A stretch of DNA of 64,000 bases from an uncultured Chloroflexia bacterium (GTDB lineage Bacteria > Chloroflexota > Limnocylindria > Limnocylindrales > CSP1-4). Every line of letters starts with the position of its first letter. Positions within the stretch are counted from its first letter, which is position 1. The DNA lies in assembly GCA_963814315.1 (NCBI GenBank), contig CAWFCG010000003.1:1025980-1089979 (forward strand), read 5' to 3'. The notes under the pieces were generated by a model. That model had not been told where the DNA came from and did no database searches. It was given only the letters and a program-made list of their open reading frames with translations. Of the stretch, positions 1-64,000 are shown one piece after another. Made by a program: the position numbers and the translations under genes.

Positions 1-316
1 CGGTGCGGATGCCAGCCTGTGGGCCGGTGAGCGAGATGGCCTCGATGCCCTGCGCGTGCAGAGCCATGGCCACGAGCGTGCCGCTCATGTGCTCGCCGGT
101 GGCCAGCAGCAGGTCCATCTCGCGCGGATCAGGCTCGTCGGTGATGGCCGCGGCCAGCTCAGTCAGGTGGTCGGTGGTGTCACCCATGGCACTGACCACG
201 ACGACGAGGTCCACGCCCTCCCGGCGATCGCGTGCGATACGCCCGGCGACATGACGGATGCGCTCGGCATCGGCGAGCGAGGAGCCGCCGTACTTCTGAA
301 CGATGAGTCGGGCCAT
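1..316 (-). CDS. ask: aspartokinase, N-terminal 105 aa, truncated by window start
   Basis: My reverse-complement translation of 1-316 gives [54 protein letters not shown]..., a classic aspartokinase N-terminus with the KYGGSS motif. The start is the complement of cat at 314-316. It is absent from the ORF track because it is truncated. Confidence 0.8.
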
Positions 317-325
317 CCTCGGAGT

Positions 326-1327
326 CTACGCGAGGTGGCGCAGAGGCCGGTCGAGCTCGAGGTCGAAGTCCTCGATGACCCGTGCACCCTCGGCACGGGC
401 CGCCTGCACAGCCGCCCGCCCGGTCATGCCCAGCGCTAGTGCGCGGCGCTCCATGGCCGCAGCGATGGTGGCTGCGGCGGCGGGGGCATCACTGAAGGCG
501 ATGACGGTCGAGCCGGCACCTGAAAGACAGGCTCCCTTGGCACCGGCCGCCAGGGCAGCGTCGACAAGCTCCGGCAGCTCGGGATAGGCCCCTGCGCGGT
601 AGGGCTCGTGGAGCCGGTCGACAGTACCCGGTGCGAGCAGGTCCAGCCGTCCCTGGCTCAGTGCCGCGACCGCCAGCGCCGCCGCACCCACGTTGTGGAC
701 GGCATCGGCGAACGGCACCGTGTCCGGCAGGGCCGCCCGCATGGCGACCGTGGAGAGGTGCTTGTCCGGGATGTAGAGCGCGGCCAGCAGTCCTGTGGGC
801 GGTTCGATGCGGATAGCGCGTGGGCTCCCGCCGACCTGCGTCACCACGCAGAGGCCACCGTAGATCGCGGCCGCCGCGTTGTCGGCATGACCCTCGCTGG
901 CTGCTGCCAGCTCCAGCATGCGCTCACGCCCCAAGGCACCGCCGCTGTACGCATCCGCTGCCAGCAGCGCTGCGACCGTGGCCGAAGCCGACGAGCCTAG
1001 CCCGCGGGCAACCGGGATGTGGTTGTCCATGCGCACCCGCCAGCCGACCCCGTCGAGTTCGAACCCAGCCTCGGTCAGACCCTCCAGCAAGGCGCTGACG
1101 AAGCGGTTGCGCCGACCCGTGGGCAGCTGGCCGGCGCCCTCGCCTCGCACCTCCACCTCGATGGCTGGATCCGTCTCAGCGGGAACTGCCGCGACCCTGA
1201 TGACCGTCGCCAGGTCGAGCGCCATGGCCAGCGCGTCGAAGCCGGCGCCCAGGTTGGCGGTGGTAGCGGGGACATCGATGCTGATGCTGCGGCCGACCAG
1301 ATCCACGCATGAGCGCACCCGGTTCAC
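326..1327 (-). CDS. thrB: homoserine kinase
   Basis: 333 aa GHMP kinase with the PVARGLGSSASATVAA ATP-binding motif. Its GTG start overlaps the thrC stop as GTGA. Confidence 0.85.
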   Translation of the reverse strand: MNRVRSCVDLVGRSISIDVPATTANLGAGFDALAMALDLATVIRVAAVPAETDPAIEVEVRGEGAGQLPTGRRNRFVSALLEGLTEAGFELDGVGWRVRMDNHIPVARGLGSSASATVAALLAADAYSGGALGRERMLELAAASEGHADNAAAAIYGGLCVVTQVGGSPRAIRIEPPTGLLAALYIPDKHLSTVAMRAALPDTVPFADAVHNVGAAALAVAALSQGRLDLLAPGTVDRLHEPYRAGAYPELPELVDAALAAGAKGACLSGAGSTVIAFSDAPAAAATIAAAMERRALALGMTGRAAVQAARAEGARVIEDFDLELDRPLRHLA

Positions 1328-2441
1328 CAGCCCAGTGCGCCGCGGACGCCCGCGACGGTGGGCTCAGCTTCCAGCGGTGCCTCCGCCAGCGTCATGCCGG
1401 TGTCGGGGTCCTTCAGGCCCAGCCCGGTCAGCACCGCCACGATGGTGGCACCGGGATCGATGCGGCCATCGGCGGCGGCCTTGCGTACCCCGGCCACCGA
1501 AGCCGCACTGGCGGGCTCACAGAAGATGCCCTCCATGCGCGCGAGGTCACGGTAGGAGGCCAGGATCTCCTCGTCGGTCACGGCATCGATCAGTCCACCC
1601 GACTCGTCACGGGCGGCCCGTGCCAAGTGGGCGCTGGCGGGCCGGCCGATGCGGATAGCCGTGGCGATGGTCTGTGGGTCGTCGAAGTCGTGGCCCTGGA
1701 CCAGTGGCGAGGCGCCCTCGGCCTGGAAGCCGATCATCTTCGGCGTCGTCTCTACCAGGCCGGTGTCGCGGTACTCCACGAAGCCGCGCCAGTAGGCGCT
1801 GATGTTGCCGGCGTTGCCGACCGGGATGGCGAGGTAGTCGGGTGCGCCACCGAGGTCGCTCGCAGATTCTCGAACGCGGCTGTCTTCTGGCCCTCCAGCC
1901 GGTAGGGGTTGACGGAGTTGACCAGCTCCACGGGGTAGTCGCGATCGCGTTCGGCCGTCATCTCGCGAACGATGCGCAAGGCGTCGTCGAAGTTGCCCTC
2001 GATGGCCACGACGCGCGCGCCGGCCGCGAACCCCTGCAACATCTTGCCGGCGGCGATCTTGCCCTTGGGCAGGACGATGACGGCCTCGATCCCGGCACTG
2101 GCCGCGTAGGCCGCAGCGGAGGACGAGGTGTTGCCAGTCGAGGCGCAGATGACGGCTTTGGCGCCGCCCTCGATGGCCTTGGCCACGGCCACCACCATGC
2201 CGCGGTCCTTGAACGAGCCGGTGGGGTTCTGGCCCTCGACCTTGAGGTGCAGTTGCGGGACCCCGATGGCACGACCCAGGTTTCGTGCGTGGACCAGGGG
2301 CGTGAAGCCCTCCCCCAGGCCCAAACGCGGTGTCTTGTCGGTCAGCGGCAGGAATTCGGCGAACCGCTCCATCAGGCGCGGCCGGCGACCCAGGCTCGAC
2401 TGCTCTGCCTGCAACTGGCGCAGGACCTGGCTCATCCGCAT
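1324..2441 (-). CDS. thrC: threonine synthase, interrupted by an apparent 1-nt frameshift near 1850-1870
   Basis: The 229-aa ORF (1752-2441) carries the PLP motif GSFKDRG and QKTAAFE, then runs out of frame. The 151-aa ORF (1324-1779) is the ThrC C-terminus, which my translation extends upstream as [33 protein letters not shown]. The two parts join only with a frame change around gagaatctgcgagcgacctcgg. Confidence 0.75.
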
Positions 2442-2444
2442 CGC

Positions 2445-3749
2445 CTATACCTCCGTGAGGATGGGGTACATGGCCAACGCCTGATCAAGGCGACCGATCC
2501 TGGCAGCCAAGGCCGCCGAGGTCATAGGCGGCGCGATGAGGCCATCGGTCGTGGTGGCTAGCGCCAGCGACGTGATGGCGTCTGGCAAGCCACGTGCGCC
2601 AAGCCCCTCGAGGACCACCAACCAAGCCTGTTCGCCGGCCAGGTCATCCTCGATGCGCAGATCGGCGGCCGGTGGCAACTGCGCCCACGTAGAACCGGCG
2701 CCGGCCGAAACGGCCAGCACATCGGCCAGGATGGCCGATGACGTCGCGGGTCCGCCGGCACCGGGTCCGCTCATGACCACACGCCCGGCCGGGTCGGCGC
2801 TGAACTCGACGATATTGGTGACACCGGTCGTGGAACCGATGGCCGAGGCGGCCGCCACCGCCATCGGCGAGACGCCGCCGCGGACCGATCCGTCAGGCAG
2901 GCGTTCCGCTCGTGCCACCAGCTTGATGCTCATGCCCAGCCGGGCAGCCGTGGCGAGGTGGCTGCGTTCGACACCACTGATCCCGGGAGCCCGATCAGGG
3001 CCGATCGCCGGCAGGGTGCGGCGCACGGCATCGATGTCGCCCCAGCCACCCCACGCCAGACGTGAGAGCAGCACCAGTTTGTAGGCGGCATCGAGTCCTT
3101 CCACATCGCTGCTCGGATCGGCTTCCGCGTAGCCGCGCGCCTGGACCTCGCGCAGGACGTCGGCATAGTCGCGCGCATCCGAGGCCATGGTGCTGAGGAT
3201 GTAGTTGGTGGTCCCGTTGAAGATGCCCCGCACGCGGTCGATGCGGCCGGCACCGAGCTCACGGACCAGCGGCCCCAGCACGGGCACGCCGGCCAGCACG
3301 GCCGCCTCGAATCGCAGGGCCACCTGGGCCTCTCGGGCGGCCTGTTCGAGCTCACGGCCGCGGCGTGCGACGAGGTCCTTGTTGGCGGTCACCACGCTCT
3401 TGCCTGCGGCGAAGGCGGCCAGCACGGCCTCGCCGGCGATGCCTGCTCCGCCCATCAGCTCGATGACGACGTCGACGTCATCGCCTTGGAGCAGTTCGTG
3501 AAAGTCGGTCACCTGACGCACGTCATCCGGGATGGCGAGGCCACGCTCTCGTTCCAGGTCAAGGTCCGCGATCCCCACCAGGCGTGGGGCCTGATGTCCT
3601 CGACGGGCCACGGCCTTGCTCCATTCCGGGTCGAGCAGCCGCCCGGCCACCGCGGTTCCGACGGTACCCAAGCCGAAGATGGCCAGCCGGGGCCTGGGAG
3701 GCTGAGGCGGTGGTGCAGCGGTCGTCATATCCGGGGCATCATGATCCAT
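2445..3749 (-). CDS. hom: homoserine dehydrogenase
   Basis: It shows the Hom N-terminal NAD-binding pattern LAIFGLGTVGTAV and the catalytic region ANKDLVA, with a C-terminal ACT-like domain. The ORF track extends it to 3959, but the likely start is MDHDAPDMTTAAPP, the complement of cat at 3747-3749. Confidence 0.85.
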   Translation of the reverse strand: MDHDAPDMTTAAPPPQPPRPRLAIFGLGTVGTAVAGRLLDPEWSKAVARRGHQAPRLVGIADLDLERERGLAIPDDVRQVTDFHELLQGDDVDVVIELMGGAGIAGEAVLAAFAAGKSVVTANKDLVARRGRELEQAAREAQVALRFEAAVLAGVPVLGPLVRELGAGRIDRVRGIFNGTTNYILSTMASDARDYADVLREVQARGYAEADPSSDVEGLDAAYKLVLLSRLAWGGWGDIDAVRRTLPAIGPDRAPGISGVERSHLATAARLGMSIKLVARAERLPDGSVRGGVSPMAVAAASAIGSTTGVTNIVEFSADPAGRVVMSGPGAGGPATSSAILADVLAVSAGAGSTWAQLPPAADLRIEDDLAGEQAWLVVLEGLGARGLPDAITSLALATTTDGLIAPPMTSAALAARIGRLDQALAMYPILTEV

Positions 3750-3837
3750 GCGCCGATCGTAGCGCAGGCCCAGCCTGCTAGAGTCGAGCGCCGACAGTTC
3801 CGAAGAACGGACCAGCCCCGACCACGATTGCGAGCCG

Positions 3838-4866
3838 ATGATGGACCCCTCGACGACGCCTAGCCCGACCCCCAAACCTGGCCTCGGCGCCCGCGTGTTC
3901 TCTGGCGTCCAGCCCTCCGGTCTGCCCCACGTGGGCAACCACCTGGGCGCCTTCTCCAACTACATCGCCATGCAGGACGGCTTCGATGCCATCTATTGCA
4001 TCGTCGACTACCACGCCCTGACATCCACCCACGATGCCGAGCTCATCCGCCGCAACACCCACGAGATGGCGCTGGGCTTGCTGGCTCTCGGCCTCGATCC
4101 CGACCGTGCCGCGCTCTTCCGCCAATCAGACCGGCCCGAACACCTGGAGCTGATGTGGCTGCTGGCCTCGGTCACCCCCACCGGCTGGGTCGATCGAACG
4201 CCGTCCTTCAAGGAGAAGCGCCGCAACCAGCCCGCCGACGTCAACCTGGCGTTGCTCAACTACCCGGTGCTGCAGGCTGCGGACATCGCCGTCTACAAGG
4301 CCCACTACGTGCCGGTGGGCAAGGACCAGGCGGCGCACCTGGAGCTGGCACGTGAGATCGTACGATCGTTCAACGGCCGCTACGGCGAGGTCTTCCCCGA
4401 GCCGCAGGCCGTCTTTTCTGACGCTCCCATCGTCAAGGGCACCGACGGCGCAGCCAAGATGTCCAAGTCACTCGGCAACGTCATCGAGATCTTCGCTGAC
4501 GAGGATGTCATCGCCAAGCAGATCATGAGCATGGTCACCGACACGCAGCGCGGACGACGCACAGATCCCGGGCGCCCGGAGGTCTGTAACGTGTGCCAGC
4601 TGCACCGCATCTTCAGCCCGGATGACTACCAGGACATCTGGGATGGCGAGCGGACCGCGCGGACTGGCTGTGTCGATACCAAGAGGCTGCTTCTCGAACG
4701 GATGCTGGCGTACTTTGCCGAGGCGCGCCAACGCTACGCAGAGCTTAAGGCGAAGCCGGGCCTGGTCGAGGAGATCCTGGCGGCGGGCGCGGCGCGACTG
4801 GCACCGCTGGCGGCCGAGACGCTCGCCGAGTGCCACGAGCGCATGGGCCTGGGACCCCGCCGCTGA
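3838..4866 (+). CDS. trpS: tryptophan--tRNA ligase
   Basis: Class I aaRS with an HVGN (HIGH-type) motif, the KMSKS motif and overall TrpS-like sequence. It is divergent from hom. Confidence 0.85.
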   Translation: MMDPSTTPSPTPKPGLGARVFSGVQPSGLPHVGNHLGAFSNYIAMQDGFDAIYCIVDYHALTSTHDAELIRRNTHEMALGLLALGLDPDRAALFRQSDRPEHLELMWLLASVTPTGWVDRTPSFKEKRRNQPADVNLALLNYPVLQAADIAVYKAHYVPVGKDQAAHLELAREIVRSFNGRYGEVFPEPQAVFSDAPIVKGTDGAAKMSKSLGNVIEIFADEDVIAKQIMSMVTDTQRGRRTDPGRPEVCNVCQLHRIFSPDDYQDIWDGERTARTGCVDTKRLLLERMLAYFAEARQRYAELKAKPGLVEEILAAGAARLAPLAAETLAECHERMGLGPRR

Positions 4867-4924
4867 GCACGGCTGCGGTGCCGCGGCAGGTTTGACAGCA
4901 GGACGTGCAGAGTAGACTCCAGCC

Positions 4925-6172
4925 ATGATGTCCCGCCTCGTCGAGCAAGAGGGGCGTTGGATCCGCGCGCTGCTGATCCTCGCTACGTTGACCGTGGCGC
5001 TGGTCTTCACCGGCCTCGCCGCGAATGTCATCGTCTATTTCAGCGACATCATCCTTATCGTGGTGATGGCGTGGGTCTTCGCCTTCGTCCTCTCACCCCT
5101 GGTGGACGGCATCAAGCGCTTCCTGCCGGCCGCACCGCGGACGCTGGTGGTGGTGCTGGTCTACGGGTCGCTGTTCCTCGTGCTGGGCGTGCTGGGCCTG
5201 GTCATCGCCACCCAGCTGGCCGGCTCCATCGTCAACTTCACCGAAGAGCTGCCCACGCTGCAGGATCGTCTGCCAGAGATCGTCGCACCCTGGCAGCAGC
5301 AACTCAACGACCTCGGCCTACAGGTCGACCTCGCACATGTCGCGGACCAGACGCTGCAGGAGATCGCCGCCTCGTCAGGCCAGGTCGTGCAGCCGCTCCA
5401 GGACATCGCCTTCGCCAGCCTGGGGATGTTGGGCAACCTGATGTTCATGATCTTCCTGTCGCTCTTCATCCTCCTCGACAAGGATCGCCTGCTGGCCTTC
5501 GTCAACCAGGTCACGCCGCCACGCTTTGCGGGTGAGGTGCGCCTCTTCCAGACGAGCGTGGCCGCCTCCTTTGGCGGCTTCATCCGCGGCCAGGCCATCC
5601 AGGGCGTCTTCCTGGCGGCCTTCGCCGCCGTCGGCAGCCTGGCGCTGGACATCGACTACATGCCACTCACCACGGCGCTGGTGGCCATCTTCCAGTTCAT
5701 TCCCTTCTTCGGGCCGTTCATCTCGTGGGCGCCACCGGTGGTAGCGGCCATCCTGACCCAGCCCGATGCCTTGATCCCCATCATCATCATCATGGCCGTC
5801 GGCTGGTTCTTCACCATGAACATCCTGCAGCCACGCGTGATGGCCAGCTCGGTCGGTATCCACCCGGTGGTGGTGCTGGTGTCCGTGCTCATCGGCCTGC
5901 GCCTGCAGGGCGTCATCGGCGCCATCTTCGCCATCCCCGTGGCCGCGGTCATCAGCGCCTTCTTCTTCCACTACCTCAACCGGTCGCAGGGTGGTCCCCG
6001 CGACGTGACCAGCCGCGCGGCACGGCGCCTCGAAGAGCGCGAGGGCCGGCCGGTGCGTGTCCCTGCGCCCCCGGCCGTCGGAATCCCAGCGGGCTCGCCG
6101 GCCATGGCCACCAACGCGGCTGCGCGCACGCCACCGACGACCGAACCTGAAACCTCCAAGGAGTCCGCATGA
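4925..6172 (+). CDS. AI-2E family (PerM/UPF0118) membrane transporter with a Pro/Arg-rich C-terminal tail
   Basis: 415 aa with multiple TM helices and AI-2E family-like sequence. The last roughly 70 aa are low-complexity. Confidence 0.6.
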   Translation: MMSRLVEQEGRWIRALLILATLTVALVFTGLAANVIVYFSDIILIVVMAWVFAFVLSPLVDGIKRFLPAAPRTLVVVLVYGSLFLVLGVLGLVIATQLAGSIVNFTEELPTLQDRLPEIVAPWQQQLNDLGLQVDLAHVADQTLQEIAASSGQVVQPLQDIAFASLGMLGNLMFMIFLSLFILLDKDRLLAFVNQVTPPRFAGEVRLFQTSVAASFGGFIRGQAIQGVFLAAFAAVGSLALDIDYMPLTTALVAIFQFIPFFGPFISWAPPVVAAILTQPDALIPIIIIMAVGWFFTMNILQPRVMASSVGIHPVVVLVSVLIGLRLQGVIGAIFAIPVAAVISAFFFHYLNRSQGGPRDVTSRAARRLEEREGRPVRVPAPPAVGIPAGSPAMATNAAARTPPTTEPETSKESA

Positions 6173-7137
6173 ACGAAGAGCCGAAGCCGTCAGCTCCCGA
6201 AGCACACGACCCACCGTCAGCCCGCGCCCGTCGCAGTGCGCCCGGCGACGAGCTCACTGGCAGCTACGGCAGTGAGCTGGGCCTAGCCGAACGTTACATC
6301 CCCAGCGCCCGCGCCACGCCGCGGCAGGCTCGCCCCCTGGCGGAGTGGGAAACGCGCCCGCGCATCCTGGTCACCAACGACGACGGCATCGAATCCCGCG
6401 GCCTGCTGGTCCTGAAGCAGGCCCTGGAGCCCATCGGCGACGTCTATGTCATGGCACCCGATACCAACCAGTCGGCGGTGGGTCACTCGATGACCTTCAT
6501 GCGCCCCTTGCGCGTGCGCGAGCGCGTCCTTGACGATGGCTCGCAAGGCTGGTCGGTCGACGGCTCCCCCACCGATGCGGTGAGCCTGGCCTTCCTGGGC
6601 TACTTCGGCATCAGCTTCGACCTCGTCGCCTCGGGCATCAACTACGGCTTCAACCTGGGTGACGACATCACCTATTCCGGTACCGTCGGCGCGGCCATGG
6701 AATCGGTGCTGTCGGGCTGTCCCGCTTTTGCCATGAGCCAGGGGTTCGAGGGCGAGCCGGACTTCGAGCTGGCCGGCCGCGTGGCCGACCTGGTGGCTCG
6801 CAACATCCTCGAGCACGGCCTTGGAGCGGGCGAGTTGCTCAACGTCAACGTACCCGCGGTCAGCGCCGAGGAACTCGATGGCATCGAACTCACGCGCATG
6901 GGCAAGCGCGTCCACCAGGACCAGTTGCTGGAACGTCGTGATCCACGCGGCACGCCCTACTACTGGTTCGGTGGACCGCCGCCGACCGGTCTCGCCGAGC
7001 CAGGGACGGACTTCCACGCCGTCCTCAACAAGCGCGCCGCCATCACGCCCATCCATCTTGACCTGACGGCCAAACGCCTGCTGCAGCGGATCCACGGCTG
7101 GGACTGGCGATTTGAGGAGGGCTCGTCACCCGACTGA
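6169..7137 (+). CDS. surE: 5'/3'-nucleotidase SurE with a roughly 60 aa N-terminal extension
   Basis: Carries the LVTNDDG motif and the NYGFNLGDDITYSGTVGAAMES core. It overlaps the upstream gene as ATGA. The N-terminal extension may be over-called. Confidence 0.8.
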   Translation: MNEEPKPSAPEAHDPPSARARRSAPGDELTGSYGSELGLAERYIPSARATPRQARPLAEWETRPRILVTNDDGIESRGLLVLKQALEPIGDVYVMAPDTNQSAVGHSMTFMRPLRVRERVLDDGSQGWSVDGSPTDAVSLAFLGYFGISFDLVASGINYGFNLGDDITYSGTVGAAMESVLSGCPAFAMSQGFEGEPDFELAGRVADLVARNILEHGLGAGELLNVNVPAVSAEELDGIELTRMGKRVHQDQLLERRDPRGTPYYWFGGPPPTGLAEPGTDFHAVLNKRAAITPIHLDLTAKRLLQRIHGWDWRFEEGSSPD

Positions 7138-7210
7138 TGGCATTCTCACTCGATAGCGATCGAGTGGTCAGGTTGTCCCGCTATGCGTGAACCCGACCGG
7201 AGCTTCCGCA

Positions 7211-8827
7211 CTACGCCTTCCGGGCCCGATCCGCCAGCACGGCCTTGGCGGCGTTGCGACCCGGCAAGCCGGTCACGCCGCCACCGGGATGTGCACCAGA
7301 GCCGGCAAGGTAGAGGCCAGCCACCGGCATGCGGTGCCGCGCGAAGCCGAGCAGCGGACGCCAGGCGAACCACTGGTCCAGGCCGGGCTCCAGGTGCATC
7401 GGGTGCCCGCCCGACAGGCCGAAGTCGCGCTCCAGGTCGATCGGCGTCAGCACTTGGCGAGCCACGATCTGCGCGTTGATGCCCGGCGCTGCGCGCTCCA
7501 GCGTCCGGACCACGAGGTCGCCGAAGGGTTCGCGCTCCCGTTCCCAGTCGCCATCGCGCAGGGCATATGGGGCCGACTGGGCGATGACGCTCATGACGTG
7601 CTTGACGCCAACGGCGGCTGCGCCGTCCACGAGCAATGGATCGACCAGGCTGGGAATGGTGGCTTCCAGCCACGGCGCATGGCTGACATGTCCGTACTTG
7701 GCGGCGTTCGCGGCTTCGTCCAGATAGCGCACCGACGGCGCGATGACGATGCGACCTCGTAGGCGCGTGGCTGCTTCAGCACCCTCCAGGCCGGTGAAGG
7801 TGGGTAGCTCAGACAGGGCCAGGTTGACCTTGGCGGTCATGCCGCGGTCACGCAGGTTGTCCACCTCCCAGCCAAGGTCCGGGCCGAGGGTCTCGGGATC
7901 GATGAGGCCCGCCAAGGTCGTGCGCGGGTCCATGCCGCTAACCACGACGTCGGCCCCGATCTCCTCGCCATCGACCAGCGCCACGCCCTTGACGCGCTCA
8001 TGGTCGTCTCGGATGGCGATGACCTCGGCCGCAGTGCGGATCTCCACTCCGGCGGCTCGGGCAGCGTCGGCAAGGGCGGCCACCAGCAGCCCGGGGCCAC
8101 CGCGTGCAAGGACCGTCTCCCCAGCCGCTCCGCCGCCATTGCCCGCCGAATCGGTCAGCATCACCGCGGTGGTGCCGGCCATGTGGGGACCCATGGCGGT
8201 GTGGCGGATGCCACGCGTGGCGAGCATGGCCCGCAAGGCATCTGACTGCAGGTTGTCCTCGAGATAGTCGGCGATGGACATCGGCAGCATGCGCGTGAAC
8301 TCACGGGCATGGCGTGCCTCAAGCCGGCGGTAACGCCAGCCCAAGCGCAGCCCACTGACCAGGACATCCAGTGTGGCCTGCTTCACGTCCGGTGGCGTCA
8401 TCAAGAGCAGACGCCAGAGGGTGGAGGCGAGCGCACGAAACTCCGCGTCGAACGCTTGCCACTTGGCAGCGTCGACCCGTGAGAGGGCAGCCAGCTCAGC
8501 CGAAGTGCGGGCCGGATCTGTCCATAGCGTGATGGGCGGGCCCTCCCCGCCGACCGACGTCACCAGCGCCGCCGGCTGCACCAGCCGCAAGCCGAGGTGG
8601 CCCAGGTCCAGGTCCCGCGCCACCGATGCGGTGAGCCGGCCGACGGTGTGCGCCAGCGTGGGCACGTGGGCGCCGGGCGCGATCTCCGAAGTGCCGATGG
8701 CACCTCCGAGCGTGTCACGCTTCTCCAGTAGAAGGGTCCGCAGACCGGCGCGACCGAGATAGGCTGCGCATACGAGGCCGTTGTGGCCGCCGCCCACGAC
8801 CACGGCGTCCCAGCGCGACTCTGTCAC
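7211..8827 (-). CDS. NAD(P)/FAD-dependent oxidoreductase, phytoene-desaturase (CrtI) family, copy A
   Basis: Has the dinucleotide-binding motif DAVVVGGGHNGLVCAAYLGRAGLRTLLLEKRDTLGG. Its GTG start at 8827 overlaps the stop of copy B as GTGA. The ORF-track extension to 8932 is spurious. Confidence 0.7.
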   Translation of the reverse strand: MTESRWDAVVVGGGHNGLVCAAYLGRAGLRTLLLEKRDTLGGAIGTSEIAPGAHVPTLAHTVGRLTASVARDLDLGHLGLRLVQPAALVTSVGGEGPPITLWTDPARTSAELAALSRVDAAKWQAFDAEFRALASTLWRLLLMTPPDVKQATLDVLVSGLRLGWRYRRLEARHAREFTRMLPMSIADYLEDNLQSDALRAMLATRGIRHTAMGPHMAGTTAVMLTDSAGNGGGAAGETVLARGGPGLLVAALADAARAAGVEIRTAAEVIAIRDDHERVKGVALVDGEEIGADVVVSGMDPRTTLAGLIDPETLGPDLGWEVDNLRDRGMTAKVNLALSELPTFTGLEGAEAATRLRGRIVIAPSVRYLDEAANAAKYGHVSHAPWLEATIPSLVDPLLVDGAAAVGVKHVMSVIAQSAPYALRDGDWEREREPFGDLVVRTLERAAPGINAQIVARQVLTPIDLERDFGLSGGHPMHLEPGLDQWFAWRPLLGFARHRMPVAGLYLAGSGAHPGGGVTGLPGRNAAKAVLADRARKA

Positions 8828-10416
8828 GCCGCACCGCCGCGGCGCTTGGCATCGAGGACCTTCAGCGCGGCCAGCCGTCCATTGGCACCCATGATGCCGC
8901 CACCGGGATGGGCCGATGACCCCGAGAGCCACAGGTTGCTGACGGGCGTCCCGAAACGGCTCCAGCCGGGGACGGGGCGGTTGAAGAAGAGCTGCTCGAG
9001 CGAAAGCTCACCCTGGAAGATGTTGCCCTCGGTGAGTCCGACGTCGCGCTCCATGTCCAGCGGGGTCACCACCTGGCGATGGAGGATGAGATCGCGGATG
9101 TTGGGCGCGCGCTCGGCGATGACGTCGATGACCGCGTCACCGAAGGCCTCCCGCCGCTCGTCCCAGGTGCCCTCGGCCAAGTGGTAGGGCGCGTACTGCA
9201 CGAAGCAGCTCATGACATGCTTGCCGGGTGGCGCCATGGTCGGGTCCACCAGCGTGGGGATGATGCTGTCCACGTAGGGGCGGCGGCTGAAACGGCCAGC
9301 CTTGGCGTCGTCATAGGCCTCCTCCATGTAGTCGAGCGAGGGCGAGAAACTCATAGCGCCCCGCAGGTGCTCACCCGGTCCGGGCAGCGAAGTGAACGAA
9401 GGCAGGCCGTCAAGCGCCAGGTTGACCTTGCCCGATGAGCCGCGGAAGCGGAAACGACGAATCGCTGTTTCGAACTCAGGACTAAGCGCGCCGGCCGGCA
9501 ACAGACCCAGGAACGTGCGCCGGGCGTCGGTGCTGGCGAGCACGTGGTCCGCCCCGATCTCTTCGCCGCTTTCGAGCACCACGCCATAGGCGCGGCCCTC
9601 CCGGACGAGGATCTCCGCCACCGGCGCCTCGGTGCGGATCTCCGCGCCCGCTGCACGGGCGGCGCTGGCGATGGCGGAAGCTACGCCGCCGGTGCCGCCC
9701 TTGGGGATGCCCCAGGCGCGGAAGGCGCCGTCGATCTCGCCCATGTAGTGGTGCAACAGCACATAGGCGGTGCCCGGCGAATGCACCCCGAGATACGTGC
9801 CGATGATGCCTGAGGCGCTCATGGTGGCCTTCAGGGGTGCCGTCTCGAACCAGCGGTCCAGGAAATCGGCCGCGCTCATCGTCATCAGTTGCACGAAGGT
9901 GAGCTGCTGACGACGCGACAGCGTCCCGAAGTCCCGCACCAGGCCGCCGAGTGCGGCCGCATCGCGCGGGTCCGGCCGCCGCGGGTCGGTCGGCGTCATA
10001 GCCAGGATCGGCTTGATGAAGCGCGCCATCTGCGCCATCAGTCGGCCGTATTCCTCGTAGGCCTCGGCGTCGCTGACCGACCAGCGGCGCAGTTCGCGCA
10101 TGGTGTGGGCATGGTCGTCGGTTCGCCAGAGGTGGTCCCCTTCGACCGGCGTGAAGGTGCCGTCGAGCGGCAGGATGTGAAGACCATGCCGAGGCAGTTC
10201 CAGGTCGCGGATGATCTCCGGTCGCAGCAGGCTGACGACGTAGGAGAGCACGCTGAAGCGGAAACCGGGGAACACCTCCTGCGTCAACGTCGCCCCGCCG
10301 AGGATGTCGCGGCGCTCCAGCAGCAGCGTGCGCAGGCCACCCCGAGCGAGGTAGGCCGCGCTGATCAGGCCGTTGTGGCCGCCGCCGATGACGACCGCGT
10401 CGTAGTGTTGTGACAC
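8824..10416 (-). CDS. NAD(P)/FAD-dependent oxidoreductase, CrtI family, copy B (tandem paralog)
   Basis: Has the motif DAVVIGGGHNGLISAAYLARGGLRTLLLERRDILGG. It aligns along its whole length with copy A. Confidence 0.7.
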   Translation of the reverse strand: MSQHYDAVVIGGGHNGLISAAYLARGGLRTLLLERRDILGGATLTQEVFPGFRFSVLSYVVSLLRPEIIRDLELPRHGLHILPLDGTFTPVEGDHLWRTDDHAHTMRELRRWSVSDAEAYEEYGRLMAQMARFIKPILAMTPTDPRRPDPRDAAALGGLVRDFGTLSRRQQLTFVQLMTMSAADFLDRWFETAPLKATMSASGIIGTYLGVHSPGTAYVLLHHYMGEIDGAFRAWGIPKGGTGGVASAIASAARAAGAEIRTEAPVAEILVREGRAYGVVLESGEEIGADHVLASTDARRTFLGLLPAGALSPEFETAIRRFRFRGSSGKVNLALDGLPSFTSLPGPGEHLRGAMSFSPSLDYMEEAYDDAKAGRFSRRPYVDSIIPTLVDPTMAPPGKHVMSCFVQYAPYHLAEGTWDERREAFGDAVIDVIAERAPNIRDLILHRQVVTPLDMERDVGLTEGNIFQGELSLEQLFFNRPVPGWSRFGTPVSNLWLSGSSAHPGGGIMGANGRLAALKVLDAKRRGGAA

Positions 10417-10530
10417 AGACCCATGCTACGCGGTGGGCCGGCCTGCGGTTCGACGGACGGTCCCCGGTTCGACGGAGTCGGCCTGCAGTCCGACGGGGTC
10501 GGTGCTCCTGGTGCGCCCTAGACTCGTCAC

Positions 10531-11724
10531 ATGTCAGTCGGATCCGCCTTCGACGAGCGAGCCCTGCAGCTGAACGTCTATCGGCAGTGGCGCGGATGGT
10601 CGGGCGTCTTCAGCTCGAGCGCCTACACGTCCCACGTCGACATCGAGTACAACGCCATCCGCAACGCGGCGGCGCTCATCGACATCTCGCCACTGTTCAA
10701 GTACCGCGTCGCCGGGCCCGATGCCGATCGTCTGGTCGACCGTGTCATCACCCGCGAGGGCGCATCGGTCACGCCCGGTCGTGTCATCTACACGCCCTGG
10801 TGCGACGCGGCGGGCAAGGTCATCGACGACGGCACCCTCATGCGGCTCGACGATGGCTCCTGGCGCTGGACGGCGGCCGAGGGGCAGCTGCGCTGGTTGC
10901 GACTCAACGCCCGCGGGCTTGACGTCCAGATCGACGACCAGACCGACGAGCTCGCCGCGCTGGCGCTGCAGGGGCCCCTCTCGCGCGCGGTGTTGGAAGC
11001 CGCGGCGCAGACCTCGCTGGCCGATCTGCGCTACTACGGCCGGCGTTCGATCTCCATCACCGGCGCCGAGATCGATGTCAGTCGGACGGGCTATACGGGC
11101 GACCTGGGCTATGAGCTGTGGATCGCTGTGGGTGACGCGCTCGCGGTCTGGGATGCGCTGATGGAGGCCGGGGGTGCCTATGCGCTACGTCCGGCAGGCA
11201 TCCTGGCGCTCGACGTGGCGCGCGTGGAGGCGGGGCTCATCATGGCCGGCGTGGACTACACCTCGTCGGGCCACGCGCTGACTCCGAACCAGGCGTACTC
11301 GCCGTACGAGCTGGGTCTGGGTAGCCTGGTCAAGCTCGATAAGGAGGTCAACTTCGTCGGCCGTGCGGCGCTACGCCGTGAGCGGGACGCCGGCGGTCCG
11401 TCGCGGCGCCTGGTGGGACTGGCGCTCGACTGGGCCGACCTGGAACGGCTCCACGCACGTCATGGTCTGTCGCCGGCCCTATCAGCCCATGCCTGGCGGG
11501 ACGAGATCCCCATCTACGATCGCGACCGACAGGTCGGCCGTGCCACCAGCGGCTCCTGGAGCCCGGTGCTGAAGAGGAACCTCGCCGTCGGCACCGTCGC
11601 GGCGGCCGCTGCTGCGATCGGCACCGAGCTGGAGATGGAGTGGTCCGTCGAAGGTGCGCGCGGCCGCATCGGCGCTCTGGTCCTGGCGCTGCCCTTCTTC
11701 GACCCGCCGCGCAAGCGGGCATAG
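10531..11724 (+). CDS. aminomethyltransferase (GcvT) family folate-binding protein
   Basis: Shows a GcvT-like fold signature, including SRTGYTGDLGYELW and AGILALDVARVEAGLIMAG. It is divergent from the CrtI-like pair. Confidence 0.65.
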   Translation: MSVGSAFDERALQLNVYRQWRGWSGVFSSSAYTSHVDIEYNAIRNAAALIDISPLFKYRVAGPDADRLVDRVITREGASVTPGRVIYTPWCDAAGKVIDDGTLMRLDDGSWRWTAAEGQLRWLRLNARGLDVQIDDQTDELAALALQGPLSRAVLEAAAQTSLADLRYYGRRSISITGAEIDVSRTGYTGDLGYELWIAVGDALAVWDALMEAGGAYALRPAGILALDVARVEAGLIMAGVDYTSSGHALTPNQAYSPYELGLGSLVKLDKEVNFVGRAALRRERDAGGPSRRLVGLALDWADLERLHARHGLSPALSAHAWRDEIPIYDRDRQVGRATSGSWSPVLKRNLAVGTVAAAAAAIGTELEMEWSVEGARGRIGALVLALPFFDPPRKRA

Positions 11725-11804
11725 CCGCGTCGAGACGTTGGCGTGCTGCCTTTGGTTCGGCAGTATGATGTTGGTGCATACTCCGCCGCATACTGGAGAC
11801 CGGC

Positions 11805-12047
11805 ATGGTCATGGTACGGACCACCATCACACTTCCGGACGAGCTGTTGCGCCGGGTGGACGAGCTCGCCGGTGCCGGCGGCCGGAGCGCCTGGATCACG
11901 CAGACCATCGAGGCGCGAGTCAAGCGCGAACACCTCGGCCGCGTCCTTGAGGAGACGCGTGGCGCGATCAAGGACTCGAAGACGTGGCCGACCGCGGAAG
12001 CGACCTATCGATGGGTCAGGGAGCTACGTGAGGAAGGTGAGCGGTGA
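11805..12047 (+). CDS. vapB: ribbon-helix-helix antitoxin (VapB / CopG-like)
   Basis: 80 aa with the RHH pattern TITLPDELLRRVDELAG. It overlaps the downstream PIN gene by 4 nt. Confidence 0.7.
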   Translation: MVMVRTTITLPDELLRRVDELAGAGGRSAWITQTIEARVKREHLGRVLEETRGAIKDSKTWPTAEATYRWVRELREEGER

Positions 12048-12475
12048 CTGGCTATCTGCTGGATACCACCGTCCTCCTCGACCACTCCACGGGTCGACGT
12101 GATGGCGTTGAGATGCTGGCGCGATTGTTCTCGGAAGCCGGATCGCTCTATGCCTGTGATATCACCACGAGTGAGGCGCTTTCGGGCGGCCCATCGCAGG
12201 AACGTGGGGTCATCCTGCGCCTGCTCGACGCACTGGAGTACATCGCCATCGACCCCGAAGGTGCGCGATGGGCCGGTGATCGGCGCCGCGAGCTACGAGC
12301 CCGCGGACGTCGCAGCCCACTCGGCGATGCCCTCATCGCTGCCGCGGCCTGGCGGATGGACGCCACGGTGGTCACCCGCAACCCCGCCGACTTCGAGCCC
12401 TTCGGTGTGTCAGTACTTGCGTACGGTGAGCCACCTCACGCCAACGCCGGCACGAAGCGGGGATCGACTCGGTAG
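12044..12475 (+). CDS. vapC: PIN-domain toxin VapC
   Basis: Carries the N-terminal LLDTTVLLD acidic motif and a later DALIAAAA pattern typical of VapC. Confidence 0.75.
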   Translation: MTGYLLDTTVLLDHSTGRRDGVEMLARLFSEAGSLYACDITTSEALSGGPSQERGVILRLLDALEYIAIDPEGARWAGDRRRELRARGRRSPLGDALIAAAAWRMDATVVTRNPADFEPFGVSVLAYGEPPHANAGTKRGSTR

Positions 12476-13191
12476 ACGTCTCGGATGCGCTCCGCCGAGA
12501 GCACCTCACGCGGCGCACCATCGGCCACCAGTCGCCCCCCGTCAAGGAGCACCAGACGCGGGAAGAAGTGCGCTGCCAGGGGCAGGTCGTGAAGTACCGC
12601 CAGTACAGTGAGGCCGGCATCGGTCAGCCGTGTGAGCAGCGTCAGCACCTCCACCTGGTGCCGCAGATCGAGATGGACCGTGGGCTCATCGAGCACGATG
12701 AGCCGGCCACCTTGCGCCACCGCCATGGCGATCAGCACCAGCTGGCGCTCACCCATCGAAAGCTGCTGGACGTCTCGTCCCCGCAGCTTGTCGATGCCGA
12801 CACGCGTGATGGCCGCGTCGACGGCCTCGTGATCATCGGCCGTGGCCCCGGAAAAGGGGTTCTCGTGGGGCAGCCGTCCCAGACGTACGACCTCCTCGAC
12901 GCGCATCGAGAAGGGCAGGTCGACCTGGCTGGGCACCACGGAGATGGTGCGCGCGATGGTAGCGCGTTCGATGTGGGCGATCGGCTCGCCGTCGAGTCGG
13001 ATGCTGCCGCTGGTGGGCAGCGCGAGGCCAGTGAGGCAGCGCAGCAAGCTGGATTTGCCGGCACCGTTGGGGCCAACGAGGCAAAGCCGCTCCCCTGCTT
13101 CGATGGCCAGGTCGAGCCCGCTCAGCACATCCGTGGTCTCGTAGCGCAATCCGAGGTCCTCGATGTCGATCTGCAGTCCGCGCTCGCTCAC
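12436..13191 (-). CDS. btuD: ABC transporter ATP-binding protein (FecE/BtuD-like)
   Basis: Walker A GPNGAGKSSLL, signature LSMGERQ and Walker B LIVLDEP. It overlaps the permease gene by 4 nt. Confidence 0.8.
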   Translation of the reverse strand: MSERGLQIDIEDLGLRYETTDVLSGLDLAIEAGERLCLVGPNGAGKSSLLRCLTGLALPTSGSIRLDGEPIAHIERATIARTISVVPSQVDLPFSMRVEEVVRLGRLPHENPFSGATADDHEAVDAAITRVGIDKLRGRDVQQLSMGERQLVLIAMAVAQGGRLIVLDEPTVHLDLRHQVEVLTLLTRLTDAGLTVLAVLHDLPLAAHFFPRLVLLDGGRLVADGAPREVLSAERIRDVYRVDPRFVPALA

Positions 13192-14270
13192 AACTGGTAC
13201 CCGCTGCGGTAGCGCCGCAGCAGCAGCACGAAGATCGGCGCGCCGATGACGGCGGTGATGATACCCACCGGCAACTCCCCGGCGATGCGGGCGCCGAGGT
13301 CAGCCCAGATGAGGAATGACGCCCCGAAGATCGCCGAGAGCGGCAGCACCACACGCGCGTTGGGGCCGACCACCAGCCGGATGACGTGAGGAACCACTAG
13401 CCCCACGAAGCCGATAAGGCCGGCCAGAGCCACTGCGGCTGCGGTCACCAACGAGGCCAGGCCGAGGAGGATGGCACGCTCTCGGCGCACGTCCACGCCG
13501 AGATGGAGTGCAGTGTCGTCACCCAGCAGCAGCCCGTTGAGCGAACGCGCTCTGGCCAGGATGAGCACCGTGCCGACCGCGATGACGGGGAGGCCGATGG
13601 CGAGACTCTGCCAGTCGGCTCCGGAAAGGCTGCCGAGCAGATAGAAGAAGATCTGGCGCAATTGGGAGCCCGAGAGGTACATCGCCAGCGACAGGCCGGC
13701 TGCCAGCATCGAACCCACCGCATAGCCGGTCAGCAGGATCGACGTCATGGTGGAGCGTCCGCCACCGCCGGCCACGCGATAGACGATGGCGATTGCCCCA
13801 AGCGCCCCGACGAAGGCGAAGATGTTGGCCAGGCCCAGGCCCAGCCAGGCGACCTGGATGGGGATAAGGACTGCGATGGCGGCCCCCAGCGCCGCGCCGC
13901 TGGCAGTGCCCAACACATATGGGTCAGCAAGCGGGTTGCGCAGCAGCCCCTGGAAGGTGACACCCGCTACCGAGAGCCCCAGGCCGACCACGAGTGCGGT
14001 GAGCACGCGCGGCAGGCGCAATTCCATGACGATGGTCTCGCTCGCTTGCGACCACGTCTCGGCCACCGGCCAGCCCAGCAGGTCGCGAGCCACGATGGCG
14101 ATGGTGTCGCCGGGCGAGATGAAGACGCTGCCCAAGCCGATGCCAGCCACCATGGCAAGGACCAACGAGAACAGGCCGATGAGGCCCAGCGCGACGGGGC
14201 GACGACGCAGGGCCTCAAAGGCGCCTTGCCGGACCGGCGCGCGCTCGCGTGCCAGGTCCGTGGTGGTCAT
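13188..14270 (-). CDS. btuC: FecCD-family ABC permease (BtuC-like)
   Basis: 360 aa polytopic membrane protein with FecCD-like sequence. Confidence 0.8.
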   Translation of the reverse strand: MTTTDLARERAPVRQGAFEALRRRPVALGLIGLFSLVLAMVAGIGLGSVFISPGDTIAIVARDLLGWPVAETWSQASETIVMELRLPRVLTALVVGLGLSVAGVTFQGLLRNPLADPYVLGTASGAALGAAIAVLIPIQVAWLGLGLANIFAFVGALGAIAIVYRVAGGGGRSTMTSILLTGYAVGSMLAAGLSLAMYLSGSQLRQIFFYLLGSLSGADWQSLAIGLPVIAVGTVLILARARSLNGLLLGDDTALHLGVDVRRERAILLGLASLVTAAAVALAGLIGFVGLVVPHVIRLVVGPNARVVLPLSAIFGASFLIWADLGARIAGELPVGIITAVIGAPIFVLLLRRYRSGYQL

Positions 14271-14272
14271 GC

Positions 14273-15286
14273 TCAGCCGACCTCACACAAAGGTGTATCG
14301 GGCGGGAAGTCGGCCAGCTCCAGCTCGGGATGGATGGCCCGTGCCAGCGAGGCCAGGCCCTGCATCAGGCGTGGTCCGGGGCGGGTGACGGGCACGTCGT
14401 CCACTGGTCGGACGTCGCCGTTGACGACAGCGGTCATCTGGTCCCAGCCAGGTCTGACGAAGACGTCCTCGGGACAGACGCCGTAGTTGGCGTCGCCCAG
14501 GATGATGACCTCCGGGTCGGCCACGATGAGCTCCTCAAGGGGGATGGCCCACGCCGCCGGATCGGCGGTTGTGATGGGGTCACCCCCGGCGAAGGTCACC
14601 ATGTCGGCCACGAAGGAGTCCGGCGCAGGGGCGTAGATCTCCGGCTCCGAGCCGACCTGGTAGAACGTCCGCGGCGTCGTCTCGGTCGCGGCCACCGCCT
14701 CGCTGATGGCGTCGAACCGGCTGCGCATCCGGGCTGTCATGGACGCGGCCTCGTCGGCGGCACCGACAGTCGTGCCGATGAGCTCGATGTCAGTCATCAC
14801 CGTCGGCAGGTCGGGGGCGTAGACGACCACGACCGGATAGCCCAGGTCGCGCATGCGCTCGATATCGTCGGGTGGGGTAAAGGAGTTGCCCGCCGCCAGC
14901 ACTAGATCGGGCTCCAACGCCACCACCTGCTCCATGTTCACCCCGGTGAAGCTGGCCACCGGGGTCAAGGCAGCCGCTTGGGGCGGGAAGTCGTCCCAGT
15001 CGGTGCGGCCGACCAGGCGATCACCGGCTCCGAGCGCGAACGCGATCTCGGTGTTGGCCGGGGAGAGGCTGATGATGCGCTGCGGTTCAGCCTCGATGGT
15101 GACCTCGGTACCCTCGTCATCGGTGACCGTCACCGGGAAGTCGGCGGCGGCGGCGATGGTGACCGGAGTCAATGGCGCCCACCCAAGGGTCAGTGCGGCC
15201 ATCAGGAACGCGGCGGCCACGGAGGCGACAGGAAAACTCCGGCCGCGATGCTTGCCGGAGCTTGAGTCCATGGTGCGTGTTTCCAC
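14273..15286 (-). CDS. btuF: periplasmic/lipoprotein substrate-binding protein, class III SBP (BtuF-like)
   Basis: Has a signal peptide and the pattern RIISLSPANTEIAFALGAGDRLVG. The ORF-track start at 15331 lies inside the riboswitch. I prefer the GTG at 15286, which is preceded by AAAGGGG; the ATG at 15271 is also possible. Confidence 0.7.
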   Translation of the reverse strand: METRTMDSSSGKHRGRSFPVASVAAAFLMAALTLGWAPLTPVTIAAAADFPVTVTDDEGTEVTIEAEPQRIISLSPANTEIAFALGAGDRLVGRTDWDDFPPQAAALTPVASFTGVNMEQVVALEPDLVLAAGNSFTPPDDIERMRDLGYPVVVVYAPDLPTVMTDIELIGTTVGAADEAASMTARMRSRFDAISEAVAATETTPRTFYQVGSEPEIYAPAPDSFVADMVTFAGGDPITTADPAAWAIPLEELIVADPEVIILGDANYGVCPEDVFVRPGWDQMTAVVNGDVRPVDDVPVTRPGPRLMQGLASLARAIHPELELADFPPDTPLCEVG

Positions 15287-15289
15287 GTG

Positions 15290-15440
15290 CTTCCCCTTTC
15301 TCTCGAAGGGCTGGCGCACGACCATGATCACGGCGACCGGACTTGCAGCTGGTGGCTGTTCACCGTAGCGGGACTGTGCCGGAATCTCACCGGCTTCGCG
15401 TGACGGAGGTCTTGCTCTTGAGTTGTGCCACTGAGTTTAC
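15290..15440 (-). promoter_or_regulatory. cobalamin (B12) riboswitch in the 5' leader of btuFCD
   Basis: The minus-strand sequence CTCAGTGGCAC...CGCGAAGCCGGTGAGATTCCGGCACAGTCCCGCTACGGTGAAC...AGCCACCAGCTG matches the cobalamin riboswitch core consensus (GGTGcc ... GGGAAnccGGTGaaAaTCCgg ... CCCGCcACTGTaA ... GCCACTG box), and it sits immediately upstream of an SBP/permease/ATPase operon. This is judged by eye against the remembered consensus. Confidence 0.6.
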
Positions 15441-15550
15441 GCCGCCCACGGCTCCGAAGCAGGGGTGATAAGTCACAGATAAGTGGTCCTCCCGATACTA
15501 CGGGCGACCGCCTCCACCGCCGGTCGGAACCGCCGGAGGAAGGGTTGTCC

Positions 15551-17083
15551 ATGAAAGGGCACATCCATGCACCGCTCCGCCGTCTCACATCCATGGCCGT
15601 GGCCGGAGGGCTATCGTTTTCACTCCTGCCTACGGCACCCTTGCCCGCCGCGGCAGCGGAGGCCCTGGACCCCACGGACCTGCCACGTTGTGCCGCGGTC
15701 AGTCGCTCTGCAGAACGCGACGGGCAGATCACCTCGCCTTGGGAAGTGGTCCTCGATGCGGACGGTGTCGTCACGGAGCATCGGATCACGTTGCGATACG
15801 GAGACGATGAAACCACGCTGCGGGTGGGTCCGCGTGGCTTATACCTGCAAGCTGGACCACGGCGGATGCTCCTCGGCGAGCGCTTCGACGAGGGCACCAA
15901 GCTGGCCATGATCGATATCGGCCGCGGCTGCCGACTGTGGGCGCGCCGCATCGATCGCCTGGCCTACCCCATCGGCGACCTCGATGACGCTCGCAAGCTG
16001 CGCTTATCCATGCATCGACTGGACACCGGTCGGTTCGAGGGCAGCCTTGACCTGGAGGTGGAGACGGGCGCCTCCGGCGGCCTGATTGACGGCGTCTGTA
16101 TCACCGACTGCGAGCCCAACGACGGCGATCTCTCGCTGTCCGCGTACCAGCCGGCCGGAGCGGCACAACCAGTACCCGCATTCGCTGCCGGCGGCTGGGC
16201 TGCCGGCAAGCTTCTGACCTATCGCTGGGGAGATGGCGCGGCACCACCGACGTGGGCACGAGATGCGTTGCAAGCGGCGGCTGATGACGTCGGCAGTACC
16301 TCCGAGGCTAGCGGGCCGCGGTTCGTCTTTCGCTCGGATGCCTCCAATGGCGTTCGCTACACCGGCGTCTTCCCCACCTACTGCAGTCGCAGTGGCATCG
16401 CTTGTGCCGCGCGCAATATGCCCACGTTCTGGAGCGTTTGGCTACGACCACACGGGACCGACTTCGCCTGGGGCACGCTCCGCTGGTGCCAGAAGGACGG
16501 CTCCAACGGTTGCTTCGACATCCGCCGCGTACTGCTCCATGAGCTCGGTCATGTCACCGGTCTGAACCACCCCTCGAGCGCGGGCTTCACGCTGGGGGTC
16601 CACGAGACGGTGATGCAGGCCATCACGCCTGCCAAGCCCAAGCCCGGCAGCTCCCGCCACTCCTTTGGACGCTGCGACGTCGCCACGTTGCAGGAACTCT
16701 ACGGCACACCCACCAACCAGACCGCCATTTCGACCTGCAACGACGTGACGACCCAGCTGGAGCTGAGCGCTGCCAGCAGCACCATCAGCGCCGGAGCCTC
16801 GGTGAAGCTGACCGCGGAGCTGCGCATCGTGAACAAGAGTGCCTACGGCGAGCTCGCCAACAACCCCCTGAATGGGCGCTCGGTGAAGCTCAAGTACCGG
16901 CGCGCGGGCAGCGATGACGCCTGGAATACCGCCTGGATGCGATCGGAGTACTCGTCTGGTCGCTACACCGCCACCATCGCCCCCGGGCAGACCTGGGAGT
17001 TCAAGGCCACGTTCCCCGCCCCTACGGACGAGGGAGTGCGCTACAGCACCTCGGAGATCGTGAAAGTGAAGGTACGGGATTGA
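15551..17083 (+). CDS. secreted metzincin-type zinc metalloprotease (HExxHxxGxxH)
   Basis: The MKGH... start has a GGAGGAAG RBS. It has a signal peptide and the zinc motif HELGHVTGLNH followed by a Met-turn-like VMQ. The C-terminal roughly 130 aa look like a beta-sandwich. Confidence 0.65.
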   Translation: MKGHIHAPLRRLTSMAVAGGLSFSLLPTAPLPAAAAEALDPTDLPRCAAVSRSAERDGQITSPWEVVLDADGVVTEHRITLRYGDDETTLRVGPRGLYLQAGPRRMLLGERFDEGTKLAMIDIGRGCRLWARRIDRLAYPIGDLDDARKLRLSMHRLDTGRFEGSLDLEVETGASGGLIDGVCITDCEPNDGDLSLSAYQPAGAAQPVPAFAAGGWAAGKLLTYRWGDGAAPPTWARDALQAAADDVGSTSEASGPRFVFRSDASNGVRYTGVFPTYCSRSGIACAARNMPTFWSVWLRPHGTDFAWGTLRWCQKDGSNGCFDIRRVLLHELGHVTGLNHPSSAGFTLGVHETVMQAITPAKPKPGSSRHSFGRCDVATLQELYGTPTNQTAISTCNDVTTQLELSAASSTISAGASVKLTAELRIVNKSAYGELANNPLNGRSVKLKYRRAGSDDAWNTAWMRSEYSSGRYTATIAPGQTWEFKATFPAPTDEGVRYSTSEIVKVKVRD

Positions 17084-17937
17084 GATCTTGCCAACGAACT
17101 CTGGCCATCCTGCTGCTGAGCCTGGCGCTACCGCTCGGAGCGGCCGCAGCAGACGCGGTCGAACCCTCCGCCACCCCGGATAGGGCACCGCAGGTGTGGC
17201 TCAACGGCGCCTTCGGACGAGTGCCTGGGGCTGATCCGGGCACGCCCGCGGCCGCCCCGCCGGACGGCAAACCGCTGGACGCCTGGTTGCGATCAGCACC
17301 ACTGACGCTGGAGACGGACGTGGCCCCGGAAGACCTGTTGTCGGTCGAGGTCACAGCCCGGCCACTCGACCGTGCTGCCACCGAGGAGTCGCTCTCAGAA
17401 GGCGCCACCATGTTCCCAGGTCCGGATGCGCCCGGTGTCGTCATCGTCACCGCCACCGTCACGACAGACCCGTATGGCATCAGCCGTCGCGCGTGGCTAC
17501 TGGAGATCCCGGACCGTAGCGGTGGCGAGGAGGCGCTCTTCGATATCCCTGGCCCGGTCGCCATGTTGAACTCAGCGGGCGGCGGCGTGGTCGGAGAGCC
17601 GGGCAACGGTTGCTATGCCTATCTTTGCGTGGATGTGGGCTATGAGACACCACCCTCCTCCCTGCCGGCGATGCCCGTCAACGTCGGCGAAGAGCTCACA
17701 GTCACGCTCTCCGACGGGTCAGCGATGTCCGGCTGGACTGGCAGCCTCGTACCCATCGGAGACAGTCGCGCTGTGACGCTTCAAGCGGACGACACCTTTG
17801 GAGCGAAGCCACAAGGCAGCGCCATACTCGTTGGCTTGGCGCCTCCGACCGCGGGTGAGTGGTTGCTACAAGTCCGCACGGACTTCGACCGCGAGCGCGG
17901 CTGGCAGTCCTTCCTGTATCGCCTCTTGGCCGAGTAG
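17080..17937 (+). CDS. secreted hypothetical protein, co-transcribed with the metalloprotease
   Basis: Overlaps the protease gene as ATGA. It has a cleavable signal peptide (LAILLLSLALPLGAAAADA) and no recognisable domain. Confidence 0.5.
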   Translation: MRSCQRTLAILLLSLALPLGAAAADAVEPSATPDRAPQVWLNGAFGRVPGADPGTPAAAPPDGKPLDAWLRSAPLTLETDVAPEDLLSVEVTARPLDRAATEESLSEGATMFPGPDAPGVVIVTATVTTDPYGISRRAWLLEIPDRSGGEEALFDIPGPVAMLNSAGGGVVGEPGNGCYAYLCVDVGYETPPSSLPAMPVNVGEELTVTLSDGSAMSGWTGSLVPIGDSRAVTLQADDTFGAKPQGSAILVGLAPPTAGEWLLQVRTDFDRERGWQSFLYRLLAE

Positions 17938-17959
17938 GGCCCCATTGGGGTCGCCGCGG

Positions 17960-18250
17960 CTATGCGCCAGCGGCCTCGGCGACCTCTTCACCCGCCTCCG
18001 GGAACAGCGACGTCTGGCGCTCCTCAGGCAGCATCACGCCCAGGATCTCCTGCAGGGCAGCGATGTGCGCACAGGTCTTGGCGGATTCGAAATAGTGGCA
18101 GTTGCACAACCAACCATCGGCTTCGAGGGTGACTCGGTGAGCGTCGTTATCCCCGGCGAAGGTAACGCTCAACCGTTCCACGGTGATGCGGTCGCGCTCT
18201 CGCGCGTAGCGGTGCGCCTTCTCGATCTTGCCGATGACGCTGGAGTGCAT
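17960..18250 (-). CDS. small protein with a SWIM-type zinc-finger-like motif (CxC-x9-CxH)
   Basis: 96 aa, with WLCNCHYFESAKTCAHIAAL matching the CxCxnCxH pattern. Confidence 0.4.
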   Translation of the reverse strand: MHSSVIGKIEKAHRYARERDRITVERLSVTFAGDNDAHRVTLEADGWLCNCHYFESAKTCAHIAALQEILGVMLPEERQTSLFPEAGEEVAEAAGA

Positions 18251-18399
18251 CAGTCATCAACCTCCTGGTCCGTCGTCGTCCGCTTCGACGGACCCGCTCT
18301 ACGACGCCGCGCCAGGCCATCCTTCAGCCCGCTTGACCGAACGTCGATCCCTGCCTCCTAGACTAACGACTCCACCAAGAGGAAACAGGGGCCGAAGGT

Positions 18400-19491
18400 C
18401 TACTCGGTCCCGGCCTCATCGGACAGTGCCATCTGCTCCTTGATATGGCTGATGGAATCGATCGGAGATGGATCCACGCCGTACATGAATGCGAGATAGA
18501 CGCTGATGTAGTCACCCAGCACGACCCCGCTGAGGGCGTGTCCCAGCGGTCCCTGGCCGGAGGTCTGGACTTCGGTATGCCAGATCTGAGCCCTGTCGGC
18601 GAGATCGCCAAGGAGTGTGGCGCGCAAGGTGTTTCGCGGGTGCTCCAGCTCGCTCCGAAGCGAGACGATCGCCAGATGATCCCGTAGCGATTCGGGCTGC
18701 TCCAGGCCCACGACCATATTGTGGGTGGCCTCCGGCAGTTCCTCGACGACCGCGCTGCTCTTGCTGTTCTCGTTGAGCTGCGTCTTCCAGCGCCGCGCCA
18801 CCGGCGCCAGGAACGACGAGCCGGTGATGATGACGAAACGGTCCACCAGCGACCAGGCCAGTCGTTTGGCTGGGTTGTCCGCCGTGGGCACACCCGGCTC
18901 GCAGCGCGCCGACATCCCCCGGGCAGCGGTGATGCCGCTCGCGATCTCGGCCTCGTCGAGCTCCAGCACCCCGGCCTGCTGCAGAACACCCGCCACGATG
19001 GCCATCGACCAGCCCAACGAGGAGCGCGGCGAGCCACGAAAGGGGAAGGTCGCCAGCGGCAGGCGGGCTGCTCTCGCCACATTGCGCAGTGCACCACCAG
19101 CGGTCACGGCCACCATCGGACAGCGGCGCTCCAGCGCGGTCCGCAGTGCGCTGAGGGTCTCCTCGGTCTCGCCGCTGCGGGAGCTGGCTATGACCAGCGT
19201 GTCCGTGCCCACCCAGGCTGGCAGGTCGTAGCCACGCACGATCTCGACCGGGACGCTGATGCGGTCAGCCCAGATGCCCCTGACCAGGTCCGCCCCGATG
19301 GCGGAACCACCCATGCCCAGGATGGCCACCGACGCTGGGCGCTCAGGGGACAGCTCAAGCCCGCGTGAGATGCGCCAGCCCTCTCCGATCTGGTCCGCGA
19401 ACTCGGACACGGACCCAAGCATGCCGGCGCTGTCGGCATGTGCCATAGCGGCCGCGTCATCGATGATGTTGCGGTTTGCTTGCTGTTCCAT
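18400..19491 (-). CDS. SIS-domain bifunctional phosphoglucose/phosphomannose isomerase-like protein
   Basis: Has the SIS signature AILGMGGSAIGADL...LVIASSRSGETEETL. In actinobacteria this position is conserved next to pmm. Confidence 0.6.
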   Translation of the reverse strand: MEQQANRNIIDDAAAMAHADSAGMLGSVSEFADQIGEGWRISRGLELSPERPASVAILGMGGSAIGADLVRGIWADRISVPVEIVRGYDLPAWVGTDTLVIASSRSGETEETLSALRTALERRCPMVAVTAGGALRNVARAARLPLATFPFRGSPRSSLGWSMAIVAGVLQQAGVLELDEAEIASGITAARGMSARCEPGVPTADNPAKRLAWSLVDRFVIITGSSFLAPVARRWKTQLNENSKSSAVVEELPEATHNMVVGLEQPESLRDHLAIVSLRSELEHPRNTLRATLLGDLADRAQIWHTEVQTSGQGPLGHALSGVVLGDYISVYLAFMYGVDPSPIDSISHIKEQMALSDEAGTE

Positions 19492-19508
19492 GGCAGGTCC
19501 GATCCTCC

Positions 19509-21017
19509 CTATCCGCTGACCATACGATCGCCCTCGGCAAGCAGGGCGTCACGCAACTCGGGACTGCTAGCTTCGGTGTAGACGCGCACCAGCGGCTCGG
19601 TGCCACTGAAGCGGATCAGTAGCCAGGAGCCGTCATCGACCCAGAACTTGAAGCCATCGCCGGTGTCGAGCGGGATGCTGCGCGAGACCTGACGGCCGCC
19701 CAACTGCGCTGGCGAGTGCTCACCCAACTCATCGAGCAGTCGGGCCTTCAACGCCGGGTACGCATCGCGATCGGTGTGTACGTCGGTGCGCAGGTAGTAC
19801 GAGGGCCCGGCGACCTCATGGAGGTGCGCCACCGCCTGCGAGACGGAACCGCGGCCAGCCTCTCGCTCGCGCACGAAGAGATCGAGCAGCAGTAAGTCCG
19901 CGTAGATTCCGTCGCGCTCGGGCAGGTGCATGCCGAATCCGTAGCCGCCCGATTCCTCGCCACCCATCATGGCACCGGTCTCGATCATCCTGGGACCGAC
20001 GAACTTGAAGCCGACGGGCGTCTCATGAACCGCCACACCGTAACGCTCGCCGAGACGGAAGGCCATCGAGGTTTCGTTGATGGTGGTGACCACCGGTGCA
20101 TGCTGGCCACGGTGCTCAAGCATGTAGTACATGAGCAGGCCGTAGCACTGCAGCTGGTGGATGAAGACGCCGTTCTCATCGATGGCACCGGCGCGGTCGG
20201 CGTCCCCGTCCAGCACCAGCCCCAGGTCGTATCCGCCCGCAGCGACCGCGCCCAGCGCCTCATCGATGTGGGGCCTGATGGGCTCGGGATTGACGCCGCC
20301 GAACCAGGGGTTGCGCTCACTGTGGAGCTCATCCACGACGATCCTTCCGCCGGCCAGCAGTCGTCCGATCCAGCCCGCGCCGGAGCCGTAGAGCGGGTCT
20401 ACCAGCACGCGCATGTCGACCGCTTTCAAGCGATCCAGATCCAGCGTACGGCGCACGAAAGCTTCGTAGCCGATGTACGGATCGAAGCGCTCCACTTCGC
20501 CAGCAGCCTCAGCCTCGTCAAAGGCACGTCTGGGAGGCTGTTCAGCCGCACGGGCGGCGATGACCGCCTCGACCTTGTGAAGGATGGCCGGGTCGGCCGC
20601 GGCACCTGTGGGCGACTTGATCTTGAAGCCGTTGTCGGTCCAGGGGTTGTGTGAGGCGGTGATCATGACCGCGCAGGCCGAGCCGCGTTCCACCACCTCG
20701 TAGGACGTCATCTGGGTCGGGATCGCCCCAGCCGCGAAGACGACCTTGATATCGTGGGCGAGCAGGACCTCTGCGGCAGCCGCCGCGAAGTACTCACTCG
20801 CGAAGCGGCGGTCGTAACCGACGACCACCCCATTGGCCGTGGTCCCCTGTTCGATGACCCATTCGGCGACGCCCTGCGCACAACGACGGACGTTATCGTA
20901 AGTGTAGTCCTCGCCGATCCTGGCGCGCCAGCCATCGGTCCCAAAGACGATGGGCGGCGCCGTGGGCGGAGTGTCGGACACGGGCGACTGCCCTCCTTTA
21001 GCTTCCTTGCTGGACAT
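19509..21017 (-). CDS. manB: phosphomannomutase/phosphoglucomutase
   Basis: Has the active-site TASHNP (ITASHNPWTDNGFK) and the Mg-binding DGDADR motif. The likely start is MSSKEAKGG (complement of cat at 21015-21017); the ORF-track extension is spurious. Confidence 0.85.
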   Translation of the reverse strand: MSSKEAKGGQSPVSDTPPTAPPIVFGTDGWRARIGEDYTYDNVRRCAQGVAEWVIEQGTTANGVVVGYDRRFASEYFAAAAAEVLLAHDIKVVFAAGAIPTQMTSYEVVERGSACAVMITASHNPWTDNGFKIKSPTGAAADPAILHKVEAVIAARAAEQPPRRAFDEAEAAGEVERFDPYIGYEAFVRRTLDLDRLKAVDMRVLVDPLYGSGAGWIGRLLAGGRIVVDELHSERNPWFGGVNPEPIRPHIDEALGAVAAGGYDLGLVLDGDADRAGAIDENGVFIHQLQCYGLLMYYMLEHRGQHAPVVTTINETSMAFRLGERYGVAVHETPVGFKFVGPRMIETGAMMGGEESGGYGFGMHLPERDGIYADLLLLDLFVREREAGRGSVSQAVAHLHEVAGPSYYLRTDVHTDRDAYPALKARLLDELGEHSPAQLGGRQVSRSIPLDTGDGFKFWVDDGSWLLIRFSGTEPLVRVYTEASSPELRDALLAEGDRMVSG

Positions 21018-21395
21018 CCGGCCCGGCGTGGACAGGACGCGCTCGAATGGTACCCCGACCCGTCGCCACTGAAGCATCCAGCGCTCCGTACTCCCACGGG
21101 TCCGCACTCGCACGCCACCGACCCCAAGGCGTCGGCCACATTTGCGTGGCACTCACGTACGTGACACCCTGCCCGTATCACTCGTCGTTCTGTTGCCTCG
21201 TGGGCAAACCACAGGCACGCTGGACAGCGATGCGGACTCTCACGCAGACCAGCGACCCGCTGCGTCGCGACCTCGTCACTTATGTGCGCGGTGGTCAAAC
21301 GCCAAGGGGAGCGCGGATCGCGGCGCGCCACGATCCGTTGGGCAGGCGCAGGGAACCGGATGCTTGCCGTCGCTAGACTTGCCGCTGGAACGCCG

Positions 21396-22300
21396 ATGAC
21401 GGAAGGAAGCTGGCGACGGGCACCAAGCGGGAGACTGACACGGATACCGACGCGGAGACGGAGACGGAGACGCACACGGAGCCATCGGCCAGCGGGGCCA
21501 CGGAGCGCGCGACCAGGCCGCTGTTCGTCATCGGCTCTCCGCGCTCGGGCACGACGCTGCTGCGCCTGATCCTCGACTCGCACCCGCGCATCTCGTGTGG
21601 CGAGGAAACGCATTTCCTGCGTGACCTGGAGGCGATCGTCGGGCGCGACTGGGAGTTGGTGGCCACCTACGGCCTGGATCGCGAGTGGTGGCTCGGGCGC
21701 ATCCGCTCGCTCTACGCTGAGTTCCAGTCGGAGGTCCTGGCACGTTCGGGCAAAGCACGCTGGGCTGAGAAGGACCCCACCTACACGCTCCATCTCGACT
21801 TCATCGAGGCGCTCTTTCCGGACGCCCTGTACGTGCACCTCCTGCGTGACGGGCACGACGTGGTGGCCAGCTTCCGCGATCGCTGGGGCTACACCTCGGC
21901 TGCTCGAGCGGCGCGGGGCGAGTGGGCACGCTACGTCTCGGCAGCCCGGGCCCACCGCGACCGCTTGCCGGATGATCGCTTCCTGGAGCTGCGCTACGAA
22001 GCCCTGGTGGGCGACCCCGAAACCGAATGCCGTCGGCTCTTCGAATTCCTCGCCGAGGACTGGGATCCAGCCGTGCTCACGTTCGACCCGTCTGCGCACC
22101 GCGCCACTGACCGCTATCAGTGGTTCACAGCTGGGCGCCGACAAGCCGGCGGTGATGACGCCACCATCTACCGGTCGCGGGTGGGAACCGGTGGTCGTTC
22201 GCTCGACCCCTTCCTGCGTACCCTGCTCAGACGGCGCAACGGCGACCTGCTGCGGGAGCTTGGCTACCTTGGTGACCCCGGTGGCGGTGCGGGCCGATGA
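21396..22300 (+). CDS. sulfotransferase 1 (PAPS-dependent); start unresolved and a possible frameshift in the N-terminal repeat
   Basis: Has the 5'-PSB loop PLFVIGSPRSGTTLL and the motif LLRDGHDVVASF. No ATG/GTG/TTG lies in frame between the stop at 21376 and the PSB loop. An ATG at 21396 (MTEG...) is in a different frame. Confidence 0.6.
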
Positions 22301-23379
22301 CGAAGCAACGGCCGCTGCGCGTCGGGTTCCTGCACGTCGGCCGCGAGCACAGCGGGCTGCGACGCTACGGCGCCATCCTCGCCGCCGAAGCTGCCACGCG
22401 GCCCGATGTGGTGGTCATCGAGAGTGACGCCGGCGATCGCGGAGCGTCGTGGTCTGATCTCCGCCGGGCGGCGCGACGCTTGCGCGGCTGCGACGTGGTC
22501 CACCTGCAATGGAAGCTCGCCGACTGGGATCCTCGCCTGGGCGGCATCCCGCGCATGGAGGTCGTGCTGCGATCGCTACGTCGTCCGTTGGTCGTCACGC
22601 TGCATGACGTCTTCTCGCGTGAGGGACTGTGGGAGCGATTCCTCTCCCCCGCCGCGGTCGGGCTGCGACGCCTGGGGCACGCCGCGAGCCGCGTGGTCGT
22701 CCACTCAGAGGAAGAGCGCGGCCGACTCCGGGGCCTGCTGCCGGAGGGCAAGGTCGAGGTCGTACCGCACTTCGTGGAGGTACGCGGGCCGCTGCCCGAC
22801 CGAACCGGGGCACGATCAGCCCTCGGCCTCAGCGATGCCCGGGTCATCACGCTGCTGGGGTATCTCACCCGCCGTCGTGGACATCGGCTGGTCATCGATG
22901 CCCTGCGCGAACTGCCTGATGAGGTCACCGCGCTCTTCGTCGGCTCGGTCATCGAGGGCCGCGACTCCGTGGGACGGGCGCTACAGGCATACGCAGCCGA
23001 AGCCGGCCTGGCGGAACGCGTCCGCTTCATGGGCTACATCCCCGACGACGAGCTGGTGCGCGTGCTGGCCGCCACCGACGTGGCCCTCTGCCCATTCGAG
23101 CGCATGTCGGCCTCGGGCGCTCTGGCGACGTGGCTCTCAGCCGGCCGGCCCATCGTGGCCTCCGACCTGGCGCCATTCCGGGAGCTTGCGACCATGCAGC
23201 CGGGGGCGTTGCACCTGTTCCGGCCCTACCAGCCAGCCGCCTTGGCGCGATGCATCGGCGCCACGCTGGACCTCTCCACGAACGAGCCCGATCCCAATGT
23301 GCGGGCACTGGCACAGCGCCTGGCGACACCCAGGGTCATTGACCGCTATGTCGGCCTCTACCGAGCCGCAGCGAGCTAG
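22297..23379 (+). CDS. GT4-like (GT-B) glycosyltransferase, copy 1
   Basis: 360 aa with a GT-B C-terminal domain bearing a degenerate EX7E region (PFERMSASGALATWLSAGRPIVASD). It overlaps the sulfotransferase as ATGA and is a paralog of 25598-26689. Confidence 0.55.
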   Translation: MTKQRPLRVGFLHVGREHSGLRRYGAILAAEAATRPDVVVIESDAGDRGASWSDLRRAARRLRGCDVVHLQWKLADWDPRLGGIPRMEVVLRSLRRPLVVTLHDVFSREGLWERFLSPAAVGLRRLGHAASRVVVHSEEERGRLRGLLPEGKVEVVPHFVEVRGPLPDRTGARSALGLSDARVITLLGYLTRRRGHRLVIDALRELPDEVTALFVGSVIEGRDSVGRALQAYAAEAGLAERVRFMGYIPDDELVRVLAATDVALCPFERMSASGALATWLSAGRPIVASDLAPFRELATMQPGALHLFRPYQPAALARCIGATLDLSTNEPDPNVRALAQRLATPRVIDRYVGLYRAAAS

Positions 23380-24473
23380 AGCAAGTCGTCTCGGCCTTCG
23401 TCCCTGAGGCGATCGACCACTTGCTTGACATCCTGGGCGGCCTGCGCCGAGCAGACCAGTAGCGCGTCGGGTGTGTCCACCACGATGACGTCACCCAGGC
23501 CCACCACGGCCACCGTCCGGCCACCTGCCGCGTGCACGAAGACACCCCGCCCATCCACGCTGATGACGCGGGCCGGAGGCTCCTCGTCGATGACCGGCTC
23601 CCCCGCATCACTGCGCTGATCACGCAATGCAGACCAGGACCCCAAGTCGCTCCAGCCGACGGAGATCGGAACTACAGCCACCTGGCCCTCGAGCGAAGCC
23701 GGCTCCAGCAAGGCGTAGTCGATCGATGTCGCCCGCAAGCGGTCGTACGTTTGCTCCATCGCCGTGCCGGGCCAGCCGGCTTCGAGTCCACGCGGCGCGG
23801 CAGCGATCCAGTCACCGATGGGGCCGCTGATATCTGGGGAGTGGCGCGCCAGGCCCGCCAGTACGGAAGCGCGACGCCACACGAAGATGCCCGCGTTCCA
23901 AAACGCCGAGCGTAAGGCGATGAGCTCGCGTGCCCTCGCCAGATCGGGCTTCTCCTCGAAGCGTTCGACGCGGTAGCTCTCACACCCGCCGAACACGGTG
24001 ACGTCCCCGCCGGCGATGACATAGCCGTAACCGGTGGAGGGTTCTGTCGGCTCCACGCCCAGCGTCACCAAGTCACCGGCGGCGGCACGTTCGCCGGCGC
24101 TGGCCAACGCCGCACGGAAGCCTGCCTCGTCCGCGACCGCCTGATCGGCAGGGAGCACCACCATGACGTCGTCGGGTCGATCGATGGCGTGGGCGGCAAG
24201 CGCCACCGCGGCGGCCGTGTTGCGGCCCATGGGCTCACCGAGGATGTTGGCCGCCGGGATGGTCGGCACAAGCTCGCGCACCAGGCCCGCGTGGCGCGCG
24301 TCGGTCACGATGTAGATGTCTGCCGGCTCGATCAACGGGGCCAGACGGCTGACACCGGCTTCGAGGAGGCTACGTCCACCTTCGAGAAGTGGAAGGAACG
24401 GCTTGGGTCGGCGGGCTCTGCTCAGGGGCCAGAGTCGGGTGCCGCCCCCGCCGGCCATGATGACTGCGTACAT
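23376..24473 (-). CDS. manC: mannose-1-phosphate guanylyltransferase (GDP-mannose pyrophosphorylase)
   Basis: Has the nucleotidyltransferase N-terminus MYAVIMAGGGGTRLWPLS. The start is MYAV, the complement of cat at 24471-24473. It is convergent with GT4 copy 1 and overlaps it by 4 nt. Confidence 0.8.
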   Translation of the reverse strand: MYAVIMAGGGGTRLWPLSRARRPKPFLPLLEGGRSLLEAGVSRLAPLIEPADIYIVTDARHAGLVRELVPTIPAANILGEPMGRNTAAAVALAAHAIDRPDDVMVVLPADQAVADEAGFRAALASAGERAAAGDLVTLGVEPTEPSTGYGYVIAGGDVTVFGGCESYRVERFEEKPDLARARELIALRSAFWNAGIFVWRRASVLAGLARHSPDISGPIGDWIAAAPRGLEAGWPGTAMEQTYDRLRATSIDYALLEPASLEGQVAVVPISVGWSDLGSWSALRDQRSDAGEPVIDEEPPARVISVDGRGVFVHAAGGRTVAVVGLGDVIVVDTPDALLVCSAQAAQDVKQVVDRLRDEGRDDLL

Positions 24474-24544
24474 GCCAAGATTGTGCACGACGATGGCGAC
24501 CACCCGCCGGGCCCCCGGGACAACGAGGCAGGAAGACGACGAGC

Positions 24545-25576
24545 GTGACTGAGGAACCGACCAACACCACCACCATGGAAACGGCGACCGACCACCTGGA
24601 CTCGCCGCCGCCTCGGGGCCTTGACCCGAGCCTGCCGCCGGACGCCAACCCTGAGCCATCGCCTATCGGCCTCGCCGATATGTGGCGCATCGCGCGCAAG
24701 ACCTATCGTGCCGAGCGACGCTACTACCTCAAGCTCGAGCGCAGCCGGCCCATGACGTCGAAGCGGCTGACCAGCTCGCTTCTGCCCAAGCTGGAACGAC
24801 CGATCTTCATCATCGGTGCGGCCCGCTCGGGTACTACCTTCCTGGGCGATTGCATCGGCCGCATCCCGGAGGTCACCTATCACCACGAACCGCCGGCCAC
24901 CAAGGCTGCCGGGCGATACGTGTACGAGGACCTGTGGGGGTTCCGCCGCTCGCGATGGTTCTTCCGACTCGTCTACAGCTGGCTGGTGCGCGTGGAGCGC
25001 GATGGAGACCTGCGTTTCAGCGAGAAGACGCCGACCAACATCTTCCTCATCCCGTTCCTGGCCAGGGCCTTCCCCGACTCACAGTTCATCCACATCGTCC
25101 GCGACGGCCGCGACGCCGCCAGCTCACACATGCATAAGCCCTGGCTACGCGCCGAGGACGCCTGGTCGGGCGAGCGCGAGCCGGGCGGCTATCTCCACGG
25201 CCCCTGGCCCAAGTTCTGGGTGGAGCCTGCGCGGCGTGAGGAATTCACCAAGACCAGCGATGCCCGACGCATGGCCTGGGCCTGGCGCCGCTACACCGAG
25301 ACCGGACTGCGCGAAGGCCCTGCCCTGGGTCAGCATCGCTACCACGAGCTGCGCTACGAAGACCTGGTGCGACAGCCACTCGACGAGGGCGAACGCCTCC
25401 TCGATTTCCTTGGTATCGAGCGCAAAAGATCGCGTGACACGTTCCTCTCGGCGACCATGCGCGCGGATGATTCCTCGGTCGGGACCTGGCGCGACACTTT
25501 CTACCCCTCCGAGCTCACCGAGATCGATGCCGAGGCGGGCGAGCTGCTGCGGCAACTCGGCTACGACGACGACTGA
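24545..25576 (+). CDS. sulfotransferase 2 (PAPS-dependent)
   Basis: Has the PSB loop IFIIGAARSGTTFL and the motif IHIVRDGRDAASS. It begins MTEE, like the out-of-frame ATG of sulfotransferase 1. Confidence 0.7.
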   Translation: MTEEPTNTTTMETATDHLDSPPPRGLDPSLPPDANPEPSPIGLADMWRIARKTYRAERRYYLKLERSRPMTSKRLTSSLLPKLERPIFIIGAARSGTTFLGDCIGRIPEVTYHHEPPATKAAGRYVYEDLWGFRRSRWFFRLVYSWLVRVERDGDLRFSEKTPTNIFLIPFLARAFPDSQFIHIVRDGRDAASSHMHKPWLRAEDAWSGEREPGGYLHGPWPKFWVEPARREEFTKTSDARRMAWAWRRYTETGLREGPALGQHRYHELRYEDLVRQPLDEGERLLDFLGIERKRSRDTFLSATMRADDSSVGTWRDTFYPSELTEIDAEAGELLRQLGYDDD

Positions 25577-25597
25577 GCGCCATGGCGCCGCCTGACC

Positions 25598-26689
25598 ATG
25601 GTCGCTGAGCTGCGCGCTCTCGGCTTCCTGCACCTGGGTCGCAATGAGAGCGGCGTACGCCGCTACGGCCAGCTCATCGCGGATGAAGCCAGGGGACGCT
25701 CGGGCATCGTCGTCAGCGAAGCCGAGGCGGGCCGTATCGATGAGTCGTCAGAGCAGCTGACCCAGGTGGCCGCGGAACTGGCCTCTTCTGATGTGGTCGT
25801 GATGCAATGGAACCGCCGAGGCTGGGGCAAGAACGGCCGCTCGCTGCCGCGCCTGCTGCGCTTCCGCCGCGCCTACAAGGGCGCGCTGTTGGTGACGATG
25901 CACGATGTCTTCGACCGCGATGGCCTGCGGCAACGCCACCTCCAACCGGACGTCTGGTCATTGCGTTGGCTGGGTCGGACAGCCGAGCGCATCGTGGTGC
26001 ATTCCCAAATCGAGGTGGAACGGCTGCGCGGCATCATCCCCATCGACAAGATCCGTGTCATCCCGCACTTCGTCGAGAACCGCCGACTCTCGCTGAGCCC
26101 CGAGGAGGCGCGCGCCAAGCTGGGATTGTCCGACCGGCGCGTCGTCACGCTGCTGGGGTTCGTGTACGGCCGCAAGGGCCACCGCTATGCCGTCGACGCG
26201 GTCCCGTTCATGCCTGACGACGCCGTGATGGTCTACGCGGGCGGTCCGGTCGCGGGTCGGACGTTCGTCTACGACCTGGCGCTGTCAAGGGCAGAGGAAC
26301 TGGGCTTGGGGGAGCGGTTCCGCATCACCGGCTACCTCGACGATGCCGCCTGGGAGACATGGATCGCGGCCACACACCTCGCCATCCTGCCGTTCACCGA
26401 CCTGTCGGCTTCGGGCTCGCTCTCGTCTTGGATCTCAGCCGGCAAGCCCATGCTCGTGTCCGATCTGCCGGGAACCCGCGAGTACGGCCGTCGTGTCCCC
26501 GGTGCACTCCACTTCTTCGGTCCGCCAGAAGCCTGGCCGCTCGGCTCCGCAATCAGTGAACTACTGGCGGAGCCACTGCCAGATCCGGACCCGGGCGTGC
26601 AGCGGCTGGCGCGCGAGCTGAGCATGGAACGAACGGTCGATCGCTATCTCGCGGTGGCACGCGAAGCGCTGGCGGTCCGCCGCGGCTGA
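25598..26689 (+). CDS. GT4-like (GT-B) glycosyltransferase, copy 2
   Basis: A paralog of 22297-23379 with the same N-terminal LGFLHLGR..SG.RRYG motif and C-terminal SASGSLSSWISAGKPMLVSD. Confidence 0.55.
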   Translation: MVAELRALGFLHLGRNESGVRRYGQLIADEARGRSGIVVSEAEAGRIDESSEQLTQVAAELASSDVVVMQWNRRGWGKNGRSLPRLLRFRRAYKGALLVTMHDVFDRDGLRQRHLQPDVWSLRWLGRTAERIVVHSQIEVERLRGIIPIDKIRVIPHFVENRRLSLSPEEARAKLGLSDRRVVTLLGFVYGRKGHRYAVDAVPFMPDDAVMVYAGGPVAGRTFVYDLALSRAEELGLGERFRITGYLDDAAWETWIAATHLAILPFTDLSASGSLSSWISAGKPMLVSDLPGTREYGRRVPGALHFFGPPEAWPLGSAISELLAEPLPDPDPGVQRLARELSMERTVDRYLAVAREALAVRRG

Positions 26690-26695
26690 TCGGGC

Positions 26696-27895
26696 TTACA
26701 CGATCCCGGCGTCGTCGGCGAGCAGCCCCGCCTTGTCGATGCGCTCCCAGGGCAGATCCAGGTCCTCTCGGCCGAAGTGGCCATAGGCCGCCGTCTGCTG
26801 GTAGATGGGCTGCCACAAGTCGAGGGCACTGATGATGCCACCTGGTCGCAGATCGAAGTGACGCTCGATCAGCTTCTGGATGTCAGCATCAGCGATGACA
26901 CCGGTGCCGAACGACTCGACCGAGATCGATACCGGCTCGGCGATGCCGATGCCGTACGCCAGCTCCACCTCGAAACGATCGGCCAGACCGGCGGCGACCA
27001 CGTTCTTGGCCACCCAGCGGGCGGCATAGGCGGCCGAACGGTCGACCTTGGTCGGATCCTTGCCGCTGAAGGCGCCGCCGCCGTGACGTGCCATGCCGCC
27101 GTAGGTGTCGACGATGATCTTGCGGCCGGTGAGGCCGGCATCACCCATGGGTCCACCCTGAACGAAGCGGCCGGTGGGATTGACATGCATGACCGGGTCC
27201 TGTGCACGCAGAACGGGCTCGATGCTGGGCAGGATGACGGCCTCGATGATCTCTTCACGCAACTGCTCAGCACGGACGTCTGGGTCGTGCTGGCTGGAGA
27301 CGACGACCGTCGGCACGCGCACAGGAACACCACGCTCGTACTCGACGGTGACCTGCGTCTTGCCATCGGGTCGCAGATAGTGCAGCTGTCCACTCTTGCG
27401 AACCTCAGCCAGGCGGCGCGCCATGCGATGTGCCAGCGCGATCGGCAGCGGCATCAGCTCCGGTGTCTCGCGGCAGGCAAAGCCGAACATCATGCCCTGG
27501 TCACCGGCGCCGAGCTGGTCACGGTCGACGCCCTGGGCGATGTCTGACGACTGCTCTTTGACCGAGACGATGGTGCCGCAGGTCTCGTAGTCGAAGCCGT
27601 AGTCCGACTTGGTGTAGCCGATCTTCCGGACCGTTTCACGCACGATGGCCTGGAAGTCGACGTAGCCCTCGGTCGAGATCTCGCCCAGCACCAGCACCAG
27701 GCCGGTGGTGGTCGCCGTCTCACAGGCGACTCGTGGGTCGCGAGCCTTGGGGTCGGTCGCTTTTCGCGCGTTCGCTTCACCGATGAGGGCATCGAGGATG
27801 GCATCCGAGATCTGGTCGCACATCTTGTCGGGATGGCCTTCGGTGACCGACTCCGAGGTGAACAGATACTGCGTGGCGTCGGCGATGCTGGTCAT
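26696..27895 (-). CDS. metK: S-adenosylmethionine synthetase
   Basis: Carries the GHPDK motif within high-identity MetK-like sequence. Confidence 0.9.
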
Positions 27896-28015
27896 GTGCG
27901 TCGGGCTCTCCTGTCGTGGGGTCGGCGGAAGCGTAGCAGAGACGTCAGCTCAAACCCGCTGACTGGGCCATCGGACCCACTACCCCGTGTCCGCCGGCAG
28001 GCCACTTCGGGACCG

Positions 28016-28789
28016 ATGGCCGTGCCGCGACAGCGGGGTCTGCCGCATGCTGAAGTCCAGATGGCGCATCTTCCTCAATCCATCGATCCCAAGCTGGCGT
28101 CGGCCCTGCTCGCTGACTGGGGATTTCTGGCTGATCCCGACCTGCCCGATCACCCTGGGCCGGCCTACCTGCTGGTGGCCATCCGAGCCAAGCCGACGCT
28201 CCGCCACTACGACCCTGAGCTGGCCGAATACTGGATCACCGGTCCCAAGGGCCACGGCGTGCGCGAGACCATCACCTTCGCCAGTCGCATGCCGCGTCAG
28301 ATCGAGTTCAGCTGGGGCATGATCTCCGTGGTCGACCGCAAGGGCGTCGCCAATCGCTACCTCACCTTCGGGGGGACGCTGCGGGCGGAGCGTGTCGACG
28401 GTGAGGTCATCTGTGTCTTCGAGTCGCCGGCCCCGCTGCTGCGGCGCGGCGGCCACTCCCAGGGCTGGGACACGGGGGCACACAGCGTGGGCGGATTCTT
28501 CGGCCGATTTCGTGCCGCCGCCGGTTACGAGCACGACTTCGAGACGCTCGCCGCGGAGATGGATCCGGTCACGCGCTACGCGGCATTCGTCAACGAATTC
28601 GTGGTGCGCTATCGCTCTAGCGAATACCTGCGCGACCACTACCCCAAGCTGTGGACCATCATGGTCAACGAGGAGAAGCGGTTGCGGCGCCAGCACCCAA
28701 CTGAATGGGCCGGTGGCTTGGAGTTGCTTGAATCCACGCAGCGTGCCGCCTCAGGCGGCAGCCTCGCCTCACTGCTGCGTCCGTTCTAG
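28016..28789 (+). CDS. hypothetical protein
   Basis: An ORF with coding-like composition and no recognisable motif. The start is uncertain (MAVP at 28016 or MAHL at 28061). It is convergent with ahcY. Confidence 0.4.
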   Translation: MAVPRQRGLPHAEVQMAHLPQSIDPKLASALLADWGFLADPDLPDHPGPAYLLVAIRAKPTLRHYDPELAEYWITGPKGHGVRETITFASRMPRQIEFSWGMISVVDRKGVANRYLTFGGTLRAERVDGEVICVFESPAPLLRRGGHSQGWDTGAHSVGGFFGRFRAAAGYEHDFETLAAEMDPVTRYAAFVNEFVVRYRSSEYLRDHYPKLWTIMVNEEKRLRRQHPTEWAGGLELLESTQRAASGGSLASLLRPF

Positions 28790-28811
28790 ACTTGCTGCTT
28801 GGCCCCGACGA

Positions 28812-30146
28812 TCAGGTGCCCTGATCCCAGGAGTTGGAGTACCTGATCTGCTCCTCGGTCATGCCTTCGATGAAGATGCCGCGAGCCTCCAGCTTGAGGC
28901 GCGCGATCTCAGCATCGATATCAGCCGGGACCACATGGACCGTGTCGTCGAGCGACGCGTGGTTCGCGGCCACGAACTCCACTGAGAGCGCCTGACCCGC
29001 GAAGCTCATGTCCATCACCGCCGCTGGGTGCCCCTCCGCAGCACCGAGGTTGACCAGCCGGCCCTCCGCCAGCAGGTAGAGCTTCTTCTCGCCCAGGTCG
29101 TACTCGCGGACATTCTCGCGGACCTCTCGCACATGGCCCTCGGCCAGACGCTCCAGTGCCGCCAGCTCCAGCTCGGCGTCGAAGTGGCCGCTGTTGGCCA
29201 GGATGGCGCCGTCCTGCATGACGCGGAAGTGCTCCTCACGGAAGACGTTGAGGTTGCCGGTGGCAGTGACGAAGACCTCACCCCAGCTTGCCGAGTCACC
29301 GGCTGTCATGACTTGGTGGCCATCCATGAGTGCCTCGATGGCGCGCACCGGATCGACCTCCACCACAGTCACACGGGCACCCATCCCACTCAGGCGACTG
29401 GCGATGCCGCGCCCGACCCAGCCGTAGCCGGCCACGACGCAGCGCCGGCCCGCCAACAGGATGTTGGTTGCGCGGATGATGCCGTCGACGGTCGACTGGC
29501 CGGTGCCGTAGCGATTGTCGAAGAGGTGTTTGGTCTGTGCCTCGTTGACGGCCACCACGGGGAACGCCAGCGCCCCGTCCGCCGCCATGGCCTTCAGGCG
29601 GATGACTCCGGTGGTGGTCTCCTCGGTGCCCGCCAGGACCTCGGGGAGCTGCCCGGGGCGTTGCTGGTGCAGCAGCGCGACCAGGTCGCAGCCGTCGTCC
29701 ATGGTGATGTGCGGGTGCGTGTCGGCAGCCGCGTTGAGATGTCGGTAGTAGGTCTCGTTGTCCTCGCCGCGGATGGCGTAGCAACTGATGCCGTAGTGCG
29801 CCACCAGTGCCGCGGCCACGTCGTCCTTGGTGGAGAGCGGATTGGAAGCCACCAGCGTCACCTCGGCGCCGCCGGCCTTCAACGTCCGCATCAGGTTGGC
29901 CGTCTCGGTGGTGACGTGGAGGCAGGCGCCGATGCGCAGGCCGGCCAGCGGCTTCTCCTGGTCGAAGCGTTCGCGGATGAGCCGAAGGACCGGCATCTCC
30001 CGTTCTGCCCACTCGATACGACGGACACCTTCAGCCACGAGTCCGAAGTCGGCGACATCGTGGGGCGGATAGGACGCGGTCTGGCCAGTCGTGGCGTCAC
30101 CGGAGGTGGTCTGCATCGGGTCTCGGGGCGCGGGAGCTTGGGTCAT
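28812..30146 (-). CDS. ahcY: adenosylhomocysteinase
   Basis: Has the NAD-binding motif [12 protein letters not shown] within SahH-like sequence. The MTQAP start overlaps the GNAT stop by 4 nt. Confidence 0.85.
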
Positions 30147-31015
30147 CCATTCCTCCACAGATCGGATACGTAGGCCCGGACGGGCTCCACGATGCTATCC
30201 CACAGCGACGTTCGGCGGTGAACGAGGCGCTCCTCGAAGTGGGTGTGCTCGCGATAGCCGAGCGCCCGATAGGCCGCCAGCGCGGGCGGGTTGTCAGCGC
30301 GCACGTTCAGCACCACCGTCTCGACCGACTGCAACAGCTCGGAGGTGACGGCGCTGGTCACGACCTTGGCCAGGCCCTGGCCTCGATGCTCCCGATCGGT
30401 GTAGACGTTGCCGACTGCCGCGATGCCGTAGCTGGGGCTGATGACGTGGGTGCCCGCGGCAGCGATGAGGCGGGTGCCGCGCCGCGCACCGTAGTAGATC
30501 CCCGCCGCCACCGCGTCCTTCGGCAGCGAGGCGTTGGGGCCTAGCTGATAGAGACGGTTGAGGTGCTGCGTGTCGCCCTGGTCGAGGCGCACCGCGTCAC
30601 CGAGCACGGGCCGAAATGAGGCCCGGTCGACAGCCATGCGCACCATAGGTGCGGCCTCCTCCACTCGATAGCGCTCACGCACCGCGGGCACGACCTCCGG
30701 TTTGGCCGCCAGATAGGCGATACGGGGGCGGATGACATCGCGCAGGATGGCGCCGACACCGGCCGTGTCGCCCATCACGAAGAGTGGCTGGGGTGATAGG
30801 CCACGGTATTCCATGACCACCGCCACCGGTGCGCCGTCCTCGAAGGCGATGCCCCAGCGGGTGCGTGCGAACTCGCTGGCGTCGGTATCGGCAATGGCAT
30901 AGGCTGCGAACAGGCGGTCACGGTCGAGGAACTGATGCAACAGGTCGAGATCCCGCGTAGAACGGACCTCCAGGCGGCGTTCGGCGGCCACGCCATCACG
31001 GATCCCGCTCGCCAT
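30143..31015 (-). CDS. GNAT-family N-acetyltransferase with a tandem-GNAT architecture (MshD-like size)
   Basis: 290 aa. The C-terminal half has an acetyl-CoA-binding pattern ([19 protein letters not shown]...ALGYRE) and the N-terminal half is GNAT-like. Confidence 0.5.
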
Positions 31016-32502
31016 CAGGCGAGCCCCCCGGGGGTGGTGGCGCCACGTTCGGTGACCAGCATGCTGATGGCATCAGCGGGGATGACATCGGCCGCCGGCA
31101 CCAGTGCGTCAGAGCTGCGGATCGGCACATCCGCGAGAAAGGCGACCAGGTCACGGGCCGGCCGCAACTCCTCGGGGATGGCGGCACCGTCGGGCGTCGA
31201 GGAATCCCGGAGAGCACTCACACCGGTCACGATGAGGCGCGTCGTGCTGGCCGCCGCGAGCTGCGCGATGGCGCGACTGCCGACGAGTGCGCCGGTATCA
31301 CCGTTGGTGGCGATCCACTCGGCGCCGATGAGGACCGCATCGACCGGCTCGCGTTGGAGCAGCCAGGCCACGGCATTGTCAGCGATGACCTTGTGCTCGA
31401 TCCCTGCCTGGCGCAACTCCCAGCTGGCGAGGCGTGCGCCATCCATGAAGGGCCGACCCTCGGCCACGTAGACGCGGATGGAGCGCCCCTCGGCACGCAG
31501 TCGCTGCAGTGCAGGGAGCCCGCTGCCGACGACACCGCCGGCCAGACCACCGTGGCTGCCGTGGAGCAGCACCACCAGCGGGCCATCATGCAGCGCTGCC
31601 AGCTGCTCACACAGCACGGCCGCGATGGCCGCATTCCACGCCCCGGCGTCGGTGGCGATGGCATCGGCTTCAGCAAGAAGCGCTTCGGCCAAGCGGTCAC
31701 CGTCACCGTCGTCGGCGCTGGCGGGCTCGCCGTCGCTGATGGTATCGCTGTCGGTGGCGACACCCTCGTCGGAGGCGACGGCGCCATGGTCGAGGCCGGC
31801 TGCAGCGGCACGCATACGCTCCATCGACCAGGCTACCGATCGCGCCGAGGGTCGCGCATCGACGAGTGCGCGCATCGTCCGCTCAAGTTCCACATCACGT
31901 TGATCGCGGGGCTGCGTGGCTCGCTCGCGGGCCGTCAAGGCGAGGCCATACGCGGCCACCTGTGCCATCAGCAGGCCTCCGCGAGCCACACCCAGCCGCA
32001 AGTAGTAGGCGACATCGCTCCCGCGCTTGGCAACCACCTCCTGGAGTTCCGCGGGGATGCCGCGCTGGTCCAGGAGCACCAAGTCGTCGCCGTCCAGACG
32101 ATAGGCGCTGCGGAATGCGCCGTCTGCAGCCGGTGGCGCCGCGCTGACGACGGCAGCGCGACCGGAGCGCGCGAACGCGGGGGCGCTCGGCGGTGGCGGC
32201 TCTGGATCGAGACCAAGCAGGCTTGCCATCCCCCCGGTAGTGCGACCGACCAAGTCGGCCATGCCCGCCACTTGACCGACCGCCGTTACCGCCTGCTTGC
32301 CGAATTCGAAGAAGAAGGCACGGCGAGCAGGATCATGCTCAGTCCTCGCCGGCATTCCGGCAGTAATGCTCGACGTTCGGGCAGTACCTCCTGACTGGCT
32401 CGCGTCCTCGGGCGCCACCGACTCCACGTCCTCGGCGTCGGCCGGCTCGGGCGTCTCAGTACCCGATGACGCTGTTGATCTGGTAGTCATGCAGGCGCTC
32501 AC
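31015..32502 (-). CDS. mtnA: eIF-2B/MtnA-family protein (methylthioribose-1-phosphate isomerase-like) with an N-terminal extension of about 130 aa
   Basis: The core matches MtnA (YRLDGDDLVLLDQRGIPAEL ... GAEWIATNGDTGALVGSRAIAQLA). The start is uncertain: the ORF start at 32502 overlaps apt by 47 nt, and an internal Met at 32355 avoids that overlap. Confidence 0.55.
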   Translation of the reverse strand: MSACMTTRSTASSGTETPEPADAEDVESVAPEDASQSGGTARTSSITAGMPARTEHDPARRAFFFEFGKQAVTAVGQVAGMADLVGRTTGGMASLLGLDPEPPPPSAPAFARSGRAAVVSAAPPAADGAFRSAYRLDGDDLVLLDQRGIPAELQEVVAKRGSDVAYYLRLGVARGGLLMAQVAAYGLALTARERATQPRDQRDVELERTMRALVDARPSARSVAWSMERMRAAAAGLDHGAVASDEGVATDSDTISDGEPASADDGDGDRLAEALLAEADAIATDAGAWNAAIAAVLCEQLAALHDGPLVVLLHGSHGGLAGGVVGSGLPALQRLRAEGRSIRVYVAEGRPFMDGARLASWELRQAGIEHKVIADNAVAWLLQREPVDAVLIGAEWIATNGDTGALVGSRAIAQLAAASTTRLIVTGVSALRDSSTPDGAAIPEELRPARDLVAFLADVPIRSSDALVPAADVIPADAISMLVTERGATTPGGLA

Positions 32503-32977
32503 GGCCCTTCAGGAACCCGAGCTCGACGAGGAACGACAGGCCCACGATCTGGCCCTTCAGCTGCTTGATCAGCTCGATCGTGCCAAGGACCGTGCCGCCA
32601 GTCGCGAGCAGGTCATCCACGATGAGGACGCGCTGGTCGGGGCGGATGGCGTCACGGTGCACTTCGAGTGTGTTGGTGCCGTATTCGAGTTCGTACTCGA
32701 CGCTGATGGTCTCGGCCGGCAGCTTGCCCAGCTTGCGCACCGGCACGAAGCCGGCACCCAGGTGAAGGGCCATCGGCGCACTGAAGATGAACCCCCGGGA
32801 CTCCATGCCGACGACGATGTCGATCTGCTCGTCTTTCAGTGGCGCGCTCATGAGCTCGATGGCCTCGTGGAATGCCTCGGCGTCGTTGAGCAGAGTGGTG
32901 ATGTCGTAGAAGAGGATCCCAGGCTTGGGAAAATCGGGGACTTCGCGGATCTTGGCCCGTAGCGAGTCGGCGGACAC
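32456..32977 (-). CDS. apt: adenine phosphoribosyltransferase
   Basis: Has the PRPP-binding motif VLIVDDLLATGGT. Confidence 0.85.
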   Translation of the reverse strand: MSADSLRAKIREVPDFPKPGILFYDITTLLNDAEAFHEAIELMSAPLKDEQIDIVVGMESRGFIFSAPMALHLGAGFVPVRKLGKLPAETISVEYELEYGTNTLEVHRDAIRPDQRVLIVDDLLATGGTVLGTIELIKQLKGQIVGLSFLVELGFLKGRERLHDYQINSVIGY

Positions 32978-33241
32978 GGCAGGAGACTCCCGTCATCAAG
33001 TGGCTGGTGGTGGGCGCTCCAGAGTCTAGCGCACGGCCCATGGAGGTCACGTCCAGGGCCGGTGAGAAGACAAGGCGTCGCGACCTCAGACTGAAATGCG
33101 GACCGCGAGGTAAACGACCGACCGACTGCGCTGCGTTTCGGTCGCACACGTGCGTGGCAAGCAAACGCGGATGATGGGCACGACGGCACCGCAGCCACAC
33201 CTCACGAAGGTCGGATGCGCCGCCTGCAGTTCGCGAGTAGT

Positions 33242-34360
33242 TCAGCTGAGAGCGGCTCGCTCTGCTGTCACGTCATGCATCGGTCGCGCACTCGATCCGT
33301 AGCGAGCAGCCAAGATCTCAGCCATGATCGCCACGGCCGTCTCTGCCGGCGCCCGCCCGCCCAGGTCAAGCCCGATGGGGCCTCGCACCCGATCGAGCTG
33401 TGCCTCACTCAGGCCGCCTGCTATCAGCCGCTCGCGACGCTCGCGTTGGGTCTTGCGACTACCGATCGCCCCGACGTAGCGACACCCGCGTTCCAGTCCC
33501 ACGCGCACCGCGGGGTCATCGAACTTGGGATCATGGCTCAGCACCACCAGCGCATCGAGAGGGCCGAGGTCGATGGTGTCGGCGACCTCGTCGGGCCAGC
33601 CCTCGATGAGCTGGTCCACATCGGGGAACCGTTCCCGCGTGGCGAAGGCTCGGCGGCCGTCGATGACCACCGTTTCGTAGCCTAGCTCGCGAGCGAGCCG
33701 GACCAGCGCAGCGCCAACAGCCACCGCCCCCACGATGACCAGCCGCGGACGCACGGGGAAGACTTCAAGGAACAACTGCCGTCCAGTCAACTCGAACACG
33801 CGCGAGGTCCCACGGGACAGCGCCGCGAGGCTGGCCTCGATCAGGGCGCCATCCGCACCATCATCACCAAGTGTGCCATCGAGTCGGCCGTCCTGGTACA
33901 CGACGAGCGTCGCGCTGGAGGGCGCCGACGGACCCAGAAGCGATGGGCCTGAGATGGGTTCGGGAGAGCCGTGGGGCAGTACGGTCACTACCACCCGCCC
34001 GCTGTCGCGCCCGACGGCGGTGGCCCTGGCGGCATCGATGGCTGCTGACGGGACGGCCGGCTGTACGAGCACATCGATCGTCCCACCACACGCGAGCCCC
34101 ACCTCCCAAGCCTGCGCGTCGCTGACGCCGAAGCGCACCACGCGCTGCTCACCGGTCTGGCGTGCCTCGGCCATGCGGTCAGCCGTTGCCCCTTCGACGC
34201 AGCCACCGCTGACCGAGCCTTCGATGCGGCCGTCGGCGGCCAGCAGCATCACCGCTCCCTCTCGGCGGGGCGAGGAGCCGTAGGTCCGGATCACCACGGC
34301 CCGGGCAACCGCCACACCATCGGCGAACCAGCTCTCCAGGACCGGCAACAGCTCGTTCAT
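33242..34360 (-). CDS. XdhC/CoxI-family molybdoenzyme maturation factor
   Basis: Has an XdhC N-domain and a Rossmann-like C-domain (RLVIVGAVAVGAALVRLARELGYETVVID). Confidence 0.7.
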   Translation of the reverse strand: MNELLPVLESWFADGVAVARAVVIRTYGSSPRREGAVMLLAADGRIEGSVSGGCVEGATADRMAEARQTGEQRVVRFGVSDAQAWEVGLACGGTIDVLVQPAVPSAAIDAARATAVGRDSGRVVVTVLPHGSPEPISGPSLLGPSAPSSATLVVYQDGRLDGTLGDDGADGALIEASLAALSRGTSRVFELTGRQLFLEVFPVRPRLVIVGAVAVGAALVRLARELGYETVVIDGRRAFATRERFPDVDQLIEGWPDEVADTIDLGPLDALVVLSHDPKFDDPAVRVGLERGCRYVGAIGSRKTQRERRERLIAGGLSEAQLDRVRGPIGLDLGGRAPAETAVAIMAEILAARYGSSARPMHDVTAERAALS

Positions 34361-35661
34361 GCCACGACTCCGATACGGGGCGAGGTCGCTCCGGGGTGGC
34401 GGTGCACTCGTGGCTGGCCATTGCGGTCGGGCCTCCGACTGCGATGGTCGGCCATCTCCGCCAGCAGCTCGCCCAGGCGCTGCAGTGAGGCCAGGTCGTT
34501 GACCGCCACCAGGTCATCGATGAAGGGGTAGGCGGCAGCCATACCACCGGCGAGTGGCTGATAGTACTCGGTGCCGGCCAGCGGATCCAGCCAGATCAGG
34601 CGGTGACAGCTGCGCTGCAGTCGGGACATCTCCGATCGCACCAGACCCGGGTCACCACGGTCCCAGCCGTCCGACACCACGATGACGACGCCACTGGAGC
34701 GCAGCGTCCGGCGCGCCCAGCCGCGGTTGAATTGCCGCAGTGATTCACCGATGCGAGTCCCACCCGACCAGTCGGACACAGCTGCGGTGACCCGCGACAA
34801 TCCGACGTCCGGATCACGCCCCGTCAGCTCGTGGGTCACGCGTGTGAGGTGCGTGCCGAAGACGAAGGCTTCGGTGCGCACGGCCGACACGCGATGCAGG
34901 GCCATGGCGAAGCGGATGAGCAGGCGTGAATGGCGCTCCATGGAGCCACTGACGTCACAGATGACGGTGATGGAGCGCGGCCGCATCGCGGGGCGGCGCC
35001 ACAGCCACTCGACGAGGTCGCCGCCGTTCTGCAGGTTGGCCCGGAACATCTGCCGCGTCGCCACCTGCCTGCCATGGCGGTGCAACTCCTGCCGTCGCGC
35101 ACGGCGCATCTCCAGTCGTGGCCGCACCTGGTCGACCAAGCGCTCAGCGTCACGCAGCTCGTCGGGACTCATGCGGTCGAAGGGCTTATGCAGCAGTCGC
35201 TCACGCTCGCTCCAGGAGAGCGAGGCGGCGGCCTCCTCGTCAAGCGTGGTTCCATCGCTATCGGCTGCGTCGGCATCGCTCGCGACACCCGCCACCTCGT
35301 CCGCACCGTCGGCCCCAGCGGCTTCGACCTGGCCCGCCTGCTCGTGCGCCCCTGCCCCGGCCTCGATCTGCAAGTCCGGGGCCATCGGGTCGATGGTCAG
35401 CTCATAGCGTTGCCAGAAGCGCGCGAAGATCTCGTCGTAGATCGGCACCTCATCACGGCGTCGGACGAAGATGGCGAGACCGGCGGCGCGCACCTGTTCA
35501 CGATCGCCGATGTCGATGAGCGTCAGTGCGCGCGAATAGTCGATGGCGGCGCCGATGTCGGTGGTGATGCCGCCCGTACGCAAGGCACGCGTGAACAGCA
35601 GCGCATTCCAGAAGAAGGCGCGACCCGAGACGCCGGCGACTGCTGTGCTCGCTCCGGTCAA
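34357..35661 (-). CDS. vWA-domain protein, CoxE-like
   Basis: Carries the MIDAS motif VICDVSGSM plus downstream VSDG. It overlaps the neighbouring genes by 4 nt. Confidence 0.7.
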   Translation of the reverse strand: MTGASTAVAGVSGRAFFWNALLFTRALRTGGITTDIGAAIDYSRALTLIDIGDREQVRAAGLAIFVRRRDEVPIYDEIFARFWQRYELTIDPMAPDLQIEAGAGAHEQAGQVEAAGADGADEVAGVASDADAADSDGTTLDEEAAASLSWSERERLLHKPFDRMSPDELRDAERLVDQVRPRLEMRRARRQELHRHGRQVATRQMFRANLQNGGDLVEWLWRRPAMRPRSITVICDVSGSMERHSRLLIRFAMALHRVSAVRTEAFVFGTHLTRVTHELTGRDPDVGLSRVTAAVSDWSGGTRIGESLRQFNRGWARRTLRSSGVVIVVSDGWDRGDPGLVRSEMSRLQRSCHRLIWLDPLAGTEYYQPLAGGMAAAYPFIDDLVAVNDLASLQRLGELLAEMADHRSRRPDRNGQPRVHRHPGATSPRIGVVA

Positions 35662-35665
35662 GGCG

Positions 35666-36568
35666 TCAGGCTACCTCAGAGGCGGTCTCTGCGAGGTAGG
35701 CCGCAGCAGTCGCTCCCCGGATGGCACGCACATCCTCTTCATACTTCAGCACCACGCCGAGCGTATCATCGACGACGTCCGCGGTGAGCCGGCCGGCGCC
35801 CAGGGCCAGCAGGGCGGCGGCCCAGTCGATGGTCTCCGCCACGCCGGGCACCTTGGTCAGATGGCCCGCGCGCAGGCGCTGCACGAAGGCGACGATGGCC
35901 GCGGCCAGCCGCTCGGGCGTCTCAGGCACTCGCGCCAGCACGATCTCGTACTCACGCGCGGCGTCCGGATAGTCGATCCAGTGGTAGAGGCAGCGACGCT
36001 TCAGCGCATCGTGGACCTCCCGCGTGCGGTTCGACGTCAGCACCACCCGCGGTGGCTGCTCAGCCCGCACCGTCCCCACTTCAGGGATGGTCACCTGGAA
36101 GTCGGAGAGGATCTCCAGCAGGAAGGCCTCGAACTCCTCGTCGGCACGGTCGATCTCATCGATGAGCAGCACCGGTGGCACGCCCTCATCGGCCTCCAGC
36201 GCCTGCAGCAATGGCCGCTTCAGCAGGAACCTCGGAGCGAAGATGTCGTGTGCCCGAGCGTCGTCCAGCTTGCCCTGCGCCTCCAGCAGCCGGATCTCCA
36301 GCATCTGCCGTGGATAGTTCCACTCGTAGACCGCAGTGTTGACGTCCAGGCCCTCATAACACTGCAAACGGATGAGCCGGGCGCCCAGGGTGGCGGCGAG
36401 GACCTTGGCTAGCTCCGTCTTGCCCACGCCGGCCTCCCCTTCGAGCAGCAGCGGGCGACCCAGCCGCAAGCCCAGGAAGACCGAAGTGACAAGGGCTCGG
36501 TCAGCCACGTAGTCGAGATCATGGAACGCGGCTTGCAGGCCGTCGATGGTGTCAGGATGGTGGGGCAT
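35666..36568 (-). CDS. MoxR-family AAA+ ATPase, CoxD-like
   Basis: Walker A GEAGVGKT and Walker B LLIDEIDRA. It is about 300 aa, as is typical for MoxR. Confidence 0.8.
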   Translation of the reverse strand: MPHHPDTIDGLQAAFHDLDYVADRALVTSVFLGLRLGRPLLLEGEAGVGKTELAKVLAATLGARLIRLQCYEGLDVNTAVYEWNYPRQMLEIRLLEAQGKLDDARAHDIFAPRFLLKRPLLQALEADEGVPPVLLIDEIDRADEEFEAFLLEILSDFQVTIPEVGTVRAEQPPRVVLTSNRTREVHDALKRRCLYHWIDYPDAAREYEIVLARVPETPERLAAAIVAFVQRLRAGHLTKVPGVAETIDWAAALLALGAGRLTADVVDDTLGVVLKYEEDVRAIRGATAAAYLAETASEVA

Positions 36569-36617
36569 GCGATGAATCTAGCGTGCCTGCGGCCTGCTAA
36601 CGTGCAGCGGCTACCGC

Positions 36618-37382
36618 GTGAGGAAGAAAGGGACAGGCTTGGACACCGAACCATACGCCCCCAAGTCAGACGATGGCATCGCGTCGCCCGTTCCAGGAGA
36701 GTCCCAGTCGGACGCCATCCTGCCCTTCGATGACCGCCTCGATGCCATCGCCCGGGAGCGCTTCAATCGGACCGACTGGATCGAGCTCGTGGCAGCGTTC
36801 TTGTTGGCGCTGGCCACAGTCATGGCCGCCTGGTCTGCCTACCAGTCCACCCGCTGGGGTGGCGTCCAGGCCAATGCCTACAGCGCGGCCGCGGCCAAAC
36901 GTACGGAGGCCACGCAACAGAACGGCCTCTATGGCACGCAGGTGCAGATCGACGTGATGCTCTGGATCAGCTACCTGGAGCATCGACAAGAAGGTGACAC
37001 CGTCGGTGCCACGTTCTTGGAGGATCGCTTCCGGGAGGAATTCGTCCCCGCATTCGACGCCTGGGTGGCACAAGTCCCGGCCGGGGGGATTCCGCCCGGC
37101 ACGCCGTTCGCGCTCTCCGAGTACGAGCCGGCGGCCGAACGCCTGGCGAAGGAGTTGAACTCGGAGGCAGACGAACTTGCCGCGCAGGCCCGGGATGCCA
37201 ACCAGACTGGTGACAACTTCGTGCTGGTCGCGGTGATCATGGCCTCGGTGCTCTTCTTCGCTGGTGTCGGCACGAAGCTCAAGGGCCGCGGCACGCGCCT
37301 GATGATGCTGCTCTTCGCGGTGCTGCTGTTCCTGGGAGGTCTCGCGTTCATGCTGAGCATGCCCCAGAACGTCGGGATCTAG
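36618..37382 (+). CDS. hypothetical membrane protein, N- and C-terminal TM helices
   Basis: Its hydrophobic segments WIELVAAFLLALATVMAAW and VLVAVIMASVLFFAGV...LLFAVLLFLGGLAFML make it more plausible than the opposite-strand shadow ORF 36666-37625. Confidence 0.5.
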   Translation: MRKKGTGLDTEPYAPKSDDGIASPVPGESQSDAILPFDDRLDAIARERFNRTDWIELVAAFLLALATVMAAWSAYQSTRWGGVQANAYSAAAAKRTEATQQNGLYGTQVQIDVMLWISYLEHRQEGDTVGATFLEDRFREEFVPAFDAWVAQVPAGGIPPGTPFALSEYEPAAERLAKELNSEADELAAQARDANQTGDNFVLVAVIMASVLFFAGVGTKLKGRGTRLMMLLFAVLLFLGGLAFMLSMPQNVGI

Positions 37383-37660
37383 CGGGCGTTCGCTGCGCTG
37401 ATGGACGACCTCGGCCTCCACAGCTAGCCGCTTACTACCGGCTCGACGCTGCCTTGCGGTAGCCGCGAGCTGCATTGGCTGCAACATCTCGACGAGGTGC
37501 CGCCCGAACTTGCCGGTTCCTTGCAACTGATGAGAAGGACTGTCATGTCCTTGCGTTCGATGCAAGAGACCGACGATCCAGGGGCCCGGCCGGTCGAGAT
37601 CGTGCATCTGATCAAGGCTGGCCAATCGGGGTCACCGGCCCTATCCGGGTCACCGCCACC

Positions 37661-40600
37661 CTACGTTCCGGCGGCTCGAGCCTCCCTCGCCAGGCGGTCC
37701 ACCATCGCCTGGGTCAGGCGCCAGGCGCGCTCGCCATCGGTCGGGACTCGCACACGCACCTGGTTCGAGGCATAGCGGATGTGCCCCTGCAGCGCTCGAA
37801 GTGGATCATCCACCGCCTGTGGCGCCAGCGCGCGCATGGTGTCGGCACGTGACCAGTCCGGCCCGAACCGCAGCACCAGCTGACCATCCTCGCGTGAGAC
37901 CTGCAGCAGCCCGGCCTCCTCGGCGCGGTAGCGCAGGCGCGACACGCCCAGCAGGCGCTCGACCGGCGGCGGCATGACCCCGTACCGATCCAGCAGCTCA
38001 GCCTGGATCTCGCTGAGTCCGTCGTCGCTGACGACACGACCAAGTCGCCGATAGAGCTCCAGCTTCTGCGGCTCCTCGGGCACATAGTCGTCGGGCAGAA
38101 AAGCATCGACCGGCAGGTCGATCTTGGCCTGGCTGCGTGCCGTGCGGGCCTCGCGACCCTCAAGCTGCGCCTTCTCCTCCTCGACCGCCTCGGCCAGCAT
38201 GCGGGTGTAGAGGTCGAAGCCGACCGCGGCCATATGCCCGTGCTGTTCAGCACCAAGGATGTTGCCGGCACCGCGGATCTCCAGGTCGGACAGCGCGATC
38301 TGGAACCCGGCCCCCAGTTCGGAAGCATTGAAGATGGCGGCCAACCGCTTGCGGGCGACATCCGAGAGTGCCGCCTTTCGCCGGTACAGCAGGTACGCGT
38401 AGGCGCGCCGGGATGAACGACCCACGCGACCACGGAGCTGGTAGAGCTGCGCCAGGCCCAGCGCATCGGCGCGGTCGATGATGATGGTGTTGGCGTTGGG
38501 GATGTCCAGGCCCGATTCGATGATAGTGGTGCTGACCAGCACGTCGTACTCACCGGTCGCGAAGGCCAGCATCACCTTCTCCAGCACACCCTCCGGCATC
38601 TGCCCGTGACCGACCACGATGCGCGCACTGGGCAGCAGCCGGCGAAGCTGCTCGGCTTGCGCGTCGATGGTCTCGACGCGGTTGTGCACGTAGAACACCT
38701 GGCCGCCACGGTCGAGCTCGCGCAGGATGGCGTCGCGTACCAGTGCAGCCGACGCCTCTGCCACACGTGTCTGGATGGGCAGGCGGTCCTCTGGTGGTGT
38801 CTCGATGACGCTCATGTCCCGCACGCCGACGAGGGCCAGGTTGAGCGTGCGCGGGATGGGTGTGGCCGACAGCGTCAGCACGTGCACCTCAGTCTTGAGC
38901 TGCTTGAGTCGTTCCTTATGCGTGACCCCGAAACGCTGCTCCTCGTCCACCACCACCAGTCCCAGGTCCTTGAAATGGATGTCACGGCTGAGCAGTCGAT
39001 GCGTCCCGATGACCACGTCCACGGTCCCGGCCTCAAGACCGGCCAGCGTGTCCTGCTGCTCACGCTTCGACACGAACCGACTCAGCGAGCGGACCGTCAC
39101 GGGATAGGCAGCGAAGCGCTGGCTGAAGGTGAGCAGGTGCTGCGCAGCCAGGATCGTCGTCGGTACCAGGACCGCCACCTGCGTTCCGGCCTGGATGGCC
39201 TTGAAGGCTGCCCGCAGTGCCACCTCTGTCTTGCCATAGCCGACGTCACCGACCACCAGGCGGTCCATGGGCGTATCGCGCTCCAGATCGGCCTTCACCT
39301 CGATGGCCGCGCGGAGCTGGTCGGGTGTCTCCTCGTACGGGAAGGCGGCCTCCATCTCCGACTGCCAGGGCGTGTCGTCGTCGAACGAACGGCCCTGGGC
39401 CTTGGCGCGGTCGGCATAAAGACGGAGCAGGTCACGGGCGAGGTCGCCGACCGCCTTCTTGACTCGGCTGCGTGCGCGCTGCCACTCGCCGCCACCAAGC
39501 TTGCTGAGCTGCGGGTGGTCGCCGCCGGCATAGCGCGAGATCCGCTCGATCTGCTCGACCGGCACCCAGATGAAGCCCTTCTCGGCAAAATGCAGCTCCA
39601 GGAAATCGCGCTCCTCGGAGCCCTTTCCGCCTGCGGCGCGGCGCACCAATCCCTCATACCGGGCCACGCCATGGTCCACGTGGACGACCGTGTCGCCGGG
39701 TTCCAGGCGCTCCAGCAGGTCGCGTGGCACCACTCGCCGCATGGCGCGTGGACGTCGCACACGGACCGTGCCGAAAAGCTCGCGGTCGGTGACCAGGACA
39801 AGCCCATCGGGGCCGTCGGCGAACCCACCATTGAGGCTGCGCTCGATGAGCGTGAGGCCGCCCCGCGGCACGGGTTCGTGCAGCGCGTGCAACGGGGCGG
39901 CGCCCATGCCATCCGCCTCCAGGATCTCGGCCAGGCGCATCGATTGGTCGGACGCCAGCACCACGCGGGCCCCTTCGCCACGCCAGCGCCGGACGGTGGC
40001 AGCCAGGTCGCCGATGGCAGCCGGCGGCACGCTGGGCTCACGCCAGCCGAACGGGTTGCCACCGGGTGGAGCACCAGCGGCCTCCGGCTCCCAGGTCAGC
40101 TCCAGCGTGGACGCCTCGTGCAGGGCCGACTTCCATTCGCGCGCGGTCGGATACGCCGATGCCCAACGGGCCGGGATCTCCCCTGCCCGCTCCAGCTCAC
40201 CGCGTCGCTCGTCGGCCTGCGACTGCAGGAACTCGGCCACGTTGATGACCTCGTCGGGCTCGTCGATGAGCCAAACGGCTTGGCCGAGATGGTCGATGGC
40301 AGTGCTGGGCGCAAGATAGCCGCCCCACAGTTCGGCAGCATCGCCCAGGACGCCGCTGTCGAACCGCTCCAAGTCAGCCTGCAGGCCCTCAGGCAGTCGA
40401 GCCGCCGAACGACCCATATGCTCGATGAGCACCGTGCAGGCATCGGCGCCGAGGATGAACTCTGATGCCGGCAGCAGCACGGCGGACTCCACTGAACCGC
40501 GCCCTCGCTGGTCGGCTGGGTCGAAGGCTCGCAGCGAATCGACCTCGTCGCCGAACCACTCCACCCGCACCGGCATCGGCTGCCCAGCCGGGAAGACATC

Positions 40601-41260
40601 GACGATGCCGCCACGTCGTGCGAATTCGCCCCGGCCACCGACCTCGGGCACGTGCTCATAGCCCAGGGCAACGAGCGCGCCCACGACACGGTCCGGGCCG
40701 AGGCGCAGCCCGGACAGGAGCGTGAGCGGATCGGTCGGGATGTCGTCGGGCGCGAGCGTGCGCTGGAACAGCGCCTGCACGCTGCTGACCAGGATGCGCG
40801 CCGCGCCGTCTTCGGAGCGCCAGGCGGCCAGCGCGGCCACTCGGGCAGCCGATTCATCACGCACCAGCTCGGAGCGCTCGTAGGCGAGGGCCGTCCGCGG
40901 CTCCAGCGTGACCACCTGCTCACTGCCACCCAGCCAGGCTGACAGCTCCTCAGCGACGCGGTCGGCGATCTCGGCGTCGCGGGAGATCCACACCAGCCGT
41001 TCACCGGACGCGACGCTGAGGGCGGCCGCCAGGAATGTCTTGGCGCCGTGGGGCACGCCAGCGTAGGTCACGTGGCGCAGGTCACGGCCGACCCGTCCGC
41101 CGGCCGCGGTGCGATAGCGTTCGACGAGTGCCTGCAGTTCGCCCGTGCGCGCCAAGAGGCCGGCGAGTGGCGACAGGTCGGGAACGCGATGACGTGGTGT
41201 CGGGACACCAGCCTGGTCCTTGCGGCGGCGCCGCTGCGTTCGCCGGAAGGCGTCGGTCAC
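37661..41260 (-). CDS. mfd: transcription-repair coupling factor
   Basis: 1199 aa with a UvrB-homology N-terminus, a DEAD/DEAH helicase core (GDVGYGKTEVALRAAF, DEEQRFG) and a TRCF C-domain. Confidence 0.9.
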   Translation of the reverse strand: MTDAFRRTQRRRRKDQAGVPTPRHRVPDLSPLAGLLARTGELQALVERYRTAAGGRVGRDLRHVTYAGVPHGAKTFLAAALSVASGERLVWISRDAEIADRVAEELSAWLGGSEQVVTLEPRTALAYERSELVRDESAARVAALAAWRSEDGAARILVSSVQALFQRTLAPDDIPTDPLTLLSGLRLGPDRVVGALVALGYEHVPEVGGRGEFARRGGIVDVFPAGQPMPVRVEWFGDEVDSLRAFDPADQRGRGSVESAVLLPASEFILGADACTVLIEHMGRSAARLPEGLQADLERFDSGVLGDAAELWGGYLAPSTAIDHLGQAVWLIDEPDEVINVAEFLQSQADERRGELERAGEIPARWASAYPTAREWKSALHEASTLELTWEPEAAGAPPGGNPFGWREPSVPPAAIGDLAATVRRWRGEGARVVLASDQSMRLAEILEADGMGAAPLHALHEPVPRGGLTLIERSLNGGFADGPDGLVLVTDRELFGTVRVRRPRAMRRVVPRDLLERLEPGDTVVHVDHGVARYEGLVRRAAGGKGSEERDFLELHFAEKGFIWVPVEQIERISRYAGGDHPQLSKLGGGEWQRARSRVKKAVGDLARDLLRLYADRAKAQGRSFDDDTPWQSEMEAAFPYEETPDQLRAAIEVKADLERDTPMDRLVVGDVGYGKTEVALRAAFKAIQAGTQVAVLVPTTILAAQHLLTFSQRFAAYPVTVRSLSRFVSKREQQDTLAGLEAGTVDVVIGTHRLLSRDIHFKDLGLVVVDEEQRFGVTHKERLKQLKTEVHVLTLSATPIPRTLNLALVGVRDMSVIETPPEDRLPIQTRVAEASAALVRDAILRELDRGGQVFYVHNRVETIDAQAEQLRRLLPSARIVVGHGQMPEGVLEKVMLAFATGEYDVLVSTTIIESGLDIPNANTIIIDRADALGLAQLYQLRGRVGRSSRRAYAYLLYRRKAALSDVARKRLAAIFNASELGAGFQIALSDLEIRGAGNILGAEQHGHMAAVGFDLYTRMLAEAVEEEKAQLEGREARTARSQAKIDLPVDAFLPDDYVPEEPQKLELYRRLGRVVSDDGLSEIQAELLDRYGVMPPPVERLLGVSRLRYRAEEAGLLQVSREDGQLVLRFGPDWSRADTMRALAPQAVDDPLRALQGHIRYASNQVRVRVPTDGERAWRLTQAMVDRLAREARAAGT

Positions 41261-42030
41261 CGAGTGCGGCCCTTGTCGTGACTGGTGAGGATCTCCGGCA
41301 GCAGCTTGCGCCAGCCGGTCTTGGTGCGGACCACGCCCTCCGCATCGGGCTGTCGTTCCTGCGCCACGACCTCAGCGTCGTCGGCGTTCGCGGCGCCGGC
41401 GTGCACCTCCTCGGCCTCCGTGTCGTCAGCGCTGGTCTCGAGCTCAGGCTCCCAGCCGTTCCAACGGCTGGCGGCAGCGTCCGGCCCGTCGGTGGCCCAC
41501 CGCTCGACCGCATCGGCCGCAGCATCGAGGACCACATCGAGGTGCCGTTGCTCGGCGTGCTCGAAGTCGCCCAGAACGTGCTGGATGGCCGCACCCTGTG
41601 GCGCCCCGATGCCGACGCGCAGCCGTGCGAAGGACTCGGTGCCCATCTCGCCGATGATCGAGCGCAACCCGTTGTGGCCCCCGGCGCTGCCACGCGCCTT
41701 GAGACGCAACTTGCCGAAGGGCAGCGACATATCGTCGACGACCACGAGGACGTCCGGCAGCGGCGCTCGCTCCCGTGCCAGCACCTTGCGCACGGCCTCG
41801 CCCGACGCGTTCATGTAGGTCATCGGCTTGACCAGGATGAGCTCGTCGTCACCGAGGTAGCTGCGCACCGTGGCAGCCGCATCCTTGGCCTTGGCGCGAC
41901 CGGATGCGCCGACGCGATCGGCCAGACGATCCAGCACCATCCAGCCGATGTTGTGGCGGGTCTTCTCGTAGCGTGAGCCGGGGTTACCCAGGCCCACCAC
42001 GATCTTCTTCACTGCGTCCCCTCGCCTCAT
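41257..42030 (-). CDS. pth: peptidyl-tRNA hydrolase with an acidic C-terminal extension of about 65 aa
   Basis: Has the Pth pattern VGLGNPG..Y..TRHN.G and GGHNGLRS. It overlaps mfd by 4 nt. Confidence 0.85.
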   Translation of the reverse strand: MRRGDAVKKIVVGLGNPGSRYEKTRHNIGWMVLDRLADRVGASGRAKAKDAAATVRSYLGDDELILVKPMTYMNASGEAVRKVLARERAPLPDVLVVVDDMSLPFGKLRLKARGSAGGHNGLRSIIGEMGTESFARLRVGIGAPQGAAIQHVLGDFEHAEQRHLDVVLDAAADAVERWATDGPDAAASRWNGWEPELETSADDTEAEEVHAGAANADDAEVVAQERQPDAEGVVRTKTGWRKLLPEILTSHDKGRTR

Positions 42031-42120
42031 CTGGGCATTCGCCTCATCGGGGCATGCCGACGGACCGCCACCCGACTCGGATCGGGCGCGGTCGTGCTGC
42101 CGATGGTACTCGGGAGCGAG

Positions 42121-42861
42121 TCAGCGAGCGCTGGCGCGTGGCTCCAACATGTGGTCGGGACGTGCCTGAGCTGGCGCTGCTGGCGGGGGAGATGCTGCGG
42201 ACCGCTTGGCCACCACCGACAACACGATGCGATACACGAACAGGAACACCACGATGGTCGTCATCACCAGGTAACCCAGGAAGACCCAGGCGGCCTGTGT
42301 GTCCGAGCCAGCCATGAGCCCGTGGACCGTAGCGCCCAGGAACGCCAGGAATGACAGGTAGTGCACACGTCGCCAAGCTGGGGCACCGATGCGCTTCTTC
42401 ACGTAGAAGCTCAACAGCACCAGCAGCGTGATGGCCAGCGTGATCTGTCCGATGCCGACCCAGAGCGGCCGATACGGACCACTGAACGGGATGAGCACCT
42501 CCAGGGGGCTATAGGGCACGCTGCGGTCGATCATCAGGACTGCGACATGGACGAGCGCGAGTGCCAGACCGATCGACGAAAGGTCCTGGTGCAGCGTGAA
42601 CGAGACTGCGCGATGGGCGATGCGATCAAGGATCTTGGTCGAGAGTAGCAACCCATAGACCACCGAGCCGGTGAGCGCGAGATACGCCAGCAGCGCACTG
42701 ATCCGCGTCACGTACCAGGGCAGGCGCTCGTACTCCTCGCCTAGCCAACGACCGACCGACGCAGCTGCCGAGCCACCGGTGCCGGCGAGCACGATGGCGA
42801 CGATGCCGAGGAACAGCCCCCAGCGCAGCGGACGAGTCCATGCGTGCATGCCTTGGTACAT
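42121..42861 (-). CDS. ferric-reductase-like transmembrane domain protein (heme-b-binding, MsrQ/YedZ-like)
   Basis: Six predicted TM helices carry paired His residues (HQDLSSIGLALALVHV and HYLSFLAFLGATVHG). Confidence 0.55.
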   Translation of the reverse strand: MYQGMHAWTRPLRWGLFLGIVAIVLAGTGGSAAASVGRWLGEEYERLPWYVTRISALLAYLALTGSVVYGLLLSTKILDRIAHRAVSFTLHQDLSSIGLALALVHVAVLMIDRSVPYSPLEVLIPFSGPYRPLWVGIGQITLAITLLVLLSFYVKKRIGAPAWRRVHYLSFLAFLGATVHGLMAGSDTQAAWVFLGYLVMTTIVVFLFVYRIVLSVVAKRSAASPPPAAPAQARPDHMLEPRASAR

Positions 42862-43812
42862 CTAGACCAACCACCTGTCTGCACCCTCCGGGGCGATGAG
42901 CTCGCCACGCTCCAGCAGCAGGAACGCAGCGTCTGCCCTGGCGTGCTCGAGCAACCGCAGGCCGGCGTCCGAGCCGCTGATGACCACGGCCTTGGCGAGT
43001 GCCTCAGCGGTCAAGGCGTCGCCCGCCACGACCGTGGCCTGGACGACGTCGGTCTCAGCGGGGCACCCGGTGCGCGGGTCGATGAGATGGTGCGCCCAGC
43101 CCGCGTCTCGCTGCCAACGATGCACGCTCGTGCCGGACGTGGCGATGCCGAGGACGCTGGCGGCGTCCGACGTCGGCGAGATGACGGCCAGATCCGTCGT
43201 GCTCGTGCGCGGGTCTGCGATGGCGACGGCCCAATCGGACGGCGGGCCGCCGTTCGCTTCCCGGCGCCAGGCTACGTCACCATCAGCATCCACCATCGCG
43301 ATCGGATAGCGGCCCAAGAGCGCCAGCGCTCGGTCAGCGATCCAGCCCTTACCCACGCCATCGAGGTCAAAGGCCGCGTTCAGCACCCGTTCTAGGCGAT
43401 GACGGCGACCGGACCGGGCGACGGACCAACTGCCGGCGACCGAAGTGAACGGATCACCGGATTCGGCCGACAGCCTGGCGTCGAGCAAGGTGATGTCGAC
43501 CAGTCCACTGGTGAGTCGGGACATCTCTCGCGAACGCTCCAGCAGGGTGCCCATGGTCGGACCCACCAGCACCTCGGCGCGCGGATCATCATTGAGTCGC
43601 CTGAGCTCTGAACCAGCATCGAAGCGGGTGAGTCGGCTCGCCCAATTCTGGATGCGACCCGCCGCCAGCCGCAGATCGCGCTCGGCCATGCGCTCCGAGC
43701 CAGGTGGCCCCGCGACACGCATCGTGACCCATCCGCCCATGGCCGCGAACCGCATCGACCGTTCAACGAGCCCCACCCTGGTGACCGTGGCGTCGGGGGC
43801 GATCGTGGTCAC
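42862..43812 (-). CDS. apbE: FAD:protein FMN transferase (ApbE/Ftp family)
   Basis: The motif DLDGVGKGWIADRA matches the ApbE DxxGxxKGxxxD signature, along with overall ApbE-like sequence. Confidence 0.75.
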   Translation of the reverse strand: MTTIAPDATVTRVGLVERSMRFAAMGGWVTMRVAGPPGSERMAERDLRLAAGRIQNWASRLTRFDAGSELRRLNDDPRAEVLVGPTMGTLLERSREMSRLTSGLVDITLLDARLSAESGDPFTSVAGSWSVARSGRRHRLERVLNAAFDLDGVGKGWIADRALALLGRYPIAMVDADGDVAWRREANGGPPSDWAVAIADPRTSTTDLAVISPTSDAASVLGIATSGTSVHRWQRDAGWAHHLIDPRTGCPAETDVVQATVVAGDALTAEALAKAVVISGSDAGLRLLEHARADAAFLLLERGELIAPEGADRWLV

Positions 43813-44222
43813 CCCGACTGGCGCGTCCGGGTCACGACCCGCACGCTGCTCCTGCTGCTGGGGCTACTGACGGTCGGAGGCGACACGCGCTGCACCACGA
43901 TCCGCGGTGTGGGGGCCGCCTCGCGGATGACGCGCGCGCCCTTGGGTGCCTTCTGTCCGGGTTTGAGTCGTACGTACTGGACGGGACGATCGACCTTCTG
44001 CCGGACACGCTCGACCTTTGGCTCAGGCGGCGCCGGGGCCGCCGCATCAGTGGACAGCGGGAAACGCACCAGGCCGGCTCCGATCACGGTCACCGCGGCG
44101 AGGGCACCGGCGCCGACCATCATGCGGGCTGCGGTCGGAGACGGCCGACCCCGACCGGCTCCGGGCGTTCGTGCCCCCGGCGGGGCCCCGGCCCCAGCGG
44201 GCGGATCGGAGGGTGTCATCAA
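43809..44222 (-). CDS. small membrane-anchored Pro/basic-rich protein, hypothetical
   Basis: 137 aa with one N-terminal TM helix and 4-nt overlaps on both sides. Confidence 0.45.
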   Translation of the reverse strand: MMTPSDPPAGAGAPPGARTPGAGRGRPSPTAARMMVGAGALAAVTVIGAGLVRFPLSTDAAAPAPPEPKVERVRQKVDRPVQYVRLKPGQKAPKGARVIREAAPTPRIVVQRVSPPTVSSPSSRSSVRVVTRTRQSG

Positions 44223-44668
44223 TCGTCGTCCTCGCGCTCGTTCTCACGCTGTTCCTTGGCCCGCTCGGCCTTCTGCTCAGCAGCGTGCTCGCGTCGCTCG
44301 GCAGCATCTTCAAGCGCGTGCTCGCGCCCCTCATCGTGCTCGTCGTCACCCTGGCTCGGCACTCGCCGAACGACCGTCGTCCGCGAGCCAGAAGAGGCTG
44401 CCTTGGCCGCAGGGGCCTGCTTCTTCAGCACGATGGTCTGAGGCGTGGGGGCCGGCTTGACGTACACGACCTCAGGCTCCAGCGGCGCCTCATTGGTGAG
44501 TTCGGGGTCCGCTCTGCCATCGGTAGCCAGGTCGCCGTCCAAGGCCACGGCTGCAGACTGGATCCCACCCGAACCGGGAACAGGCGCGAAGCCGGCCACG
44601 ACCAAACCGATGGTCAGGACGATGGTGGCCGCCACAGTGGCGACGACAAGAGCAAGACGCTGGGGCAT
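44219..44668 (-). CDS. small membrane-anchored protein with an acidic C-terminus, hypothetical
   Basis: 149 aa with an N-terminal TM helix (LALVVATVAATIVLTIGLVVAGF). It is the first gene of the apbE operon. Confidence 0.45.
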   Translation of the reverse strand: MPQRLALVVATVAATIVLTIGLVVAGFAPVPGSGGIQSAAVALDGDLATDGRADPELTNEAPLEPEVVYVKPAPTPQTIVLKKQAPAAKAASSGSRTTVVRRVPSQGDDEHDEGREHALEDAAERREHAAEQKAERAKEQRENEREDDD

Positions 44669-44818
44669 CGGGAGCCTCCGGGATGACGGGTCGAATGGGG
44701 ATGAGTCTCAGATGAGCCAGTTGCGCCGCCATGTGCCGCAGGTGTGAGTTCTCAAAGAAAGCGCGACAGGCTGCCTCGCACCATTGCGCAATCACGTCGC
44801 GACAGCGAGGATGCAGGG

Positions 44819-45499
44819 ATGCGTGTGCTGGTCGTCGAAGACGAAGTGAAGATCGCTCGGGCCATCGACCGCGTGCTGACGGCAGAGCGGTACTCCACGG
44901 ATGTGGCCGAAGACGGCGTCGGAGCGTTGGCGCTGGCTGCCGAGCATGACTACGACGTCATCCTGCTGGACCGCATGCTGCCGGACCTTGATGGCATCGA
45001 GGTCGTGCGTCTGCTCCGTTCCCGCGGCATCGGCACGCCCGTGCTCATGCTGACGGCGCTGGGTGGCCTCGATCATCGTGTGGAGGGTCTGGACAGCGGC
45101 GCCGACGACTACCTCGCCAAGCCCTTCGCCTTCAATGAGTTGCTGGCGCGCATCCGCGCACTCGCACGTCGCAGCCCAGCCCGGCCCAGCGAGACGCTGG
45201 TGGCCGGCGACCTGGTGCTCGACCCCACGCGGATCACCGTCTCGGTGGGGGACCACCGCGAGGACCTATCGGCACGTGAGTTCGCCCTGCTCACCTACCT
45301 GGTCCGCCACGAGGGAACGGTGGTCACGCGACAGCAGATCCTCGACGCCGTCTGGGGTGCCGAGCCGGATGTCTACAGCAACGTCGTCGACCTCTACGTG
45401 CACTACCTGCGCCGCAAGCTGGACGTCCTCGGTCGCCGGGACGCCCTCCGAACGGTGCGCGGGGTGGGCTACTCCCTGCGCATCGACGTCAGCACGTGA
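44819..45499 (+). CDS. OmpR-family response regulator
   Basis: Has a receiver domain (MRVLVVEDE...DVILLDRMLPDLDG) and a winged-helix C-terminus. The start is MRVLV, an ATG at 44819. Confidence 0.85.
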   Translation: MRVLVVEDEVKIARAIDRVLTAERYSTDVAEDGVGALALAAEHDYDVILLDRMLPDLDGIEVVRLLRSRGIGTPVLMLTALGGLDHRVEGLDSGADDYLAKPFAFNELLARIRALARRSPARPSETLVAGDLVLDPTRITVSVGDHREDLSAREFALLTYLVRHEGTVVTRQQILDAVWGAEPDVYSNVVDLYVHYLRRKLDVLGRRDALRTVRGVGYSLRIDVST

Positions 45500-46848
45500 G
45501 TTGGCTGCGTCCACCACGCGACCCGGCGTCGGCGCTGCTGTGGCGCGCGCGGCGACAAATCGCCAGCGTGACCCTGCTGATGGTGACCGCGCTGGTGGTG
45601 ATCGTCGGGGTGACGACCGCCGCGACGGCCATCGCGTTGATGCGCGAATTGGCCGACCGCGCCCTCGATGCAGCTGCTGCCGATGACCTGACACTCCACG
45701 AGCTTCTGGAAGGCGGTGAGAGCTATGAATACACCGGCCCCCTGGGCGTCGCCGACACATTCGTCATGCTGGTGGATGCTGATGGGAACGTCTACGGCAA
45801 CACGAGCGCAGCCACTCTGGACGGACTACCGGACTTGACGGCTCTGGCACAGTCTCAGCGCGCACCCGACCGTCGGACCGGCCGATATGGCGACACCGAC
45901 CTCCGCCTGTTGACGACCAAGCTGGGGTCAGCTGAGATCGACGATGAGCTCGAAGATGAGACCGGCGCTACGACCACGCTCTATCTGCAGGCTGGGCACG
46001 ACCTCTCGTTGCAGCATCAGCTGGAGCGCCAATTGCTCCTGGCCATCGGCATCATCGGAATGCTCGGCATCGCGGGTGCCGTCGTGGTGACCCTGTTCGT
46101 CACCCGTCGCGCGCTCATCCCCATCCGCGAGGCATTCGACACGGAGCGGCGCTTCGTGGCCGCCGCTTCCCACGAGCTTCGAACGCCGGTCGCTATCATC
46201 CGGGCCTCGGCCGAGATCCTCGAACGCGAGCACCTCGTCGAGGCCGGGGGTGCACCACTGGTAGAAGACATCGTGGGTGAAGCCGACCGCATGGGCCGGC
46301 TCGTGGGCGACCTCATGGCCCTTGCCTCCGCCCAGACCGAGGCCATCCACATGGACATCATGAGCCTGGATCCTGTCACCTACTTCGAGGACATCTCTCG
46401 CCGATCGGCCGCCATCGCCGAAGCTCGCGGGATCGCCCTGGAGGTGTCGGCGTCGGACCGGGGGTCGGGCATGGTCATCAACGCCGACCCCGATCGCCTC
46501 GATCAATTGCTGCTCATCCTCGTGGACAACGCCATCCGGCATTCGCCGCCCGGAGGAACCGTGCGCATGGTCCTGGCCATCGTGCCTTCGGCCGCGTTGG
46601 CAACGTTCTCGGTCGTCGACGATGGCCCTGGGCTCCGCGCCGAGGAGATAGAGCGGATCTTCGAGCCCTTCGAGCGCGGAGACGCATCGCGGCGGTCTGG
46701 CGCTGGAGCGGGCCTCGGATTGACCATCGCGAGGCAGCTGGCGCAACGCCAGGATGCCCGGTTGGAGGCGGAGAACGAACCGGGACACGGCGCCGCGTTC
46801 CGTTTGCGCATGCCCCTTCGAGGCAGGCCAACGGCCCGTGCCAGCTAG
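45496..46848 (+). CDS. sensor histidine kinase
   Basis: Two TM helices, the HisKA H-box AASHELRTP and an HATPase_c domain. It overlaps the response regulator as GTGA. Confidence 0.8.
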   Translation: MSWLRPPRDPASALLWRARRQIASVTLLMVTALVVIVGVTTAATAIALMRELADRALDAAAADDLTLHELLEGGESYEYTGPLGVADTFVMLVDADGNVYGNTSAATLDGLPDLTALAQSQRAPDRRTGRYGDTDLRLLTTKLGSAEIDDELEDETGATTTLYLQAGHDLSLQHQLERQLLLAIGIIGMLGIAGAVVVTLFVTRRALIPIREAFDTERRFVAAASHELRTPVAIIRASAEILEREHLVEAGGAPLVEDIVGEADRMGRLVGDLMALASAQTEAIHMDIMSLDPVTYFEDISRRSAAIAEARGIALEVSASDRGSGMVINADPDRLDQLLLILVDNAIRHSPPGGTVRMVLAIVPSAALATFSVVDDGPGLRAEEIERIFEPFERGDASRRSGAGAGLGLTIARQLAQRQDARLEAENEPGHGAAFRLRMPLRGRPTARAS

Positions 46849-47372
46849 GCGAGCCGCCCTAGCAGCCGCCGCTCGAGCGATCGCATGGCCGCTCCCTCCT
46901 CCGGCTCGGCATGGTCCCAGCCGCAGAGGTGCAGCCCGCCGTGGGTGATGAGCAGGCGTAGCTCGTCAGCCGGCGCCCAGGTGCGATCGCTGGACTGCCC
47001 ACCGGCGCCTGACTCGGCCTGCTCGATGGCACGCTCCACCGAGACGATGATGTCGCCCAGGTGGGGCGACGCGCCGGGTGGCAGCGGGAATACCGCGACG
47101 GCTTGGCGCAAAGCCGGGTCCTGGCCGGGATGTGGCGGGAAAGATGATGGCGGCAGCATCGGGAACGAGAGCACGTCAGTGGGCCCGTCCTTGCCCAAGT
47201 GTGCCTCGTTCAACGATGCCAGCTCAACGTCATCGCTGAGGGTCAGTGTCACCGTGGCCATCTCGGGTGCACCGGCAGCCAACACGGCGGCCTCCAGCAC
47301 ACGCTGACACTCATCGCTCGGCAGGATGTCGGCGATACCGGGTCGCCGCACGACCTCGACCGTCAGCGCCAC
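46845..47372 (-). CDS. ybeY: rRNA maturation endoribonuclease YbeY
   Basis: Carries the metal-binding motif HGGLHLCGWDH. The probable GTG start at 47372 lies 12 nt after the upstream stop. The ORF-track N-terminal extension is spurious. Confidence 0.75.
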   Translation of the reverse strand: MALTVEVVRRPGIADILPSDECQRVLEAAVLAAGAPEMATVTLTLSDDVELASLNEAHLGKDGPTDVLSFPMLPPSSFPPHPGQDPALRQAVAVFPLPPGASPHLGDIIVSVERAIEQAESGAGGQSSDRTWAPADELRLLITHGGLHLCGWDHAEPEEGAAMRSLERRLLGRLA

Positions 47373-47385
47373 GTCAGCCGCGGCG

Positions 47386-48885
47386 TCAAGCGCCCTTCTT
47401 CTCCAAGGAGCGGCGCGATTCCAGCTCCACGATCTTGTTGGTGGGATAGGCGATGCGGCGGTGGTACATGGCCAGCAGCTGCTCGATGAACGACTCCCGG
47501 GTGCGATCGAGGTCACGCAACGTGAGGTCGCACTCGTCGAACTGGCCATCGATCAGCCGATCGCTGATGATGCGCGAGACCATGGCGCGGACGGCCGGCT
47601 CCTCATGGCTGGACAGGGATCGCACCGACGCCTCCACGCTGTCGGCCAGCATGAGGATGGCGGCCTCACGCGTCTGCGGCTTGGGTCCGGCGTGGCGGAA
47701 GCGTCGCTGGTCGACCTTGTCCGCAGCCTCGGTGGCGGCTGCAGAACCAACCGGCGCACCCGACTCCTCAGCCGCGATCTGGCGAGCCTTGGCGTAGAAG
47801 TAGCCCATCAGGGCGGTGCCGTGGTGCTGCGGGATGTAAGGGATGATGGCCTTGGGCAGCTTGTATTGGTAGGCGATGTCGATACCACGGGCGACATGGC
47901 CCATGACCATGGCCGCCGATTCCTCGGGTGCGAGTTGGTCATGGATGTTCTCGCCGCCGCCCTGGTTCTCGATGAACACCACGGGGTCGTACAATTTGCC
48001 CACGTCGTGGTAATAGGCAGCCACGCGGGTGACCAGCTCATCGGCACCGATGGCCTCGGCGGCCTGCTCGGCCAGGTTACCCACCATCAGTGAGTGGTGG
48101 TACGTGCCGGGCGCCTCCAGCAGCAGGCGTCGTAGCAGTGGCTGCGTCGGATTGGCCAGTTCCAGCAGCTGGTACGAAGTGGTGATGCCGAAGACCGAGC
48201 CCAGCAGGGCAAAGGTACCGGCCGCCGCGATCGACGCCCCAAAGGCAGAGATCAGCGCCGCGGCCAGGAGCTGCAGCGTCATCTCCATGTTCTCGGAGCC
48301 GACGATGATGGTGAAGGCCAGCACCACGGCCACATTGGTCACGGCGATGAACGCACCGGCCTGCGCGAATTGCGAGAGCCGCTCCCCGCGGCCGATGACG
48401 ATGGTGCCCACGATGCCGCCCAGGAATGTGTACGCAGCAAGGTCCATCGATCCGGTGACGACGCCGGCGAGGACCGCCACCATGGCCGTCGCCACACTGG
48501 CTAACCCAGCGTCGAGCAGGACCGCCAGCAACAGCCCGACCGCGGCCGTCGGCACCAGGTAGGGCGCCACGGCACGATCGGCCGTCGCTACCAGGAGGGC
48601 CGTTGCGGTCAGCAACGCGAGTGAGACCAGCAGGATGGCGTTGTTGCGATGCCACAGCCGCGAGCGGAAACGCCACAGCCACGCCAGCAGCGTGGTGACC
48701 ACGACGATCGACAGCAGCAGCCAGCCGAAGACCGCGACCACGTCGCTGACCTCCGTCATGGTGGTGAGGTCCTCGAAGGCGAGGACGAACGTCAGTCCCG
48801 CGACCAGCAACGTGGAGATCAGCCCCAGGCGGACAGCATCTCGCTTGGTGAAGGCGAGGATCTGGACCCCTCGGCGAGCCAACAT
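47386..48885 (-). CDS. 7TM receptor with an intracellular HD hydrolase domain (YqfF/PgpH-like)
   Basis: Has an N-terminal polytopic region and an HD domain (YHHSLMVGNLAE...YYHDVGK). Confidence 0.7.
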   Translation of the reverse strand: MLARRGVQILAFTKRDAVRLGLISTLLVAGLTFVLAFEDLTTMTEVSDVVAVFGWLLLSIVVVTTLLAWLWRFRSRLWHRNNAILLVSLALLTATALLVATADRAVAPYLVPTAAVGLLLAVLLDAGLASVATAMVAVLAGVVTGSMDLAAYTFLGGIVGTIVIGRGERLSQFAQAGAFIAVTNVAVVLAFTIIVGSENMEMTLQLLAAALISAFGASIAAAGTFALLGSVFGITTSYQLLELANPTQPLLRRLLLEAPGTYHHSLMVGNLAEQAAEAIGADELVTRVAAYYHDVGKLYDPVVFIENQGGGENIHDQLAPEESAAMVMGHVARGIDIAYQYKLPKAIIPYIPQHHGTALMGYFYAKARQIAAEESGAPVGSAAATEAADKVDQRRFRHAGPKPQTREAAILMLADSVEASVRSLSSHEEPAVRAMVSRIISDRLIDGQFDECDLTLRDLDRTRESFIEQLLAMYHRRIAYPTNKIVELESRRSLEKKGA

Positions 48886-48894
48886 GGTGGAGCG

Positions 48895-49356
48895 CTACTC
48901 GGCCTGCGCGACGCCGGCCAGCTCCTCATTGACCAGGCGGCTGACGAGCTTGCCGTCAGCGCGCCCCTTGACCGTGGGCATGAGCTGGCTCATGACGCGA
49001 CCCATGTCGCGGGGTGAAGTCGCACCGGAGGAGGCGATGGCGGCCACGACCAACGTGCGCACCTCCTCCTCGCCCAATGGCTCTGGCAAGTAGGGCGACA
49101 GGATGTCGATCTCGGACTGCTCCTTGTCGGCTAGGTCTTCGCGGCCGGCGGCGTGGAATGCCTCGATCGATTCACGGCGCTTCTTGACCTCGCGCGTGAT
49201 GACTTCGAGCGCTTCCTCGTCGGTGAGCGGCTGGCGCTTCTCCTTGGCGGCATTTTGGGCAGCAGCAACCACCATGCGCAAGGTGTCACGTCGGTGCGTG
49301 TCACCACCGCGCATGGCGGTCTTCATATCAGCCTGGAGCTGTTCGGTAAGGCTCAC
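48895..49356 (-). CDS. yqeY: GatB/YqeY-domain protein
   Basis: 153 aa with YqeY-like sequence (MSLTEQLQADMKTAMRGGD...). Confidence 0.75.
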   Translation of the reverse strand: MSLTEQLQADMKTAMRGGDTHRRDTLRMVVAAAQNAAKEKRQPLTDEEALEVITREVKKRRESIEAFHAAGREDLADKEQSEIDILSPYLPEPLGEEEVRTLVVAAIASSGATSPRDMGRVMSQLMPTVKGRADGKLVSRLVNEELAGVAQAE

Positions 49357-49411
49357 GACATACCTCCTCTTGGGCAGGTGGAGGTTCGGTCCTCTGCTGA
49401 GTGGACGCGGG

Positions 49412-49592
49412 CTTATTCGCCGCGTGCCACCTTCTTCCGCTTCGCTTCCTTGCGCTTGCGCTTGACGCTGGGCTTCTCGAAATGCTCGCGCCGTCGTGCT
49501 TCGGCGAGGATGCCGCTCTGCTGGATCTTCTTGTTGAAGCGACGCAGCGCAGCCTCGAAAGACTCGTTCTCGCCGACTCTGACTTCTGCCAA
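49412..49592 (-). CDS. rpsU: 30S ribosomal protein S21
   Basis: My reverse-complement translation is [59 protein letters not shown]. It uses a TTG start (complement of caa at 49590-49592) preceded by GGGAGGTGA, and a TAA stop. It is missing from the ORF track. Confidence 0.8.
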
Positions 49593-49979
49593 CTAGGAAA
49601 TCACCTCCCGCTGGTCTGTATCAGGCCACACTCGACCATCGGGACCAGGACCGACGGGGAGCCACGCGCGGAACGATACCGCGCTTGCAGGCCGGCCCGA
49701 AGTGTAGTCGCGTGAACGCGGGGCGGTCAAATGTCCAATGGGCTATGAGATAAGGGGACAGGAATGTCGCACTGAAGATGGTCGGAGGTCTAGCGGGGTA
49801 GCGCCAGCTTGACCCACCTTCGGTTCCGGCCTCGGTTCGTGCTCGAGAACCGGACGCCGAAGGCTTGGGGGTGGCCGGTCGATGAGCGGAGGGCGTCGTG
49901 ATGGCGAAGCAGCGGCCGACTACCAGCTGACCGAACGCGGTAAAGCGGCGGTGCGGGGAGACCGCCCGGCGCATCGCGT

Positions 49980-50010
49980 CGTCCCTAGTCAGGCAGCCTG
50001 ACTAGGGACG
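49980..50010. terminator. perfect 31-nt palindrome (15-bp arms, 1-nt centre) overlapping the K-channel stop codon
   Basis: The sequence is CGTCCCTAGTCAGGC A GCCTGACTAGGGACG, an exact inverted repeat. It lies between the 3' end of 50002-50496 and the long non-coding region upstream of rpsU. Confidence 0.5.
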
Positions 50011-50496
50011 TTCCTCCGGCGGATCCGTCGCGTCGGGATCGGTTCCCCGTGCTGCGAGCGCAGCCTCGATGGCGGTGAGCCTCGCAAGGACTTCGTCCAT
50101 TCGCTGGTGCAGCGACTCGGCCGAGTCGCGCTGCTGGACCTCGCGGCTGGCCGACTGCCTGCGCCGGGCCGCCTCCACGAAGACCGATGTGATCGCGGCC
50201 GTCAGGATCGCGATCAGCGCGACGCCGACGATCATCACGCTGGCTCCGATCAACCGCCCGACCTCGGTCGTCGGGACATTGTCGCCGTAGCCAACGGTGG
50301 TCACCGTCTGGAGCGTGTACCACAGCGCGCTACCGAGGTCTGGGAAGTTCTCCCGGTCGAAGAACCAGACGATGACGCCACCTACGAGCACGATGGCGAC
50401 GGTGATGACCATCATCACGTAGGTCGCGTTCCTGACCGAGGCCGGGTCGGCTGTGAACCGGTCCATCGCACGCTTCAGCGGGCTACGTCGTTTCAT
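50002..50496 (-). CDS. two-TM potassium channel (KcsA-like)
   Basis: Has the selectivity filter TVGYGD between two TM helices. Confidence 0.8.
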   Translation of the reverse strand: MKRRSPLKRAMDRFTADPASVRNATYVMMVITVAIVLVGGVIVWFFDRENFPDLGSALWYTLQTVTTVGYGDNVPTTEVGRLIGASVMIVGVALIAILTAAITSVFVEAARRRQSASREVQQRDSAESLHQRMDEVLARLTAIEAALAARGTDPDATDPPEERP

Positions 50497-50938
50497 GTCG
50501 GGCAGCCTATCGCGCCGAGCGACGTCTCACCAGGCGACTGAGAACTCAACACGATCAGCGAACGCGGTCATCGTCACTGCGAGCGCAGCGGCGTTGGCCC
50601 GGCATCCGGTCACCAAGCTCGTGGCGAGGCGGTGGGCAAACGCAGGCCTGCGACGACCCAGCCCGCGCCCAGTGGGAATGCGACGACGATGGCAGAGGCC
50701 GTGGCCGCAACTCTTTTGAGCGACTCCAGCATGTCGCCCAGACTCCGACCGACGACGGCGCGCACCGCCACGATGAGACCGACCGTCGCCACGCTGAGCG
50801 CGAGGACGGCGTCACGGGTAGCCGGTGCGGATCGTGCGGTCAGCCTCACCAGTGTCCTCACGGTGTTTGATGAGCAAGCGCGCCGACGTGCCCGTGGTCA
50901 TTACGTGGAGGGTGTCGGAGTCGCGCCGGCTGCGTAGA

Positions 50939-50972
50939 AGATCCCGAGAGACCCTCGGGGGCCTCTCGGGAT
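50939..50972 (-). terminator. stem-loop (11-bp stem) downstream of the secreted-protein gene
   Basis: GATCCCGAGAG-13 nt-CTCTCGGGATC sits immediately 3' of the stop of 51003-51809 on the minus strand. Confidence 0.45.
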
Positions 50973-51002
50973 CGTAGGGCGCCGCTTGTAGCCGACTTGC
51001 TG

Positions 51003-51809
51003 TTACTGGTTCTTCTTGTTCTTGTGCGTGGCCGCTTGCTCCGGCTCGATCGAGTCGGTCGGGATCAGGATGTAGATCTGGTCGAACTCGTCTTGCACGG
51101 ACGGGATAAAGCCGGCTGGTGACAGCTCGACCGCGAGATCCTGATCGTAGGTGATGGGCTCGTAGGTCCAGCCCGCAGGGAGGCTCTGGAACTGGTCACC
51201 CAGTGTGGGCAGCTCGCTCGGATCGACCTTGTAGCCCTGGATGATGTAGTGGTACCCGTTGCCGTCGATCAGCTGGTAGGTCTCGGTACCCGCGTCCCAG
51301 GTGAGGTTCTGGTTCTTGGCCGTGTTGAAGAGTGTGTAGTCAGGCGTGCCGCCGCCTCCACCGACCGTTCCCGGGGGAAGGACAGCTCCGAAGTTCATCT
51401 GGACGCCCTGGATGTCCTGGGGCTCGCTGGCCATGACCGCCACCACATCAGACGACCACCATTCGGGGCCGTTCTTGTAGATGAAGTTGGCTCCGAGCTC
51501 CGCGGCCGTCGCATCGACATCGAGGCTGTCCCACCAGTCCGTGTCGCACGGTGCGACCGGGGAGGTGCTGAAGATGTCCTGGCCTGCGTCGCCGTAGTCG
51601 AAGATGATCTCACAGTAGATGTAGCCGGCGGCGTCGTCAAGCTCCTTCAGCGTGAGCGTGTACGTCTCACCGCTGGCTGCCGTCATGTCGACGGAGGTCG
51701 TGTCGTCTGGTGCCGGGCTCGCGTCCTGGGCGACCGCACCGACCGCTCCGACTGCCAGCAATGCCAAGCTGAGAGCGCCGGCGGCGCCGACCTTGTGTTC
51801 TGTCCTCAT
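51003..51809 (-). CDS. secreted hypothetical protein
   Basis: Starts MRTEHKVGAAGALSLALLAVGAVGAVAQDA (signal peptide). No recognised domain. Confidence 0.5.
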   Translation of the reverse strand: MRTEHKVGAAGALSLALLAVGAVGAVAQDASPAPDDTTSVDMTAASGETYTLTLKELDDAAGYIYCEIIFDYGDAGQDIFSTSPVAPCDTDWWDSLDVDATAAELGANFIYKNGPEWWSSDVVAVMASEPQDIQGVQMNFGAVLPPGTVGGGGGTPDYTLFNTAKNQNLTWDAGTETYQLIDGNGYHYIIQGYKVDPSELPTLGDQFQSLPAGWTYEPITYDQDLAVELSPAGFIPSVQDEFDQIYILIPTDSIEPEQAATHKNKKNQ

Positions 51810-52097
51810 CGTCCTTCTCCTGTGTTCTTGACCGTGTCCTCGTGCGGCAACGATGGTTCGCTGCATGGCGCATCCGAGTCCTGGGGTGTTACGCCTCCCT
51901 TGTCGTGACCAACACCACAGTGGTGCCGTGGCGTTGACGGCCTCCGACCGAGGGCCTTCACGCCTTCGACTTCGGTGCTCCGATCATCGAGCCGGTGGCA
52001 CTCGATGGCATCGACCCATCAGGTCGAAAGCGTGTTTGCTGCGGTCAGGAGCCGGAAGCAGCAGATGCACGCGCCTGCGTCCACCCGGCACTCGTGG

Positions 52098-52487
52098 TCA
52101 CGCCCCCGGCACGATCGGCCGGTCAAGGTCCCGATCGATGTCGTACCCGGCCGCCGTCGCGATACGAGGGGCGGCAGCGATGACGCGCGCGGATCCCACC
52201 TCGTCGGCAACGGCGATGAGGACGGCGAGCAGGTCGTCTAGGTCGAGCCCGTCCGCGTCGTCCACGATCGCCGGACGGTATGAGGGCCACGGGGCGTCGA
52301 GCGCGATCAGGACGCCGACACGCACCATCGCCTGCTCTCGGTTGGTGAGCCGCGCGCTCGCGCCCGAGGCCGTCACGCTTCGGGAGTGCTCGATGAGCCT
52401 GACCAACGCGGCCTCGTCGCCGAGTGTCAAGCGACGGAATGATTCCTCGGTCGTCTTCGTTCGGGCTTCGTTCACAGCTGACCCCAT
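52098..52487 (-). CDS. carboxymuconolactone-decarboxylase (CMD/AhpD-like) family protein, copy 1
   Basis: 129 aa. The pattern LTNREQAMVRVGVLIALDA...LLAVLIAVADEVGSARVIAAAP resembles the CMD family core. This is a weak call. Confidence 0.35.
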   Translation of the reverse strand: MGSAVNEARTKTTEESFRRLTLGDEAALVRLIEHSRSVTASGASARLTNREQAMVRVGVLIALDAPWPSYRPAIVDDADGLDLDDLLAVLIAVADEVGSARVIAAAPRIATAAGYDIDRDLDRPIVPGA

Positions 52488-52724
52488 CTACGTGGTCGGT
52501 CGAGGATGGGCGATGCCGTCCCGGTCCCTTCCGGCATCGTGTCGAGCACGTCAGCCGTTCGAGGACCAGCGCGGGTCGATGCCGGCGGACGTACGGAACG
52601 GTGCTGAAGTCAGGGTGCGCTGGGACGCGAGTAAGGGTCATCGACCCATCAGGTCGATACGCCAGCACGAGAGGTGCGGTGCCGGCTGGTGATGTGCCGC
52701 GGCCCGTGACCTACAGGGCGAGCC

Positions 52725-53117
52725 CTAGTCCGCTATCAGCGATTTGGCGTCGAGATGGATCGTCCCCAGGTCGTAGCCGAGAGCAAGCGCCAGCTTCGGG
52801 GCAGCGGCCGCGACGCGAGCGCGCCCAACGACGGACGTGAGCGCGGCCATGGCCTCGATGATCTCGTCGCTGCCGAGCCCCGCGATGATGCTTTCCGTCA
52901 CGAGATGCTGGAAGGCGGCCTGGGAGCTGACGCTGGCGACGAGTGCCCCCAAACGCAGCAGGCAGACCGATCGGGGATCGGGCCCTTCGGTCAGGGCAGG
53001 TGAGCGAGACGACTCCGTCGCTGCGCGCTCCCACCGGTCGCCTCGTGCCAGCCGCTCGAGCATGGTCGCGTACTCCTGCCCGATGGCATCGTGTCGCGGG
53101 TGGCCGGGCGTTTCCAT
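52725..53117 (-). CDS. CMD/AhpD-like family protein, copy 2 (paralog)
   Basis: Has the same architecture (LTEGPDPRSVCLLRLGALVASVS...EIIEAMAALTSVVGRARVAAAAP). The start is uncertain (METPG or MLERL). Confidence 0.35.
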   Translation of the reverse strand: METPGHPRHDAIGQEYATMLERLARGDRWERAATESSRSPALTEGPDPRSVCLLRLGALVASVSSQAAFQHLVTESIIAGLGSDEIIEAMAALTSVVGRARVAAAAPKLALALGYDLGTIHLDAKSLIAD

Positions 53118-53205
53118 CGGATGAGTATGACCACCGGCGACTCCGCAGGGCATCGACCTGATGGGATGATGCGAGCGTCGGATCGTGGCGGAGCGCGACG
53201 CCTGG

Positions 53206-55611
53206 TTAGGCGAGCAGATCCCCGCCGCGGTCGAGTGCCGGATCGGCGTCGGCTACCCCGACGCCCACTGACGCCAATGCACGGATCGCAGGATCGAGGA
53301 GTCCAGCATCGAGGGCGTGCGACACGGCTTCCGTGCGCGTGGACGCATCGAGCTTGCCGTAGATGGCCCTCGCCTGTGCCTTGACGGTGCTGTGGGTGAC
53401 GAACAATCGGTCGGCGATCTCTGGGAACGAGAGATGGGTGGGCAAGTACTGGAGGACGCGGAGCTCCGCCGTCGTCAGGGTCGAGGGGCCGGCGGCACCT
53501 GCCTTCGCGCGTCGAAGCTGCTTGCGGATCGAGTCGACGTGGGCAGGGAGTGCTCCAAGATCCGGCCGACTGGCGATGATCGCGTCGATGTCTCGGATGA
53601 TCGTCCAGGCGCCAGCGTCGTCACCGACCGCTGCGAGCGCTCGAGCGAGTCCACCGAGCTGAAGCACGCTCTGGATCGGGAACGAGGATCCGAGATTCGT
53701 CCGGAGCGTCTGCATGGCCGCAAGCTCACGCTGTGCCTGCGCCCGTCGTCCGCGACGGGCCGATAGGAGCGCCAGGATGGACCGGCTCAGGACCGGGTCG
53801 GTGTAGTCATGCATCGCGGACTCCTGAGCGACCGCCCAGGCGCGAGCCGCGAGAGACTGCGCGACGGACTCGTTCCCCGCCACGAGCGCGACCTCGGCCT
53901 TGAGCGACAGGGACCCGACCAGCGGTCCCGTGAGCCGTTGACTCGTCGCCAGTGCCGTCGCTTCGTCGCATATGGCATCGGCCTCCTGGGTGCGACCGAC
54001 TGCGAAACGGCAGAGGGCGAGCTGGACCCGCGCGGCAGGCCCATAGACCCCATCGGTTCCTCCGAGCTCGATCGCGCGCTCGGCATGCGCTTCCGCCTCA
54101 GCGAGTCCCGATCGCACCATGCTCGCCATCAGCGTCGCCCGAGCAGACTCGAATCCGAGCGCTGCATCGCCCGCCGTGTCGCCGATGCGTGCCTGCTCCA
54201 CGATGTCGGCATAGCGGGACGCTTCTGCGTCATCGGCCCGCGTCGCCGCGAGCCAGGCGCCGATGATGGCGAGAGGCGGGGCGGCCGAGAAGGCCTGCTC
54301 GGGGAAACGAGCCAACCAGTCCTCGACCGTCGCCTGGCGACCTGTGAACTGCAGCATGGCCGCCTGACCCACCACCAGATGGCCGGCCAGATCGAGGCGA
54401 CCAGCCTCGAAAGCGTGACCGACCGCCGATACCGGGTATCCGTTCTCGGTGTACCACGCCACGGCTCGGGCGTGGAGCTCGGCGACGAGGCCACCGTCCT
54501 CGCGCTCAAGGAGTTCCCGCAACGCCTCCTGGAACAGCGAGTGATACCGATACCACCCCGGTGCCCCGGCGCTGGCGACGACGAACCCATTCGATGCTGC
54601 GATGGCCGAGAGCCGGCGTCCAGAACCGGAACGTCCGACGACCGCATCGCACAACGACGGACTCAGTCGTTCGAGGATCGATGTCTGCGTGAGGAAGCGG
54701 AGTTCCGAACGGGAGCGGTCGCTCAAGACCTCCTCGCGGAAGTACCGCCGCACGTCCCTGACGGTGGCGTGGCCATCCGGAACCGGACCATCGCCGGAGC
54801 GACCGCGCTCTCCTGCGAGTGACAGGAGCGCGATCCCTGCCGCCCAGCCCTCGGTCTCCTCCAAGAGCGAATCGACGCGCGCCCTGTCGGGTCGCTCTCC
54901 CGTGACCGCCCGGACCAGCTGGCCAGCCTCCAGCGCGTCCATCGCCAAGTCCGTCGCCTCGATCTCCAGCAGATCGCCGGTCAGGACGAGCCGCGAAAGC
55001 GGCAACGCCGACCCGCCGCGGGATGCGATCGCGATCCTGGTGGTTGCTGGAGCGACGCGGGTGAGCTCGCTCAAGAGGTCAAGACAGGCTCGGTCGGTGA
55101 TGAGCTCGAGGTTGTCGAGGACCAGGAGCCGAGGACCTGCGAACTCATCGAGGCTGATGGCAAGGTGGGCCACCATCGACCCCACCGACAGCGAGGTGGT
55201 CTCGGCCGCCGTCACACTGCGCTGCGGGCCGAGACCAGAGGCCGCGGTCACCGTGGCGTCCAGATAGGCGAACAGCACGTAGGGATCGTTGTCTCGCCGG
55301 TCGAGCGTCAGCCACGACGATCCTGACGGATCAGTGGCGGCCAGCTGGGCGAGGAGCGTCGTCTTCCCGCATCCCGCGGGCCCGATGACGGCCACCACGC
55401 GTTGCTTCGAGGCTTCCAGGCGCTCGAGCAGGGACGCCCGCTGGACCGCCCACGGGCTGGCCGCGGGTGGGGACGACTTGATCGGCCACAAACGCATCCA
55501 AGGCTGTGGGCTCGGGGCGTTCGCCGTTGACTTCCGGTCCGTCTGTGCCTCCCTTCCTCTCCTGCCGCCCTCGACAAATGGTACCGGCCGGTCGCGAGCG
55601 AAGAGCGGCAT
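53206..55611 (-). CDS. LuxR-family regulator of the LAL/MalT type (AAA ATPase + helical repeats + C-terminal HTH)
   Basis: Walker A GPAGCGKTTLLAQ, a long TPR-like middle region and a C-terminal LuxR HTH (LTTAELRVLQYLPTHLSFPEIADRLFVTHSTVKAQARAIYGKL). Confidence 0.75.
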   Translation of the reverse strand: MPLFARDRPVPFVEGGRRGREAQTDRKSTANAPSPQPWMRLWPIKSSPPAASPWAVQRASLLERLEASKQRVVAVIGPAGCGKTTLLAQLAATDPSGSSWLTLDRRDNDPYVLFAYLDATVTAASGLGPQRSVTAAETTSLSVGSMVAHLAISLDEFAGPRLLVLDNLELITDRACLDLLSELTRVAPATTRIAIASRGGSALPLSRLVLTGDLLEIEATDLAMDALEAGQLVRAVTGERPDRARVDSLLEETEGWAAGIALLSLAGERGRSGDGPVPDGHATVRDVRRYFREEVLSDRSRSELRFLTQTSILERLSPSLCDAVVGRSGSGRRLSAIAASNGFVVASAGAPGWYRYHSLFQEALRELLEREDGGLVAELHARAVAWYTENGYPVSAVGHAFEAGRLDLAGHLVVGQAAMLQFTGRQATVEDWLARFPEQAFSAAPPLAIIGAWLAATRADDAEASRYADIVEQARIGDTAGDAALGFESARATLMASMVRSGLAEAEAHAERAIELGGTDGVYGPAARVQLALCRFAVGRTQEADAICDEATALATSQRLTGPLVGSLSLKAEVALVAGNESVAQSLAARAWAVAQESAMHDYTDPVLSRSILALLSARRGRRAQAQRELAAMQTLRTNLGSSFPIQSVLQLGGLARALAAVGDDAGAWTIIRDIDAIIASRPDLGALPAHVDSIRKQLRRAKAGAAGPSTLTTAELRVLQYLPTHLSFPEIADRLFVTHSTVKAQARAIYGKLDASTRTEAVSHALDAGLLDPAIRALASVGVGVADADPALDRGGDLLA

Positions 55612-55689
55612 GTCGTCACGTGCGATATCGACCCGTCAGGACGATGACCGCTGATCGAGCGTTGGCCATCGTCGAGCGGATGGTGATCC

Positions 55690-57003
55690 ATGGACCCCGG
55701 GCCGATGGCTGACGAACGGACCGCACCTGCGTCTCACGGCGACGACTCCGCCGGCACGGTCGATATCGCGGCGGAGCGGCCGTCGTTCTACGGACATGTC
55801 TTCGCCACGGCCGTCCTCAGCGGCTTCTTCGCGCTGGCGTGGTTCCTTGTCTATGAGTTGCTGAGCGAGCTCGTCTGGGACAACGACTTCGTGGTCTCGA
55901 CCTGGTGGGTGTACCCGCTCATCATCCTGCCCTTCTCGCTCGCGGTGGGACTCGCGGTCAAGTACCTCGATGCCCCCACGAGCATCTCCGGGTCGCCGCT
56001 CGACGAACTCACCGGCGATCCTCGACATATCGATTGGCGCAAGCTGCCGGCGACGGTCGTGATGTCGCTCATCTCGTTGCTGGCGGGCGCCGTGGTAGGC
56101 CCCGAGGGCGCCCTTGGCCGGTTCGCAGCCCAGATCGCCGCTTGGTATGGCCAGCGCTTCCACGTCCCTGCGGCCATGCGGAGTCGGCTCGTCTTCGCCG
56201 GCGCGGCGTCGGCCTACAACGGCCTGCTCGAGAACCCCATCTTCACCGCGGTCCTGGCTGGCGACATGGCCAGAGGCACACCGGGCATCTGGGCTTCGAT
56301 GCCCGCGAATCTCATGGGCGGCGCCATCGGCTTCGCCATCTTCCAGTTGCTGGGCGGCGTGGGCGTAGCCGACTTCCTCCAACTGGGACCCGTGCCGGAG
56401 GGGGCCATCGGGGACGTCGTCTGGGTGATGGGCTTCGCCCTCGTGGGCATGCTCGTCGCGATCTTCGCGGGCCTGAGCATGCAGGTCGCAGGGACGGCGT
56501 TCGCGCGGCTCGACGGGCGGCCCGTGACCCGGGCGCTCGTGGCTGGGCTCGTGCTCAGTGCCGTGGGGCTGGCTGCACCGATCCTGCTCTTTTCGGGGGA
56601 GACGCAGATCGGGCTGATCCTCGACGACCCGTCGGCCTATGGCTTCTGGGTCCTCGTCGCCCTCGCCCTGGCCAAGCTCGTCCTGCTGGCCGTTTCGTTC
56701 AAGTCGGGCTTCCTTGGAGGACCGACGTTCCCGATCATCTTCGCGGCGACCTGCATCGCCCTGGCGGTCGGCCAGATCGTCCCCGCCGTGCCGTTCGTCC
56801 TCGTCGAAGCCGGCGTCCTCGCCGGGGCGCTGATGACGATGTTCCGGACGCCGCTCATGGTGGTGCTGCTGACGAGCTTCTTCCTCGGCGCGAACACCGA
56901 GCTGGTGGCCATGATCGTGGCGGCGGTGGTGATGGTCGTGATGCTGTTGCCATTCGTGGAATCCAGCATCGAGTCGGCTCGCGCCAAGCGGGGCGCCAGC
57001 TAG
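55690..57003 (+). CDS. ClC-family chloride channel / H+-Cl- antiporter
   Basis: Carries the ClC motifs GAVVGPEGAL and GGPTFPIIFAATCIA in a polytopic 437 aa protein. Confidence 0.75.
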   Translation: MDPGPMADERTAPASHGDDSAGTVDIAAERPSFYGHVFATAVLSGFFALAWFLVYELLSELVWDNDFVVSTWWVYPLIILPFSLAVGLAVKYLDAPTSISGSPLDELTGDPRHIDWRKLPATVVMSLISLLAGAVVGPEGALGRFAAQIAAWYGQRFHVPAAMRSRLVFAGAASAYNGLLENPIFTAVLAGDMARGTPGIWASMPANLMGGAIGFAIFQLLGGVGVADFLQLGPVPEGAIGDVVWVMGFALVGMLVAIFAGLSMQVAGTAFARLDGRPVTRALVAGLVLSAVGLAAPILLFSGETQIGLILDDPSAYGFWVLVALALAKLVLLAVSFKSGFLGGPTFPIIFAATCIALAVGQIVPAVPFVLVEAGVLAGALMTMFRTPLMVVLLTSFFLGANTELVAMIVAAVVMVVMLLPFVESSIESARAKRGAS

Positions 57004-57004
57004 C

Positions 57005-58828
57005 ATGTGGTCGCTGCGGCGTGCGTCCGAGCCGACATCTCGCAGCGGCCGCGGACTCGGTCAGTCTGCGCTCGCCGCGATGCTGCTGTACTCGCTGGGC
57101 GTCACGCTCGCGCCACTGGGCCCCGTGACCGCTGCCGACGACCCGCTCGCGCCGCTGGACACTTCGAGTCCCCAGGCCACCTACCTCTCGTTCTTGGAAC
57201 AGTCCGATGCGATCGATCAGGCCGCCGTCGAATATGCCGCGAATCGATCATTCGAGAAGCAGCGAGACCTCGCCCGCGAGTTCGGCAAGCTCGAGCGACT
57301 GTTCGACATCTCGGCCGTCCCCGAGACAACTCGGGATGAGACGGCCGTGCAATCGTGGGCCTACCTGGCCGACATCCTCATGCGTATCGAGCTGCCTGAC
57401 CCCTCGACCATCCCAGATGGCGAGATGCTCTCCGACGGTGCGGTTCCGCATTGGACGCTACCAGGCACCGAAGTCAAGATCACGCGGGTCGATTCGGGCG
57501 AGCATGAGGGCGAGTACGTGTTCTCGGCTGACACGGTGGCTGGCCTGCCCGAATGGCGGGAGCTGGTCCAGGGCCAACCGCTCCTTGGGCCCGAGCAGGG
57601 CGCCGTCACCGACTGGCGAGCGTGGGAGACGACCACGTCGGGTCCGCTCATCCCGCTGGGCTTGATCGAGGCCCTACCGGACACCCTCCGCGATCCGCTG
57701 CTCGGCTCCCCCCTCTGGAAGGTCATCGTCGGCATCCTCGGCGCCATGCTCGTCACGCTCGTGGTCGCCGCGTGGTATCGATGGATCGGGAGTCGTGGGC
57801 CGAAGGGGACGGTGCGAGGACACGTCTTGAGCCTGACCACTCCAATCGTGCTGGTGATCCTGCTGGAAGCCTATCGACTGTTCATGGAGACCCAGATCAA
57901 TTCCGGTGGCACCTTCGCAGAGTTCGTCTTGTTCGGAACCACGATCGTCTACTTCCTCGCGCTGGCTTGGGCATTCCGCGCGCTGACCCGACTCGTCGTC
58001 GAATGGGTCATCGCCACGCCCGTGATCACGGAGGGCACGTACGACGCGCAGCTGGTGCGGTTGCTCTCGCGGGTCATCAGCATCGTGGGCGCCCTCGGCA
58101 TCGTGCTGTACGGGGCGAACGACATCGGCATCCCGGCGCTCGGGCTCCTCGCCGGACTGGGCATCGGTGGGTTGGTCATCGGACTGGCCGCCCAGGGTAC
58201 GGTCGAGAACCTGATCGGAGGCCTGACCCTGTATACCGACCAGCCCTTCAGGCTGGGCGACTTCGTGGCGCTCGGCGATGACCTGGGGACGGTGGACATG
58301 ATCGGCCCGCGCTCGACCCGCATCCGCAAGCTGGATGGCACGCGCCTCAGCATGCCCAACAGCGAGGTCACCAAGTCGAGGGTGACGAATTTCACCCAGC
58401 GCGCCAACGTCCTGTTCCTGCATACCGTCGGCGTACGCTACGAGACGACCCGTGAGCAGCTCGAACTCCTGGCCTCTCGGATCGCCGAGGGGATGCGAGA
58501 ACATCCGTTGGTGATCGCCGACGAGAACATGCCGCGCGTGAGAGTGGCCGGATTCGGAGCGTCCTCCATCGACATCGAGGTGCGGGCCTACATCGATACC
58601 ACCGACTTCAATCGGTACATGGCGGTCCAGGAGCAGCTCCTGCTGATGGTCCACCGGATCGTCGAGGACGTCGGGACATCGATCGCCTTTCCCTCGACCA
58701 CGGCCTATCTCACGCGGGACCACCGCATCGCCGCTGGTCCATCGGTCGCCGAGTCGCCTGCTACCGAGGTCTCTACCCTCGCGGACCAGCGTCATGGCTC
58801 TCTGGCTCCCGAGGCCGGACCTTCGTAG
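57005..58828 (+). CDS. MscS-family mechanosensitive channel with a large N-terminal domain
   Basis: Has an MscS core (LIGGLTLYTDQPFRLGDFVALGDDLGTVDMIGPRSTRIRKLDGTRLSMPNSEV). It begins 2 nt after the ClC stop. Confidence 0.75.
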   Translation: MWSLRRASEPTSRSGRGLGQSALAAMLLYSLGVTLAPLGPVTAADDPLAPLDTSSPQATYLSFLEQSDAIDQAAVEYAANRSFEKQRDLAREFGKLERLFDISAVPETTRDETAVQSWAYLADILMRIELPDPSTIPDGEMLSDGAVPHWTLPGTEVKITRVDSGEHEGEYVFSADTVAGLPEWRELVQGQPLLGPEQGAVTDWRAWETTTSGPLIPLGLIEALPDTLRDPLLGSPLWKVIVGILGAMLVTLVVAAWYRWIGSRGPKGTVRGHVLSLTTPIVLVILLEAYRLFMETQINSGGTFAEFVLFGTTIVYFLALAWAFRALTRLVVEWVIATPVITEGTYDAQLVRLLSRVISIVGALGIVLYGANDIGIPALGLLAGLGIGGLVIGLAAQGTVENLIGGLTLYTDQPFRLGDFVALGDDLGTVDMIGPRSTRIRKLDGTRLSMPNSEVTKSRVTNFTQRANVLFLHTVGVRYETTREQLELLASRIAEGMREHPLVIADENMPRVRVAGFGASSIDIEVRAYIDTTDFNRYMAVQEQLLLMVHRIVEDVGTSIAFPSTTAYLTRDHRIAAGPSVAESPATEVSTLADQRHGSLAPEAGPS

Positions 58829-58864
58829 GCTATATCGAAGAGTCTCCACGAGACCCAGTACGGT

Positions 58865-59229
58865 TCATCTCGCCTTGAGTTCGGCAGCGACGGTAGCGAG
58901 ATCCTCCGCAGTGTGGATGCTGAGGTCCGTGCCCTTGGGGAAGTACTGGCGCAGGACGCCGTTGGTGTTCTCGCTGGAGCCACGCTGCCACGGACTGGCT
59001 CGTTCGCAGAAGTAGACCGGCACGTCCGTGGCCCGGGTGAACTCGTCGTGGCAGGCCATCTCGACGCCCTAATCCCAGGTCAGTGAGCGCCGCAACTGTG
59101 GCGGCAGCGCTGCGACAGCGTCGGAGACGGCATCGCGGACCCGCGCCGAGTCGTGGCCATCGGGCAGGTGCAGCAGGAGGAGGTAGCGAGTCGTGCGCTC
59201 CACCACTGTGCCGATGGCCGAGCGGTTTG
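58865..59229 (-). mobile_element. IS30-family transposase remnant: C-terminal fragment with an in-frame TAG
   Basis: My translation NRSAIGTVVERTTRYLLLLHLPDGH...[58 protein letters not shown] matches the IS30 DDE-domain C-terminus. The TAG falls where IS30 transposases have Q (WDQGKEM). The N-terminal two-thirds is absent. Confidence 0.65.
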
Positions 59230-59241
59230 ACGACGACGGTC

Positions 59242-59640
59242 ACGAGGGTCCGAGCGGCGCGCCGAGCTGGCGCAACATGCCAAGCTGATCGAACTGGTGC
59301 CAGTGCTCAACGATCGGGCCGTCGCGGATGCGGAAGATGTGGATCTCGGCGATGGAGTAGCGCTTCCCTGTCGGCGACATGCCCATGAACTCGCCCGTTT
59401 GGGTCGCACCGGCAGTGAGCCGGGCAACGACGGATCCCCCTCGGCGATCAGGTCCTCGATCGTGAACTCCGCATCGGTGAGGCCCTTCAAGACGCGCTCC
59501 AAGGCCCGCTTCAAGTCGCCTCGGCCGTCGCCGGTGGATGGTCAGGGGTGCGCTACGAAGTCCTTGGCCACGAGATCGCCTTTCTCAAAGACTTCCTCCA
59601 CGAACCTCCGTACGACAGCTTTGTTCCTTTCGATGCCCAT
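59242..59640 (-). pseudogene. ester cyclase (SnoaL-like, COG5485) pseudogene with an in-frame TGA and a -1 frameshift at a G5 run
   Basis: My translation reads MGIERNKAVVRRFVEEVFEKGDLVAKDFVAHP*PSTGDGRGDLKRALERVLKGLTDAEFTIEDLIAEGD, then shifts frame at GAGGGGGAT into SVVARLTAGATQTGEFMGMSPTGKRYSIAEIHIFRIRDGPIVEHWHQFDQLGMLRQLGAPLGPS*. Confidence 0.6.
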
Positions 59641-59818
59641 CCGATTGCTCCTCCTGCCGTGCACGCGGGTGTCGTTGGGCTTGGCGAGTATCCTCCGACG
59701 ATAACCTAGCGGGCGCGTCGGCCGCAGATACCCGAGCAGGCAGCCGGTCCCAATGAGGGCCGTTGGAGCCCATGCGGACGTTGGCCCATCCCCTGTTGAG
59801 CGGTGACTCGCGGAGGTC

Positions 59819-61285
59819 TCAGCCGAGGTCCGGGAACTCGACCCGCAACGCGGCGGCAAGCTGAACTTCCACATCCGCGTACGCCGGGTCACCGGCGTGG
59901 TTGTCGAGTTCCCAGGGGTCGGCCACCGAGTCATACAGCTCGACCTCGCCGGGCTCGTACTCGATGTAGTGCCAACGACCGAGCGGATGCTGATCCGATG
60001 TGCGGATGGCCCAGAACTCGGGTGACCAGGGATAGCCCGGACCGCTCTGCTCGCGCACCACGGTCCGCTCGAGATGCTCGACCTCACCATCGAGGAGTGG
60101 CAGCAGGCTCACCCCGTCGGCCGTCTCCTGGCCATCCGCGAAGGGACCCATCTCGCAGCCGGCGATGGCACAGAGCGTCGGCGCCAGATCGATGTTGCTG
60201 ACGAGCTCATCGACGGTGCGCGGCTCCTCGCCCCAGCGGGCCGCCCAGCTCAGGACGAGCGGGACCGGTGTGGCATAGGGGTTGCCCTTGCGCTGGGGCA
60301 GTCGGTGCGTGCCCCAGGTGGCGCCGTTGTCGGCGGTGAGGATGAAGAGCGTGTCGTCCAGACGGCCCCGTCGCTCCTGCTCCCGAACGACCGAGCCGGC
60401 GAGCTCGTCGACCGCGAGCATCTGTTCGCAGTAGGTCTCCATCGACCAGCCATCCGAGTCGAGAGGACGACGAGCCTGGACCCAGGCGGGCTTGTCGGAG
60501 ACGTCCTCATCGAACGATGGCGGGTCCCAAGGCTCGATCGAGCGACAGCGACGGTCACCGCGGTACTTCTCAGTTGGCCGGTTGGGCTGATGCAGGTCGA
60601 ACAGGCTGACGAAGGCGAGCACCGGGGCATCGGTCGGCGCATCGCGCAGGTGCTTCGTCACCTGGCGCTTCGCCACGAGAGTGGAATGGTCGTTGGCCTC
60701 TTTGCCGTGGTGGACGATGCCGTAACGGGTCCACAGGTCGTAGTCGAGGTACTGGCCGTTGTCCTCGTAGGTGACGTCGAAGTCATCCCAACCGACCGCA
60801 TAGTCACGGACATTGCGGCGCGGGACTTCGGAGCGGAATTCATTGAAGTACTTGCCCGCGAACATCGTCGTGTAGCCGACGCTCTGGAGCTCGGTGCCCA
60901 GCGTCGTCGTCGGGTCGAAGGGCACGGTGACGTTGCGGTCGACGTGATGGTTCAGGGTATGTTGGCCCGTCAACGTGGCCGCCCGGCCTGGGCTACACAG
61001 AGGCGTCTCAGAGACCGCCTGGCTGAATGACACGCCCTGCTCGGCGAAGAGCCTGGCCAACGTGGGCGTCCGGCGGGCGTCGTTCCAGAGCCGCCCGTCG
61101 TGGGGATCGACGTCATCGAGGTAGAGCACGACGATATCGGGGGAGGTCGCAGCGGCTGGCGGCGATGGGGACTGAGCCTCCGCAGCGCCGATCACGGGGC
61201 CGATCATCGAGGCGGCGAACAGGGCCGTCGCTCCCAGTGTCACGCGTCGGTAGCGGGCCTCCCTCAGTGACCGTGCACGCACCAT
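59819..61285 (-). CDS. type I sulfatase (formylglycine-dependent), secreted
   Basis: Has the CxPxR motif TPLCSPGRAATLTGQH. The N-terminus MVRARSLREARYRRVTLGATALFAASMIGPVIGAAEA is signal/Tat-like. The start is MVRA at 61285. Confidence 0.75.
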   Translation of the reverse strand: MVRARSLREARYRRVTLGATALFAASMIGPVIGAAEAQSPSPPAAATSPDIVVLYLDDVDPHDGRLWNDARRTPTLARLFAEQGVSFSQAVSETPLCSPGRAATLTGQHTLNHHVDRNVTVPFDPTTTLGTELQSVGYTTMFAGKYFNEFRSEVPRRNVRDYAVGWDDFDVTYEDNGQYLDYDLWTRYGIVHHGKEANDHSTLVAKRQVTKHLRDAPTDAPVLAFVSLFDLHQPNRPTEKYRGDRRCRSIEPWDPPSFDEDVSDKPAWVQARRPLDSDGWSMETYCEQMLAVDELAGSVVREQERRGRLDDTLFILTADNGATWGTHRLPQRKGNPYATPVPLVLSWAARWGEEPRTVDELVSNIDLAPTLCAIAGCEMGPFADGQETADGVSLLPLLDGEVEHLERTVVREQSGPGYPWSPEFWAIRTSDQHPLGRWHYIEYEPGEVELYDSVADPWELDNHAGDPAYADVEVQLAAALRVEFPDLG

Positions 61286-61471
61286 CTCACCTGCCTGGTA
61301 CGGGTTTCCGACATCAGGCTGGCAGCATGCCACGGGTCCATGCTTCTCGCGCGCAGCGGGCCAAGGACCCCGTGATCCAGACTGTTCCGGCAGCGGCGTC
61401 CCCGTCCGCCTGTCTTACGGTCCGTGAGCCATCCGAGGCGTATCGAACGGCGTGGCCGCATTCGCTGCATC

Positions 61472-61936
61472 TCAGCTGCGGTCGGCGGGACTCTCGTCGG
61501 CTTCGTCGTCCGTGGTTGAGAACCGTGGCGAGACCTGCCGGTGCAGCTCCATCAGGTCATCGAGGAACGACGGATCACTTGGGTCGAACACGAGGTCGGC
61601 TCCGACACTGATGAAGCCCGGCAGCTCCAGGAGACCCGCCTCGAATTCCGCAGAACGCCGCTCGCTGGCGACCTCGTACATCTCCGGCGTAAAGTCGGGC
61701 AGCGATCCGAACGAGCGGTCATCCGGGACCCCGTCGGTGAGACCAGGCGCACCGATCACCTGGGCCACCTTGTCGACCGATGCTCTTCCGATGCCATGCC
61801 GGATAGCCTGTTGGATCGCCGCCAGGGCAGGCTCAGACGTGATCGTCAGCTCAGCATCAGGCCCGACGGCGACCGTCACATAGCCGACCACCTCGAGGCG
61901 GCGGAGCCCGTAGCTCTCATCCATCGGTCCGGCCAT
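61472..61936 (-). CDS. hypothetical protein (acidic C-terminus), upstream of the sulfatase on the same strand
   Basis: 154 aa with no recognised motif. Confidence 0.35.
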   Translation of the reverse strand: MAGPMDESYGLRRLEVVGYVTVAVGPDAELTITSEPALAAIQQAIRHGIGRASVDKVAQVIGAPGLTDGVPDDRSFGSLPDFTPEMYEVASERRSAEFEAGLLELPGFISVGADLVFDPSDPSFLDDLMELHRQVSPRFSTTDDEADESPADRS

Positions 61937-62152
61937 CGCCCCCTATCGACCCGCGGTGGCATCGCGGTCAAGCTGGAAGGGCTGGCGACGTCCGCGGCGC
62001 GTTTCGCCGGTCAGGTGACGATCGACGACGCTCCATCCGTCGGCCACATGGCGGTCGAACGCCGAAATCGATGGAACCTTTGGTGCCGACCCACGCTCAT
62101 GGTGGGCGAATGGGCACGCGAGTGCCTTCATCGTGAGAGAAAGGACGGTTCC

Positions 62153-62746
62153 ATGTTGAAGTGGGGGATGAAGAAAGCTGGAGGCCTGAAGGCCACGTTG
62201 GTCCTGGGGGCGGCCGTGGCGCTGCTGTTGAGCCCCTCCGCGGTCGTGGCGGGTACACAGGACCGCGATCGTGATCGCGATGGTGACGGCCTTCCCAACC
62301 GGTACGAGCGACTGCGCACGATGACACGCGCCGGTAGCGCTGACTCAGACAACGACGGCGTCCGTGATGGCCGTGAGGACCCTGACCGTGACGGACTGAC
62401 GAACCGCCAGGAGCTCAGGCTTCGGACTGATCCTCGCCGAGCCGACAGCGATGGCGATGGCATCCGCGATGGGGACGAAGACCTTGACCGAGATGGACTG
62501 ACCAATCGGCAGGAGTTGCGCCTGCACTTGCGCCTGCGCGATCCCGATTCGGACAACGACGGGGTCCGCGACGGCCGTGAGGATGCTGACCATGACGGGC
62601 TCCGGAATCGTGCTGAGTACCGCTACGGCTACGATCCACTCAACCCCGATTCCGACGGCGACGGCATCCGGGATGGCCAGCAGCACCACCAGCGTGACGG
62701 CGACCAGGAGTGTGACGGCTCCGGTCCTGGCTGCGATACCGACTGA
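62153..62746 (+). CDS. small secreted protein of thrombospondin type-3-like calcium-binding repeats
   Basis: RBS GAGAGAAAGGA, signal peptide MKKAGGLKATLVLGAAVALLLSPSAVVAG, then eight or more Dx[DN]xDGxxD motifs (for example DSDNDGVRDGRED, DPDRDGLTNRQE, DSDGDGIRDGDED). The DNA shows an internal duplication of about 200 nt. Confidence 0.65.
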   Translation: MLKWGMKKAGGLKATLVLGAAVALLLSPSAVVAGTQDRDRDRDGDGLPNRYERLRTMTRAGSADSDNDGVRDGREDPDRDGLTNRQELRLRTDPRRADSDGDGIRDGDEDLDRDGLTNRQELRLHLRLRDPDSDNDGVRDGREDADHDGLRNRAEYRYGYDPLNPDSDGDGIRDGQQHHQRDGDQECDGSGPGCDTD

Positions 62747-62904
62747 CAGCGTTCTGTCGTAGCGTTCCATGTATCGGCCGTCTGGCACCCGAACTCCGAG
62801 TCTGTCCGACCCGGAGTTCGCGGCCTGTCGGCCGACATCGATCGAGCGCGTTGCCGCGAGCCCTGGTCTCCGTGCCATCACGACCATCCGCTACGGTTGG
62901 GCCT

Positions 62905-63465
62905 ATGAGCGCGGGACGTGTTGGAGACCGACAACTCGTGGACGCCGTCCTGGGTGGGGACGACGATGCCTTCCGAGTGCTGGTCGAGCGGGAGTCGGCG
63001 AATGTGGTGGGCCTCTGCCGACGTATCCTCGGCGACCCCTACGAGGCTGAAGACATGGCTCAGGAAGCGTTCTTGCGAGCCTATCGCGCGCTGCCGACCT
63101 ACCGTGCTGACGGGCCCTTTGGCGCATGGGTCTGGCGCATCGCGATGCGGCTCTCGGTCGCCCGTCTCAAGCAACGCCCCTCTGACCTGCATGCGGATCC
63201 TAACCGCGTGGAAGGCTGGCTCATCGATCTGGACCGGGACACCGACCCAGTCGGTCGGCTGCTCGGCAAGGAACATCGCCAGGAGGTCCTCGCTGCCATC
63301 TCCGCCCTGCCACCAGCCCAACGCCAGGTGGTGTCGATGCGCTTCTTCGGCGACCGCTCACTCGAGGAGATCTCGTCTGCTACCGGCTCACCGATGGGGA
63401 CCGTGAAGTCACGGCTGCACCGGGGTCTCCTGACCCTGCGTCAGCGACTGGGACCTTCCCGATGA
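62905..63465 (+). CDS. ECF (sigma-70 family) RNA polymerase sigma factor
   Basis: Has region 2 (ANVVGLCRRILGDPYEAEDMAQEAFLRAYRAL) and region 4 (QRQVVSMRFFGDRSLEEISSATGSPMGTVKSRLHRG). Confidence 0.8.
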   Translation: MSAGRVGDRQLVDAVLGGDDDAFRVLVERESANVVGLCRRILGDPYEAEDMAQEAFLRAYRALPTYRADGPFGAWVWRIAMRLSVARLKQRPSDLHADPNRVEGWLIDLDRDTDPVGRLLGKEHRQEVLAAISALPPAQRQVVSMRFFGDRSLEEISSATGSPMGTVKSRLHRGLLTLRQRLGPSR

Positions 63466-64000
63466 ATAGCGTTTCGCAAGGCCCTCGGCCGACGCCGGGC
63501 TCATCGGCTTCCTGCTTCGCCGATGGGGTCATGGCACGAGTCGCCCAGGAACCACGACCGACGCCAGCGCGCGTATTCGTGCGGTCGGTGCTGCGCTTCC
63601 GTCTCCGAGACGCGTGGGCGGCGTTGTCGACGGCGGCCCGTCTCGCCCTGGGGCCGGCCGGACCCATCCCCACGTTGGTCCGGGTGCAGTCCTTGCTGCT
63701 TCTGCTCGTGTTCACCGTTCTCGTCAGCAGTGGTGGTGCCCTCGCAACCGCCGGGGCGATCCGTGCCATCGAGAGCCAAAGCCGGTCGCCGCGGGTGGAG
63801 CAACGACTCGTCGTACCTCCGGCCGGCAGCAGCGCATCGCCACGGTGGTCTCCGGGGCCGACCGTCTCACCGAGTCCGGTGCAGCGTCGGGAACAGGCCG
63901 GGAAGACGCGATCGAATCGGAGCGGGGAGACACCCGCAGCCAGGAGGCAGGACGGCGTTGGCGGTGCCCAGCCGCCAGATCGTGAGGGGCGACAGCCCAG
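63462..64000 (+). CDS. putative anti-sigma factor with one TM helix, truncated by the window end
   Basis: The ATG at 63462 overlaps the sigma-factor stop as ATGA. The frame stays open to the window end and includes a TM segment LVRVQSLLLLLVFTVLVSSGGALATAGAI. It is absent from the ORF track because it has no stop. Confidence 0.5.
   Translation, partial: MNSVSQGPRPTPGSSASCFADGVMARVAQEPRPTPARVFVRSVLRFRLRDAWAALSTAARLALGPAGPIPTLVRVQSLLLLLVFTVLVSSGGALATAGAIRAIESQSRSPRVEQRLVVPPAGSSASPRWSPGPTVSPSPVQRREQAGKTRSNRSGETPAARRQDGVGGAQPPDREGRQP

Follow-up and report, generated by a model that had tools for sequence, protein, structure and literature searches.

Two gene pairs, each composed of a sulfotransferase (ST) followed by a glycosyltransferase (GT), were found interleaved with three GDP-mannose supply genes in a 64-kb stretch of DNA (the window) from Limnocylindrales (Chloroflexota), an uncultured soil and freshwater lineage. 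An ST1-like protein, an ST2-type protein, and a GT of the SASG type make up a three-part module that recurs across phyla. With modest confidence, we favor the explanation that the locus provides cytoplasmic steps in building a sulfated glycan, using this recurrent module within a block of genes kept in Limnocylindrales. The genes concerned are as follows.

18400-19491, minus strand: bifunctional phosphoglucose/phosphomannose isomerase (PGI/PMI)-like SIS protein, fructose-6-P to mannose-6-P (Pfam bact-PGI_C/SIS, E 7e-46)
19509-21152, minus strand: phosphohexomutase of the PMM/PGM/GlmM superfamily, longest open reading frame (four Pfam PGM_PMM domains)
21410-22300, plus strand, predicted start: ST1, TPST/NoeE-like PAPS sulfotransferase (Pfam Sulfotransfer_3, E 1e-40)
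22297-23379, plus strand: GT1, GT-B/GT4-like glycosyltransferase of the SASG subfamily (Glyco_trans_1_4, 55.7 bits; Glyco_transf_4, 42.2 bits)
23376-24503, minus strand: ManC-like mannose-1-phosphate guanylyltransferase, GDP-mannose synthesis (Pfam NTP_transferase and ManC_GMP_beta-helix)
24545-25576, plus strand: ST2, PAPS sulfotransferase of a second subfamily (Pfam Sulfotransfer_3, E 9e-26)
25598-26689, plus strand: GT2, paralogue of GT1, SASG subfamily (Pfam Glyco_trans_1_4 and Glyco_transf_4)
59819-61285, minus strand: sulfatase (Pfam Sulfatase, signal peptide, and CSPGR)

The predicted genes of the locus are real, and metK follows GT2 on the minus strand. The ST-GT pairs and the mannose genes are on opposite strands and are not a single operon; the pairs are two small, separate transcription units. 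As the earlier note had claimed, the first pair is translationally coupled, with an ATGA stop/start overlap at 22297-22300, and GT2 starts 21 nt past ST2. At the DNA level, the pairs reach no more than 68% similarity, over 170 nt, and the GTs are 43% and the STs 27% identical, which excludes duplicates made by the assembly. Their description as two paralogous pairs holds for GT1 and GT2, which are close paralogues, but not for ST1 and ST2, which belong to different subfamilies that each have a counterpart of their own in Cyanobacteria. The neighbors are housekeeping genes (metK, ahcY, an mtnA-like gene, and an iron ABC importer), and two uncharacterized secreted proteins are encoded just upstream, at 15425-17937.

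Pfam domains bore out the GDP-mannose gene set. These genes had been called actinobacterial, but the close matches of the locus genes were all from metagenome-assembled genomes (MAGs) of Limnocylindrales or Chloroflexota. The PGI/PMI-like protein scored 276 bits against the NCBIfam “bifunctional PGI/PMI” subfamily NF006426, whose cutoff is 295, and the position of its gene is kept across the Limnocylindrales loci. The phosphohexomutase probably starts further in than its longest reading frame (the orthologue in a relative, L001, is called at 512 aa), and every NCBIfam match was under the equivalog cutoff, so its assignment is to the superfamily and not to one sugar. The ManC reading frame reaches 24659, with a start by homology at ~24473-24503 (375 aa in L001), and the match of ManC to TIGR01479 (GMP_PMI; 267 bits) was confined to the GMP part.

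ST1 had been placed at 21396-22300 (905 nt), but the ATG at 21396 sits in another frame, which hits a stop at ~21572. The ST1 frame is open from 21377, and no ATG, GTG, or TTG was found in it from there to the PSB loop (GSPRSGTT, 21533-21556); its first canonical start, at 21656, is past the loop. ST1 would instead start at CTG 21410, the codon adjoining the GTG start of its relatives. The lack of a canonical start codon in this genome is a point against our explanation. The dN/dS of ST1 against its nearest relatives was 0.11-0.12, and it is therefore a live gene. Against four relatives, ST1, GT1, ST2, and GT2 had dN/dS values of 0.07-0.30 (0.07-0.14 for GT2), and all four genes are under purifying selection.

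Judged by Sulfotransfer_3 matches and PAPS motifs, both STs are PAPS-type, as had been proposed. The PAPS-binding motifs are invariant among 22 ST1 and 27 ST2 orthologues, supporting a PAPS-sulfotransferase signature in both predicted proteins. The loops GSPRSGTT and GAARSGTT (in ST2) were present as described before, while the 3'-PB motif of ST1 reads RDGHD, not RDGRD. A PAPS-sulfotransferase fold is also supported for ST2 by its AF2 model (pLDDT 81), for which all Foldseek matches down to E 1e-4 were PAPS sulfotransferases, with TPST the best. The best solved relatives of ST1 were likewise the tyrosylprotein sulfotransferases TPST1 and TPST2 (E 3e-17), which have GxPRSGTTL, CGEET, KDP, and RDG...S in common with it.

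The fact that both STs have TPSTs as their best solved relatives counts against the sulfation of a glycan. ST1, and perhaps ST2, could sulfate tyrosines of proteins or peptides, as TPST and RaxST do, in a locus that glycosylates and tyrosine-sulfates an S-layer, secreted, or other protein; the two secreted proteins at 15425-17937 would be in keeping with this. However, NoeE, the fucose sulfotransferase of the Nod factor, which ST1 matched weakly, has this motif set too, as do STs that overlap or are fused to a GT within polysaccharide clusters. Furthermore, no precursor peptide, peptidase-type exporter, or RaxX/RaxSTAB-like gene was found at the locus. We consider tyrosine sulfation very unlikely. 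TPST1/2 and NoeE resemble the locus STs in the 5'-PSB loop, CGEET (ST1), the KDP or KTP lysine, the RDG...S 3'-PB motif, and overall fold, at 19-30% identity. The gene context of the locus STs is one of carbohydrates rather than peptides, and ST2 differs in having HHE for GEE, a basic helix conserved near its N terminus (residues ~43-63), and 35 extra residues inserted behind the 3'-PB motif.

GT1 and GT2 both exceeded the gathering scores of Glyco_trans_1_4 and Glyco_transf_4. They contain the motif SASG..L..W.S.G.P, where S and W stand in for the two EX7E glutamates, and this motif is invariant across two phyla. The SASG-type GTs do form a distinct GT-B subfamily with a degenerate EX7E, as had been stated. 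The region that usually reads NG(V/I)D reads HFVE. The subfamily had 305 representatives at E<=1e-30. The AF2 model of GT1 (pLDDT 89) had HepE, GlgM, MshA, SPS, BshA, and PimA as its top Foldseek matches. The retaining GT4 enzymes HepE/Alr3699, PimA, MshA, BshA, and sucrose-phosphate synthase have in common with GT1 and GT2 the GT-B fold (TM ~0.7-0.77), the Pfam GT4 domains, and a (K/R)GH that follows the first strand of the C-domain, but differ in the EX7E glutamates and the N-domain motifs.

The EX7E glutamates of GT4 enzymes touch the donor sugar and ribose (PMC13104830, PMC3898925), and the transferase activity of GT1 and GT2 is therefore not assured. The SASG-type proteins might be catalytically dead and serve the STs as substrate-binding or scaffolding partners, as the loss of both glutamates, the HFVE replacement, and the physical complex suggested by translational coupling and ST fusion would allow. 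We regard this as unlikely. Some GT-B enzymes are active although one or both glutamates are missing, such as WsaF (PMC3898925) and GumI (PMC13104830), and members of the family are found without an ST as well as in fusions with GT2, GT61, and GT4 domains. Limnocylindrales and Cyanobacteria share SASG, W, HFVExR, HD, and (K/R)GH without variation, and the ten invariant polar residues (H103, D104, E140, H158, E161, R163, H196, S271, S273, and W279) form the pattern of an active site rather than of decay. The low dN/dS values also speak against dead proteins.

At least 24 species-level loci of Limnocylindrales have retained the block PGI/PMI–PMM–ST1–GT1–ManC–ST2–GT2–metK–hyp–ahcY. Five core genes had identical order in 24 distinct species-representative loci, over which GT1 identity falls to 55%, and the same order was found on two further, more divergent contigs. 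We read the block as lineage-wide and vertically kept. In every Limnocylindrales locus examined, the pairs flank manC and adjoin PMM and PGI/PMI. This conserved place beside PMI, PMM, and ManC suggests mannose as the sugar. Because the whole 10-gene block is syntenic, including metK and ahcY, the location beside manC is weak evidence for a GDP-mannose donor. Another explanation, possible though doubtful, is that the pairs are unrelated to GDP-mannose, with the interleaving a frozen gene order in a little-rearranging lineage and the GTs using another nucleotide sugar. The equal synteny of metK, ahcY, the iron importer, and other unrelated genes agrees with this, as do the separate transcription units of the pairs on the opposite strand and the cyanobacterial homologues, which are not beside manC. 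On the other hand, manC lies exactly between the pairs, with a convergent stop overlap with GT1 and a gap of ~40-70 nt to ST2, in all of the loci, including those where GT1 identity is as low as 55%.

Gene context was then compared for nine SASG-GT members outside Limnocylindrales. The genes for the trio of ST1-like protein, ST2-type protein, and SASG-type GT lie side by side, overlap, or are fused within Wzx/Wzy/ABC polysaccharide clusters rich in STs, in Cyanobacteria and in at least one unassigned bacterium. In Leptolyngbya sp. PCC 7375 and Nodosilinea nodulosa, the order is ST2-type, ST1-like, GT with a 4-bp ST/GT overlap; in Okeania sp., it is ST, GT, ST2-type; and in Lyngbya, an ST is immediately upstream of the GT. 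Two 63%-GC contigs (L058/L059) encode an ST1-like::GT fusion of 749 aa; two genes upstream of it lies an ST2-type gene, at 48% identity, and Wzx is also encoded. The clusters of Nostoc, Leptolyngbya FACHB-261, and L056 have no ST and contain a polysaccharide pyruvyl transferase instead, and GT::pyruvyl-transferase fusions were found. In Fischerella (L034), the GT is at a contig edge. The SASG-type GTs of the cyanobacterial and L058/L059 clusters have the same motifs as GT1 and GT2, at 31-39% identity, and the ST2-type proteins are 48-53% identical to ST2 over ~90% of its length, N-terminal helix included. The ST1-like protein, with a P-E-T-H/F-F motif, is directly upstream of the GT, with the same 4-bp overlap or a fusion. 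The same ST-before-GT order and overlap, the fusion, and the ST2 counterparts beside GTs support the functional coupling of ST and GT. All of the clusters hold further GT2/GT4 genes, and those with enough flank also hold Wzx, Wzy, Wzz, or ABC exporters. There, the module sits amid many such genes and further STs, whereas in Limnocylindrales it is alone beside the GDP-mannose genes with its GT duplicated.

Neither in the window nor in its relatives did we find, within ~10 kb, a gene for a priming transferase, flippase, polymerase, chain-length regulator, or exporter, which counts against a sulfated glycan. The product could instead be a small cytoplasmic sulfated glycoside, either a membrane sulfated mannosyl glycolipid or a sulfated compatible solute, with two sugars and two sulfates on one lipid or small-molecule acceptor. 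This is rather improbable, although just two GTs and two STs without export or polymerization genes across ~25 genomes, and a block that behaves as core genome amid housekeeping genes, would fit it. Many of the nearest structural matches of GT1 also use small acceptors (MshA, BshA, SPS, GlgM, and PimA), but these matches are generic for GT4, and every examinable SASG-type GT outside Limnocylindrales was in a multi-GT polysaccharide cluster or fused to polysaccharide enzymes. PAPS-synthesis genes were not found within the 64-kb window, and PAPS synthase and sulfate adenylyltransferase are reported missing from most freshwater Chloroflexi MAGs of one study, which are incomplete (PMC6169038). This also counts against the sulfated glycan. 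The sulfatase noted earlier, 35 kb away, is a real secreted sulfatase, but its link to the locus is unsupported; the intervening genes are unrelated and include mfd, pth, ybeY, a two-component system, and ion channels.

It had been said that the locus cannot be mapped to a characterized pathway. The homologous cyanobacterial and L058/L059 clusters indeed have no characterized product, which counts against our explanation, yet the module maps to ST-carrying cyanobacterial polysaccharide clusters, of which only that for synechan (xss) has been studied. Most cyanobacterial ST genes lie in clusters presumed to make extracellular polysaccharides, and the xss cluster on plasmid pSYSM of Synechocystis sp. 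PCC 6803, where cytoplasmic STs and GTs are encoded together, makes the sulfated exopolysaccharide synechan (PMC8205485). The second xss-cluster ST, XssE judging by gene order, is 24% identical to ST2 over 76% of ST2 length. No SASG-type GT was detected on pSYSM by tblastn, which again counts against our explanation, and xss encodes a Wzx, a Wzy, a PCP, and regulators of its own, unlike the Limnocylindrales locus. The likeness is at the family level only. Sulfated capsules or exopolysaccharides with ST genes inside polysaccharide clusters are described for Vibrio sp. KMM 8419 and Cobetia marina KMM 1449, and are predicted for Actinoplanes missouriensis wps-1 (PMC13390465). These are complete Wzx/Wzy-type clusters of cultured organisms, likened here by gene content.

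The mycobacterial sulfolipid-1, sulfomenaquinone, and sulfated GPL pathways, against which the locus had been compared, also use PAPS sulfotransferases, and Stf1 and Stf9 were distant structural matches of the locus STs. This comparison falls with the actinobacterial framing, and these pathways were rejected as relatives, being from a different phylum; the locus has no pks, mmpL, papA, or Stf0-type enzyme.

In the sulfated-glycan explanation, each SASG-type GT would attach one hexose, mannose from GDP-mannose by gene context, to a growing and probably lipid-linked glycan on the cytoplasmic side. Its partner ST would then use PAPS to esterify a hydroxyl of that or a neighboring sugar, and the product would be a sulfated surface glycan or glycolipid. 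The donor sugar, the order of reactions, the acceptor, and the sulfate ending up on a glycan at all are inferred. Since the closest relatives are in ST-rich cyanobacterial polysaccharide clusters, this lineage probably produces either a glycolipid or a polymer of sugars that is sulfated. If so, this would be a product of uncultured Chloroflexota that nobody has yet seen.

Two gene pairs, each a sulfotransferase (ST1, ST2) followed by a glycosyltransferase (GT1, GT2), were found among genes of GDP-mannose synthesis, as listed here from the ORF listing and Pfam.

18400-19491, minus strand: SIS/bact-PGI_C isomerase (PGI/PMI)
19509-21152, minus strand: four-domain phosphohexomutase (PMM; PGM_PMM I-IV)
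End at 22300, frame open from 21377, plus strand: ST1, Sulfotransfer_3
22297-23379, plus strand: GT1, GT4-like glycosyltransferase
23376 to about 24503, minus strand: ManC-type nucleotidyltransferase (NTP_transferase plus ManC beta-helix)
24545-25576, plus strand: ST2, Sulfotransfer_3
25598-26689, plus strand: GT2, GT4-like glycosyltransferase

GT2 is followed by metK, a conserved hypothetical gene and ahcY, and the G+C content is about 67% along the whole window. With Pfam, all three families of the GDP-mannose pathway (PMI, PMM and GMP) are present at the locus, and NCBIfam assigned the locus genes to the same families. The NCBIfam scores were 276 against a cutoff of 295 for the PGI/PMI, 263 against 439 for the best match of the mutase, Arch_GlmM, and 267 against 373 for the ManC-type protein with GMP_PMI. 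Because these scores fall below the equivalog cutoffs, mannose specificity of the three sugar-nucleotide enzymes is plausible but not established. The ATGA overlap of ST1 and GT1, a pair that the earlier note had called translationally coupled, was confirmed in the DNA. The two pairs had also been called paralogous; this holds for GT1 and GT2, which are true paralogues with 43% identity, but identity between ST1 and ST2 is just 27%. At the DNA level the pairs have negligible similarity, which rejects misassembled or collapsed duplicates. There were no further sulfotransferase or glycosyltransferase copies elsewhere in the window, and a scan of 21000-27000 gave no sigma-70 promoter or terminator above shuffle expectation.

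Both sulfotransferases belong to the PAPS-dependent class, as the earlier note had proposed. ST1 scored 140.8 bits with Sulfotransfer_3 (cutoff 27) and 33.4 with Sulfotransfer_1 (cutoff 22), and the values for ST2 were 91.9 and 41.7. Both PAPS-binding motifs, the PSB loop and the 3'-PB region, are present in each protein and invariant among its orthologues. The PSB loop is GSPRSGTT in ST1 (21533-21556; 22 orthologues) and GAARSGTT in ST2 (27 orthologues). The 3'-PB regions, LLRDGHDVVAS and IVRDGRDAASS, respectively, align with RDGRasvhS of the tyrosylprotein sulfotransferases (TPSTs); the ST1 motif is thus RDGHD and not of the RDGRD type previously described. The best solved relatives of ST1 are TPSTs (E 3e-17), with which it shares GxPRSGTTL, CGEET, KDP and RDG...S, and its SCGEETH, EKDP and PRSGTT align with the catalytic motif set of TPST. 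In TPST2, the catalytic glutamate E99 lies in the CGEE-like motif, K158 is the lysine of KDP and R78 is the arginine of the PSB loop. The sole NCBIfam match of ST1, with the Nod-factor sulfotransferase NoeE, was weak, and the predicted sulfotransferase fold of ST1 is assigned from sequence only. ST2 diverges further. HHE stands in place of GEE, the N-terminus forms a basic helix that is conserved, 35 residues are inserted, and YHHEPP and EKTP replace the CGEE-like and KDP motifs of TPST. The AF2 model of ST2 (pLDDT 81) predicts a sulfotransferase fold, since every Foldseek match in the PDB to E 1e-4 was a PAP(S)-binding sulfotransferase and nothing else.

The start of ST1 required revision. 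The gene had been placed at 21396-22300, a span of 905 nt, and the ATG at 21396 is in another frame that terminates near 21572. The ST1 frame is open from 21377, and none of its codons ahead of the PAPS loop is ATG, GTG or TTG; the first canonical in-frame start, at 21656, lies past the loop. Most relatives have a GTG start, with a GGAG-like sequence before it, 28-41 codons ahead of the point where the loop motif ends. In that region the window and its close relative L001 have a CTG (21410 in the window) right behind GGAAGGAAG, and a 3-nt deletion would be consistent with this pattern. A TTG at 21379, considered by analogy with L001, is out of frame in the window. L001 is one T shorter, which puts its TTG in frame for ST1, and it is the odd one out, since the extra T of the window is also present in the short-read MAG locus L003. 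In both L001 and L003, an ATG precedes the first strand of ST1 by two codons; the window has AGG there. Small indels among close relatives fall exactly at this start (window 21379-21560), and start-codon turnover in ST1 appears to be ongoing. The N-terminal tail of ST1, encoded at 21440-21480, is an acidic Thr/Asp/Glu repeat, TDTDTDAETETETH, with an imperfect 6-nt repeat in the DNA; it varies in length and sequence among relatives and is missing in most. A pseudogene is not supported, given an unbroken frame, a dN/dS of 0.11 and 93-96% identity over the catalytic domain. Since the gene is intact apart from its start and evolves under purifying selection (dN/dS 0.11-0.12 against its two closest relatives), we treat ST1 as functional with a candidate non-canonical start.

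The glycosyltransferases had been described as a distinct GT4-like subfamily with a degenerate EX7E region, and the structural model, the alignment and the size of the subfamily all bear this out. The AF2 model of GT1 (pLDDT 89, pTM 0.87) has the two-Rossmann GT-B fold, and the nearest PDB structures are the GT4 enzymes HepE, GlgM, MshA, SPS, BshA and PimA. GT1 matched Pfam Glyco_trans_1_4, Glyco_transf_4 and Glycos_transf_1 above cutoff (55.7, 42.2 and 40.6 bits). GT2 was just over the cutoffs with 33.6 and 29.5 bits, and under it for Glycos_transf_1 (18.7). In GT4 enzymes, the first glutamate of EX7E sits close to the donor's anomeric carbon, and ribose is bound by the second (PMC13104830, PMC3898925). 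GT1 shares the fold of these retaining enzymes, but when aligned to HepE and canonical GT4 neighbours it lacks both glutamates. In place of EX7E it has S271-A-S-G followed by W279 (S-A-S-G-x4-W), and GT2 has SASGSLSSW; the motif, after which we name the SASG subfamily, is invariant within it. The subfamily comprises 305 representatives of 50%-identity clusters at E<=1e-30 and is common in Cyanobacteria. SASG, W, HFVExR, HD and (K/R)GH are invariant between Limnocylindrales and Cyanobacteria. The loss of both glutamates leaves room for SASG-type proteins being non-catalytic, but the replacement residues are invariant and some members are fused to other glycosyltransferase domains, making this very unlikely.

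Next, conservation of the neighbourhood was assessed. The order PGI/PMI–PMM–ST1–GT1–ManC–ST2–GT2 is kept in 24 distinct species-representative loci, across which GT1 identity falls to 55%, and in most of them metK, the hypothetical gene and ahcY follow. Two more divergent contigs have the same gene order, and in four other long loci one gene gave partial matches only. The dN/dS values of ST1, GT1, ST2 and GT2 are 0.07-0.30. Together with the retained order, this indicates that the locus is stably kept in the lineage by selection. Gene order is by itself a poor guide to function, because the unrelated housekeeping genes next to it show the same degree of synteny. The MAGs with close homologues of GT1 and ST2 carry the labels Candidatus Limnocylindrales, Chloroflexota or 'uncultured Chloroflexia', which rules out an actinobacterial origin. 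In the literature, no papers were found that combine Limnocylindria with sulfotransferase or exopolysaccharide.

Several observations concern single loci or assemblies. Two loci of MAG MFD09779.bin.2.43 (L009 and L022) each carry a full syntenic block including metK and ahcY, with ST2 88-89% identical to that of the window; this MAG is probably a mix of two related genomes. In the long-read MAG loci L021, L022, L029-L031 and L060, protein matches within the block are fragmented and gene calls are split, consistent with uncorrected indels, and therefore single-base frame features in long-read assemblies need caution. In the divergent Limnocylindria contig L061, a gene for a PAS-GGDEF diguanylate cyclase (12351-14273) directly follows GT2 on the same strand, a single case suggestive of the connection with c-di-GMP that is common among exopolysaccharide loci. 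The hypothetical gene between metK and ahcY (27833-28789, probably about 28064-28789) has no Pfam or NCBIfam match, and it keeps its position in the majority of those Limnocylindrales loci that extend far enough to cover it. Two co-directional genes at 15425-17937 encode apparently secreted proteins of 552 and 285 aa without a Pfam match, the first with a zinc-protease-like HELGHxxGLxH motif; this pair is kept upstream of PGI/PMI in L001 and L061.

Nine contexts of SASG-type glycosyltransferases outside Limnocylindrales were then compared. All nine are polysaccharide clusters with multiple glycosyltransferases, and Wzx/Wzy/Wzz or ABC exporters are present where the flank suffices. In Leptolyngbya sp. 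PCC 7375 and Nodosilinea nodulosa, a sulfotransferase with the ST1-like P-E-T-H-F motif lies upstream of the glycosyltransferase with a 4-bp overlap, and before it is a sulfotransferase 50-51% identical to full-length ST2, N-terminal helix included. Okeania has sulfotransferases on both sides, the downstream one 53% identical to ST2, and a Lyngbya contig has one directly upstream. In two contigs of 63% G+C (L058 and L059), an ST1-like domain and the glycosyltransferase are fused in a single protein of 749 aa; two genes upstream is an ST2-type gene with 48% identity, and alongside are four more sulfotransferases and a Wzx flippase. The Nostoc, Leptolyngbya FACHB-261 and L056 clusters have no sulfotransferase, and each contains a polysaccharide pyruvyl transferase, in Nostoc directly upstream of the SASG-type gene; fusions of the glycosyltransferase with pyruvyl transferase also exist in the subfamily. 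In Fischerella, the gene is at the contig edge and its upstream flank lies beyond the contig. In each of the contexts seen with known upstream neighbours, the SASG-type glycosyltransferase is either paired or fused with a sulfotransferase, or has a pyruvyl transferase in its cluster or in the polypeptide itself. As adjacency, overlap and fusion recur across phyla, coupling of sulfotransferase and glycosyltransferase is supported. A protein tyrosine as the target of the sulfotransferases is highly improbable, since ST1-like genes overlap or fuse with the glycosyltransferase in polysaccharide clusters and no precursor-peptide or Rax-like genes were found in the window or its relatives.

Genes for further GT4-like proteins, of about 355 aa, are present in L033 (Nostoc; 9199-10272), L052 (9403-10479), L056 (7341-8447), L051 (10581-11642) and L053 (3115-4176). 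In three clusters such a gene is directly downstream of the SASG-type gene. The aligned Nostoc protein also lacks EX7E and has ILTSG in its place; the other four are assumed to be equivalent from size, Pfam matches and position only. Fused GT::GT proteins, P0244 and P0245 among them, may unite both types in one polypeptide.

Gene sets of sulfotransferases plus glycosyltransferases for sulfated glycans are already known as a kind. Cyanobacterial sulfotransferase genes lie mostly in polysaccharide clusters, and the xss cluster of Synechocystis sp. PCC 6803 makes the sulfated polymer synechan (PMC8205485). Sulfated capsules are also reported in marine Vibrio and Cobetia. The window genes are not xss orthologues: ST2 reaches only 24% identity with one xss sulfotransferase, and no full-length SASG-type relative was found on plasmids, including the xss plasmid pSYSM. 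What is new is the specific three-protein module, the EX7E-less glycosyltransferase subfamily and the occurrence as a stand-alone conserved block in an uncultured Chloroflexota lineage. The window pairs are a minimal version of the recurrent ST/ST/GT module of sulfotransferase-rich polysaccharide clusters, with the glycosyltransferase duplicated. The view of the locus as an unmappable actinobacterial pathway, taken in the earlier note, is not upheld.

The most likely role, which we favor by a little over even chance, is cytoplasmic sugar addition and sulfation during surface-glycan assembly: a sugar would be added on the cytoplasmic side and then sulfated while the glycan is assembled. The position beside manC, PMM and PGI/PMI suggests that this sugar would be mannose. 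The cyanobacterial homologues are surrounded by exporter and polymerase genes, whereas the Limnocylindrales locus has none: no priming phosphoglycosyl transferase, flippase or ABC exporter, or polymerase or co-polymerase was found in the window or within 8-10 kb on either side in the relatives. Because such assembly and export genes are missing nearby, a small sulfated glycolipid or solute as the product is a serious alternative, if a somewhat unlikely one. Also, no PAPS-synthesis genes (sat/cysDN, cysC) were found among the roughly 45 annotated ORFs of the window. Most freshwater Chloroflexi MAGs, though incomplete, have been reported without PAPS-supply genes (PMC6169038).

Some other genes of the window were also noted. 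The sulfatase at 59819-61285 is a genuine secreted enzyme of the formylglycine type (CSPGR), but its suggested relevance to the locus 35 kb away found no support, as there is no linkage and unrelated genes intervene. Past the sulfatase, on the opposite strand (within 59819-62746), is a gene whose product carries calcium-binding repeats of the bacterial thrombospondin type-3 kind. The window also encodes an ATPase of the AAA_16/STAND type that has a LuxR (GerE) DNA-binding domain, and a response regulator paired with a histidine kinase (53206-55611 and 44744-46848). They are of the same general types as the synechan regulators XssQ/R/S; these families are common and the genes are 20-30 kb from the locus.

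For enzymology, the subfamily raises the question of what catalysis, if any, occurs in a GT4 fold without both signature glutamates. The recurrent unit of an ST1-like sulfotransferase, an ST2-type sulfotransferase and an EX7E-less GT-B, with its natural fusions, is a concrete target for research on cyanobacterial exopolysaccharides. The Limnocylindrales version, with four genes and no other glycosyltransferases close by, is the simplest for reconstitution; it is worth experiment as the simplest place to learn the role of the module. More speculatively, and in our judgment unlikely, SASG-type GT-Bs could be a functional class whose EX7E acids were replaced because they act on or deliver anionically decorated sugars, with Limnocylindrales using a minimal core-genome module for a constitutive, sulfated, mannose-containing envelope glycan. 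Limnocylindrales are abundant, uncultured bacteria of soil and freshwater. If that reading were true, carbohydrate sulfate esters in soils and lakes would have a source outside Cyanobacteria that had gone unrecognised. Apart from this reading, a module for sulfation and glycosylation kept across an uncultured Chloroflexota lineage would widen the known spread of sulfated glycans, and it may be one biological origin of the ester sulfate in organic matter of soils and freshwater.

Follow-up and report, generated by a model that had tools for sequence, protein, structure and literature searches.

Which protein does an ApbE-type enzyme modify when it is encoded between two small membrane-anchored proteins and a diheme cytochrome, none of which carries a familiar flavin-binding domain? 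Flavinylation by ApbE is the main bacterial route for fitting flavins to extracytosolic proteins, and about 4% of the genomes with apbE are still without a known substrate (PMC8238504). We address this question for a four-gene cassette found in a stretch of 64,000 nucleotides (hereafter the window). A sequence-only reading had placed this DNA among the Actinobacteria; its source is a Chloroflexota (Limnocylindria-type) MAG.

Organization and control of the cassette

The genes lie on the minus strand in the order P1-P2-ApbE-FRD, and all four open reading frames were recovered (Table 1); the earlier view of them as real, coupled genes stands. The overlap of 4 nt proposed for every junction holds for two of the three. 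The P1/P2 junction reads TTGATGA, where the overlap is 1 nt if the ATG is the start, and the P2/ApbE junction reads GTGA, whereas the ATG of FRD directly follows the TAG stop of ApbE with zero overlap. Both small proteins are products of genuine genes: P2 homologues are numerous, P1 is kept upstream of P2 at every locus, and both the ATG start of P1 and its Shine-Dalgarno sequence (GGAG) are conserved. A plus-strand ORF antisense to P1 and P2 (44018-44686) was rejected; its GC3 is coding-like, but its translation is Arg-rich junk and conservation in this region sits wholly in the P1 and P2 frames.

Table 1. Positions of the cassette, its upstream neighbours and selected residues in the window
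Feature	Positions	Strand	Description	Basis
FRD/MsrQ-like diheme cytochrome b	42121-42861	-	246 aa, six TM	Invariant residues, Ferric_reduct matches
FRD H180	42322-42324	-	Predicted outer heme site	
FRD H167	42361-42363	-	Predicted inner heme site	
FRD H105	42547-42549	-	Predicted outer heme site	
FRD H91	42589-42591	-	Predicted inner heme site	
ApbE-like FAD:protein FMN transferase	42862-43812	-	316 aa	Pfam ApbE
ApbE K274	42991-42993	-	Aligns with T288 of T. pallidum Ftp	PDB 4ifu alignment
ApbE E270	43003-43005	-	Aligns with D284 of T. pallidum Ftp	PDB 4ifu alignment
P2	43809-44222	-	137 aa (136 aa counted from ATG), bitopic	ORF, family alignments
P2 C-terminus	43812-43832	-	T-R-T-R-Q-S-G	
P2 core	43884-43988	-	RPV.YVRLKPGQKAPKGA.VIREAAPTPR.VV	
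P2 TM segment	44067-44120	-		
P1	44219-44668	-	149 aa, bitopic	ORF and translation
P1 tail	44222-44350	-	Helical, acidic/His-rich, terminal DDD	
P1 core	44420-44479	-	EPEVVY[VI]KPAP.PKT[VI]V, residues 64-83, extended	Family alignment
Control region, P1 to response regulator	44669-44818	.	Divergent, intergenic	16 orthologous regions aligned
OmpR-family response regulator	44819-45499	+	Closest models RppA and the CopR/CusR/SilR heavy-metal subfamily	
Sensor histidine kinase	45496-46848	+	Two TM segments, extracytoplasmic loop	

The divergent OmpR/HK pair reported upstream was also found. Pfam annotations, including those of orthologues, give the regulator Response_reg and Trans_reg_C domains and the kinase HisKA and HATPase_c domains, and the kinase start overlaps the regulator stop by 4 nt. 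The regulator scores under the equivalog cut-offs of its closest models (223 bits against 250 for RppA; 207 against 279 for CopR/SilR). Conserved blocks in the control region are, in order, GCAA[TC]G, TTCTTTG[AG][GA]AA-CTCTCA, [AC]ACA.G and [GC]A[GC]ACT, together with the P1 Shine-Dalgarno sequence; this region held no match to the sigma-70 consensus.

A conserved operon of soil Chloroflexota

Among soil Chloroflexota the four genes form a conserved operon. Its gene order was kept in all 23 species-representative genome loci found and in remote relatives as well, and the OmpR/HK pair adjoined it at 17 of the 23, again also in remote loci. Six paralogous cassettes (L010, L015, L017, L019, L023 and L027) have no two-component system (TCS), and one MAG carries three cassette copies, every copy with its own ApbE. 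A 7Fe-type ferredoxin and an FNR-like (FAD_binding_6/NAD_binding_1) reductase are linked to the cassette in L020, L028, L032, L033 and L034/35, which the sequence-only reading had missed; no homologue of either was found within the window itself. Because the gene order is kept, the OmpR/HK pair adjoins and the ferredoxin and FNR genes are linked, we interpret the core of the cassette as a regulated electron-export chain running from NAD(P)H through ferredoxin to the diheme cytochrome.

A ferric-reductase-domain cytochrome

The FRD protein had been described as a six-TM ferric-reductase-like protein with two His pairs, and this description is borne out. It has six hydrophobic segments in a topology that fits the positive-inside rule, and the pairs H91/H105 (TM3, H-x13-H) and H167/H180 (TM5, H-x12-H) are invariant in 14 homologues. 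H91 and H167 would form the inner heme site, and H105 and H180 the outer one. For the window protein the Ferric_reduct (PF01794) score of 22.2 bits (E=1.5e-4) falls below the Pfam cut-off of 28, while all 14 family members match this domain at E<=0.01 (best 4.9e-7); these matches and the invariant His pairs count for an electron-export cytochrome. A weak profile match over TM4-6 leads to PDB 8qq7/8qt6, a protein of 399 aa labelled 'FAD-binding FR-type domain-containing protein', which we take to be SpNOX. Three stretches of the FRD protein were considered as flavin sites and rejected: TGGS in loop 1 is variable at its last position, and both LGAT (before H180) and MAGSDT belong to or border a TM helix toward the outer face. 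All three look unlike a site within reach of ApbE.

An ApbE subfamily with an altered metal site

The identity of the ApbE was confirmed by its Pfam match (PF02424, E=1.9e-39, 136 bits, where the cut-off is 25.6), and the motif quoted for it earlier, DLDGVGKGWIADR, is present in the protein. PDB ApbE/Ftp chains match it at E about 1e-12. PF27030 is listed for some of its homologues. The enzyme keeps DLDGVGKGW, TSG and HHLIDPRTG, and this, with the firm family match, counts for a flavin-attaching role. Its E270 and K274 fall at the positions of the Mg ligands D284 and T288 in T. pallidum Ftp, T288 being the second of the two. The motif AE.[LIMFY]AK, with E/K in place of D...T, was found in all 120 of the closest ApbE homologues. 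The conserved catalytic set in ApbE is Ser, His and Asp (S241/H257/D285 in Vc_ApbE; PMC12052999). Here the His (in HHLIDP) and the Ser (in TSG) are present, and the Asp position is occupied by Glu (E270).

The enzyme had been assumed to be periplasmic, an assumption that we had to abandon: neither the window protein nor its 120 closest homologues have a signal peptide, a lipobox or a TM segment, and in nearly all of the 120 the ApbE domain begins no more than 46 residues from the N-terminus. A hidden signal peptide behind an upstream start was rejected, as no in-frame start precedes the GTG and orthologues likewise lack one; Tat export or hitch-hiking via P1 and P2 was rejected as well, each protein having one conserved Arg before its TM segment and no twin-arginine motif. 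The ApbE-like enzyme is therefore predicted to be cytoplasmic across the whole subfamily. Judged from the alignments, a missing signal peptide and an E...K replacement of the Mg-ligand pair D...T characterize this subfamily, which is a new point; the E/K change had escaped the sequence-only reading.

P1 and P2 are small, extended and membrane-anchored

Scans of P1 and P2 against Pfam and NCBIfam gave zero matches, FMN_bind included, in agreement with the earlier description of two small anchored proteins without this domain. P1 has a signal-anchor (residues 5-27) and then an acidic linker, and between its conserved core and its tail lies a variable S/T/R-rich stretch; AF2 predicts a helix at residues 3-24, an extended core (pLDDT 76-84) and a helix at 115-146. 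P2 is very basic and Pro-rich, with an N-terminal RP[S/D]PRPAR, and its sole AF2 helix is the TM segment at residues 29-48; the core reaches a pLDDT of 74-86 yet is extended. The conserved cores of both proteins are thus at most 35 residues long and extended, the mean pLDDT is ~61, and the predicted fold content comes to the TM helices plus the one charged helix in P1. An FMN_bind-like fold, suggested earlier as a structural check on the two proteins, would need a folded domain of about 120 aa and is ruled out by the AF2 models and the small conserved cores. An hhalign comparison of P1 with P2 aligned only Pro-x-Arg-Leu and the TM segment (probability 90%, 23 columns), which leaves paralogy of the cores unproven.

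For P2, over 150 close homologues were found, and clustering at 50% identity gave 179 representatives; by these comparisons it constitutes a large family without a Pfam model. An N-in/C-out topology is predicted for 98% of 187 family members, and P1 is predicted to have the same orientation. At the C-terminus, P2 family members share the consensus [T/S]-x-Q-S-G, with 0-4 residues after it. QSG lies no more than 6 residues from the C-terminus in 245 of 262 members, and two positions before the Q stands T (175) or S (70) and nothing else; Q135, S136 and G137 are invariant in a 26-sequence alignment, and in the window protein the Gly of QSG is the last residue. The hydroxyl spacing of this motif is i/i+3, the same as in [S/T]-G-A-[S/T]. 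As far as the family alignments tell, this large Pfam-less family with its invariant tail is a new point, and the sequence-only reading had missed the tail. Two apparent P2-ApbE fusions (P0095 and P0292) were considered as Rosetta stones and rejected, since both stem from frameshifts in nanopore sequence and neither is a real fusion.

Search for a flavin acceptor

No FMN_bind domain or plausible canonical flavinylation motif was found in the cassette, in the window, or in 370 kb of related loci, so that on this point the motif and Pfam searches agree with the sequence-only reading. The motif D-x-x-[S/T]-G-A-[S/T] is absent from P1, P2 and FRD across all lineages, and a Pfam scan gave no PF04205 (FMN_bind) match for any cassette protein or for the 20 flanking genes of the window that it covered. 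A canonical-motif match at 35667 precedes the start of an ORF for a CoxE-type VWA protein and was set aside as a chance match, and the 370 kb of related loci held four scattered, non-recurring matches in implausible reading frames. The stretch ASSGSRTT in P1, offered earlier as the closest approach to the motif, is not conserved in the family alignment and was excluded as a degenerate flavinylation motif. Since both FMN_bind and the canonical motif are missing, the two options named by the sequence-only reading, the small proteins themselves or a gene elsewhere, are retained as possible targets. None of the papers searched describes the cassette or a QSG-type motif.

A model for the cassette and its alternatives

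We tentatively favour, at a little short of an even chance, a regulated electron-export module in which ApbE puts FMN on a non-canonical site within the cassette, the best candidate being the P2 tail. The FRD cytochrome b, with its two bis-His heme sites, very probably carries electrons from the cytoplasmic to the outer face; in several relatives the cytoplasmic feed is most likely the FNR-like NAD(P)H reductase and the 7Fe-type ferredoxin encoded alongside, and expression is very probably controlled by the divergent OmpR/HK pair. P1 and P2, translated in a coupled manner with the enzyme and the cytochrome, very probably occupy the place that an FMN_bind-domain protein has in known 'MsrQ-like' flavinylation clusters, which combine a PF01794 gene, apbE and an FMN-binding gene (PMC8238504). 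The short core of P2 is extended and probably serves for docking, its tail is flexible, and the acidic, His-rich tail of P1 resembles a cation-binding site. FMN would be attached most plausibly to the invariant Ser (or the Thr) of the P2 C-terminus, and the membrane-tethered flavin would accept electrons from the outer heme and pass them on outside the cell, the acceptor there possibly being a metal ion bound to P1. Because ApbE has no export signal, the modification would take place on the cytoplasmic side, before export of the tail.

The P2 tail is preferred as the acceptor because nearly all family members carry it and its T/S and S positions are obligatory; moreover, ApbE is able to flavinylate short peptide tags, most efficiently at protein termini (PMC12052999). 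The fixed gene order, extending to remote loci, and the separate ApbE of each copy support this model, and the stop/start overlaps at the junctions also count for it. Several observations stand against it. The predicted topologies conflict, with ApbE inside and the P2 tail outside; [T/S]-x-Q-S-G, as read from the alignments, differs from the validated D-x-x-[S/T]-G-A-[S/T]; E/K at the metal site might just as well indicate that transferase chemistry has been altered or lost; and the window contains no ferredoxin or FNR homologue as electron donor. A more far-reaching version of the model, which we consider doubtful, would make P2 a new class of ApbE substrate: an intrinsically disordered 'line', rich in Pro, anchored in the membrane and varying in length, served by a dedicated signal-less E/K-site ApbE subfamily that adds FMN to the tail in the cytoplasm. 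The tethered flavin would then take electrons at the outer heme and shuttle them through the cell envelope to metal ions that the acidic, His-rich P1 tail has captured, and cytoplasmic attachment would make FAD export needless.

Alternatively, the acceptor could be on the cytoplasmic face, with ApbE placing FMN on the cytochrome itself or docking there and so creating a flavin entry site beside the inner heme as in NOX and STEAP proteins; P1 and P2 would then carry no flavin and would be accessory subunits on the outer face that help in docking, assembly or the binding of metal. We judge this unlikely, yet worth serious attention. The predicted cytoplasmic location of the whole ApbE subfamily speaks for it, as do the invariant S74, T75, S87 and T89 of FRD cytoplasmic loop 2, beside the inner-heme His, the ApbE and FRD genes that abut in the window and overlap in relatives, and the precedent of a cytoplasmic ApbE in K. 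pneumoniae. However, none of these Ser/Thr residues stands in an [S/T]GA[S/T]-like context, and they fall in segments conserved throughout the Ferric_reduct family; the heme could be reduced by ferredoxin without a flavin, and there would be no account of why the P2 tail is invariant or why P2 and ApbE are strictly adjacent and coupled. That the ApbE-like protein has ceased to transfer flavin to proteins, and serves instead as an FAD pyrophosphatase, a flavin chaperone or an FAD-holding cytoplasmic subunit of the cytochrome, strikes us as improbable. Both Mg-ligand positions are changed (Asp to Glu, Thr to Lys) in every one of the 120 homologues, no acceptor motif is recognisable, and T. pallidum Ftp has FAD pyrophosphatase activity; on the other hand, the catalytic His and Ser are kept, the third residue has merely gone from Asp to Glu, and ApbE lacks the NAD(P)H-binding site that an electron-input domain needs.

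About equally improbable is a substrate encoded elsewhere, of the canonical FMN_bind, DUF2271 or NqrB/RnfD type, with P1 and P2 unrelated to flavin. ApbE substrates are sometimes unlinked, and the sequence-only reading had raised this option, but about 30 cassettes, three of them in one MAG, each have their own ApbE in fixed order and with coupled translation, the 5-9 kb around every cassette hold no plausible canonical motif, and the E/K active site and missing signal peptide point to a dedicated, unusual partner. P1 and P2 might, finally, be accessory or signalling proteins of the adjoining TCS, outside the redox module. Sensor kinases are often found together with small bitopic proteins, and a TCS adjoins most loci; yet P1 and P2 remain with ApbE-FRD in the six TCS-less cassettes and are co-oriented and coupled with ApbE, not with the regulator and kinase, and we give this reading very little credence.

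Significance

The cassette offers a concrete and widespread candidate for a missing ApbE substrate, with 179 cluster representatives of P2 and three copies seen in one MAG. For uncultured Chloroflexota that abound in soil, the module appears to be a main device of regulated electron export. It was invisible to earlier censuses because its ApbE lacks a signal peptide and its partners lack a Pfam domain. Should FMN prove to sit on the P2 tail, the recognition rule of ApbE would be wider than thought, a new minimal flavin tag would be at hand, and flavin would be seen to follow an 'attach inside, use outside' route; should it sit on the cytochrome, no earlier FRD-fold protein would have had covalent flavin.

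Comparison with known systems

The closest parallels are the 'MsrQ-like' flavinylation-associated clusters, which are predicted and not characterised (Méheust et al. 2021, eLife; PMC8238504). In both, a PF01794-type six-TM diheme protein stands beside apbE (adjacent here, within five genes by the definition in PMC8238504), which supports the earlier assignment of the locus to the ApbE and FRD clusters of extracytosolic electron transfer; both have an NAD(P)H-linked cytoplasmic donor, a fused PF00175 there and a separate FNR-like protein with ferredoxin in relatives of the cassette, and both are proposed electron exporters, perhaps for iron reduction. Unlike those clusters, the cassette has no FMN_bind gene, which is typical of them and not obligatory, and has two Pfam-less unfolded bitopic proteins instead; its donor is split with a ferredoxin relay, it is TCS-linked, and it belongs to Chloroflexota rather than Actinobacteria. 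Inclusion in PMC8238504 depended on a signal peptide or lipidation site in the ApbE, FMN_bind, DUF2271 or DUF3570 protein of the cluster, and the cassette falls outside because ApbE, its sole such gene, has no signal peptide. Such clusters are filtered out of published flavinylation censuses, which is a new point.

E. coli MsrPQ (YedYZ) and bacterial NOX likewise have a membrane cytochrome of FRD fold with His pairs in TM3 and TM5, and in them too electrons reach the outer face after leaving a flavin reductase in the cytoplasm. In contrast to them, the cassette has neither an MsrP-type Mo enzyme nor a fused FAD/NAD domain, and its partners are small disordered proteins and ApbE. An ApbE without a secretion signal, acting intracellularly, is known from Klebsiella pneumoniae and from the ApbE domain of trypanosomatid fumarate reductase (PMC12052999). 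The cassette enzyme resembles these in lacking such a signal and differs in the E/K at its metal site; their targets are soluble reductases with FMN_bind and the canonical motif, whereas the partners here are membrane proteins without the motif.

In Listeria FmnB/PplA the outer electron carrier is a membrane-tethered flavinylated protein, as proposed for the cassette. This system and DUF2271/DUF3570 are reportedly earlier cases in which new ApbE substrates were traced from orphan apbE neighbourhoods; they have [S/T]GA[S/T] in a folded domain and a secreted ApbE, and P2 has neither. In the Flavin-tag (Tong et al. 2021, as cited in PMC12052999), ApbE is described as modifying a 7-residue peptide, best at a protein terminus. 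The sequence given there is D-x-x-S-G-A-T/S against the [T/S]-x-Q-S-G of P2, and the terminal position is common to both.

A co-translated four-gene module linked to signal transduction

A conserved, co-translated module was found to comprise an FRD-type cytochrome with two hemes, an ApbE variant that has no signal peptide, and two unfolded bitopic proteins (P1 and P2); it is genetically linked to a two-component system (TCS) and, in several lineages, also to a ferredoxin/FNR donor pair. The sequence-only reading had placed four ORFs in 42121-44668, and they are present exactly so, on the minus strand, as is the divergent OmpR-type response regulator (RR) and histidine kinase (HK) pair that it put immediately upstream. 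It had also proposed a 4-nt overlap at every junction: this holds for P1/P2 (TTGATGA) and P2/ApbE (GTGA) but not for ApbE/FRD, where TAG is followed directly by ATG.

Features of the cassette, its surroundings and related loci
Feature	Position	Strand	Remarks
XdhC	33242-34360	minus	coupled trio
CoxE-type VWA protein	34357-35661	minus	coupled trio; TTG start
MoxR/CoxD-type AAA ATPase	35666-36568	minus	coupled trio
FRD membrane protein	42121-42861	minus	246 aa; Pfam Ferric_reduct E=1.5e-4, 22 bits, under the 28-bit cut-off
ApbE-family protein	42862-43812	minus	316 aa; Pfam ApbE E=1.9e-39
P2	43809-44222	minus	137 aa from TTG, 136 aa from the ATG of database copy P0001; no Pfam/NCBIfam match
P1	44219-44668	minus	149 aa; no Pfam or NCBIfam match
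P1/RR intergenic region	44669-44818		blocks conserved in 16 orthologous loci
RR	from ATG 44819		divergent from P1; coupled to HK
HK	45496-46848		divergent from P1; coupled to RR
YbeY (longest ORF)	46845-47549	minus	234 aa
Ferredoxin + FNR-like genes	7255-8321		locus L020
Ferredoxin + FNR-like genes	3457-4559		locus L028
Ferredoxin + FNR-like genes	11150-12280		locus L032
Ferredoxin + FNR-like genes	11239-12349		locus L033
Ferredoxin + FNR-like genes	2666-3866		locus L034

Both small ORFs are real genes. A search of 5.8 billion proteins returned more than 150 P2 homologues at E≤0.01, none with a Pfam domain, and a P2 profile gave 179 matches at E≤1e-3 among 1.84 billion cluster representatives. 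P1 has few database matches, yet tblastn places it directly 5' of P2 at every locus, and its GGAG and start ATG are both conserved. An antisense ORF (44018-44686, plus strand, 222 aa) was rejected as a gene: its GC3 of 0.77 is coding-like, but its translation is Arg-rich and unconserved. At 68% G+C, GC3 by itself is thus an unreliable guide to genes in this genome.

The P1-P2-ApbE-FRD order is kept at 23/23 loci and is unchanged around remote P2 homologues, which have longer Pro-rich regions; the genes of ApbE homologues of ~47-50% identity (P0377, P0386) are likewise preceded by P1 and P2 and followed by FRD. An actinobacterial origin, as guessed earlier, proved wrong, since all 23 P2-encoding species-representative genomes are Chloroflexota MAGs (labelled ‘uncultured Chloroflexia’ (Microflora Danica bins), Candidatus Limnocylindrales, Anaerolineae or Chloroflexota). 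Three paralogous cassettes in one MAG, MFD09779.bin.2.43 (L007, L009 and L015), each with its own ApbE, suggest that the module has functionally diversified. Two of these are accompanied by the TCS; the third, which lacks it, lies among sugar-uptake genes. Frameshifted genes were seen at L009, L013, L014, L016, L021 and L026 (with Pth, ApbE and FRD split and P2 seemingly ‘fused’ to ApbE). Such frameshifts, found in many related MAG loci, are consistent with long-read assembly errors, and the fusion proteins P0095 and P0292 were therefore not read as domain fusions.

The divergent RR/HK pair occurs at 17/23 loci and is absent at L010, L015, L017, L019, L023 and L027. Blocks conserved between P1 and RR (GCAA[TC]G, TTCTTTG[AG][GA]AACTCTCA, ACA.G, CAA[GC] and [GC]A[GC]ACT) probably include the promoter and regulator binding sites; no sigma-70 consensus was matched in this interval. 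A 99-aa ferredoxin, which we read as 7Fe-type by our judgement of its Cys pattern, and a FAD_binding_6/NAD_binding_1 reductase come after the cassette at L028, L032 and L033. The pair is also downstream at L020 (a Chloroflexota MAG), and at L034/L035 a ferredoxin and FNR-like reductase sit inside the RR-HK operon. No homologue of this kind was found in the window.

The cassette is flanked in the window by housekeeping genes (Mfd, Pth, YbeY, 7TM-HD protein, MetK, AhcY, XdhC/CoxE/MoxR). Because homology of YbeY to more distant loci begins only at about residue 62-111, either its annotated start is probably too far upstream or an N-terminal extension is common to close relatives. The XdhC-CoxE-MoxR trio is arranged as is usual for molybdenum-hydroxylase/CO-dehydrogenase maturation genes; among the window genes scanned, none for a catalytic subunit was seen.

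The cytochrome and a signal-less ApbE subfamily

Ferric_reduct was matched at E≤0.01 by 14/14 FRD family members, among which H91, H105, H167 and H180 are invariant and two outer-face loops are conserved (E-E-Y-E-R-L-P-W-Y and D-R-S-V-P-Y-S-P…P-F-S-G-P-Y-R-P). Charge distribution predicts an N-in, C-in topology with H91/H167 close to the cytoplasmic face and H105/H180 close to the outer one, a predicted placement that is the classical FRD bis-heme arrangement. Against the PDB, the family profile gave a weak match over TM4-6 (E about 1) to 8qq7/8qt6, a 399-aa ‘FAD-binding FR-type domain-containing protein’ that we take to be S. pneumoniae NOX. We accept the protein as a divergent FRD/MsrQ-like member.

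The window ApbE keeps DLDGVGKGW, TSG and HHLIDPRTG. In 120/120 homologues a Glu and a Lys (motif AE.[LIMFY]AK) align with T. pallidum Ftp residues D284 and T288, the Mg ligands. The enzyme had been regarded as periplasmic, but signal peptide, lipobox and TM segment are absent from it and from all 120 closest homologues; in nearly all of these the ApbE domain begins ≤46 residues from the N-terminus, and N-terminal hydropathy is far under that of the P1/P2 anchors. The conserved Ser and His listed in a review (PMC12052999) fall within the kept motifs. PF27030 is precomputed as a second Pfam family on some homologues (P0281, P0288, P0306, P0308 and others).

Small partner proteins and the search for a flavin acceptor

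P1 opens with a four-residue N-terminus that includes an invariant Arg. After its TM segment come an acidic linker, the core EPEVVY[VI]KPAP.PKT[VI]V, a variable stretch rich in S, T and R, and a tail that is acidic, is often rich in His or DDRYE and ends in DD(D). In P2 a basic N-terminus (RP[D/S]PRP.R) and a TM segment are joined by a linker to the core V.YV.LKPGQ.AP.GA.VI…AP.PR.VV, beyond which lie a variable Pro-rich spacer and a C-terminal motif. Flank charges indicate N-in/C-out for 98% of 187 P2 members, P1 is oriented equally, and hhalign aligned the two families only over P-x-R-L and the TM segment. AF2 models built with alignments (mean pLDDT ~61 for both) showed only a TM helix in P2 and a TM helix plus charged C-terminal helix in P1, which excludes the FMN_bind-like fold suggested for checking. 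Since the cores are extended yet reach pLDDT 74-86, they probably fold on a partner.

The expected absence of FMN_bind and of a canonical motif from the small proteins was borne out: D-x-x-[ST]-G-A-[ST] occurs in none of P1, P2 and FRD. Its single match in the whole window (D-x-x-T-G-A-S, 35667) lies at the VWA/AAA gene junction upstream of the VWA TTG start and was dismissed as chance; four scattered matches in 370 kb of related loci were rejected as non-recurring and in implausible reading frames. ASSGSRTT, previously named the closest motif, falls in the variable stretch of P1 and is unconserved among its homologues. In P2, QSG stands ≤6 residues from the C-terminal end in 245/262 members, always with T (175) or S (70) two residues before Q. 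Some P2 proteins (P0011, P0038, P0040, P0065, P0075) carry a second RQSG ~14 residues upstream, without that T/S.

Proposed electron export and a candidate flavinylation target

Electrons would pass from NAD(P)H through FNR and ferredoxin to the inner heme, the outer heme and the outside. The acidic, His-rich P1 tail and the similarity of RR, which is best to RppA and CopR/SilR models, hint weakly at a metal ion as acceptor there.

We infer that ApbE flavinylates some target within the cassette. The P2 tail [T/S]-x-Q-S-G is the best candidate, because it is the sole invariant hydroxyl-bearing motif among the non-enzymatic partners, has the same i/i+3 spacing as [S/T]GA[S/T], belongs to a protein always encoded immediately 5' of ApbE and coupled to it, and lies at a flexible terminus, where ApbE modifies tags most efficiently (PMC12052999). 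The serious objection is topology, as the enzyme is predicted to be inside and the tail outside. This conflict could be resolved if the tail were modified before export; possibly, instead, it is cytoplasmic loops of the cytochrome that hold the acceptor, or the E/K enzyme has changed function.

Comparison with known flavinylation systems

ApbE plus FRD clusters for extracytosolic electron transfer are already known in general kind. Our literature search found no description of the two partner families that lack Pfam domains, of a tail with [T/S]-x-Q-S-G, of an ApbE subfamily that has E/K and no signal peptide, or of the split ferredoxin/FNR feed. Published censuses (including PMC8238504) searched by Pfam domains and kept only clusters with a signal peptide predicted in ApbE, FMN_bind, DUF2271 or DUF3570, so that clusters of this type escaped them. 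In the ‘MsrQ-like’ systems described there (PF01794, apbE and an FMN-binding gene; PMC8238504), an FMN_bind protein occupies the slot that P1 and P2 would fill here instead.
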